Positions 1 to 32,000 of a DNA stretch of 32,000 nucleotides are shown here, one piece after another (the stretch's first letter is position 1; the number at the start of each line of letters is the position of its first letter). The translations under genes were made by a program, and so were the position numbers. Under the pieces are notes generated by a model, which saw nothing but the letters and a program-made list of their open reading frames with translations, was not told where the DNA came from and searched no databases. The DNA lies in NCBI RefSeq assembly GCF_022701215.1, contig NZ_CP089976.1, positions 720,001 to 752,000 of the forward strand, written 5' to 3'. This DNA comes from Moraxella nasovis. Lineage in GTDB: Bacteria > Pseudomonadota > Gammaproteobacteria > Pseudomonadales > Moraxellaceae.

Positions 1-91
1 GAGTGATCAGTTGGCTGACTTTATAGCAGTGTCCTTTTGGGTGAGTCATTTGTTCCCCATGATCAGCTTTCGTGTTGCATTCATCGCTCAT
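1..91 (-). CDS. Possible 5' end of an anti-sigma factor gene (partial, runs off the window start)
   Basis: The minus-strand frame is open from the ATG at 91..89 (alternative ATG at 49..47) to the window edge, reading MSDECNTKADHGEQMTHPKGHCYKVSQLIT... It starts about 50 nt downstream of the ECF sigma stop, the usual position for a cognate anti-sigma. Only about 30 codons are visible and no zinc-finger motif can be confirmed. Confidence 0.25.
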   Translation of the reverse strand, partial: MSDECNTKADHGEQMTHPKGHCYKVSQLIT

Positions 92-140
92 ATTTTATTC
101 CGTGCTAATGTTGTTGTAGCTAATGTTGTTATAAATACCA

Positions 141-746
141 TCATACATCAAACCAATGCGTCTGCAAGCATTGTTGTAGCCTTAGGCGAGTGCGGTGCAT
201 TGTGGTATAAAAGTTGGACGGACTGATTGCACACGTTTTACAAATCTCGTCTGCTTCAAAGCCGATACATTCTTTCATCAAAAAAATGCGTGCATACAAA
301 GGCGGTAAGTGCGACAAACACAGCTCCAACACCTGCCAAAATTCTGCCGATTCGCTGTCATCATCACATCGCCATGATGAAAGGTCCGCCACGTCCACAT
401 CGCCATGCCATGCTCCTTTTTGATTAAATAGCGTGGCAATCATCACCTGATCGCCATCATCGCTCATATCAGATAGGCTAAGCATCTGTTTTTGACCACG
501 AATCACATCAATGATTTTGTTTTTTAAGATGGCAAATACCCAAGTTTTGAAGGCGGATTTACCGACAAATTTATCTTGGTGCGATACTGCAAGAAGCCAA
601 GCGTCTTGTACCACATCTTCTGCCAAGGCGTGATTATTCAGCTGAGAGACGGCAAAACCTAATAGCATGGGGTATAAATCGTCTATCGCACCGTCATTGA
701 GCTCATCTTTGTGTGCATTCAATTCATCTTTTGGTGAATGTGTCAT
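141..746 (-). CDS. ECF-family (sigma-70 group 4) RNA polymerase sigma factor
   Basis: This 201-aa ORF has a region-2-like segment (EDVVQDAWLLAV...FKTWVFAILKNKIIDVIR) and a region-4-like helix-turn-helix (LPPLYARIFLMKECIGFEADEICKTCAISPSNFYTTMHRTRLRLQQCL). Its start overlaps the upstream DoxX gene by 23 nt. Confidence 0.85.
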   Translation of the reverse strand: MTHSPKDELNAHKDELNDGAIDDLYPMLLGFAVSQLNNHALAEDVVQDAWLLAVSHQDKFVGKSAFKTWVFAILKNKIIDVIRGQKQMLSLSDMSDDGDQVMIATLFNQKGAWHGDVDVADLSSWRCDDDSESAEFWQVLELCLSHLPPLYARIFLMKECIGFEADEICKTCAISPSNFYTTMHRTRLRLQQCLQTHWFDV

Positions 747-1443
747 GACTTGTCTTCATTTCGTGGTATGTGATGGTTTTGGGCTGTGTGTGTTTGTGCA
801 TCGCTTTGGCAAGCCAATAATCCACACTCAAAAATTTGCCTGCCCCAAAAAACAGCAACACCAAGAGCATTACAACATAAGTTGCCGCAAATTCAATGCC
901 GTTATTTAAGACGACAAAATTCCCTGTCTCGGTCAGCCAGTCCATGTTGCCATGCTGTTCTAAGATTTGTCTTGCCATGCCAAGCCGTTCGCCAACTTCT
1001 ACGCTATTTGCCAGACTCTGCTGGGCTAAGTCTATATTAAACCACGCAAAAAACTGTGCCGTACTGGTCGCAGGGTCGCTTGGGGCAATGGCAAACCACC
1101 CATGCTCCCAATGCACCTTAAATAGTGCCACAAGCATGGCGATGAGCATGGGAATGCTAAATAATCTGGTCGCAATCCCAAACAAGATTGCCACACCGCC
1201 CACCAATTCAGCAAAAATCGCCAACGAAACCATCAAAGCTGGCATGGGTAGCCCAAGCCCCCAATCATCATTGCCAAACCACGCCACCATATCTGAAAAA
1301 TGTAGCCACTTATGTAGCCCTGCAATGATAAAAATAGGGGCAAGATACACCCTAATGGCAACTAATGGCACAAAGTCTAATTGGCTAATCGTGCGTGCTA
1401 GTCGGTTTTGGGTGCTACATAGCTTTGTCATCATACTCATCAA
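724..1443 (-). CDS. DoxX-family integral membrane protein (HvfX/BufD-like fourth gene of MNIO metallophore operons)
   Basis: This 239-aa ORF is strongly hydrophobic with several predicted TM helices (LAPIFIIAGLHKW..., LMVSLAIFAELVGGVAILFG..., LIAMLVALFKVHWEHGW). It overlaps both neighbours, by up to 29 nt upstream and 23 nt downstream. The exact start is ambiguous among Met codons at 1443, 1440, 1434 and 1431. Confidence 0.75.
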   Translation of the reverse strand: MMSMMTKLCSTQNRLARTISQLDFVPLVAIRVYLAPIFIIAGLHKWLHFSDMVAWFGNDDWGLGLPMPALMVSLAIFAELVGGVAILFGIATRLFSIPMLIAMLVALFKVHWEHGWFAIAPSDPATSTAQFFAWFNIDLAQQSLANSVEVGERLGMARQILEQHGNMDWLTETGNFVVLNNGIEFAATYVVMLLVLLFFGAGKFLSVDYWLAKAMHKHTQPKTITYHEMKTSHDTFTKR

Positions 1444-2188
1444 TCAATATCTCTTCATTGGTTAAAAAATCTAGCAACTCTTCTGCAAATCCACGCATTT
1501 TTTCATCAAATACACTGCCCATGCCGATAAGAAAAGTCTCAAACAACGCAGACACACTCACAAAAGGTGTATCACGCTCCATCAAAAATTGTAATAATGT
1601 ATAAGTCAGTGCATTGATAGCCAAAGTATACACACCACCATCAGATTTTTGATACACCACCACAAAACTTAACTCACAGGCGATGTCTTCCACGTCATCT
1701 GCGATATTTGCGTGATGAACAGCAAACTCATAGTCCATGATGTGGGCGGTAGCGTTTAAGAAAATTTTGCGATTTTCTTGTTGTACTAGGCACTTTGGCA
1801 TAAGGCTTGGCAGTACTTCCACCAAAAGCTCCAAATGCTCATAATGAGCCAGCTCGCCAATCACGTTAGGCAGTGTGCCTTGTTTGCACTGGGTGTCCAA
1901 AAAGTGGGCAAAATCCCGATTGATGTCGGTAAAATAAGGACTGTGCAGAGCATAACTATCAAAAAACTGCTTACACAAGTCATCAAACTCATCGCCGAGT
2001 AGCCTGCGACAAATCGGAAAGCAGGCGTGAATAAAATTGGTTACACTATTAAAGGTCAAACTTTGATACAATTTGCCAACACGAGCTGGCACAAGCGTAT
2101 CATCGGACGCATCGTGTGTTTGCTGTCGCAAATAGCGACCAAATTGTGTATAAAACTGTGCCAATGGCGAATGGTCTAACGCAGTCAT
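1415..2188 (-). CDS. DUF2063-family partner protein of the MNIO enzyme (HvfC/BufC/MbnC-like role)
   Basis: This 257-aa ORF lies immediately downstream of the DUF692 gene. Its N-terminal part resembles the DUF2063 pattern (KLYQSLTFNSVTNFIHACFPICRRLLGDEFDDLCKQFF...DFAHFL). Operon context supports the call. Confidence 0.7.
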   Translation of the reverse strand: MTALDHSPLAQFYTQFGRYLRQQTHDASDDTLVPARVGKLYQSLTFNSVTNFIHACFPICRRLLGDEFDDLCKQFFDSYALHSPYFTDINRDFAHFLDTQCKQGTLPNVIGELAHYEHLELLVEVLPSLMPKCLVQQENRKIFLNATAHIMDYEFAVHHANIADDVEDIACELSFVVVYQKSDGGVYTLAINALTYTLLQFLMERDTPFVSVSALFETFLIGMGSVFDEKMRGFAEELLDFLTNEEILIDEYDDKAM

Positions 2189-2245
2189 GATTTTCGCTTC
2201 TTATTTTGCCTGTGTTCAATGTCAAGTCTTGTCATTCATCATTCA

Positions 2246-3229
2246 TTAAGCAGATAGCATGAGTGGCTCTTCGGTGTCGTGCTTTTTTTGATGGTATTGA
2301 CTGCTGTGATTTTGATATTGGCGAATGCGTGCCACTTCACCCATCAGCTCATCTAGTGCAGGGAAATTAAAATCTCTTTCTAGGCAAGTGGGCAGACTAC
2401 TGGCAGGTTTGCCTGTTTTTTGACCAATTAACTCATAAGCGTCCGCCAACAACGCCCACACTTCTTCAACCACTTGATTGCCGTGCGTGTCCACAATAAA
2501 GCCATCTTCTTCGGTAAAATGCCCTGCCATGTGTAAATAGCAAGTCCGCTCTAAGGGCAATGACCGCAAGTAGGCGTGGGGGTCAAAGCCAAAATTTTTG
2601 CTATTGACATAAATGTTGTTAATGTCTAAATGTAGCAAACAGTCGGCTTCTGCACACACCGCACTGATAAATTCGGCATCAGAGAGCGTGCTTTGTGTGG
2701 GGCGAAAATAATAAGAAGCGTTCTCAAAGCCAATTTTCTGACCCATGATGTCTTGTGCTTGCTTGATACGCCCAGCAACCCACTTGACCGCCTCTTCTGT
2801 ACAAGGAATGGGCAATAAGTCATATAAATGCCCCCAGTCATCACTACACCAAGACAAATGCTCGGTATATAAGGACATATCATGGCTTTTCATGAAACGT
2901 TTAATGTTGTTTAATAATTCAACGTCTAAGGACTGTATGCCACCAATAGATAAAGATAGCCCATGACACACAAAGTCAAAACGCTCGGTAAAGGCACGTA
3001 GCTGTTTATGATAAGCTCCGTCAATCGCCCCTTTGCCCGTCAGCCAGTTCTCAGGCGACACTTCAAAAAAATCAATGCCAAGTGGCTGTGCTTGATTAAG
3101 CTCGTCAATCAGCTCTCGGCGAAAGCCAAGTCCTGCACCTGTTGGTGCTTTGGGTGTTGGTAATTGAGTAGCAGGTGTTGTTTGGGCGGTTTTTGTTGGG
3201 ACATTGGATATATCGGATATCGTAGTCAT
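2246..3229 (-). CDS. DUF692 / MNIO (multinuclear non-heme iron oxidative) RiPP-modifying enzyme, HvfB/BufB/MbnB-like
   Basis: This 327-aa ORF shows hallmark TIM-barrel DUF692 segments (GLGFRRELIDEL, IDFFEVSPENW, SLYTEHLSW, LLHLDINNIYVN, HMAGH). A Shine-Dalgarno AAGGA sits 7 nt upstream of the ATG at 3229. Confidence 0.85.
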   Translation of the reverse strand: MTTISDISNVPTKTAQTTPATQLPTPKAPTGAGLGFRRELIDELNQAQPLGIDFFEVSPENWLTGKGAIDGAYHKQLRAFTERFDFVCHGLSLSIGGIQSLDVELLNNIKRFMKSHDMSLYTEHLSWCSDDWGHLYDLLPIPCTEEAVKWVAGRIKQAQDIMGQKIGFENASYYFRPTQSTLSDAEFISAVCAEADCLLHLDINNIYVNSKNFGFDPHAYLRSLPLERTCYLHMAGHFTEEDGFIVDTHGNQVVEEVWALLADAYELIGQKTGKPASSLPTCLERDFNFPALDELMGEVARIRQYQNHSSQYHQKKHDTEEPLMLSA

Positions 3230-3302
3230 TGTCTATCCTTACCATGCTTTTGTGGTATTCGTGGGTGTTACAGGCTTTGATGTAAGATTAGGTTTGCTAT
3301 CA

Positions 3303-3368
3303 GCTGTGTTAAACACAGCCGACAGCAAGGGTAGATTTGACCAAATCCTATGTATTCATAGAATTTGG
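3303..3368 (-). promoter_or_regulatory. Two stem-loops in the precursor-maturase intergenic spacer
   Basis: Hairpin 1 at 3341-3368 has an 11-bp stem (one G.U on the minus-strand transcript) and a 6-nt loop. Hairpin 2 at 3303-3319 is GCTGTGT-taa-ACACAGC with a perfect 7-bp stem. Neither is followed by a U tract. Confidence 0.35.
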
Positions 3369-3400
3369 CACTCAATCATGTAGGCATGATAGCATGATGA

Positions 3401-3709
3401 TTAGTTGCTACCACCACATTTAGCTTCACCGCATTTGGCATCGGCTTTTTTGCTTGTTGTGGCAGTTGCACCGCATTTAGCTTCGCCACATTTGGCGTTT
3501 GCTTTTTTGGTCGCTGTGCTTTTGGCAGCACCACAAGAAGCGTCAGCACATTTTTTGTTGTGTGTTTTTTTGCCGCCGCAGCTGGCGTTGGCACATTTTG
3601 AGTCTTTGGCGTTATTTGAGGTGCTTGTTGAGGTGAATGGATTAGCGTGAGCTGCTGATAATGCCAATAAAGATGAAGCGGTTAGTGCCACAACGGTAGA
3701 TTTTTTCAT
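3401..3709 (-). CDS. Secreted Cys-rich RiPP precursor of the HvfA/oxazolin (EGKCG-like repeat) type
   Basis: This 102-aa ORF has a Sec signal MKKSTVVALTASSLLALSAAHA|NPF. The Lys/Ala/Thr-rich core carries four CX4C doublets: KCANASCG, KCADASCG, KCGEAKCG and KCGEAKCG. A Shine-Dalgarno AAGGAA sits 5 nt upstream. It is the first gene of the DUF692 operon. Confidence 0.8.
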   Translation of the reverse strand: MKKSTVVALTASSLLALSAAHANPFTSTSTSNNAKDSKCANASCGGKKTHNKKCADASCGAAKSTATKKANAKCGEAKCGATATTSKKADAKCGEAKCGGSN

Positions 3710-3935
3710 AACATTTCCTTAAAGATGGATTGGGATAAAATTGGGCATAGCATGACATCATCACATGCCCCACAGCCATGATATTAGTAGCTGCTTAATG
3801 AATTAGACGAATCAGGTAGGGGTTTTCTTACACCACCCACAAAAAAAAATTAAAAATCAGTTAAATTTTTTATAACTCTATGATTTTAATTAATTTATAT
3901 CAATCCGCTTTATTTTATTTTTAACCACACTTTCA

Positions 3936-3963
3936 TAAAAAAGGATGCTTTCACACCCTTTTT
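3936..3963 (-). terminator. Rho-independent terminator downstream of msrAB
   Basis: The minus-strand transcript reads AAGGGUG-ugaaag-CAUCCUU followed by a U run. The stem is 7 bp with one G.U pair. It lies about 105 nt after the msrAB stop. Confidence 0.5.
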
Positions 3964-4065
3964 ACTCATGTCGTTATATAACGATTTAAAATAACACTAA
4001 GCAAAATACCCAACATGCATCGCCTATCAGGACGTCTGGGCACAGTGTCATTATAATTTTATTAC

Positions 4066-5703
4066 TTATAACAGCGACTTCACCGCTCCATAACCCTTAG
4101 CGTCCAATTCATCAAAAGGCACGAACAACAAAGCATCACCATTGATACAATACCTAAGTCCGCCTTTGTCTTTGGGACCATCTTCAAACACATGACCCAA
4201 ATGACTGTCTGCCACACGAGACCGCACTTCTGTGCGTTTCATATAAAAGCTGTTGTCCTCATGTCTAGTAATCACCGCAGGATCAATCGGCTTGGTAAAA
4301 GATGGCCAACCACAGCCAGAATTGTATTTATCACTGGATAAAAAAAGCGGCTCGCCACTGACGATATCCACATATAGCCCTTTTTCAAACAAATGATCAT
4401 AAGCATGGCTAAACGCCCGTTCCGTGCCTGCGTTTTGTGTGATGTTGTATTGAGCATGCGTCAGCTTATCTTTGAGCGTGGCTTTGTCAAAATTTTGGTA
4501 GCGTTTTGGGTTTAGGGCATCAGCCAACGTGGTTGCAGGTGATAGATGGGTGGACTGGGTTTTATTTTCTAGGGGTACATACGCCTTGGATACATCAATG
4601 TGGCAATAGCCGTTTGGATTTTTGGTCAAATAATCTTGATGATAATCCTCAGCTTCATAAAAATGTGTCAATGCTTCGTTTTGTACAGCAATCGGCTGAT
4701 TAAATTTTTTGGATAAGTCATAAAGTGCGTTGGCAATCACCGCACGATCGCTTGCGTCTGTATAATAAACACCTGTGCGATATTGCACACCCCTATCATT
4801 GCCTTGCTTATTGACACTGATTGGGTCAATGACTCTAAAATAATAAGCCAGTATGTCCTCCAAGCTAAGCCTATCTGTATCAAAAGTTACTTTGACAGTC
4901 TCGGCATGACCTGAACCTGCAATCACCTCTTGATAGCTTGGATTGGCGGTATTGCCATTGGCATAACCTGAGACAGCGTCTACCACGCCATCAATTCGCT
5001 CAAAGTACGCCTCCAAACCCCAAAAACAACCCCCAGCCAAATAGATGGTTTTGGTGTGCATGGGCATACCGTCTGATTTATAGGCTTTTTGGGTATTTTT
5101 GGCAGTCAAATCTTGCATTTTTAGTTCGGCAAAATCACTGTCGCTACTATTTGCCAAAGCCATCGCTTGGGCGTGCGTCAGATTGCCCTTCACAACACGC
5201 ACCACATTGCCTGATTTATCCAAAATCACCCAACTTGGATAGACACTCACCCCAAAGGTTTTGGCAAGATTTTGGGTGCGGTCAGCAAGCACGGGCAGAT
5301 TTGGATAATCCACGCCCACCTTATCATACCACGCCACAAAATCATCATAAGATTGCTCACCCAAATAACCAGGTGTCGCCACACTCACCAAATTCACCCC
5401 ATCAAAAGCAGGGTTGCCACGATAGTCGTTGGTCTCTTGCAAGGTCGCCAAACACAAAGGACACCAACTCGCCCAAAACTTAATCAAAGTCGGCTTATTA
5501 GGGTCAATCATATCAGCACCCATCTTGCCAAGATGATGAGCAAGATTAGGCAGCCCCTTTAATTGGGTTAAAGTATCGCTTGGCAAAACGTGCATGGTAT
5601 CGTCCTGTGTGGTGTGGGCTTGGCTTGGTGTGTTGGTTTGGGCATGGCAAGCAACAACCAAACACATCGCTGTAATACAGCTCATTAAGGTTCTTTGTTT
5701 CAT
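4066..5703 (-). CDS. msrAB: Trifunctional thioredoxin-MsrA-MsrB peptide-methionine sulfoxide reductase (PilB-like), probable lipoprotein
   Basis: This 545-aa ORF has a signal peptide with lipobox-like LVVAC. It carries a Trx motif (WASWCPLC), an MsrA motif (GGCFWG) and MsrB motifs ([19 protein letters not shown]). Confidence 0.92.
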
Positions 5704-5778
5704 AAAACATGTCGCAAAAATAGTATGGCAACAACCATCTCATCTACAAAAATGTAGATAAAATCAGCAAGTATACCA

Positions 5779-5787
5779 AGAATTATA
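5779..5787 (-). promoter_or_regulatory. Candidate extended -10 promoter (TGcTATAAT) for msrAB
   Basis: The minus strand reads ...gtgTGcTATAATtc... about 80 nt upstream of the msrAB ATG. There is no good -35 at 17-nt spacing. Confidence 0.3.
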
Positions 5788-6042
5788 GCACACTAAAAAA
5801 ATGACAAGTACATCAATCTTAACTTAATTTTGACTTTAAAAAAATCAATGATAGATTGAGCCTTCATGAAACAAACCCAACATAGGAACATGCAAAACAC
5901 ATGAATGCACACGTTGGGTTTTGCAAGTTCAATAAAACCGACAATAACCAACTCACCCACCTTTGCAATTTGAGAGTTTTTTTAAGTTGGGTATGGGATA
6001 ATATTGGAATAATATTTTGCAAAAAAAAATAATAAAAAACAC

Positions 6043-6071
6043 TTGTCAATGTACGTGAATGGTGCTAATTT
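6043..6071 (+). promoter_or_regulatory. Candidate sigma-70 promoter for amiE
   Basis: TTGTCA (6043-6048) and TAATTT (6066-6071) are separated by a 17-nt spacer, about 55 nt upstream of the amiE ATG. An AAGGAG ribosome-binding site lies at about 6112-6117. Confidence 0.3.
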
Positions 6072-6125
6072 AATGTTAAAGGAATGCCAATAATCAAAAC
6101 CTGTAAAAACAACAAGGAGTGAACA

Positions 6126-7166
6126 ATGCGTCATGGTGATATCAGTAGCAGCCCAAATACCGTTGGTGTTGCTGTCGTCAATTATAAAATCCCCCGCCTG
6201 CACACCAAGGCAGAAGTCTTGGAAGAATGCCATAAAATCAGTGAAATGATTAAGGGCATTAAGATGGGTTTGCCGGGTTTGGATTTGATTATCTTTCCAG
6301 AATACAGCACCCAAGGTATCATGTATGATGCCGATGAGATGATGGCAACCGCCGCAACCGTCCCTGGTGATGAGACGGCGATTTTTTCACAGGCGTGCCG
6401 TGATAATAACGTCTGGGGCGTGTTCTCCATCACAGGCGAACGCCACGAAGAACACCCCAAAAAATCACCATACAACACCCTAATTCTCATCAACGACCAA
6501 GGCGAGATTGTCCAAAAATACCGCAAAATCATTCCTTGGTGTCCCATAGAAGGCTGGTGTCCTGGCGATACCACTTATGTGAGCGAAGGTCCTAAGGGGA
6601 TTAAGCTGTCTTTGATTATCTGTGATGACGGCAACTATCCTGAGATTTGGCGAGATTGTGCGATGAAAGGGGCTGAACTTATCATTCGCTGTCAAGGCTA
6701 TATGTACCCTGCATTAGACCAACAAGTGATGATGTCGCAAACGATGGCATGGTGCAATAACTGCTATGTGGCAGTCGCCAATGGCACAGGATTTGATGGT
6801 GTGTATACCTACTTTGGTCATTCAGCACTGATTGGCTTTGATGGGCGAACACTAGGACGGTGTGGCACCGAAGAAAACGGCATTCAATACGCCCAATTAT
6901 CTTTGACCGAAATCCGTGATGCCAGAAAATACGACCAATCTCAAAACCATTTATTCAAATTGTTACATCGTGGTTATACAGCCACTCATAATGATGGCGA
7001 TGGCGATAAAGGCATTGCTGATTGTCCCTTTGAGTTTTATCGCACATGGGTATTGGACGCACAAAAAGCCCAAGAAAACGTAGAGCAATTCACTCGCACG
7101 ACCGTAGGCGTTGCCGAATGCCCTGTGGGTAACGTACCCCACGAAGGCAAAGAAAAACACGTCTAG
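6126..7166 (+). CDS. amiE: Aliphatic amidase (nitrilase superfamily)
   Basis: This 346-aa ORF matches, from memory, Pseudomonas aeruginosa AmiE nearly end to end ([23 protein letters not shown]..., [44 protein letters not shown]). Confidence 0.93.
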
Positions 7167-7182
7167 GCTTTTATCCATGTCA

Positions 7183-7217
7183 GGCTGTGCCGACCAATCC
7201 TTTTGGTTGGCACAGCC
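7183..7217 (+). promoter_or_regulatory. Strong stem-loop between amiE and amiB
   Basis: GGCTGTGCCGACCAA-tcctt-TTGGTTGGCACAGCC forms a 15-bp stem with one G.U pair and a 5-nt loop. It starts 17 nt after the amiE stop and has no U tract. Confidence 0.5.
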
Positions 7218-7279
7218 CACCATAAAGTCCTATCAAAAAAGCCCTATCAAACTACCCAAATACACCAAAAGGAACGTCC

Positions 7280-8365
7280 ATGACCTTTATGAGTGATCGC
7301 CTTGCCCAAAATCAAGCAGAAAACGAAGAAAAACGCCAAAAAGCCAATCATCAGACACCCGCCAAATCAGAAAAAGCCGAGCAAGCCATCACACACGCCA
7401 AATATGCCCGCTTTGCTTTTGATGTCAATGAGATTATGGCGAAACTTTCTGCCACAATCGTAGGACAAGGCGATGCCCTACAACAAATTGAACAAATGCT
7501 GACGGTGGTTAAGGCAGATTTCAACCCAAAAGACAAACCCTTATCCGTTACCTTAATGCTTGGACCGACAGGGGTTGGTAAGACCGAAACGGTGCGTATC
7601 ATCAGCGAAGCTATCTACGGCAATGCCAACGCCTTTTGTCGTATTGACATGAACACCTTAGCCCAAGAGCATTATAGTGCCGCCCTGACAGGAGCACCGC
7701 CGGGCTATGTTGGTAGCAAAGAAGGCAATACGTTATTTAACCTTGAAGCGATTGCAGGCAGTTTTTCTAAGCCTGGTATCGTCTTATTTGATGAAATAGA
7801 AAAAGCAAGCAACGAAGTGATTAGAGCATTGCTCAATGTGCTAGATACAGGCAAACTCACGCTAACTTCTGGTACTAAGGCGATTGATTTTAGTAATTGC
7901 ATGATTTTTATGACCAGTAATGTGGGTGCAAGAGCCAGCCAAATTCGCTTGGAACAATTAAATAAACTGCCCGCCACTCTACAAAGCTTGGCAGGCAGAT
8001 TAAAATTGGACGAGACAACCTTAGTCCAAAAAGCCCTTGAACGTAAATTTGACCCTGAATTTATTAACCGCATTGAGCGTATCTTGGCTTACCAAAAAAT
8101 CAACGACGACCAAATCCCCAAACTGATTGACATTGAACTTGATAAACTCAATGCCCGCCTAAGCAAAAAAGATCATCATGTTCAGCTGACCAATGACGCT
8201 GTCAACTACCTAGCCGATGGCTATGATGTGCGGTATGGAGCAAGGGGGCTTGGGCGAAAAATACGCACCGAGCTTGAACCTTTATTGGCAAGTTGGTATT
8301 TGGCACACCCTGACGATGGCACGGTAATCGTTGATGCTTGTGCTGATGGTCTGTGCATTGCGTGA
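7280..8365 (+). CDS. amiB: Stand-alone Clp D2-like AAA+ ATPase (AmiB-like)
   Basis: This 361-aa ORF has Walker A (GPTGVGKTE), Walker B (IVLFDEIEKA), a sensor (FMTSN) and a ClpB-D2-small-like C-terminus (RYGARGLGRKIRTELE). It lies directly downstream of amiE, as in the Pseudomonas ami operon. Confidence 0.7.
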   Translation: MTFMSDRLAQNQAENEEKRQKANHQTPAKSEKAEQAITHAKYARFAFDVNEIMAKLSATIVGQGDALQQIEQMLTVVKADFNPKDKPLSVTLMLGPTGVGKTETVRIISEAIYGNANAFCRIDMNTLAQEHYSAALTGAPPGYVGSKEGNTLFNLEAIAGSFSKPGIVLFDEIEKASNEVIRALLNVLDTGKLTLTSGTKAIDFSNCMIFMTSNVGARASQIRLEQLNKLPATLQSLAGRLKLDETTLVQKALERKFDPEFINRIERILAYQKINDDQIPKLIDIELDKLNARLSKKDHHVQLTNDAVNYLADGYDVRYGARGLGRKIRTELEPLLASWYLAHPDDGTVIVDACADGLCIA

Positions 8366-8489
8366 ATGCTAAGTTTTGACTTGTAGCTGTAATCAGCTTA
8401 AAGTGTTAAAAAATGGCGCAGATTTCATTCACCCCGCCCCTTATCCATAGCAGCTTATATACTGCTTGGTTATCGCTTTAAGTCGTCTC

Positions 8490-8530
8490 AACAAAAACTA
8501 AAAGCAATCCACCCTATAGATGGATTGCTT
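8490..8530 (-). terminator. Rho-independent terminator after glcB (may also stop amiB transcription)
   Basis: AAGCAATCCA-ccctataga-TGGATTGCTT is a perfect 10-bp stem at 8502-8530. On the minus-strand transcript it is followed by UUUUAGUUUUUG. Confidence 0.7.
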
Positions 8531-8550
8531 GGTTGCTCTACAATGCGATT

Positions 8551-10713
8551 TTAATCCCCCTGATAGCCTTTTAGCTTCAAGCGTGCCTTGTGTAGGAGTG
8601 GCTCGGTATAGCCAGATGGCTCGGTTGTGCCTTTGAAAATTAGGTCTTTGGCGGCATTAAAGGCGATGTTATTGTCAAAATCGCTCGCCATTGGGCGATA
8701 TTCAAGGTCGCCCTTGTTTTGCTCGTCCACAACTTTTGCCATGCGTTTTAAAGCTTCCATCACATCGTCTTCGCTCACAATGCCATGGGTTAGCCAATTG
8801 GCGATGTGCTGACTTGAAATGCGTAGCGTGGCACGGTCTTCCATCAGCCCCACATTATGAATGTCAGGCACTTTTGAACAACCCACGCCCAAATCTACCC
8901 ATCTGACGACATAACCCAAAATACCTTGACAATTATTGTCCAATTCACGGCGTTTGACTTCATCGCCAAAGTTGGTGTCTGTCGCCAAAGGCAAGGTCAA
9001 TAAGTCGTCCAAACTTGGCACCGCTTCGCCAAGCAGTTCATCTTGGCGGTCCAAGACACAGCACTGGTGGTAATGAATGGCGTGAATGGTCGCACCAGAT
9101 GGCGATGGCACCCATGCACAGCTTGCCCCCGCTTGGGGGTGTTCAATCTTCGTGCGGTACATATCGGCAAGCTCATCAGGCTTTGGCCACATACCTTTGC
9201 CAATTTGGGCTTTTGAACGCAGACCTGCATTTAGACCAATGGCGACATTGCGTTTTTCATAAGCATCAAACCAAACTTGCTTTTTGATGTCGCCTTTTGG
9301 GACAAACGCCCCTGCCTGCATGGCGGTGTGAATCTCATCACCTGTTCTGTCCATAAAGCCAGTATTGATAAAGATGGTGCGGTCTTTTGCCTTGGCGATG
9401 CAATTTTTTAGGTTGGCGGACGTGCGTTTTTCTTCGTCCATAATCCCCATTTTGACCGATTTGGCAGGCAGTCCGATGGCTTTTTCGGCACGCTCAAACA
9501 GCTCCACAGCAAACGCCACTTCGTCTGAGCCGTGCATTTTGGGTTTGACGATGTACATAGAGCCTGTACGAGAGTTACGCAATGTGTTTTCGCCACGAAT
9601 ATCAACCGCACTTAGCATGGGCGTGATGAGTGCGTCCATAATCCCTTCAAAAATCTCTTCGCCATCTACAAGAATGGCAGGATTGGTCATCAAATGCCCC
9701 ACATTACGAAGGAGCATGACCGAACGCCCATGCAGAGTTTGGGTGTCGCCATTTAGGTCGGTATAAGTGCGGTCGTCATTGAGCATGCGGGTGATGGTTT
9801 TGCCGTTTTTTTCTACTTGTTCAGACAAATCCCCCTTCATCAAACCCAACCAATTACGATAACCTTCTACTTTCTCGCTGGCATCTACTGCCGCCACCGA
9901 ATCTTCTAGGTCTTGAATGGTGGTAACCGCCGATTCCATCACAACATCTTTTACACCTGCTTTGTCAGACTTGCCGATGGCGTGCGTGCGGTCAATTTGA
10001 ATAATGACGTGTAAGCCGTTGTTTTTTAGGATAATTTCGCTTGGGCTGTCAGGCTCGCCATTATAGCCGACTAACTGTTCGGCATTTTTTAAAGTCGTCT
10101 TGCTATCGCCGATTTGTGCCAAAAGTTTAGCGTCTTTGATGGCATAAGCCGTTACATCGCTGTGCAAGCCGTCTGTTAGGGAGAAAGTCTCATCAAGGAA
10201 ATTTTTGGCAAATTCAACGACTTTTGCCCCACGCACAGGGTTATAGCCTACCCCCTTGTCCGCACCGTCTGTTTGGGGGATAACATCAAAGCCGTACAAA
10301 GCATCATACAGCGACCCCCAGCGGGCATTACCTGCGTTTAGGGCATAGCGAGCATTACGCACAGGCACGACAAGCTGAGCCCCTGAAATCGTTGCAATTT
10401 CGTCATCTACATTGTCTGTGGTGATTTGAAAATCATCAACTTCTGGTTCAAGATAACCAATATCAGTCAAAAAACTTTTATAGGCACTTAGCTCATAAGG
10501 GTTGTTTTTGTGCCATTCATCAATCTTGGCTTGTAGTTCGTCTCGCTTGGCAAGCAAGGCTTTATTTTTTGGGGTCAAATCACGCACAACTTGCTCAAAG
10601 TTTTGCCAATAAGTATTGCTGTCAATCCGTGCAACAGGTAGGGCTTCTTGTTCAATAAAGTCAAATAAAATCTTGTCAATGGCAAGTGTGCCTTTTTGGA
10701 TACGGTCGGTCAT
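8551..10713 (-). CDS. glcB: Malate synthase G
   Basis: This 720-aa ORF has the length and sequence typical of GlcB (MTDRIQKGTLAID..., ...MYIVKPKMHGSDEVAF..., ...GMWPKPDELADM...). A Shine-Dalgarno AAGGA lies upstream. Confidence 0.93.
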   Translation of the reverse strand: MTDRIQKGTLAIDKILFDFIEQEALPVARIDSNTYWQNFEQVVRDLTPKNKALLAKRDELQAKIDEWHKNNPYELSAYKSFLTDIGYLEPEVDDFQITTDNVDDEIATISGAQLVVPVRNARYALNAGNARWGSLYDALYGFDVIPQTDGADKGVGYNPVRGAKVVEFAKNFLDETFSLTDGLHSDVTAYAIKDAKLLAQIGDSKTTLKNAEQLVGYNGEPDSPSEIILKNNGLHVIIQIDRTHAIGKSDKAGVKDVVMESAVTTIQDLEDSVAAVDASEKVEGYRNWLGLMKGDLSEQVEKNGKTITRMLNDDRTYTDLNGDTQTLHGRSVMLLRNVGHLMTNPAILVDGEEIFEGIMDALITPMLSAVDIRGENTLRNSRTGSMYIVKPKMHGSDEVAFAVELFERAEKAIGLPAKSVKMGIMDEEKRTSANLKNCIAKAKDRTIFINTGFMDRTGDEIHTAMQAGAFVPKGDIKKQVWFDAYEKRNVAIGLNAGLRSKAQIGKGMWPKPDELADMYRTKIEHPQAGASCAWVPSPSGATIHAIHYHQCCVLDRQDELLGEAVPSLDDLLTLPLATDTNFGDEVKRRELDNNCQGILGYVVRWVDLGVGCSKVPDIHNVGLMEDRATLRISSQHIANWLTHGIVSEDDVMEALKRMAKVVDEQNKGDLEYRPMASDFDNNIAFNAAKDLIFKGTTEPSGYTEPLLHKARLKLKGYQGD

Positions 10714-10737
10714 ATTTTATCCTTAAAATCAATCATT

Positions 10738-10776
10738 TAAAAAAAACGGTGCTTTGCTTTTTACAAAACACCGTTT
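10738..10776 (-). terminator. Rho-independent terminator after aceA, upstream of glcB
   Basis: The minus-strand transcript reads AAACGGUG...CACCGUUU followed by about 8 U. The loop can extend the stem by 4-5 more pairs. Confidence 0.6.
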
Positions 10777-10893
10777 ACAGTCAATTTAGGTGAGACCAAG
10801 CGGATAAATGCTAATGCAAGGAAAACGAGCGAAGCTGTACAAGTAGTACTGCAAGCGAGTTTGACGAAGCAGTAGCGTTTAGCCGAGCAGGTC

Positions 10894-12498
10894 TTAGCCG
10901 CCAAACTGGTTCATGGTGTTCTTACTCGCATCTCCTGCTTTTAGGGCATTATCACCAGAGAAAATCTCTTTGTGGTCATCGCCAATATCGGAGCCTGCCA
11001 TCGCTTGATGCTTCACGCAAGCGATTCCGCCACGAATTTCTTTACGCTGAACACCTGCCACATAAGCGAGCATACCTTCATCACCAAAGTAGCCTTTGGC
11101 AAGCTCATGTGTAGATAAGGCAGCAGTGTGGTAAGTTGGCAGTGTGATTAGGTGATGGAACACGCCTGCCTCACGAGCGGCATCAGCTTGGAAAGTGCGG
11201 ATTTTGTCATCGGCATCACGGGCAAGCTCGCTGTCGTCATATTGTGCGTCCATCAGTTTGGCACGGTCGTAGCCTGATACATCTTTGCCCTCGGCAACCC
11301 AGCGGTCGTAGGCTTGCTGACGGAAGTTTAGCGTCCAGTTAAATGATGGCGAATTGTTGTACACCAATTTGGCATCTGGTACTTGTTTTTTGATGTCGTT
11401 CACAAAACTTGCAATGGCAGCCACATCTGGCGTTGGCGTTTCAATCCAAATCATGTCCGCACCGTTTTGAAGTGATGTTACGCAGTCTAGCACCACACGG
11501 TCATGCTGTGTGCCTTTACGGAACTGATATAAACCTGACGGCAAGCGAGTGGGTCTGTGTAATTTGCCATCACGCTTGATGAGAATTTCGTCATCAAAGG
11601 CATCAGCGATGTCAATCTCGGCGGTTTCTAGGTAGCTGATGTATTTGCTTGCCAAATCGCCTTTTTCTTTTGATACTGGGATTTTTTGGGTCAAATCCGC
11701 CCCTTCTGAGTCGGTACGAGCGACAATCACGCCATCATCAACGCCAAGCTCCAAAAACGCATAACGCACGGCGTTAATCTTAGCCAAAAAGTCTTCGTGC
11801 GGTACCGTAACTTTACCTGCTTGGTGTCCGCATTGCTTGGCATCTGACACTTGGTTTTCAATCTGAATGGCACACGCCCCAGCTTCAATCATCTGCTTGG
11901 TCAAAAGATAAGTCGCCTCTTCGTTACCAAAGCCTGCATCAATGTCAGCGATGATTGGCACGACATGGGTTTCAAAATTATCAATTTGACTTTCAATCTC
12001 TTTGGCAAGGGCGGTATCGCCTGCTTCTTCTGCCTTTTGTAAGGCACGAAATAGGTCATTTAATTCTTTGGCATCTGCTTGACGAAGGAAAGTATAAATC
12101 TCGGCGATGAGTTTTGGCACAGCGGTTTTTTCGTGCATGGACTGGTCAGGCAATGGACCAAACTCAGAACGCAGTGCCGCCACCATCCAACCTGATAGGT
12201 AGATGTAGCGTTTGTCGGTTGTGCCAAAGTATTTTTTATTGGCAATCATTTTTTGTTGGGCGATAAATCCATGCCAACAGCCGAGCGACTGGGTGTATTT
12301 GCTGTTATCAGCGTCGTATTCTGCCATGTCACGACGCATGATTGATGCGGTGTATTTGGCGATGTCAAGTCCTGTTTTAAAGCGGTTTTGCACCATCATA
12401 CGGGCAGCGTCATCGGGGCAGATAGCACCCCAAGTATCGCCAAGCTTGGCTTTTACGTTCTTCACGTGTTGTAGTGCTGATTGATAAGACTGTGTCAT
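10894..12498 (-). CDS. aceA: Isocitrate lyase (long, Pseudomonas/Acinetobacter-type form)
   Basis: The ORF track gives 541 aa starting at 12519. I prefer the ATG at 12498 (MTQSYQSALQ...) because AAGGAG lies 7-8 nt upstream of it. The protein is ICL-like throughout (KQCGHQAGKV). Confidence 0.92.
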   Translation of the reverse strand: MTQSYQSALQHVKNVKAKLGDTWGAICPDDAARMMVQNRFKTGLDIAKYTASIMRRDMAEYDADNSKYTQSLGCWHGFIAQQKMIANKKYFGTTDKRYIYLSGWMVAALRSEFGPLPDQSMHEKTAVPKLIAEIYTFLRQADAKELNDLFRALQKAEEAGDTALAKEIESQIDNFETHVVPIIADIDAGFGNEEATYLLTKQMIEAGACAIQIENQVSDAKQCGHQAGKVTVPHEDFLAKINAVRYAFLELGVDDGVIVARTDSEGADLTQKIPVSKEKGDLASKYISYLETAEIDIADAFDDEILIKRDGKLHRPTRLPSGLYQFRKGTQHDRVVLDCVTSLQNGADMIWIETPTPDVAAIASFVNDIKKQVPDAKLVYNNSPSFNWTLNFRQQAYDRWVAEGKDVSGYDRAKLMDAQYDDSELARDADDKIRTFQADAAREAGVFHHLITLPTYHTAALSTHELAKGYFGDEGMLAYVAGVQRKEIRGGIACVKHQAMAGSDIGDDHKEIFSGDNALKAGDASKNTMNQFGG

Positions 12499-12891
12499 GA
12501 TACTACTCCTTATTGTCATGATGTGCTAGGCACGGGGTTTTGGTAAGAAAAAGATGGTCAAACCATTTGACTTCATCATCTTTAAACACAGCATACAAAA
12601 ATCTTTGCACCTTGACTACCCTATGAAACTGTATATTCACTATTTATATAAAAAATGATACTAGTTTTATTATTAAAATATTAAATATAATAAGACGCTT
12701 TGGTGGTTCATTGACAGTACTTCGCCTGCTTTTGCTTGCGTTATGGTGTTTTTGGGTGAGCTTTGTTAAAATTGAGCCAATAACAGCTTTTATGCAATCA
12801 ATTTTGTATAATTTGGTACAGGCTTACAATGCCACCCCCTTGGCGATTATAGCAATCGCCTAAAATCCACCCTAACCGATGAAAGCACATA

Positions 12892-13878
12892 ATGACACAT
12901 TCAAACAACTTCATGCACCACATCTTTGGACATCGATCTCCTGACACTGATGCGATCGTTTCTGCCTTAGTCTTAGCAGAATATTTTCGCTTACAAGGCG
13001 TTCCATCCGCCTCTTATCGCCTAGGCAAAATGAATGGCGAAAGTACGTTTTTATTAAATTTAGTATCAGCTCGCCCACCCATTTACTTAGATCCTGATCA
13101 GCCTTATGATATACTTCACTCAGGTGATATCATCTGCCTTACCGACCATAATGAGACAGCCCAAAGCATTAACCATCTTGAAGACTTTACCATCAGTCAT
13201 GTGATTGACCACCACAAAATCGCCTTAAACACAAAAACGCCTGCCTACATTCGCATCATGCCTGTTGGTTGCACTTGTACTATTTTACTTGACCTATTCA
13301 CCGAAAAAAGACTTCCCATTACAGCAAAGACTGCCACACTGATGCTCGGTGCTATCATCTCAGACACCCTAAATCTACAAAGCCCGACAACCACAGACAG
13401 CGATATCCTAGCGGTAGATAAGCTTGCTAAAATCGCACAGATTCACCGTGTGGATGAATTTGCTGAGCGGCTGTTCACCGCCAAAAGCAACCTTACACAT
13501 CTATCTGCCCAAGACATCTTACTTGGGGACTATAAAGAATTTAGCTTTAATGAGATGAGCGGCACTGTAAAATGGGGTATTGCAGGCATTGAAACTATGG
13601 ATAGCTCATACGTGTTTAATCGCATGGATGAATTAACAAGCCAAGCCGCTTTACTTAAAAATACCAAAAATTTAGATTATCTAATGATCGCTGTGGTGGA
13701 CATCCGAGCAAAAACAAGCTTTATCATGGCGTATGACGAAGCCCAAAACGCCATCATCAGACAAGCATTTGATATCAATGATGATGGCAAACTGTTTACA
13801 CTAAAGGGCATCGTCAGCCGTAAAAAACAACTGGTGCCGACACTGGCTCATTACCACCAAAGCTTTAGTAAAAATTAA
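12892..13878 (+). CDS. ppaC: Family II (Mn-dependent, DHH-DHHA2) inorganic pyrophosphatase
   Basis: This 328-aa ORF aligns, from memory, with Bacillus PpaC: FGH.SPDTDAI, DHNE, IDHHK, PVGCT.TIL, AIISDTL...SPTTT, LKGIVSRKKQLVP. The start could instead be the Met at 12913. Confidence 0.88.
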   Translation: MTHSNNFMHHIFGHRSPDTDAIVSALVLAEYFRLQGVPSASYRLGKMNGESTFLLNLVSARPPIYLDPDQPYDILHSGDIICLTDHNETAQSINHLEDFTISHVIDHHKIALNTKTPAYIRIMPVGCTCTILLDLFTEKRLPITAKTATLMLGAIISDTLNLQSPTTTDSDILAVDKLAKIAQIHRVDEFAERLFTAKSNLTHLSAQDILLGDYKEFSFNEMSGTVKWGIAGIETMDSSYVFNRMDELTSQAALLKNTKNLDYLMIAVVDIRAKTSFIMAYDEAQNAIIRQAFDINDDGKLFTLKGIVSRKKQLVPTLAHYHQSFSKN

Positions 13879-13977
13879 CAAAATAGATGATTTTAGTCAT
13901 GAATTCATGCTAAACTAAATGAGCATATTATCCCAAACCTTGACTTTGTGTTAAGTTTCATTAGAAAGGAAAACCCC

Positions 13978-15357
13978 ATGTTTAAAGACATCTCTTTGCA
14001 CGCCTACGACCCAGAACTTGCCGCCGCCATTGATGCTGAAAGCCAGCGTCAAGAAGACCACATTGAGCTTATCGCCTCAGAAAACTACTGCTCGCCTGCG
14101 GTCATGGAAGCCCAAGGCACCGCTTTGACCAACAAATATGCCGAAGGCTATCCAAACAAACGCTACTACGGTGGCTGTGAACACGTAGACATCATTGAGC
14201 AAATCGCCATTGACCGTGCCAAAGAGCTGTTTGGTGCTGACTACGCCAACGTACAGCCCCACTCAGGTTCATCTGCCAATGCGGCGGTCTATTTGGCACT
14301 CCTAGAAGCAGGCGATACCGTGCTTGGCATGAGCTTGGCTCACGGTGGGCATTTGACGCATGGGGCTTCTGTGTCATTCTCTGGCAAGACTTATAATGCA
14401 GTACATTATGGCATCACCGATGACGGATTTATTGATTATGATGAAGTTGCTCGCCTAGCACGCACGCACAAGCCTAAGATGATTATTGGTGGGTTCTCAG
14501 CGTATAGCCAAGTGGTGGATTGGCAAAAGTTTCGTGAGATTGCCGATGAAGTGGGTGCTTATCTGATGGTGGATATGGCACACGTGGCAGGTCTTGTGGC
14601 AGCAGGCGTGTATCCTAACCCTGTCAAGATTGCTGATGTTACCACCACCACCACACACAAAACCTTGCGTGGTCCACGTTCAGGTCTTATTCTTGCCAAA
14701 GCGAATGCAGAGATTGAGAAAAAACTAAACTCAGCCGTATTCCCCGGTAGCCAAGGCGGTCCTTTGATGCACGCTGTGGCAGCCAAAGCGGTGTGCTTTA
14801 AAGAAGCGATGAGCGATGACTACAAAGCCTACCAACAGCAGGTCGTCAAAAATGCCCAAGCCATGGCAAATACCATCATCAATCGTGGCTATGACGTGGT
14901 CTCTGGCGGTACCCAGAACCACCTAATGCTCGTCAGCCTAATCAAACAAGGCATCACAGGCAAAGACGCAGACAAATGGCTTGGCGATGCTCACATCACC
15001 GTCAATAAAAACGCCGTACCAAACGACCCCAAATCACCCTTTGTTACATCAGGCATTCGCCTAGGCACGCCAGCGGTAACCACTCGTGGCTTTAAAGAAG
15101 CAGAATGCGTTGCCTTAGCAGGTTGGATTTGTGATATTTTAGATGCCAAAGGCGATGAGACAGTGATTGGCGAAGTGCGTGCCAAAGTTGCTGATGTCTG
15201 TGCTAGATTGCCCGTCTACCAAAAATCTAAAGCCAAAGAGCTTTTAGCCAAACTTGGTGATGTTATCGATGAGCAAGCGGATAATGAACTTATCCAAACT
15301 GCCAAAGAAAAAGTGACTGAGCTTTATGAAAAGCTAAGCCAAAAGATTGCTAAGTAA
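13978..15357 (+). CDS. glyA: Serine hydroxymethyltransferase with a 44-aa C-terminal extension
   Basis: I chose the ATG at 13978 (MFKDISL...) because AAAGGAAAA lies upstream. The ORF-track start at 13948 is a GTG with no ribosome-binding site. The protein is canonical SHMT ([14 protein letters not shown]) up to ...CARLPVYQ. It then continues with [44 protein letters not shown]. Confidence 0.93.
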
Positions 15358-15368
15358 TCTGCTTTTTT

Positions 15369-15400
15369 AAAAACCTTTCTGCTAATAGAAAGGTTTTTTT
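15369..15400 (+). terminator. Rho-independent terminator after glyA
   Basis: AAAAACCTTTCT-gctaa-TAGAAAGGTTTTTTT has a stem ending in a T tract. Confidence 0.8.
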
Positions 15401-15523
15401 ATGTCAATTTACTGCTGATAGCAGTCTTTATGGTGGCTACCAATCTACACAAAAACTTTTAGAAGTCTAGATAGGCGTGGTATAATACGGTAGTTTAAAT
15501 TCATCTTTTGATTGGTCACTGTC

Positions 15524-16330
15524 ATGCCAAAACCAACCTCCAAAACCATAAAAGCAGGCGATAAGCTGTCCTCTCGCTTATGGCAGGGATTTTTAACCAC
15601 TGTTGGCACGGAGCGATTTTTTCATATCTTTTCACCATGGGTGAAATGGCTGTCTTTAATTGCCGCAATTTTATTAGGTGTTGGGACAATTTGGGGGCTG
15701 GGCTTTGCACCGCCTGACTATCTCCAAGGTAACAGCTATCGCATTATCTTTATTCATGTGCCGACCGCAAGTCTTGCCATGAGTATTTATTTTGCATTGG
15801 CAATACTTGGGGTGATTTTCTTAGTATGGAAAATTAAGACAGCAAGCCTTGTTGCCCAAGCCATCGCACCGATGGGATTTATTTTTTGTGTGCTATCACT
15901 GCTGACAGGTTCAATCTGGGCAAAACCCACATGGGGAACATACTGGGTGTGGGATGCACGATTAACCAGTATGCTGATTTTAGCGTTCTTATATGCAGGC
16001 GTGATGGCGTTATTCTCAGCGTTTGCTCACAGTCCAAACCGTGGCAAGGCAGCAGCCATTTTGTCTGTCGTCGGTGCAGTTAATCTGCCAATCATCAAGT
16101 ATTCGGTGGAGTGGTGGAATACCCTACATCAAGGGGCGACTTTCACCGTTACCAATACACCAAAAATGTCAGCGACTATGTGGGTGCCGCTATTGATTGT
16201 AATGCTAGGCATGTACTTTTTGGCAGCAGCTCTTGCTATCTATCGCACCAACTCGCTCGCCCTAGCCTATGATCATAATAAATCTTGGGTACAAAGACTT
16301 ATCAATGCAGGCCAAAGGAGCGACTCATGA
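15524..16330 (+). CDS. ccmC: Heme exporter / heme lyase subunit CcmC
   Basis: The protein is colinear with E. coli CcmC from memory (GFAPPDYLQGNSYRIIFIHVP, WGTYWVWDARLTS tryptophan-rich motif, NLPIIKYSVEWWNTLHQG). I chose the ATG at 15524 over the TTG at 15512. Confidence 0.9.
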   Translation: MPKPTSKTIKAGDKLSSRLWQGFLTTVGTERFFHIFSPWVKWLSLIAAILLGVGTIWGLGFAPPDYLQGNSYRIIFIHVPTASLAMSIYFALAILGVIFLVWKIKTASLVAQAIAPMGFIFCVLSLLTGSIWAKPTWGTYWVWDARLTSMLILAFLYAGVMALFSAFAHSPNRGKAAAILSVVGAVNLPIIKYSVEWWNTLHQGATFTVTNTPKMSATMWVPLLIVMLGMYFLAAALAIYRTNSLALAYDHNKSWVQRLINAGQRSDS

Positions 16331-16545
16331 CCCCTTATTTTTCTAGTGTTAGCGACCTTTTGCACATGGATGGGCATGGCAGTTTCGTTTGGGCTTGTTA
16401 TGGCATTACCTTTGTTGCCATCTTTTTATTAATCATTTTCGTGAAAAATGAGCGTAAATCCACTATTAGCAAGCTTACTCGTCAATCATACGCCAAGGGA
16501 CATCGTGATCGCCTAACCAACAAACAACGCCAACAACAATTGTGA
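16327..16545 (+). CDS. ccmD: Heme exporter protein CcmD
   Basis: The ATG at 16327 overlaps the ccmC stop (ATGA). The 72-aa protein has one TM helix ([19 protein letters not shown]) and a basic tail. Position between ccmC and ccmE supports the call. Confidence 0.75.
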
Positions 16546-16552
16546 GTACACC

Positions 16553-17065
16553 ATGAATCAAGCCAGACAAAAAAAACTAATGTGGGTTATTGCCATGCTT
16601 GTTGGGGCAGTCATCGCTGTTAGTCTAATTTTATACGCCGTACGTCAGCAGACTGATTATTATTTTGATCCGACTGCCATCAGTCAAGGTCAAGCACCAC
16701 AAGCTAAGCGTATCCGTGCAGGTGGTATGGTGGTAGCAGGCAGCGTTAAGCGTGATCCTGCCGATCAGCTCAATGTTCAGTTTGCCATCACTGACTATAA
16801 GGCTACCGTACCCGTCTCCTATCGCGGGGTTTTACCAGATTTATTTGCCGAAAACTCAGGTGTCGTTGCTACAGGTGAACTAAAAGATGGGGTTTTTGTC
16901 GCATCTGAAGTGCTTGCCAAGCACGATGAAAATTACATGCCGCCAGAAGTTGCCAAATCCCTAAAAACACAGCACACACAAGATGGTGTTAACACCAATG
17001 GTGAGCAGTTCGTTCCTGCAACAAGTATGGCAGAAATTGATGAACGCAATACAAAAACGCCTTAA
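16553..17065 (+). CDS. ccmE: Cytochrome c-type biogenesis heme chaperone CcmE
   Basis: This 170-aa ORF has an N-terminal TM anchor, [11 protein letters not shown] and [14 protein letters not shown] (the heme-binding His motif). Confidence 0.9.
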
Positions 17066-17236
17066 CATTTTTGGTTATCGTTTAGTGGCGACAGCTAAGA
17101 TTTACCGTTGTTTAATAAACATAACTTAAGGCGACAACGTTCACAAGTATACAAAAGCCCATAAGGTTGCTCACAACTAATCATTATTGCAATGTTAATC
17201 GGCTAACCACAACGACCATAGATTTTTACCATAATA

Positions 17237-17265
17237 AAAACCCCTTGCAAATAACAAGGGGTTTT
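17237..17265. terminator. Bidirectional rho-independent terminator between convergent ccmE and metQ
   Basis: AAAACCCCTTG-caaataa-CAAGGGGTTTT has an A tract on one side and a T tract on the other. Confidence 0.75.
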
Positions 17266-17280
17266 ATCAGTGCCAGCTGA

Positions 17281-18117
17281 TTACCAGCCTTTAACCACGC
17301 CATCTTTAAATTGCTTTTTCGCTTCTGCTTCTACTTCATCAGATTGGAAAGCTTTTACATAGTCTTGAACTGCTTTAGAATCTTTGTTATCAGCACGAGC
17401 AACGATGATATTGACATAAGGAGAATCCTTATCTTCAACGAACACACCATCATTAGCTGTTAGACCAACTTGGGCTGCATAGTTGTTGTTCACAACCGCT
17501 AAATCCACATCATCCAATGCACGAGCTGCAACTGAAGTATCCACTTCTTGGATTTTTAAATTTTTTGGGTTTTCAATGATGTCAATTGATGTTGAGAATA
17601 AATTGGTATTGTCTTTTAGCTTAATTAACCCTTGTTTCTCAAGCAAAATTAACGCACGAGCTAGGTTTGATGGATCGTTTGGTACAGCGATGGTTGCACC
17701 ATCTTGTAGCTCTGCTACTGTTTTAATCTTCTTAGAGTAACCAGCCAGTGGATATACAAAAGTATTACCCACGATTACTAGGTTATCAAGACTCTTCTCA
17801 GCGCTGTCTTTATCTAGGTATGGCTTATGCTGAAAAGCGTTCGCATCAAGCTCACCTTTAGATACTGCTGTGTTTGGTAACGCATAGTCATTAAATTCGG
17901 TGTATTCTACCACTAGACCATATTTTTCTTTAGCAATCTTTGCTGCCACTTCTGCTACTGCATGCTCAGGACCGCTCATTACGCCCACCTTTAGGACTTG
18001 GGCTTCTTCTGTTGCTGCAGGTGTTGCTGCTTGGTCAGCAGGCTTATCCCCACCACAGCCAGCAAGTGCGATACCAGACGCCAAAGCACAAACACCGAAA
18101 AATTTTGATAGTTTCAT
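17281..18117 (-). CDS. metQ: Methionine ABC transporter substrate-binding lipoprotein
   Basis: I start it at the Met giving MKLSKFFGVCALASGIALAGCGG, which has lipobox LAGC. The ORF-track start at 18183 would add 22 unlikely residues. The protein is NlpA/MetQ-like throughout. Confidence 0.88.
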   Translation of the reverse strand: MKLSKFFGVCALASGIALAGCGGDKPADQAATPAATEEAQVLKVGVMSGPEHAVAEVAAKIAKEKYGLVVEYTEFNDYALPNTAVSKGELDANAFQHKPYLDKDSAEKSLDNLVIVGNTFVYPLAGYSKKIKTVAELQDGATIAVPNDPSNLARALILLEKQGLIKLKDNTNLFSTSIDIIENPKNLKIQEVDTSVAARALDDVDLAVVNNNYAAQVGLTANDGVFVEDKDSPYVNIIVARADNKDSKAVQDYVKAFQSDEVEAEAKKQFKDGVVKGW

Positions 18118-18275
18118 AACATTCTCTCGTTTTAAGTGATAAAAAAAAGATGACGATTTCATAAAAACCGTCAGTAAATGCATATTAAAGCATAATTTAA
18201 ACCAAATAGAAATATTTTATTAACAAAATCACTCAATTTTTTCGTATAAAGCTTATTCCATTTTAGAATAAATAC

Positions 18276-18971
18276 TTAGCGATGGTCGTACTTTTGTGCT
18301 AATACGTCGCCAATTTTTTGGCAAATCATCACAAACGCCACGATGATAATGGTTGAAAGCCACTTAACATAGACCATGCCACGGTGTTCGCCATAACTGA
18401 TGGCAAGGTTACCAAGACCACCGCCACCAACCACGCCTGCCATTGCAGAATAACTGATAAGCGTAATCATCGTGATGGTGATGGCATTGATTAAAATTGG
18501 TAAACTTTCTGGCAAATAGTACTTAAATACCACTTGAGAGCGGGTCGCTCCCATGGATTTGGCAGCTTCGGTCAGCCCTGTTGGAATCTCGGTTAATGCG
18601 TTTGCCGTCAAGCGTGCAAAAAACGGAATCGCCGCCACGCTCAAAGGCACAATGGCAGCTGTCGTACCTAGACTTGTCCCCACTAAAAAGCGAGTAACAG
18701 GCAATAGGATAATTAATAAAATAATAAACGGAATGGATCGCCCAATATTAATAACCACATCAAGCAGCTCAAACATCGGTTTATTAGCAAGTAAGCGATC
18801 TTTACCAGTTAAGAATGCAAAAAACCCCATCGGCAGACCAAATAGCACCGAAATCAAAGTGGACATGATGCCCATATACACCGTTTCATAAGTGGATTTG
18901 GCGACCATTTGCCACATCTGCGGTGTCAGCTCAGCGATAAAGCCTTGATATAATTCATGCCACATAGCCAA
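18276..18971 (-). CDS. metI: Methionine ABC transporter permease
   Basis: This 231-aa multi-TM ORF has an EAA-like loop ([21 protein letters not shown]). Its start overlaps the metN stop. Confidence 0.9.
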
Positions 18972-20004
18972 GCACCTCTGCTGTTACGCCATTTTCATAT
19001 AAAAATTTTCTCGCCTGCTGTGTCTTATCTACATCGCCTATCATCTCAGCAATGGTGAAGCCAAACTTAACCTCGCCTACATAGTCCATCTGCGACGTTA
19101 AAATATTAAACTCCACGCCATATTGCTTAGTCGCTTGAGAAAACAGCGGCATATCCACCGAATTGCCAGTAAAACCAAACTTCACGACAGGATAAGTTTG
19201 CATAGGCGTGGGCGTTTGGCTTAGCTTAGATAGATAAGCTTGTGGCAGACGAACGTGGAAAGTCGATCCGATGAACTGCTTTGCAAGTTCGGTCTGTGGA
19301 TTAGCAAAAAGCTCGCTCACTTTACCAGACTCAACCACCACACCCAGATCCATCACCGCAACCTTATCACAGATCTGCTTAACCACATCCATCTCATGGG
19401 TGATTAATAAGATGGTAATGCCAAGTTTGCGATTGATTTTTTTGAGTAAAGATAAAATCGCCTGAGTAGTCGCAGGGTCTAAGGCACTGGTCGCTTCATC
19501 ACAAAGTAGCACTTTTGGATCGCACGCTAAGGCACGAGCGATGGCAACACGCTGCTTTTGACCACCTGATAGATTAGCAGGATACACATGCTCTTTACCA
19601 TTAAGACCGACAAGCTCTATCAAACGAGACACCTTTTGATGGATAGTGTTTTTGGGCGTTTGGGAAAGCTCTAAAGGCAAAGCAATGTTATCAAACACGG
19701 TGCGAGAATGCAGCAGATTAAAATGCTGAAAAATCATGCCTATATGACGACGAGCCTCCACAAGTTCACGCTCACTAAGCGCGGTTAAATCCTGACCGCT
19801 TAGCATAACCTTGCCTGTTGTCGGACGCTCTAGCAAATTAATGCAGCGAATCAGTGTTGATTTACCTGCACCAGATGAGCCGATAATGCCAAATATCTCG
19901 CCTTGTTGCACACAAAGAGTAGTTGGATGAACAGCGGTAAATTGTGTGGTTTTACTATCTTTTTGGATGTTAAAGACCTTGCTTACATCGATAAGCTGTA
20001 TCAT
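18955..20004 (-). CDS. metN: Methionine ABC transporter ATP-binding protein with C-terminal NIL domain
   Basis: The protein is colinear with E. coli MetN from memory ([11 protein letters not shown]..., [48 protein letters not shown]). An alternative start lies at 20013. Confidence 0.9.
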
Positions 20005-20042
20005 AGAATCCATGATGTTATCTAAATTATAAAAATAGTACT

Positions 20043-20071
20043 ATTATAACACATTCAAGCATCGCCACCAA
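20043..20071 (-). promoter_or_regulatory. Candidate promoter for metNIQ
   Basis: The minus strand reads TTGGTG-N17-TATAAT with an extended -10 TGt. It lies 30-60 nt upstream of metN. Confidence 0.35.
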
Positions 20072-20080
20072 CTTACACAT

Positions 20081-20110
20081 AAAAAAGCACTCGTGATGAG
20101 TGCTTTTTTA
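20081..20110 (-). terminator. Rho-independent terminator after ssb
   Basis: AAAAAAGCACTC-gtgat-GAGTGCTTTTTT has a 7-bp GC-containing stem flanked by A and T runs. Confidence 0.75.
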
Positions 20111-20126
20111 GGAAGTTACGATATTC

Positions 20127-20855
20127 TTAAAACGGCATATCATCATCTGACACGCTTGGGGCTGTGCCACTTGCTTGTGGTGGCGTGTCTGACTTGGGCG
20201 TACCGAATGCGTTTTTATCAGAGTATCCAGCATCCTCTTGAGATGCAAAGTTATTATAGTTACCTTGAGATTGCGAAGCTAAGCTGCGATCTGCAAAGCC
20301 ATTTTGTGGTGCAACGCTTGACTGCCCGCCATACTGATTGCCGTTTTGTGAAAACTGATTTTGGCTATTTTGGTTTGCATAACCGTTGTTATTTTGAAAG
20401 CCGTTGCCGCCATTTTGAAAACCAGAGTTTTGATTGGCATTTTGGTTGAAATTACGGTTTTGGTTGTTACCCCAGCTGCCATTTTGGTTGTTTTGAAAAC
20501 CGTTGCCACCATTATTATCGCCACTTGAGCTTAGCATACGCATTTCTGATGCACGAATCTCAGTGCTATAACGCTCTATGCCTTGATTATCGGTGTATTT
20601 ACGAGTGTTTAGACTGCCTTCAACATACACCATACTGCCTTTGCGTAAATACTGAGCAGCAATCTCACCAAGACGGTTAAATAAACTAATACGATGCCAC
20701 TCTGTCTGTTCACGACGCTCGCCAGTATTTTTATCTGTCCAGCGTTCACTAGTTGCGACACTGATGTTCGTCACGCCACCGCCATTTTGAAATTGGCGAA
20801 CTTCTGGATCATTCCCTAATCTACCGACAATAATTACTTTATTTACACTACTCAT
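20127..20855 (-). CDS. ssb: Single-stranded DNA-binding protein with an unusually long N/Q/G-rich linker
   Basis: The N-terminal OB fold reads [22 protein letters not shown]...[10 protein letters not shown] low-complexity linker of about 120 aa follows, then the acidic tip DDDMPF. Confidence 0.93.
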
Positions 20856-21064
20856 AAGATACTCTAATCACTTTAAAATGGGTACTAATTTTAGTTGATA
20901 AGCAAAAACCACTATTTTTTGCTTATATTCTACCTACTTTATCAAATTTTACAAAAATTACCACCAATTTTTATAAAAATCAGCTTTTGTCATGATGATT
21001 AGGCTTAGGACTGCTACGTCTTGGTATCAGTAGCAGTGCAACTACAAGGGAAAATTTAATCAAT

Positions 21065-23953
21065 TTAGACATCTGACTTACCTTGTTCTAAGACCAACTT
21101 TAAAAATCTACCTGTGTGCGATCGTTCGTCACTTGCCACATCTTCTGGCGTACCAAAAGCAACGATTTTTCCGCCACCACTACCACCTTCATAGCCCAGA
21201 TCCACCACCCAATCAGCCGTCTTAATCACGTCTAAATTATGCTCAATCACCACCACCGTATTACCACGATCCCTTAAGGTGTGTAGGATTTTTAGTAGCT
21301 TATCAATGTCAGCAAAATGCAGACCTGTGGTTGGCTCATCTAAAATGTATAAGGTCTTACCTGTGTCTCGCTTGGATAACTCTTTTGCTAATTTCACCCT
21401 TTGGGCTTCACCGCCTGATAATGTCGTAGCAGACTGACCAAGCTTAATGTAGTCTAACCCAACCTCAGATAAGGCTTGCACTCTTCGGTAAATGGCGGGA
21501 ATGTTCTCAAAAAACACCATCGCCTCTTCAACCGTCATCTCAAGCACATCCGAGATGGATTTGCCTTTATAGTGAACTTCTAAAGTCTCACGGTTATAAC
21601 GCTTGCCATGACAAGCATCACACGGCACATACATATCAGGCAAAAAGTGCATCTCAACCTTAATCAAGCCATCACCTTGGCAGACCTCACAGCGTCCGCC
21701 CTTGACATTAAAACTAAATCGTCCCGCCTGATAACCCCTTGCTCTTGCCTCTGGCGTCTGCGTAAATAAGTCTCTAATCAATGTGAAAACACCTGTATAA
21801 GTGGCAGGATTACTGCGTGGCGTCCTTCCAATGGGACTTTGGTCGATATCCACCATCTTATCTAGGTGTTCAAGCCCTGTAATTTTATCGTGTTTTTCAG
21901 CAATAAGTGTCGTAGCATTGTTTAGTGTTGTTGCCGCAAGTGGCATCAAGGTGCGGTTAATCAGTGTACTCTTACCAGACCCTGACACACCTGTAACACA
22001 CGTCATTACCCCAATCGGAATAGATAAATTGACATTTTTTAGATTATTGCCATTAGCACCTTCTAAATGGATGAACAGCGGTTCTTGTAGTGTTTTTTTA
22101 CCCTTTTTAACTTCGATGGTTTTTGGGGTATGGCGGATTTTAGGAATTTCAATTTTGCGTTTTCCTGATAAGTACTGCCCTGTTAAGGAATCTTTATTTT
22201 TAGCAATTTGGCTTGCAGTGCCTTGTGCAATCACTCGACCGCCATGCACGCCTGCCCCCACGCCAATATCAATAACGTGGTCAGCTGTGCGGATTGCATC
22301 TTCATCATGCTCAACGACAATCACTGTATTGCCAAGATCACGCAGATATGTCAAAGTAGATAACAGGCGGTCGTTATCTCGCTGGTGCAGACCGATTGAT
22401 GGCTCATCTAGTACATACATCACACCCATAAGCCCTGCTCCGATTTGGCTTGCCAAGCGAATCCGCTGAGCCTCGCCTCCTGATAGCGTCTCAGCAGAGC
22501 GTGCCAGCGTCAGATAGTCAAGACCAACTTTCACCAAAAACCCAAGTCTTTCACGAATTTCTTTGAATATCTTATCCGCCACTTCGCCTTTATGACCGCC
22601 GATGGTGAGTTTCTCATAATATTGCCAAATCTCACCAATCGGCTGATGTATGATATCGCCAATCACTCGATTATCAACTTGCACATGACGAGCGATGTCA
22701 TTTAAACGAACGCCATCACAGACATTACAGGTGGTGTCTGATAGATACCGCGCCAGTTCATCACGCACAAGGTTACTCGTTGTGGATTGATAACGACGCT
22801 CTAGATAAGGTAAAATCCCCTCAAAAGGCGTATTTTTATTGGTCTTACGTCCACGCTCATCGGTGAATTGAAAGTTAATCTTTTCTTTTGCTGAACCATT
22901 TAAAATGATGTTTTGGTGCTTTTTATCCAACGCTTGCCATGGTGTGTCCATATCGATGCCAAAATGCGCGCAAACGGTTGTCAATAATCCAAAGTAATAC
23001 GCATGGCGTTTATCCCAGCCATGGATTGCCCCCTGATTTAGGGATTTTTGTGGCTCGTGAATCAGACGCTCTGCACTAAAATACTGACGCTTACCTAAGC
23101 CGTCGCACGAAGGACATGCCCCAAACGGATTGTTAAAGCTAAATAACCTTGGCTCAAGCTCAGCCACTGCTCTATCGCACACAGGACAAGAATGCTTGGC
23201 AGATAAGATTTGCTCATCTGCAGTATCCATCAGATGAATGATTGCCAAATCTGAACCCAATCTTAAGGCAGTCTCTAAACTCTCAGCAACCCGATTACCC
23301 AAATCTTCACGCACTTTAAACCGATCCACCACTACATCGATGGTGTGCTTTTTGTTTTTTTCTAAGCTTGGCAATTCATCAATATCGTAAATTATACCAT
23401 CAATACGCACCTTAGTAAAACCTTGGGCAGACAGCTGATCGAGTAAAGCCAAATGCTCGCCTTTGCGTTCACGCACCACAGGGGCTAAAATCATCAGCTT
23501 TGTGCCTTCAGGTCTTGCCATCACTTCATCGACCATCTGCGATACCGTCTGAGCTACCATAGGCTCGCCATGCTCAGGGCAATATGGCACACCCACCCGA
23601 GCAAACAAAAGCCTTAGATAATCGTACACTTCTGTGATTGTGCCGACGGTTGAGCGGGGGTTGTGGTTGGTGGATTTTTGTTCAATGGCAATCGCTGGTG
23701 ATAAGCCTTCAATGCTATCTACATCAGGCTTTTGCATCTGACTAAGAAACTGGCGAGCATAGGCAGATAAGCTCTCCACATAGCGACGCTGACCTTCTGC
23801 ATACAGCGTATCAAAGGCAAGCGACGACTTGCCCGACCCTGACAGACCTGTAATGACCACAAACTGGTTACGGGGGATATCCACATCAATATTCTTTAGA
23901 TTATGTGTTCTTGCCCCTTTGATACTAATGTGCTTATGCATAAACTCGCTCAT
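21065..23953 (-). CDS. uvrA: Excinuclease ABC subunit A
   Basis: This 962-aa ORF has [16 protein letters not shown], two ABC modules ([28 protein letters not shown] twice) and zinc-finger CxxC pairs. Confidence 0.96.
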
Positions 23954-24138
23954 TGATTTATCCGTATAATTTTTAGTCTAAATGGGGGTGATTTGCTCGT
24001 TTTAAAGGTAAAATGTGCTTGCTCTTTTGATAATGTGGCTTTTATCATAATCTGTCAAATGTCAGTAGCGATATACCAATCAGATGCAATCTGTCACAAC
24101 CCAAGTTATAATACCCAAAACCAACACGATAAACGACC

Positions 24139-24783
24139 ATGAATCAGACCATTCGTGCCTATTTAGGTGGCAGCTTTGACCCCATACATTTGGGGCATTT
24201 ACAAATGGCAGCAACCGTCTTTGACACGCTTAAGCGACATCGCCCCACCTGTGACATTCATGTTTATCTACTGCCCACTGCTGGTAATCCTTTTAAGTCA
24301 CAACCCACATCAGATAAGCACCGCACTGCCATGCTACAACTTGCCGCAGCTGGCACACCGATTGGCATTGATACTTTTGAGCTGTCTGTGCCACCACCTG
24401 TATTTACCATTGATACCGTTAAGCATTTAGCCCATCAGCACCCTAATGATCGGCGAATTTTTATCGTGGGGCAAGACAGCCTGCACGCTTTGCCGACATG
24501 GAAATCTGGCGACAAGATTTTAGATTTTGTGAATATTTGGGCATTTCACAGATCTAACCTATCAGAGCCACTACCGCCAAGCTTAAGCCCTCTCATCACC
24601 GACAGTTTAAGCAAATTTTTGGATAAATCGCATCAGATTTACCAAGATACAACACCCATTATAGCGACATCATCAAGCCAAATACGCTCCATGCTGGCAA
24701 ATAACAACCCAAAAGCTGAACAGTTTTTATCAGTAAACGTTGCAAACTACATCAAAAACCACGCACTTTATGTAAAGTTATGA
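24139..24783 (+). CDS. nadD: Nicotinate-nucleotide adenylyltransferase
   Basis: This 214-aa ORF has the GGSFDPIHLGHL nucleotidyltransferase motif and lies upstream of rsfS, as in many bacteria. Confidence 0.85.
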   Translation: MNQTIRAYLGGSFDPIHLGHLQMAATVFDTLKRHRPTCDIHVYLLPTAGNPFKSQPTSDKHRTAMLQLAAAGTPIGIDTFELSVPPPVFTIDTVKHLAHQHPNDRRIFIVGQDSLHALPTWKSGDKILDFVNIWAFHRSNLSEPLPPSLSPLITDSLSKFLDKSHQIYQDTTPIIATSSSQIRSMLANNNPKAEQFLSVNVANYIKNHALYVKL

Positions 24784-24819
24784 TAGAATAATAAGTTATT
24801 TTAATTAAGTAAAACTATT

Positions 24820-25194
24820 ATGACAAATACCAATAATCTATCATTGGATGCTCAAGTAGCACTCGTTGTTAATGCGTTAGACGACCTAAAGGCTAAACAA
24901 ATCACCGTAATGAGCGTCGATCATTTAACCGAGATTGCTGAACGCATCATCATCGCTAACGCCACCAGTAAACGCCACGTTAAGGCACTGGCTGACAAGC
25001 TTGGTGCAGCCGCCAAAGAACAAGGGCTTATGCCACTTGGCCGTGAGGGCGATAAAGATAGCGACTGGACGCTTGTGGATTTAGGTGCGGTAGTAGCACA
25101 CATCATGACTCCCCAAGCTCGTGAATTTTACGACTTAGAAGGCTTATGGTCATCACCTGACGCCCTAAGAGCATTAGCTGTTAAACAAGAATAA
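24820..25194 (+). CDS. rsfS: Ribosome silencing factor (Iojap/YbeB family)
   Basis: This 124-aa ORF has DLKAKQITVMSV...IIANATSKRHVKALAD...DWTLVDLGAVVAHIMTPQAREFYDLEGLW and conserved nadD-rsfS synteny. Confidence 0.9.
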   Translation: MTNTNNLSLDAQVALVVNALDDLKAKQITVMSVDHLTEIAERIIIANATSKRHVKALADKLGAAAKEQGLMPLGREGDKDSDWTLVDLGAVVAHIMTPQAREFYDLEGLWSSPDALRALAVKQE

Positions 25195-25411
25195 CCCAAA
25201 TACAGTTAGGTGTTTTTTATCGTGTCTACTGATGATAAAATTACACGCCTAGCCAAATTTTTACGTCCATTTACCACTTAGGTCTATATCTTAGGTCATC
25301 TAGGAAGACATAAAGCGGCTTTTTGGTTGCTAAATTTAAGATAAAACCAAGTACGCTTAAGCTAAACGGACACTTAGCACCATCAACCCACTAACTTAGG
25401 TTTTGATTATC

Positions 25412-26440
25412 ATGAATCATCTTAGCCATTCTTTTGCCTCTGATAACTACTCTGGCATACACCCCACCATCTTACAAGCCATCAGTGACGCCAACTGCGG
25501 ACATGATTATGCCTACGGAACAGATGCGTGGACAGACAAGCTAAACGACTTAGTCAAACAGCACTTCGGCAAAGGCACAGCTTATCCTGTCTTTAACGGC
25601 ACAGGGGCAAACATCACCGCACTGACTGCCATGCTCCCAAGATTTGGGGCGGTGATTTGTACAGATAAGGGGCATATCTATAATGATGAAAGTAACGCCC
25701 CCGAGTGCGTTGGTGGCTTTAGAATGTTCACCATACCAACCGAAGATGGCAAGCTAACCCCTGAACTCATTGACACTCAGGCTTATGGCTTTGGTAAAGA
25801 GCATCGCTCACAACCTGCGATTGTCCATCTTGCTATGACGACCGAAGTTGGGACGTGTTATAGTCTTGATGAGCTGCGTGCCATTGTGGCACACGCCAAA
25901 AAACTTGGGCTATACACCTATATTGATGGAGCTCGACTCTCTAATGCCTGTGCTTATCTAAATTGCACCCTAAAAGACATCGCCGATACAGGTGTGGATA
26001 TGCTCTCACTTGGCGGAACAAAAAACGGACTTATGCTCGGTGAGTGCATCGTGGTGCTAAACGATGAGTTTGATGCCAACATGAAATACATGCGTAAAAT
26101 GACCATGCAATTAAGCTCAAAAATGCGTTTCATCTCCGCTCAGTTTGTCACTTGGCTAGAAAGTGGGTTATGGCTTGAGCTTGCCAAGCATAGCAACGAA
26201 ATGGCACGTCACTTGGCAAATCAGATTCAAAACTTAGATGGCGTTACCATCACCCAAAAAGTGCAGTCTAATGCTGTATTTGTCATCTTACCCAAGCAAA
26301 CCGTCGCAAAACTGCACGAAGATTTTTATTTTTATGATTGGAATGAATTTACTGGCGAGATTCGCTTGATGATGGGCTTTGATACAACAATCGCCCAAGT
26401 AGATGAGCTTGCCAACAAAATAAAAGCCTATCTGCCATAA
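25412..26440 (+). CDS. ltaE: Threonine aldolase family (beta-eliminating lyase fold) PLP enzyme
   Basis: I start it at the ATG at 25412 (MNHLSHSFASDNYSGIHP...). FNGTGANITAL and LSLGGTKNGLMLGE (PLP Lys region) are typical of low-specificity threonine aldolases. Confidence 0.78.
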   Translation: MNHLSHSFASDNYSGIHPTILQAISDANCGHDYAYGTDAWTDKLNDLVKQHFGKGTAYPVFNGTGANITALTAMLPRFGAVICTDKGHIYNDESNAPECVGGFRMFTIPTEDGKLTPELIDTQAYGFGKEHRSQPAIVHLAMTTEVGTCYSLDELRAIVAHAKKLGLYTYIDGARLSNACAYLNCTLKDIADTGVDMLSLGGTKNGLMLGECIVVLNDEFDANMKYMRKMTMQLSSKMRFISAQFVTWLESGLWLELAKHSNEMARHLANQIQNLDGVTITQKVQSNAVFVILPKQTVAKLHEDFYFYDWNEFTGEIRLMMGFDTTIAQVDELANKIKAYLP

Positions 26441-26460
26441 GTGACGCTTAATATCACGCC

Positions 26461-26583
26461 ATGAATATAGCCGACTTTGACCGCACCCATCTTTGGCACC
26501 CTTATGCCAGCCTACCGCCTGCTTATGATAATCTTGTGGTCAGCCATGCTGATGGCGTGTGTCTTTATTTGCCAGCTGCCTAG
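26461..26583 (+). pseudogene. Truncated 5' fragment of a bioA allele (40 codons plus TAG)
   Basis: It translates to MNIADFDRTHLWHPYASLPPAYDNLVVSHADGVCLYLPAA*. Positions 26474-26571 match 27530-27627 of the intact bioA at 97 of 98 positions. The fragment has its own different start region 20 nt after the ltaE stop. Confidence 0.85.
26474..26571 (+). repeat. Left copy of a 98-bp direct repeat (bioA codons about 8-40)
   Basis: By hand alignment it is identical to 27530-27627 except for one mismatch (26562 T versus 27618 C). The offset is 1056 bp. Confidence 0.95.
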
Positions 26584-26790
26584 CTTGGCAAAAAGCTGAG
26601 TGCCAAAGCCAAAGCATCGGGGCTTATGCCACTTGGGCGTGAAGGCGACAAAGACAGCGATTGGACTTGGGTAGACCTAGGGGCGGTGGTCGTGCATATC
26701 ATGACACCGCAGGCTCGTGAATTTTATGATTTAGAAGGTCTGTGGTCATCACCAGAAGCCTTGCGAGCATTGGCAATACAAAAGGCGTAA
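26584..26790 (+). pseudogene. 3' fragment of a divergent rsfS copy
   Basis: It translates to LGKKLSAKAKASGLMPLGREGDKDSDWTWVDLGAVVVHIMTPQAREFYDLEGLWSSPEALRALAIQKA*. This parallels residues about 57-124 of the intact rsfS. It is in the same frame as the preceding bioA fragment, separated only by the TAG at 26581-26583. It lacks the 5' half of the gene. Confidence 0.85.
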
Positions 26791-26825
26791 ATTTATAGTT
26801 GTTTTTAATCTAAGGACATATCGAC

Positions 26826-27365
26826 ATGGATTATCACATGAAAGCTATCGGCACAAAATTATCTCTTGCATTTGGCGGTTTACTTTTGGTAAATGCTAGT
26901 GCTATTGCCAACGACCAAACAAAGGTTGATACGATCAAAAAAATATATCAGCGTGCAATTGATTGTAATGATAGCTCGATTTGTGGTGATAATCCTATTT
27001 GGTCTTATCTTGATGATAGCCTACGCTCTGCTGTTAAGCACGCCTATGAGAATAAAGACTTGGGGGATATCTCAGGAGACCCTTTCCATCCATGTACTGA
27101 TTGGGGATTTGGTGATAATGCCCTATTAGGCTGGTCGCAAGATTCGCCACTTGGTGGTTTTAAGATGAATCAGTTTCAATTTTCAATCCTTAAAAATGGC
27201 GATGTTCGTGCCAAATTTAAAGACATCGTAAATAAGAGACAAAACTTCCCTAGTTTTTTTGTAGATATTAAACTATCTGAGTTTGGCAATACTTATAAAA
27301 TATCTGATATTATTAGTCATGGCGACAGCTTTAAAGACCATCTTAATCAATGCCATTTGTACTAG
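26826..27365 (+). CDS. Hypothetical secreted protein (179 aa, 5 Cys in the mature part)
   Basis: AAGGA lies 9 nt upstream of the ATG. The Sec-type signal is MDYHMKAIGTKLSLAFGGLLLVNASAIA|NDQ. The gene is followed by its own terminator. It looks more A+T-rich than its neighbours by eye. I do not recognise a family. Confidence 0.65.
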   Translation: MDYHMKAIGTKLSLAFGGLLLVNASAIANDQTKVDTIKKIYQRAIDCNDSSICGDNPIWSYLDDSLRSAVKHAYENKDLGDISGDPFHPCTDWGFGDNALLGWSQDSPLGGFKMNQFQFSILKNGDVRAKFKDIVNKRQNFPSFFVDIKLSEFGNTYKISDIISHGDSFKDHLNQCHLY

Positions 27366-27417
27366 TATCATTCATACAAATATACCGATATTGCCAATTG
27401 CCAAACCACTCATTACC

Positions 27418-27445
27418 AACCACTCTTTTGGGTGGTTTTTATTTG
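27418..27445 (+). terminator. Rho-independent terminator after the 179-aa gene
   Basis: AACCACTC-tttt-GGGTGGTT has one G.U pair and is followed by TTTATTT. Confidence 0.6.
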
Positions 27446-27507
27446 CCTGATTGACAATAACTATTTATAATACCACAAATACCCATCATGATTTTTGGAA
27501 TAAATAA

Positions 27508-28815
27508 ATGACCGTGCAGGCGTTACAACACTTTGACCGCACCCATCTTTGGCACCCTTATGCCAGCCTACCGCCTGCTTATGATAATCTTGTGGTCAGC
27601 CATGCTGATGGCGTGTGCCTTTATTTGGCGGACGGCACTCAGCTGATAGATGGTATGTCATCATGGTGGGCAGCAATTCATGGCTACAATCACCCTGTGT
27701 TAAATCACGCCATTACCAAACAATTATCCAAGATGAGTCATGTGATGTTTGGCGGTTTAACTCACACCCCTGCCATCACACTTGGCGAGAAACTGCTTGG
27801 CATCACCCCCAAAAACTTAACCAAAATTTTCTATGCCGATTCAGGTTCGGTGGCAGTAGAAATCGCCCTAAAAATGGCGTTGCAATACCACATTGCAAAA
27901 CAAAACCCCACAAAAAACACCTTCGCCAGTACGCATTCAGGCTATCATGGCGACACATGGCACGCCATGAGCGTGTGCGACCCCATCAACAGTATGCACA
28001 CATTATATGGCACAAAACTACCTACGCAATATTTTTTGCCCAAACCACCTACAGGCTTTGACACGCCACTAGATGATGAAACCAAAGCACAAATGGCAGA
28101 TTTTTTTGTGCGTCATCATGCAACATTGGCAGGCTTTATCATTGAGCCTATCGTACAGGGTGCGGGAGGTATGCGGTTTTATAGCCCAGAATATCTATCA
28201 TATTTACATTCTTTGTGTCAGTATTATGATGTCTTGCTAATTTGTGATGAAATCGCCACAGGCTTTGGGCGGACAGGGGCAATGTTTGGGGTAAATCACG
28301 CCAATATCTGCCCAGACATCATGACCCTAGGCAAGGCTTTGACAGGGGGTATGATGAGCTTTGGGGTGGTGATGACAACCGACAATGTCGCCCTAAGCAT
28401 TCATCACAGCGACTGCCCCACGCTCATGCACGGTCCAACCTTTATGGGCAATCCTTTGGCGTGTGGTGTGGCATCTGCAAGCATTGATTTGGTGCATGAA
28501 TACAACACGCCCCACCTTGCCAAACTCATGCAAGCCAAATTAGAAACTCATTTGGCGGTATGCCAAGACTGGGAACAGGTAGCAGATGTGCGATGCTTGG
28601 GGGCGATTGGCGTGATTGAAATGAAAATCCCAATAAATATGCCCATCTTTCAATCGCTACTGCCCAAATATGGCATTTGGGTGCGACCTTTTGGTCAATT
28701 GGTATATCTTATGCCCCCAATCGTGATGGGCGATGATGATTTGGCATATTTATGCACACAGCTTGTGGCATTGTTGGCAGAATACCTAAACAAAACTTGC
28801 GTAACAGCTGATTAA
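27508..28815 (+). CDS. bioA: Adenosylmethionine-8-amino-7-oxononanoate aminotransferase
   Basis: This 435-aa ORF has HLWHPY, SSWWAAIHGYNHP, DSGSVAVEIALKMA, LICDEIATGFGRTG and TLGKALTGG (PLP Lys). bioD follows it. Confidence 0.94.
   Translation: MTVQALQHFDRTHLWHPYASLPPAYDNLVVSHADGVCLYLADGTQLIDGMSSWWAAIHGYNHPVLNHAITKQLSKMSHVMFGGLTHTPAITLGEKLLGITPKNLTKIFYADSGSVAVEIALKMALQYHIAKQNPTKNTFASTHSGYHGDTWHAMSVCDPINSMHTLYGTKLPTQYFLPKPPTGFDTPLDDETKAQMADFFVRHHATLAGFIIEPIVQGAGGMRFYSPEYLSYLHSLCQYYDVLLICDEIATGFGRTGAMFGVNHANICPDIMTLGKALTGGMMSFGVVMTTDNVALSIHHSDCPTLMHGPTFMGNPLACGVASASIDLVHEYNTPHLAKLMQAKLETHLAVCQDWEQVADVRCLGAIGVIEMKIPINMPIFQSLLPKYGIWVRPFGQLVYLMPPIVMGDDDLAYLCTQLVALLAEYLNKTCVTAD
27530..27627 (+). 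repeat. Right copy of the 98-bp direct repeat, inside the intact bioA
   Basis: See the left copy at 26474-26571. Confidence 0.95.
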
Positions 28816-28854
28816 ACAACCACAAAAACAGACGGACAAAACGGACAAAATAAC

Positions 28855-29526
28855 ATGAGTGTTTATTTCATCACAGGCATAGATACTGACATTGGCAAGA
28901 CTTATGCCACAGGTGTGCTGGCTCGTGAGTTTATCAAGCTGGGCAAATCGGTCATCACCCAAAAACTTGTACAAACAGGCGTAACAGGGCAAGTGGCGGA
29001 CGACATCATTACGCACCGACAGCTTATGGGCATTAGCTTGCAGGATACGGATACAGATGGTACGACTTGTCCAATGATGTTTGCCAAGCCTGCCAGCCCC
29101 CATTTATCAGCTCGCCTAGAAAATAAAACGATAGATACCGCCATCATCACCAAGGCAACTCAAAGGCTACAAAGCCATTATGACATCGTCCTACTAGAAG
29201 GGGCAGGCGGTGTTTTGGTGCCGATGAGCGATGAATTATTGACATTAGACCATATCGCCCACTGTGGCTACCCTGTCATCATCGTAACATCGGCTCGCCT
29301 AGGCAGTATCAACCATACCCTACTTAGCCTAGAAGCCATCGCCAATCGGGGGCTTGATGTGGCAGGCGTTGTGTTTAATCATTATTTTGATGGCGATGAT
29401 GACATCAGTGCCGACACGCTAAATTATCTAAAAAATCATGTGGCACGGCATTATCCGAGTGCATTATTTATGGAACTTATGGGCGATAAGATTGTAGGCT
29501 TTGGTGATATGGCAGATAGATTTTAA
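28855..29526 (+). CDS. bioD: Dethiobiotin synthase
   Basis: This 223-aa ORF has the P-loop-like MSVYFITGIDTDIGKT, plus EGAGGVLVP and GSINHTLLS. Confidence 0.93.
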   Translation: MSVYFITGIDTDIGKTYATGVLAREFIKLGKSVITQKLVQTGVTGQVADDIITHRQLMGISLQDTDTDGTTCPMMFAKPASPHLSARLENKTIDTAIITKATQRLQSHYDIVLLEGAGGVLVPMSDELLTLDHIAHCGYPVIIVTSARLGSINHTLLSLEAIANRGLDVAGVVFNHYFDGDDDISADTLNYLKNHVARHYPSALFMELMGDKIVGFGDMADRF

Positions 29527-30320
29527 CGCACTTTATAATACCACTCATGTCGCACCCCAAAGCCAATCTCCATCAAACTTGCCAATATCCGCCCTGTCAG
29601 CCCCCAAATCACTTCTACTTGCCCATCATCATTGCAGTCATAGACCCAGGCAGGGGTGTGTAGTTTGGTGTTGTCCGCCTGTCCGTCAAACACATAATCC
29701 GCAGGCGGTGCATTTAGCACATCAATCGGCAACCAAAATATCCGTGCTATCTCGTCAGGATTAGATGTCAGTCCATCTGCCACAGACGGCGACACACACG
29801 CCACCACAGGACGCACCAAAAGACCTGATTTAGAAACCTGCATGGGTAAATAGCCGAGCACAGTTACGTCCTTTGATGCCAAACCGACTTCTTCATAGGC
29901 TTCACGCAAGGCGACACCAATAGAATTTAGGTCCGCATCATCACGCTTACCACCCACCAAAGACACTTCGCCTGCATGGCTATTTAGGTGGTATGACCGC
30001 CGTGTCAAAAGCAGTTTTGGGCAATTTTCGTCCGTAATGACAATCAGCACGCACGCCTGTGGCAAAAAGTGATTATTTAAAAGATTTTGGCATTTTTTGA
30101 TTGGTTTGCCTTTGATTGGTTTGCTTTTGATTATTTTGTCTTTGATTGAGCCTGTCAAAAGCTCATTATTTTGTGTCAATGGCAATATATCCACGCCTTG
30201 ATAATTACTCAAATGTTGGGATAACTCATAAAAACGGTGCGATGGTAACACATCAATCATCGCTTTATCCGTATATATTTGTTGGCGATAGTTTTGAAAA
30301 TCATTTGTCATTTGTGGCAT
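29523..30320 (-). CDS. Nudix hydrolase, CoA pyrophosphatase (NudL-like) with an N-terminal extension
   Basis: LLLTRRSYHLNSHAGEVSLVGGKRD resembles the CoA-pyrophosphatase signature, and it is followed by the Nudix box ALREAYEEVGL. At 265 aa it is longer than the typical length of about 190 aa. Its stop overlaps the bioD stop. Confidence 0.78.
   Translation of the reverse strand: MPQMTNDFQNYRQQIYTDKAMIDVLPSHRFYELSQHLSNYQGVDILPLTQNNELLTGSIKDKIIKSKPIKGKPIKKCQNLLNNHFLPQACVLIVITDENCPKLLLTRRSYHLNSHAGEVSLVGGKRDDADLNSIGVALREAYEEVGLASKDVTVLGYLPMQVSKSGLLVRPVVACVSPSVADGLTSNPDEIARIFWLPIDVLNAPPADYVFDGQADNTKLHTPAWVYDCNDDGQVEVIWGLTGRILASLMEIGFGVRHEWYYKVR
30096..30148. repeat. Imperfect 15-bp tandem repeat (about 3.5 units) inside the NudL-like gene
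   Basis: The units are TTTGATTGGTTTGCC, TTTGATTGGTTTGCT, TTTGATTATTTTGTC and a partial TTTGATTG. On the minus strand they encode the ...IKDKIIKSKPIKGKPIKK... pentapeptide periodicity. Confidence 0.85.
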
Positions 30321-30381
30321 TTTCCATTACACTTAACCTTTCATTATTATAGCTTAACTCATCAGTTTCACGCCTGTTATT

Positions 30382-30957
30382 ATGTCTTTTTGTTTGCAAT
30401 GTGGTAGCACAGCCACACTCACCATTCCTGATGGCGACCAACGTGAACGCTTGGTTTGCGGTGCGTGCGGTCATATTCATTATGAAAACCCCAAGATGAT
30501 TTGTGGGGTGCTTGCCGTACATGATGGCAAGATTTTATTGTGCAAAAGAGCCATTGAACCACGATTTGGGTTTTGGACATTGCCAGCAGGCTTTATGGAG
30601 CTTGGTGAGACGATGGCAGATGGTGCAAGGCGAGAGACGCTAGAAGAAGCAGACGGCGTGGCGACAGATTTACGGCTGTTTGCCCTGTTTGATTTACCCC
30701 ATCTTGGGCAGATTCATGCCATGTATCTTGCCAAGCTAAAAGATGGCAGATTTGGCGTGGGGGCAGAAAGTCTAGAATGCAGATTATTTTATCCTGATGA
30801 AATTGATATGGCGAATTTGGCATTTAAAACCGTACGCCAAACCATAGAATACTATCTAAACGATAAAGCTGCCTTAGAACAACAGGCAAAAAATAGTGAT
30901 GATTTTGCTCATTATCCTTGCCATCAGATTTGTCTTTTTGACCGACCAAATCAATAA
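30382..30957 (+). CDS. Nudix hydrolase with an N-terminal zinc-ribbon
   Basis: The zinc ribbon has two CxxC pairs (CLQCG...CGACGHIHYENP). The Nudix box is PAGFMELGETMADGARRETLEEADGV. Confidence 0.8.
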   Translation: MSFCLQCGSTATLTIPDGDQRERLVCGACGHIHYENPKMICGVLAVHDGKILLCKRAIEPRFGFWTLPAGFMELGETMADGARRETLEEADGVATDLRLFALFDLPHLGQIHAMYLAKLKDGRFGVGAESLECRLFYPDEIDMANLAFKTVRQTIEYYLNDKAALEQQAKNSDDFAHYPCHQICLFDRPNQ

Positions 30958-30977
30958 AGAGGGTTAATGGCAAGAGA

Positions 30978-31008
30978 ATAAGGCACAGCCTAGAAGACCG
31001 TGCCTTAT
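30978..31008. terminator. Hairpin between the convergent Nudix and prlC genes (possible bidirectional terminator)
   Basis: ATAAGGCAC-N13-GTGCCTTAT is a perfect 9-bp stem, but the flanking A/T tracts are weak. Confidence 0.4.
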
Positions 31009-31013
31009 ATCAG

Positions 31014-32000
31014 TTATATGATTCCTTTTGCCTTTAATAAGGCTTCTAAATTCGGCTTGCGACCCATAAACTGCACAAACATATCCATCGGCTCTTCAAC
31101 ACCGCCTTTGGATAAGATGGCATCAACAAAGTCTTGACCTGTTTTGCCGTTGAGTACACCTTCTTTGACAAAACGAGTATAAGCATCGCTGGATAACACT
31201 TCTGACCACAGATAACTATAATACCCTGCCGCATAACCGCCTGAGAAAATGTGATTAAAGCTATGAGCGGTACGCACCCACTTAGGCTCGCCAATGACCG
31301 AAACGTGCTTGCGAATGTCTTCACGGATACGCTCCATCGTGTTTGTGTCGCCTTTTTTGTATTCGGTATTAAGTCGCATATCAAACAGTGCGTATTCTAG
31401 CTGACGCACCATGCCCATCGCCGCTTGATAGTTTTTGGCAGCAATCATTTTATCAATAATCGCCTTTGGAATGGGTTCTTTGGTCTGATAATGTTCGCTC
31501 ATCAGCACCAACGACTCAGTATTCCACAACCAATTTTCTAGCATTTGACTAGGAAATTCCACAGCGTCCCAAGGTACGGACGTACCTGATAATGCCAACA
31601 CGTCCACTTGGGTTAGCATACTGTGTAGCCCATGCCCAAATTCATGAAATAGCGTCTCTGCTTCATCATGAAGCAATAAAGCAGGCTCGCCTTGATTGGG
31701 TGGACGAAAATTACACACAATCGTTGAGACGGGCAACTGAATTGTGCCATCTGGCTTTTTATAATGTTTTATCGCAGCACTGTGCCACGCCCCAGAACGC
31801 TTGTCATCACGAGCATACAAATCCAAATAAAAGGACGCAATGTGTCTGCCGTCTTTATACATCTCAAAAAAGCGGACGTCAGGATTCACCACCGACACGC
31901 CAGATTTTTCGCTGATATCCACACCAAACAGACGATGAGTAATCTTGAACATACCAGACAGCACTTTATCAATGGGGAAATACACTCGCAAGGCTTCGGT
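31014..32000 (-). CDS. prlC: Oligopeptidase A (M3 family zinc metallopeptidase), C-terminal part; the gene continues beyond the window end
   Basis: It has the HEFGH zinc motif, an M3-type C-terminal domain (SHIFSGGYAAGYYSYLWSEVLS) and ends ...LKAKGII*. The track start at 31991 is a TTG inside the frame, and the frame stays open to position 32000. Confidence 0.9.
   Translation of the reverse strand, partial: TEALRVYFPIDKVLSGMFKITHRLFGVDISEKSGVSVVNPDVRFFEMYKDGRHIASFYLDLYARDDKRSGAWHSAAIKHYKKPDGTIQLPVSTIVCNFRPPNQGEPALLLHDEAETLFHEFGHGLHSMLTQVDVLALSGTSVPWDAVEFPSQMLENWLWNTESLVLMSEHYQTKEPIPKAIIDKMIAAKNYQAAMGMVRQLEYALFDMRLNTEYKKGDTNTMERIREDIRKHVSVIGEPKWVRTAHSFNHIFSGGYAAGYYSYLWSEVLSSDAYTRFVKEGVLNGKTGQDFVDAILSKGGVEEPMDMFVQFMGRKPNLEALLKAKGII

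Follow-up and report, generated by a model that had tools for sequence, protein, structure and literature searches.

A probable hvf (oxazolin) operon with a Neisseria-like sigmaE/zinc-anti-sigma switch in Moraxella nasovis

Six co-directional minus-strand genes at the edge of a 32,000-nucleotide stretch of Moraxella nasovis DNA (the window) raise the question of which modified-peptide family they encode, how they are switched on, and how far they depart from systems already described. An earlier note, made from the letters alone, had read them as a metallophore operon of the 'HvfA/bufferin type' with its own ECF sigma factor. An ORF check found all six genes where they had been placed, with overlaps as described: hvfC and hvfX share 29 nt from a TTG start, or 15-26 nt from ATG starts slightly downstream, and hvfX overlaps the sigma gene by 23 nt. 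Each proposed family (DUF692/MNIO, DUF2063, DoxX and ECF sigma) was borne out by profile HMMs. We consider it very probable that the region is the M. nasovis hvf (oxazolin/Buf_EGKCG) operon combined with a self-activating sigmaE/zinc-anti-sigma switch of the Neisseria kind. Its predicted product is a secreted Cu-binding modified peptide, and the operon is a real but ordinary copy of a known hvf operon. It shows only minor local departures: KCAxASCG takes the place of the canonical form in two of four peptide repeats, stable hairpins lie 3' of hvfA, and the upstream msrAB gene is without a sigmaE-type promoter.

Profile HMMs place HvfB, HvfC, HvfX and the HvfA-family KCGExKCG domain above curated NCBIfam cut-offs. 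The gene hvfB (2246..3229, minus strand) encodes an MNIO (DUF692) cysteine-modifying iron enzyme with a significant match to PF05114 (E=1.3e-91) and a score of 379.2 against the cut-off of 360 for NF003818 HvfB, while the models for BufB (237, cut-off 310) and MbnB (35, cut-off 325) fall short. Its conserved motifs (HGLSLS(89), EHLS(123), ENASYY(169), HLDINN(200), HMAGH(233), DTHG(247) and LERDF(283)) are all intact and align with PDB 3BWW, and UniRef lists a Moraxella nasovis protein of 100% identity under the name HvfB family. The RRE-containing partner of the MNIO enzyme, hvfC (1415..2188, minus strand), scores 149.3 with NF050145 HvfC (cut-off 142), carries the domains PF09836 DUF2063 and PF22106 NGO1945_C, and matches PDB 3DEE weakly; UniRef names its product HvfC family. 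The DoxX-type membrane protein, hvfX (724..1443, minus strand), matches NF050144 HvfX (214.5, cut-off 80) and PF07681 DoxX, and its exact sequence stands in RefSeq as 'HvfX family Cu-binding RiPP maturation protein [Moraxella nasovis]'. Since the BufB score lies under its cut-off and the precursor is without a DUF2282 match, the bufferin-1/2 type was rejected and the cluster assigned to the HvfA/oxazolin (Buf_EGKCG) type.

The precursor gene, hvfA (3401..3709, minus strand; 102 aa), has a Shine-Dalgarno sequence, AAGGA, 6 nt 5' of its ATG and scores 45.5 with NF050137 KCGExKCG_twice (cut-off 19.5), the NCBIfam repeat model matching best at residues 72-100. As previously claimed, it encodes eight cysteines (residues 39, 44, 54, 59, 74, 79, 93 and 98) behind a putative Sec signal peptide, judged by eye (MKK...LSAAHA, followed by NPF). 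The cysteines form four C-x4-C-G units, two of them canonical KCGEAKCG and two non-canonical KCA(N/D)ASCG, and because half of the pairs are non-canonical, it is uncertain whether HvfC recognises the precursor and how many cysteines are modified. Of 16 related precursors compared, 11 have an 'M..GYQN' motif in the N-region that is absent from this one; this absence, the non-canonical pairs and the score against the HvfA equivalog model (43.9, under the cut-off of 95) count against our reading.

A sigmaE-type promoter (3802..3831, minus strand) lies 92 nt 5' of hvfA, with the -35 element GTAAGAAAA at 3831-3823, a 13-nt spacer and the -10 element CGTCTAAT at 3809-3802, and is accompanied by an A/T-rich stretch at 3860-3841. 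This arrangement fits the published, experimentally based Neisseria sigmaE consensus GTMAGBWTT-12/13 nt-CGTCTAAH (PMC2893595), with 6 of 9 consensus positions matched in the -35 element, which we count against our reading. It is the sole such site within the window. A PWM derived from 11 related loci gives it 26.1 bits, compared with 15.2 for the next-best site and a maximum of 18.9 over 20 shuffles, and at least 12 Moraxellaceae loci carry this motif ahead of their precursor gene. The 171-nt spacer between hvfA and hvfB contains two long hairpins (3294..3368, minus strand; 13 bp at 3368-3341 and 16 bp at 3328-3294); the fold of 3225-3405 has a stability of -57.4 kcal/mol (z=-6.0), equalled by 0 of 200 shuffles. 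A strong hairpin directly 3' of the precursor stop recurs in 9 of 14 related loci, with differing sequences, and the M. nasovis hairpins could possibly set the precursor:enzyme ratio, either by attenuation or by stabilising the mRNA.

Directly upstream of the operon lies msrAB (4066..5703, minus strand), encoding a Trx-MsrA-MsrB protein with a signal peptide (NF010625, 812 against a cut-off of 522; PMSR, SelR and Redoxin domains by profile HMMs). A terminator-like hairpin with a U-run past msrAB (3935..3963, minus strand; AAAAAGGGUGUGAAAGCAUCCUUUUUUAU in the fold of 3920-4070) separates this gene from the hvf promoter; it is absent from the output of the consensus terminator scan. In Neisseria (PMC2893595) and H. 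influenzae (PMC7907618) msrAB belongs to the sigmaE/RpoE2 regulon, of which it is the classic partner gene. The PWM scan found no sigmaE-type site upstream of msrAB here, a further point against our reading, and a sigma-70-like TTGTCA...TGtgcTATAAT was found by eye near it at 5807-5782. The functional link to hvf is known from other species; co-regulation in M. nasovis is only putative.

The ECF sigma factor (sigmaE/RpoE2-like; 141..746, minus strand) matches Sigma70_r2, Sigma70_r4_2 and TIGR02943 (191.7, cut-off 162.2), as the earlier call had it, and shares 43-49% identity with the sigmas that occupy the corresponding place in 14 Moraxellaceae loci. The proposed anti-sigma start also holds: an ATG at 91, 49 nt past the sigma stop, opens a 30-codon 5' end that is cut by the window edge (1..91, minus strand) and assigned from its position and from related loci, the 30-aa fragment being too short to score alone and having no HMM match of its own. 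A gene of 60-85 aa occupies this position in 11 of 12 related loci inspected, and these ORFs carry an N-terminal Cys and an H-x3-C-x2-C motif. All four of the related ZAS-type anti-sigmas tested match zf-HC2 (three above the Pfam cut-off), and three match NCBIfam NF052368 'antisigmaE' (two above cut-off). The context of Cys22 in the fragment, HCYKVSQLIT, resembles HCYRIIHLIS of the protein from one related locus, L033. Loci from other Moraxella and Psychrobacter species, 15 in all, were compared: 13 have the hvfB-hvfC-hvfX-sigma run, the exceptions being M. macacae (without hvfX) and the second M. lacunata locus (L010), and every one of the 15 has an upstream precursor ORF.

All four protein families are shared with H. 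influenzae hvf (HvfX-HvfA-HvfB-HvfC; 'oxazolin'; PMC11252979, bioRxiv 10.64898/2026.07.17.739211), three of them exceeding NCBIfam equivalog cut-offs here; common to both are a Sec-signal precursor with 8 Cys and KCGExKCG repeats and an MNIO enzyme with a DUF2063/RRE partner, and expression in H. influenzae also needs an ECF sigma (RpoE2). The H. influenzae operon, however, has four genes without a sigma, whereas sigma and anti-sigma lie within the operon here; hvfX is first there and last of the hvf genes here; and its HvfA has EGK and three canonical repeats, against EAK, two canonical and two KCAxASCG repeats in a precursor that falls under the HvfA equivalog cut-off. The Neisseria sigmaE operon NMB2140-NMB2145 / NGO1948-NGO1943, with the anti-sigma MseR (PMC2893595, PMC3240639), is a six-gene unit as here (DoxX, three small/'hypothetical' genes, rpoE and a small ZAS anti-sigma), and shares the promoter consensus; one of its three small genes encodes NGO1945, a DUF2063 protein, and the model of the C-terminal domain of NGO1945 matches HvfC here. 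Its DoxX gene is first and ours fourth, and its msrAB is unlinked and sigmaE-dependent, while ours is adjacent without a recognisable sigmaE promoter. The Neisseria operon is co-transcribed, autoregulated and de-repressed on deletion of the anti-sigma (PMC2893595), and in H. influenzae the doxX/hvf cluster depends on RpoE2 and HOCl (PMC7907618); against our reading, the meningococcal operon showed no induction by oxidative stimuli (PMC2893595). The Caulobacter vibrioides bufferins Buf1/Buf2 (PMC11626156; landscape PMC12452194) share the order A-B-C-D (precursor, MNIO, DUF2063, DoxX), a Sec-exported precursor, 5-thiooxazole and periplasmic copper buffering, but their precursors are DUF2282 or 6/12-Cys proteins, with no such match here, and their control is by SigF and the membrane anti-sigma NrsF rather than a small cytoplasmic ZAS protein.

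The chemistry, which the earlier note had left open, is settled by the literature: the cysteines of HvfA become 5-thiooxazoles, reassigned from oxazolone/thioamide (bioRxiv 10.64898/2026.07.17.739211), as do those of bufferins (PMC11626156), and the reaction has been demonstrated with H. influenzae HvfABC and Caulobacter BufABC. HvfBC modifies six Cys of H. influenzae HvfA, yielding a Cu(I)-binding product (PMC11252979); bufferins are protective against copper, and the DoxX protein BufD1, the HvfX homologue, is dispensable for modification in Caulobacter (PMC11626156). The literature search turned up no experimental work on any Moraxellaceae member, in keeping with the earlier note, although UniRef or RefSeq already name these exact M. 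nasovis proteins HvfB, HvfC and HvfX family. The novelty is low, given this naming, the settled chemistry and the description of the 'own ECF sigma' arrangement in 2006-2010 for Neisseria NMB2140-2145 / NGO1948-1943 (PMC2893595); the hvf system is already present in databases for Moraxellaceae.

The same operon might serve mainly in envelope defence against hypochlorite and oxidative damage alongside MsrAB, with copper binding secondary. We think this rather unlikely, although control is by a redox-type ZAS anti-sigma and not a metal sensor, HOCl induces the H. influenzae cluster through RpoE2, DoxX proteins are tied to thiol and oxidative stress, and the gene for a periplasmic Trx-MsrA-MsrB is the immediate upstream neighbour here and follows the anti-sigma in L033. 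For the mature peptides, Cu(I) binding is the one biochemical activity to have been demonstrated, a copper-growth phenotype is known for bufferins, and msrAB here is without a sigmaE-type promoter; the two roles are compatible, since phagocytes deploy both copper and HOCl. A methanobactin-like chalkophore, secreted outside the cell and re-imported with copper, is very improbable. Methanobactin (MbnA/MbnB/MbnC) has in common the MNIO fold and iron-dependent Cys oxidation to Cu(I)-binding heterocycles, but these are oxazolone/thioamide and not thiooxazole, and it has a leader peptide as well as export and uptake systems of its own. Here the MbnB score is far under its cut-off, the precursor has a Sec signal instead of a cleaved leader, no neighbouring gene has an NCBIfam name that denotes a TonB-dependent receptor, a periplasmic binding protein or a MATE exporter, and the regulator is of a stress and not a copper-starvation type. 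That the cluster is a decaying or silent remnant is scarcely credible: the precursor is divergent and sigmaE control of msrAB apparently lost, but five complete ORFs are intact and full-length against profiles, the tested motifs are conserved, and translational overlaps, Shine-Dalgarno sequence and promoter are all kept.

Restriction of the modification to the two canonical C-terminal KCGEAKCG repeats (4 Cys) would give four heterocycles and not eight, and would leave both KCA(N/D)ASCG pairs in thiol or disulfide form; we think this somewhat less likely than not. Only the six EGKCG-repeat Cys of H. influenzae HvfA are modified and its other two are not, the NCBIfam repeat model fits best at the C-terminal residues given above, and Ala, not Gly, follows the first Cys of each non-canonical pair. 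The C-x4-C-G spacing is nevertheless held in all four units, HvfB acts even on small HvfA fragments, and single 'A(S/A/G)CG' units make up most of the related Moraxella precursors, a hint that the enzyme tolerates them.

Returning to the sigmaE-controlled hvf operon, we propose a model of which the literature supports every step. By analogy with homologues, the small cytoplasmic zinc-binding anti-sigma would hold the ECF sigma at rest, and thiol-reactive or oxidative envelope stress, of the HOCl type in H. influenzae, would free it. The sigma-RNA polymerase would then fire GTAAGAAAA-13 nt-CGTCTAAT (3831-3802) to give an hvfA-hvfB-hvfC-hvfX-sigma-antisigma transcript, with positive autoregulation as the result; the hairpins 3' of hvfA probably hold precursor mRNA above enzyme mRNA. 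In the cytoplasm, the iron enzyme HvfB and its RRE partner HvfC would oxidise the precursor cysteines to 5-thiooxazoles, after which Sec export and a signal peptidase I cut after AHA22 would yield an 80-residue Lys/Ala-rich periplasmic peptide. This mature peptide may chelate Cu(I) through its heterocycles and buffer copper under host-type stress. Its capacity would be at most four Cu(I), provided that modification reaches every one of the eight Cys and that a pair of heterocycles serves each copper, as it does in methanobactin.

The ORF list contains six co-directional reading frames on the minus strand, at exactly the coordinates claimed in the earlier note, and both the genes and their tight coupling are plain from it. 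These are the precursor gene hvfA (3401-3709, 102 aa), hvfB (2246-3229, 327 aa), hvfC (1415-2188, 257 aa), hvfX (724-1443, 239 aa), an ECF sigma factor gene (141-746, 201 aa) and the start of a probable anti-sigma gene, whose frame opens with an ATG at 91 and leaves the window at its edge. The claimed overlaps were also recovered, at 29 nt between hvfC and hvfX (15-26 nt if translation really starts at one of the nearby downstream ATGs) and 23 nt between hvfX and the sigma gene; hvfC starts 57 nt past the hvfB stop.

Family assignments were made with Pfam profiles and the curated cut-offs of NCBIfam, which holds models dedicated to the hvf system. The absence of a DUF692/MNIO match to HvfB had been named beforehand as a result that would overturn the proposal; the protein matches the Pfam family MbnB_TglH_ChrH (PF05114) with E=1.3e-91 and 307 bits against a cut-off of 25, and NCBIfam NF003818 over its full length (379.2 against 360, profile positions 1-264 of 264). 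All of the expected motifs are present and intact (HGLSLS, EHLS, ENASYY, HLDINN, HMAGH, DTHG and LERDF) and align to the di-iron MNIO structure 3BWW, which is reportedly 72% identical to H. influenzae HvfB. Mapped by motif only, the HLDxNN and DTH elements probably contain the counterparts of the site-3 ligands N175, D242 and H244 of the H. influenzae enzyme. HvfC carries both domains of the DUF2063 partner protein that had been proposed, DUF2063 (PF09836) and the NGO1945 C-terminal domain (PF22106), and exceeds the cut-off of its equivalog model (NF050145, 149.3 against 142). HvfX, encoded inside the operon, matches Pfam DoxX as anticipated and NCBIfam NF050144 (214.5 against 80).

The precursor has the eight cysteines ascribed to it (residues 39, 44, 54, 59, 74, 79, 93 and 98), grouped as four C-x4-C-G units; two read exactly KCGEAKCG and the other pair KCA(N/D)ASCG. 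It matches the EGKCG-type repeat model, as the earlier note had expected (NF050137, KCGExKCG_twice, 45.5 against 19.5), and falls short of the HvfA equivalog NF050188 (43.9 against a cut-off of 95); by the equivalog criterion, then, the M. nasovis precursor is a family member and not a strict orthologue of H. influenzae HvfA. No Pfam model matches it, and the exact 102-aa sequence is absent from the protein collection searched by exact look-up. Its N-terminus, read by eye, is Sec-like, with MKK, a hydrophobic core and AHA|N. Of 16 related precursors compared, 11 have an 'M..GYQN' segment after the signal peptide; the M. nasovis precursor lacks it. The model scores against their cut-offs place the cluster in the HvfA/oxazolin (Buf_EGKCG) class and in neither the bufferin-1/2 nor the methanobactin group: the BufB model NF050167 scores 236.6, below its cut-off of 310, the precursor has no DUF2282 or other Pfam match, and the MbnB model TIGR04159 scores 35.1, below 325.

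The protein encoded at 141-746 is the ECF sigma factor that had been proposed, with Pfam sigma-70 regions 2 and 4 and a score of 191.7 against the TIGR02943 cut-off of 162.2, and it lies inside the operon, its gene overlapping hvfX by 23 nt. A promoter motif is equally visible 92 nt 5' of the hvfA ATG (3831-3802, minus strand), preceded by an A/T-rich stretch and consisting of GTAAGAAAA (-35), a 13 nt spacer and CGTCTAAT (-10). Against the Neisseria sigmaE consensus, which has a -35 of GTMAGBWTT, a 12-13 nt spacer and a -10 of CGTCTAAH (PMC2893595), it agrees at 8/8 positions of the -10, at 6/9 of the -35 and in its spacer of 13 nt. The GTAAG...GTCTA site occurs once in the 32 kb window, at hvfA. 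With a position weight matrix built from 11 related loci only and a null of 20 shuffles of the window, the hvfA promoter scores 26.1 bits, the next window site 15.2 and the shuffle maximum 18.9; the runner-up (12996, minus strand, ~480 nt 5' of aceA) falls inside the range of the shuffles and was discarded. At least 12 related loci have the same element, TTGTAAGAWAW-12/13 nt-CGTCTAAG, ahead of their precursor gene.

The earlier note had pointed to the operon's 'own ECF sigma', an arrangement already described for the Neisseria sigmaE operon, which the M. nasovis operon resembles in having both an in-operon TIGR02943-type sigma factor and a matching promoter 5' of the first gene. In Neisseria, NMB2140-NMB2145 (NGO1948-NGO1943) encode a DoxX protein, three hypothetical proteins, RpoE and the small zinc-binding anti-sigma (ZAS) protein MseR, and are co-transcribed and autoregulated; deletion of MseR de-represses both the operon and msrAB (PMC2893595). 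An ORF of 60-85 aa with an N-terminal Cys and H-x3-C-x2-C lies directly 3' of the sigma gene in 11 of 12 related loci inspected, and four such candidates that were profiled all match zf-HC2 (three above the Pfam cut-off), three of them also matching the NCBIfam antisigmaE model (two above). The 30-codon fragment in the window is too short to score and matches no family alone, the H-x3-C-x2-C region lying beyond the edge; it has the N-terminal Cys context and shares HCY...LI with the protein at the same gene position in Moraxella sp. Pampa.

Directly 5' of the operon, on the same strand, lies a Trx-MsrA-MsrB gene (4066-5703, minus; NF010625, 812 against 522). Folding shows a terminator-like hairpin between the two (3963-3935), though it is absent from the list returned by a consensus terminator scan. 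Neisseria msrAB is sigmaE-dependent; M. nasovis msrAB has no recognisable sigmaE-type site: exact -10, regular-expression and matrix searches of the divergent msrAB/amiE intergenic region (5704-6125) all returned none, and by eye a sigma-70-like TTGTCA...TGtgcTATAAT with an extended -10 is present at 5807-5782. In Moraxella sp. Pampa (L033), msrAB is at 9384-11030, directly 3' of the anti-sigma gene. Since the gene is upstream of hvfA in the window and downstream of the anti-sigma gene in L033, msrAB appears to have been recruited beside the operon twice, at different positions. The linkage recurs, and the sequence gives no support for co-regulation in M. nasovis.

Within the operon, the 171-nt hvfA-hvfB spacer (minus strand) folds into two long, perfect hairpins of 13 bp (3368-3341) and 16 bp (3328-3294), with a fold energy of -57.4 kcal/mol (z=-6.0). 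A strong hairpin also follows the precursor stop immediately in 9 of 14 relatives, with unrelated sequences. One possible function is attenuation or stabilisation within the operon, to the advantage of the precursor mRNA. Rfam, run at its gathering threshold over the whole 32 kb, gave no match, and a known sRNA or riboswitch is thus not involved.

Work on other members of the family suggests a model for the activity of the operon. In H. influenzae, HvfB and HvfC act on six cysteines of HvfA, yielding a Cu(I)-binding product (PMC11252979). The altered residues were first described as oxazolone/thioamide; the same group, along with others, now assigns them as 5-thiooxazole (bioRxiv 10.64898/2026.07.17.739211). 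5-Thiooxazole is also present in the bufferins, peptides that guard Caulobacter against copper and whose modification does not require DoxX (PMC11626156). We propose that in M. nasovis stress would release the sigma factor from its ZAS anti-sigma, and that the sigmaE promoter would then drive the genes from hvfA through the anti-sigma gene in a positive feedback. HvfBC would convert some or all of the eight cysteines in the cytoplasm, and Sec export with cleavage after AHA22 would yield an 80-residue, Lys/Ala-rich, copper-buffering peptide in the periplasm. Because two of the repeats are non-canonical, the number of modified cysteines could be four or eight, and modification may be limited to the four canonical ones.

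The main physiological role could instead be defence against oxidants and not copper. The redox-type regulator and the msrAB neighbour both speak for this, as does the induction of the four-gene doxX/hvf cluster of H. influenzae by HOCl, which is RpoE2-dependent (PMC7907618). The only demonstrated activities concern copper, and neither role precludes the other. A methanobactin-like role in uptake is unlikely, as no receptor or exporter was found nearby and the precursor carries a putative Sec signal, and it is also unlikely that the operon is a silent remnant, given that its reading frames, overlaps and promoter are intact.

Fifteen further Moraxellaceae loci were fetched after scanning a single genome for each species (Psychrobacter spp.; M. 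nonliquefaciens, lacunata, bovoculi, bovis, equi, canis and macacae, and others). The hvfB-hvfC-hvfX-sigma run was scored in 13 of the 15, the remaining two being the M. macacae locus, without hvfX, and a second M. lacunata locus (L010), with the run present. A precursor ORF lies 5' of hvfB in every fetched locus, and the HvfB proteins of the 15 relatives are 60-70% identical to that of the window. The databases already name the M. nasovis proteins: HvfB is 100% identical to a full-length M. nasovis entry with the UniRef name 'HvfB family MNIO-type RiPP peptide maturase', and the exact sequences of HvfC and HvfX are listed for this species as 'HvfC family RiPP maturation protein' (UniRef) and 'HvfX family Cu-binding RiPP maturation protein' (RefSeq and UniRef). 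Together, the conserved loci and the existing names indicate a system that is widespread in Moraxellaceae and automatically recognised.

The earlier note had suggested that no characterised member comes from a Moraxellaceae-like organism. Our literature search likewise found no experimental study of a Moraxellaceae member, and 'Moraxella' and 'Psychrobacter' are absent from the main text of the MNIO papers searched and from the other MNIO papers that the search listed. The supplement of the MNIO landscape paper surveys Moraxellaceae genomes, showing two Psychrobacter genomes without such a cluster and leaving M. nasovis unnamed (PMC12452194). The observation and the interpretation of the earlier note are both correct, and the finding is not novel, because curated models exist, the proteins are already named, the sigma linkage has been known in Neisseria since 2006-2010 and the chemistry has been answered elsewhere.

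The relatives differ in their precursors and in gene order. A lipobox (LSAC, LTAC, LSGC, VVGC and similar) replaces the signal-peptidase-I site in 9 of 16 related HvfA-type precursors compared, at L001 5453-5929, L002 5005-5310, L003 5675-5956, L004 5376-5768, L005 5660-5938, L006 3593-3988, L009 3569-3934, L013 5560-5883 and L014 5388-5759 (coordinates within each related locus). Given this replacement, these nine may be lipopeptide metallophores anchored in the membrane; in the MNIO landscape paper, lipoprotein signals are reported only for Buf2 (PMC12452194). Tandem precursors occur in four Psychrobacter loci, where a lipobox type is paired with a signal-peptidase-I type. In the M. bovoculi / bovis / equi / lacunata / nonliquefaciens group (L006-L012) the precursor gene lies ~2 kb 5' of hvfB, still with a sigmaE-type promoter 5' of it. 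The gap in L009 holds two extra genes, at 4027-5343 (438 aa, resembling by eye an FAD/NAD(P) pyridine-nucleotide-disulfide oxidoreductase) and 5387-5770 (127 aa, resembling by eye a rhodanese-like lipoprotein), and a similar gap is present in L006-L008 and L010-L012.

Elsewhere the window holds housekeeping genes (amiE, glcB, aceA, Mn-pyrophosphatase, glyA, ccmC/E, metQIN, ssb, uvrA, nadD, rsfS and bioA/D). The region 6126-8365 encodes an amiE-like aliphatic amidase (NF009802, 687 against 427) and, after it, a 361-aa protein whose sole match is to the ClpB/ClpA C-terminal AAA module and which may be an AmiB-like accessory ATPase. Malate synthase G adjoins isocitrate lyase, the two enzymes of the glyoxylate shunt, at 8551-12519 (minus), and a 179-aa ORF at 26826-27365 (plus) has no NCBIfam match at E<=1e-8. 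A complete methionine ABC importer, metQ-metI-metN (17281-20013, minus), lies 12 kb from msrAB, a proximity that is probably coincidental.

Little about the locus is new, and its value is confirmatory. The analysis contributes a sigmaE promoter (3831-3802) that is conserved across Moraxellaceae, the hairpins that follow the precursor gene, and an msrAB neighbourhood lacking a sigmaE site. That the precursor is a distinct substrate variant and that the placement of msrAB makes a compact copper-plus-oxidant envelope-defence island, evolving within Moraxellaceae, is a joint reading that we put forward tentatively and consider rather improbable as a whole. Its first part draws on the missing 'M..GYQN' recognition region and the four C-x4-C-G units with their two KCAxASCG members, and its second on the position of msrAB beside a sigmaE-driven operon, upstream here and downstream of the anti-sigma gene in Moraxella sp. 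Pampa; the lipoprotein-anchored precursors and the disulfide-reductase/rhodanese pair of the relatives may be part of the same evolving island. Conversion of all eight cysteines would extend the range of sequences that HvfBC is known to tolerate, and HvfBC substrate scope could conveniently be probed with a Moraxella member whose repeats are non-canonical.

Neisseria and the Moraxellaceae are both mucosal colonisers. The whole module, comprising precursor, MNIO enzyme, RRE partner, DoxX protein, sigmaE, ZAS anti-sigma and sigmaE promoter, is conserved between Betaproteobacteria (Neisseria) and Moraxellaceae, and this conservation favours regarding the Neisseria 'sigmaE operon of hypothetical proteins' and the hvf virulence operon of H. 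influenzae as one and the same copper/oxidant defence device.

Follow-up and report, generated by a model that had tools for sequence, protein, structure and literature searches.

The rsfS-bioA locus of Moraxella nasovis is a genuine recombination remnant made of the DNA of two Moraxella lineages, and it is ordinary in kind. Within the window (the whole 32-kb stretch of DNA analyzed), two versions of the rsfS-to-bioA interval lie head to tail, each with its own inserted gene. The left version consists of an intact rsfS, ltaE, and a bioA start that ends after 111 nt; the right version consists of the last 68 codons of a second rsfS, the gene orf179, the ancestral rsfS terminator, the bioA promoter, and an intact bioA. 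The interval from mid-rsfS to bioA nucleotide 111 is present twice in the same order, with a single novel joint. We consider it probable that recombination between the DNA of two Moraxella lineages duplicated the rsfS-to-bioA interval in tandem, leaving a heteroallelic, merodiploid scar. Its features are as follows.

24139..24783, + strand: nadD (TIGR00482, 123.6 bits versus a cut-off of 112), left flank of the conserved nadD-rsfS-bioA-bioD block
24820..25194, + strand: intact rsfS (A-type), 124 aa (TIGR00090, 112 bits versus a cut-off of 56.9)
25195..25411, no strand: left-module spacer, 217 nt, without detectable homology to the spacers of relatives
25412..26440, + strand: threonine-aldolase-family gene "ltaE," 342 aa (PF01212, 175 bits)
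26461..26473, + strand: unique start of the bioA fragment, 13 nt, ATGAATATAGCCG, encoding MNIA(D)
26474..26571, + strand: repeat copy 1, nucleotides 14 to 111 of the truncated bioA, 97/98 identical to 27530-27627
26572..26592, no strand: illegitimate joint, read directly against intact bioA and rsfS
26584..26790, + strand: rsfS' (B-type), last 68 codons and stop (PF02410 positions 48-98 of 98)
26826..27365, + strand: orf179 (the "cargo"), predicted small exported NTF2-like protein of a rare family
27418..27445, + strand: ancestral rsfS terminator, hairpin and T-run, now 3' of orf179
27443..27497, + strand: bioA promoter-like site TTGCCT-17-TATAAT and 5' leader (consensus scan)
27508..27529, + strand: unique start of intact bioA, 22 nt, encoding MTVQALQ(H)
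27530..27627, + strand: repeat copy 2, within intact bioA
27508..28815, + strand: intact bioA, 435 aa (TIGR00508, 523 bits versus a cut-off of 405)
28855..29526, + strand: bioD, right flank of the conserved block (TIGR00347, 177 bits versus a cut-off of 83)

When ORFs, profile matches, and repeats were re-examined, every feature of the original prediction was found in its place, and its gene identities and gene order were borne out by the profile matches and the reading of the ORFs. The order also agrees with the annotation of the deposited 2.03-Mb genome (GenBank UNU74007, nadD; 74008, rsfS; 74010, the rsfS remnant; 74013, bioD).

The bioA pieces carry the first part of the argument. The ltaE-like ORF stops at TAA (26438-26440), and an ATG 20 nt on, at 26461, opens a 40-codon ORF, MNIADFDRTHLWHPYASLPPAYDNLVVSHADGVCLYLPAA, that stops at TAG (26581-26583). 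Most of this ORF belongs to the 98-nt direct repeat reported earlier, which we reproduced at 26474-26571 and 27530-27627 with 97 of 98 positions identical, a spacing of 1056, and 958 bp in between. The sole mismatch (T at 26562 versus C at 27618) is synonymous (Cys, TGT/TGC). Because even the nearest relatives are only 79-86% identical over this stretch, the repeat reflects neither mere conservation nor chance: at 86.5% identity, 97 or more matches in 98 would occur with a probability of 1e-5, and at the identity seen between the rsfS copies the value falls to 2e-12. Both pieces thus come from one lineage. Identity begins abruptly at ACTTTGACC, and a 26-nt block, TTTGACCGCACCCATCTTTGGCACCC, is unchanged even in lineage L084, making it a possible anchor. 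The two copies begin differently. The fragment start, MNIADFDR, has the N-terminal length of L084 (MDLQDFDR) and resembles that of L001 (MNLHD...), and it therefore looks like a natural bioA start; the start of intact bioA has the N-terminal length found in L001, L003, and L085. On these alignments, both starts are best read as natural N-terminal variants. The nearest available relatives of intact BioA are 79% identical to it.

The rsfS pieces behave very differently from the bioA pieces. In frame with the bioA fragment, 26584-26787 holds 68 codons that match PF02410 (E 3.6e-15; 56.4 bits versus a cut-off of 21.6) over profile positions 48-98 only. They give rise to a second, diverged repeat (24997-25178 and 26593-26774; 182 nt, 77% identical), which was implied by the original prediction and is quantified here; apart from this pair and the 98-nt bioA pair, the 32-kb window contains no long repeats, either direct or inverted. 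Relative to resident rsfS, rsfS' differs at 55 of 204 nt (27%), distributed 12/7/36 over the codon positions; overall nucleotide identity of the pieces is 73-77%, with synonymous sites saturated. These differences amount to 13 amino acid changes versus 33.7 ± 2.7 expected if neutral (0 of 20,000 simulations were as conservative), and the 68-codon frame is intact, without a stop or indel (probability of no stop, 0.14). The pattern is one of purifying selection, like that between orthologues of different species, and the comparison of the copies shows a two-lineage origin of the rsfS pieces. The product of intact A-type rsfS is closest to M. caviae RsfS (88% aa). An identity comparison meant to find the native copy placed relatives at ∼71-82% to both. 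GenBank CDS UNU74010.1 is a 54-aa internal ORF of rsfS' (26626-26790), so that this annotated "RsfS family protein" is what is left of a gene; its 90% cluster otherwise contains an unrelated membrane protein plus one short fragment that is caviae-like. Both bioA' and rsfS' are dead remnants.

The selection pattern bears on the idea that the interval was duplicated in tandem long ago in the lineage of M. nasovis itself, with rsfS' later decaying as a pseudogene and gene conversion preserving the identity of the bioA copies. Such an event would fit the head-to-tail order and the single joint. However, the changes in rsfS' are those of purifying selection rather than decay, and the copies hold different inserted genes (ltaE versus orf179) and different bioA starts, leaving this history highly improbable.

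The discrepancy between the two repeats also decides the fate of the insertion model in the original prediction, a Campbell-type single crossover of a circularized rsfS'-orf179-bioA' segment. Its topology stands: the locus is exactly what a single crossover of a circle would leave, with direct repeats and one circle-closing joint, and in Escherichia coli, experimental single crossovers of a circle duplicate 109-950 bp of the homologous locus (PMC3240628). Its diverged donor does not, given 23-27% divergence in rsfS versus 1/98 in the bioA repeats. At the divergence of the rsfS copies or of different species, reciprocal hybrid repeats would be expected to carry ∼14-25 donor/recipient differences per 98 nt, and one is seen. 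Since the repeats lack such differences, a circle from a diverged donor is excluded, and the circle model works only if the donor already had a resident-type bioA. Later homogenization of the repeats by gene conversion would have had to erase all differences up to both edges of the 98-nt homeologous stretch. Moreover, natural transformation delivers single strands, not circles. A crossover of this kind followed by conversion is accordingly an improbable origin. Homology-facilitated illegitimate recombination (HFIR), the other origin proposed earlier, fails in its classic form, which deletes the recipient DNA between the anchor and the joint (PMC3240628) and thus yields insertion plus deletion; here, 98 nt are duplicated.

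At the joint, bioA nucleotide 111 leads to approximately rsfS codon 57 via 12 nt (26572-26583, CCAGCTGCCTAG) that match neither gene and provide the stop codon; confident rsfS homology begins by 26593. A hairpin at the joint is imperfect and not significant (z −1.36). A circle-closing joint and an interchromatid joint leave the same sequence trace. The joint also speaks to an assembly artefact or a chimera arising from two Moraxella strains mixed in one culture, a concern raised by collections that contain only one M. nasovis genome. A mid-gene bioA-rsfS joint with 12 extra bases offers no shared sequence to mislead an assembler, a 98-nt repeat with four unique flanks is atypical of a collapse or expansion error, and the record is one 2.03-Mb contig with the gene order annotated. 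We therefore consider an artefact very unlikely.

The right module preserves the ancestral layout. The hairpin at 27418..27445 is homologous to the one located directly 3' of rsfS in L084, M. haemolytica, and L001; in this alignment, 96% of cells are paired in register versus ≤68% out of register, with two compensatory pairs. Immediately beyond, 27463-27497 aligns to the region upstream of M. haemolytica bioA, and 0 of 300 shuffles score as high. The module thus retains the rsfS terminator followed by the bioA promoter. The plain order nadD-rsfS-bioA-bioD is found in five other Moraxella lineages, with rsfS-bioA gaps of 65-233 nt, and nadD occupies the same position in L001, L003, L084, L088, and L089. 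Together, these comparisons show that the ancestral order was nadD-rsfS-terminator-promoter-bioA-bioD.

The cargo gene sits inside this layout. The gene orf179 is a 179-aa ORF with AAGGA 9 nt 5' of its ATG and a hairpin plus T-run at 27418-27437; the GenBank start is Met5, giving 175 aa. The description of orf179 as carrying its own ribosome-binding site holds, while the terminator credited to it is the ancestral rsfS terminator. Only six other 50%-identity cluster representatives of the family exist among 1.84 billion, at 36-49% identity, with the signal peptide and cysteines conserved. The AF2 model (pLDDT 82) gives weak fold matches to 3kzt, YbjP, Tai3, and MlaC, and we regard orf179 as a predicted small exported NTF2-like protein. 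Homologues elsewhere occupy unrelated loci, and one was recovered in the sample that also yielded the closest BioA relative; scanning metagenomes and viral sequences with the family turned up no contig beyond the one already found, and nothing viral.

A slightly AT-rich, foreign-looking single gene (GC3 0.31) between direct repeats could suggest that orf179 came in on a mobile element or gene cassette and that the 98-nt repeat is the resulting target-site duplication. But such an "element" would be made of chromosomal pieces, namely, the 3' end and terminator of rsfS together with the promoter and start of bioA, and 98 nt is far beyond the target duplications of transposons, which are much shorter. 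Pfam scans and the repeat search of the window revealed no transposase, integrase, or terminal inverted repeats; tRNA and Rfam scans gave nothing above threshold, and plasmid, phage, and viral-contig collections showed no similarity. We give a mobile element next to no credence. A GC and codon-usage screen did not discriminate among the pieces of the locus.

In the left module, "ltaE" scores 58 bits on the E. coli LtaE equivalog model NF007825, below the cut-off of 312, but passes the family cut-off (PF01212, 175 bits versus 27); the name is therefore a family-level label only. Its position in M. nasovis is noncanonical: homologues of 66-75% identity sit in relatives at yqeY-ltaE-M48, and the MAG that contains L001 has its homologue there too. 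The 217-nt spacer gave no significant match to the relatives' rsfS-bioA and yqeY-ltaE spacers by blastn, tblastx, or shuffled local alignments, and no remnants of yqeY, M48, or the ancestral spacer were recognizable in the left-module spacers.

The original prediction had assumed two former versions of the locus, rsfS-ltaE-bioA and rsfS-cargo-bioA, an assumption strengthened by the natural bioA starts and by the terminator and promoter of the right module. Its expectation that related genomes would show these simpler arrangements was not borne out: neither rsfS-ltaE-bioA nor rsfS-orf179-bioA was found in the genomes or metagenomes searched, in which all available relatives are distant, and rsfS adjoins bioA in five relatives. 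This absence is a weak test, as even the nearest relative available reaches just 79% identity in BioA. No other assembly had exact protein matches for orf179, BioA, or RsfS, and only one M. nasovis genome is available.

By the site patterns of nadD and rsfS (20:3:1 and 7:1:2), M. nasovis falls with M. caviae. For BioA and BioD, the closest lineage is L084, and gene order on the right flank matches that of L001, L084, and L085. The bioA site patterns (12:12:2) give no clean breakpoint. These data offer a moderate hint that the left and right flanks differ in ancestry; the incongruence is weak, and we do not take it as proof. The clues to the native half conflict, in that the short bioA' start on the left and the terminator in the right module both resemble L084, the nearest BioA relative.

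We return to the heteroallelic duplication. Since the bioA copies come from one lineage and the rsfS copies from two, the event must have reused the resident 5' segment of bioA. In one lineage, a threonine-aldolase gene would have taken the place of the whole rsfS-bioA spacer, giving the left module; in another, orf179 would have entered behind the rsfS stop codon and ahead of the terminator of that gene, giving the right module. The two modules would then have been brought head to tail through one illegitimate joint with 12 unassignable bases. As judged from the sequence, the options that appear to remain are duplicative capture reusing resident bioA and exchange between versions within one species. 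In the first route, ∼958 bp of foreign DNA (26572-27529), comprising the rsfS 3' end, orf179, the terminator, the promoter, and the first 22 nt of bioA, would have arrived in one step, probably via natural transformation. The fragment would have paired through the conserved block at the repeat start, including the 26-nt run identical in L084, and its other end would have been joined illegitimately 98 nt downstream, on the sister chromatid or after resynthesis, so that the resident 98 nt ended up in two copies and bioA was restored to an intact gene with a promoter of its own. In the second route, a replacement would first have yielded two upstream versions in one species with a common bioA body, and an unequal illegitimate exchange between the versions, either Campbell-type or between chromatids, would have followed. 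Both routes leave an intact rsfS and a promoter-equipped intact bioA, and the product would therefore be tolerated. Transformation as the means of entry, the choice between the routes, and the identity of the native module are matters that we infer. One weak point of the duplication reading is the coincidence it demands: in each of two lineages, a single gene must have inserted independently, both times into the same short spacer.

More tentatively, the scar may be a natural record of one-step, duplicative HFIR, and the spacer may be a recurrent single-gene landing site. A ∼1-kb foreign fragment would have been anchored on a short intragenic conserved block, with its far end joined downstream on the sister chromatid; the target gene would have been rebuilt from an imported promoter and start codon, and a foreign gene would have been captured. 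We have no direct experimental precedent to cite for such duplicative one-step capture. If this reading is true, the rsfS-bioA spacer of this Moraxella clade repeatedly receives single genes without mobile-element machinery.

Natural transformation and illegitimate recombination are known from laboratory crosses, and well-resolved natural products have seldom been described. In M. nasovis, both remnants survive in a state that still allows the event to be reconstructed: two lineages, one joint, and a reused resident segment. The outcome keeps both rsfS and bioA functional and illustrates how a rare exported NTF2-like gene of unknown function and a metabolic gene can enter a housekeeping operon without a mobile element. 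The arrangement is predicted to be unstable. RecA-mediated loss of the 1056-bp unit is a reasonable prediction, and it would leave a hybrid bioA directly behind ltaE, without a promoter of its own.

Among known systems, Campbell integration yields an identical product topology, in which direct repeats of a homologous segment (98 nt here) bracket the insert and there is one joint. Unlike its products, the M. nasovis repeats are not donor/recipient hybrids, although the remainder of the insert is ∼25% diverged, and the locus has no vector, marker, or known circular intermediate. HFIR has been reported in Acinetobacter baylyi, Streptococcus pneumoniae, and Pseudomonas stutzeri (de Vries and Wackernagel 2002 and Prudhomme et al. 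2002, both as cited in PMC3240628). As in HFIR, one M. nasovis boundary may be anchored on a conserved block of homology, the opposite boundary is an illegitimate joint, a foreign gene has been captured beside homologous DNA, and the host belongs to the Moraxellaceae, the family of A. baylyi. The difference is that the recipient segment was duplicated rather than deleted, and a sister chromatid or resynthesis is therefore required.

Transformation can also bridge sister chromatids, giving tandem duplications (Johnston et al. 2013, PMC3784515). These interchromatid merodiploids share with the M. nasovis locus a tandem duplication made by a donor bridging chromatids and two alleles, one intact and one altered, side by side. 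They span 100-900 kb, form between long IS861 copies, and involve homologous pairing at both ends (PMC3784515), whereas the M. nasovis unit is ∼1-1.6 kb, has one illegitimate joint, and joins copies from different lineages. Finally, spontaneous tandem duplications with microhomology or filler junctions show the same head-to-tail order, single novel junction, and predicted instability, but their copies start out identical; here, the rsfS parts have diverged by 23-27% under purifying selection, and different genes lie inside. The M. nasovis scar is thus a fresh instance of known processes.

The rsfS-bioA interval of M. nasovis, a sheep respiratory isolate whose genome is a single 2.03-Mb contig, holds a real, well-preserved recombination scar. 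Every gene and repeat described in the original prediction was found in place and in the predicted order.

Features of the locus
Stop at 26440: threonine-aldolase-family gene ("ltaE"), secure at the family level only (PF01212)
ATG at 26461, TAG at 26581-26583: bioA', a 40-codon ORF starting 20 bases past the end of ltaE; product, BioA N terminus
26584-26787: rsfS', 68 codons in the frame of bioA', matching the RsfS profile over its C-terminal half
26826-27365: orf179, the cargo gene, 179 codons
27508-28815: intact bioA, followed by bioD
26474-26571 and 27530-27627: bioA direct repeat, 97 of 98 positions identical
24997-25178 and 26593-26774: rsfS 3' repeat, 77% identical

The two direct repeats are the sole long repeats in the 32-kb window, which has no long inverted repeats. 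NCBIfam equivalog cutoffs are passed by nadD, rsfS, bioA, and bioD. A misassembly is unlikely, given that the joint lies midgene and carries extra bases and that all four flanks are unique; the gene order is the same in consecutive GenBank accessions. GenBank does not annotate bioA', and a 54-amino-acid ORF internal to rsfS' (26626-26790) is entered as a coding sequence (UNU74010.1, "RsfS/YbeB/iojap family protein") despite being a truncated gene fragment.

Five other Moraxella lineages (metagenome-assembled loci L001 and L003, Logan contig L084, M. haemolytica L088, and M. caviae L089) all have the order nadD-rsfS-bioA-bioD, with an rsfS-bioA gap of only 65 to 233 nucleotides (nt). The ltaE homologue in relatives sits between yqeY and an M48 peptidase gene, including in the assembly that supplies L001, and the two orf179 homologues with readable context (L090, 6001-6510; L094, 1634-2143) are single genes in unrelated neighborhoods, one of them from the same sample as L084. 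Because their homologues occupy other loci, both ltaE and orf179 are newcomers between rsfS and bioA. The simpler rsfS-ltaE-bioA and rsfS-orf179-bioA arrangements that the original prediction proposed to look for in related genomes were found in no relative searched, an absence of little weight at such distances: across the collections searched, the closest matches are 79% (BioA) and 75% (LtaE), and there is no close relative. The neighborhood of the conserved nadD-bioD block is generally plastic, as relatives carry small insertions too. In L084, a 124-amino-acid gene lies between bioA and bioD (2673-3047) and three genes lie between both NUDIX genes (4784-6684); in M. caviae, a Sel1 gene and two YfjT genes separate uvrA from nadD (L089, 2856-4475).

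A single synonymous change separates the two 98-nt copies of bioA: a Cys codon (TGT/TGC) where relatives have Arg (CGT/CGC). Since the nearest relatives are 79 to 86% identical over this stretch, and the chance of at least 97 matches in 98 would be 1e-5 if the copies were as similar as the best interspecies pair and 2e-12 if they were as similar as the rsfS copies, both bioA copies stem from one lineage's bioA. Immediately 5' of the repeat, the copies are unrelated (13 nt versus 22 nt). The different first codons had been noted before, and both appear to be natural BioA starts: MNIADFDR (bioA') equals MDLQDFDR of L084 in length, and MTVQALQHFDR (intact bioA) is as long as the starts of L001, L003, and a further relative, L085.

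The rsfS copies are very different. Between rsfS' and resident rsfS, 55 of 204 aligned bases differ (12, 7, and 36 at first, second, and third codon positions); there are no stops or indels, and synonymous sites are saturated. If rsfS' were an old duplicate that decayed neutrally, 33.7 ± 2.7 amino acid changes would be expected; there are 13, a value reached in 0 of 20,000 simulations, and we reject this explanation. The divergence is orthologue-level, under purifying selection, which implies that rsfS' worked as a gene in another lineage until its truncation. Changes at a few otherwise invariant residues (LADKLG to LGKKLS and TLVDL to TWVDL) suggest some relaxed constraint since then.

The right module (rsfS', orf179, terminator, promoter, and intact bioA) is a natural rsfS-terminator-promoter-bioA interval with orf179 inserted between the rsfS stop and the rsfS terminator, since the terminator and the bioA upstream region are both recognizable there. 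The hairpin and T-run at 27418-27445, assigned earlier to orf179 itself, is homologous to the terminator directly after rsfS in L084, M. haemolytica, and L001 (96% of alignment cells paired in register versus at most 68% out of register, with two compensatory pairs) and is thus an rsfS terminator. Positions 27463-27497, the -10 region and leader of intact bioA, can be aligned to the sequence upstream of bioA in M. haemolytica. Nothing recognizable is retained in the spacers (217 nt and 20 nt) of the left module (intact rsfS, ltaE, and bioA'), where the aldolase gene took the place of the entire spacer, bioA promoter included. The proposal that two versions of the locus once existed is borne out by the natural bioA start in each module and by the ancestral terminator and promoter kept in the right one.

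The modules meet at one illegitimate joint, at which 12 bases (26572-26583) match neither parent; rsfS homology is confident by 26593. These bases, CCAGCTGCCTAG, contain CAGCTG, which also occurs in intact bioA (27640-27645), 12 nt past the repeat end. bioA' might thus reach slightly further if 12 nt were deleted, or the joint filler might be templated.

The orf179 family, of small exported proteins, is very rare: among 1.84 billion representatives of 50%-identity clusters, only six others belong to it (36 to 49% identity; seven including orf179), and orf179 matches no Pfam or NCBIfam family. orf179 has a signal peptide that is conserved, cysteines that are invariant, and a QCHL motif at the C terminus. 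A confident AlphaFold model from the seven-sequence alignment (pLDDT 82, pTM 0.76) predicts an NTF2-like fold, with only weak structure matches (E ≥ 1e-3): 3kzt, a Bacteroides protein of unknown function (TM 0.72 on target), YbjP, Tai3 (a type VI immunity protein), and lipid binders of the MlaC type. Insertion of a mobile element is rejected: the unit consists of chromosomal pieces, no recombinase, inverted repeats, or tRNA was found, searches gave no plasmid, phage, or viral similarity, and a 98-nt target duplication is implausible.

Elsewhere in the window, five minus-strand features together resemble a bufferin-type RiPP gene cluster (141-3709), with the 102-amino-acid ORF as the putative precursor peptide.

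Putative cluster
141-746, minus: ECF sigma factor
724-1443, minus: DoxX
1415-2188, minus: DUF2063
2246-3229, minus: MbnB/TglH/ChrH-family enzyme
3401-3709, minus: 102-amino-acid ORF; it has a signal peptide, and Cys motifs recur in it (CANASCG, CADASCG, and KCGEAKCG twice)

Upstream of the locus, 8551-15357 encodes malate synthase G and isocitrate lyase (glyoxylate shunt) and glyA; alongside glyA, the relocated threonine aldolase would offer a second way to make glycine. UvrA (21065-23953) appears in NCBI at 962 and 958 amino acids, a start codon annotation difference, and a minus-strand NUDIX hydrolase gene contains three tandem 15-nt units (30095-30148) encoding KPIKG/KPIKK repeats.

As read from the sequence, the topology is that of a tandem duplication from mid-rsfS to bioA nt 111 in which the copies are different alleles. 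Campbell-type insertion of a circularized rsfS-cargo-bioA segment, as originally proposed, is excluded for a diverged donor: the bioA repeats would be reciprocal hybrids, differing at every donor/recipient difference, and they are not. It holds only for a donor that carried the resident bioA beforehand. Two routes would fit. In the first, a foreign fragment of ∼958 bp (26572-27529) would anchor on the conserved block at the repeat start, which includes a 26-nt run that even L084 shares in full; the far end of the fragment would be joined illegitimately 98 nt downstream, on the sister chromatid or after resynthesis, duplicating the resident 98 nt and rebuilding a promoter-equipped bioA. In the second, a replacement would yield two upstream-region versions within one species, followed by unequal illegitimate exchange (Campbell-type or interchromatid) between them. 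The first is more parsimonious and puts the illegitimate joint at a donor end; such one-step duplicative capture that rebuilds its target gene is a tentative and somewhat doubtful reading. The second fits a difference in grouping, nadD and the resident rsfS with M. caviae versus BioA, BioD, and right-flank synteny with L084, L085, and L001; this is a weak hint because the bioA site patterns (12:12:2) give no breakpoint. Judging from the family's biology, we infer entry by natural transformation.

Single crossover of circles duplicates 109 to 950 bp (PMC3240628), and transformation can bridge sister chromatids, creating tandem duplications (PMC3784515). Homology-facilitated illegitimate recombination, the alternative in the original prediction, does not fit in its classic form, which deletes recipient DNA (PMC3240628), whereas here recipient DNA is duplicated. 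The scar is a new example, from nature, of processes already known.
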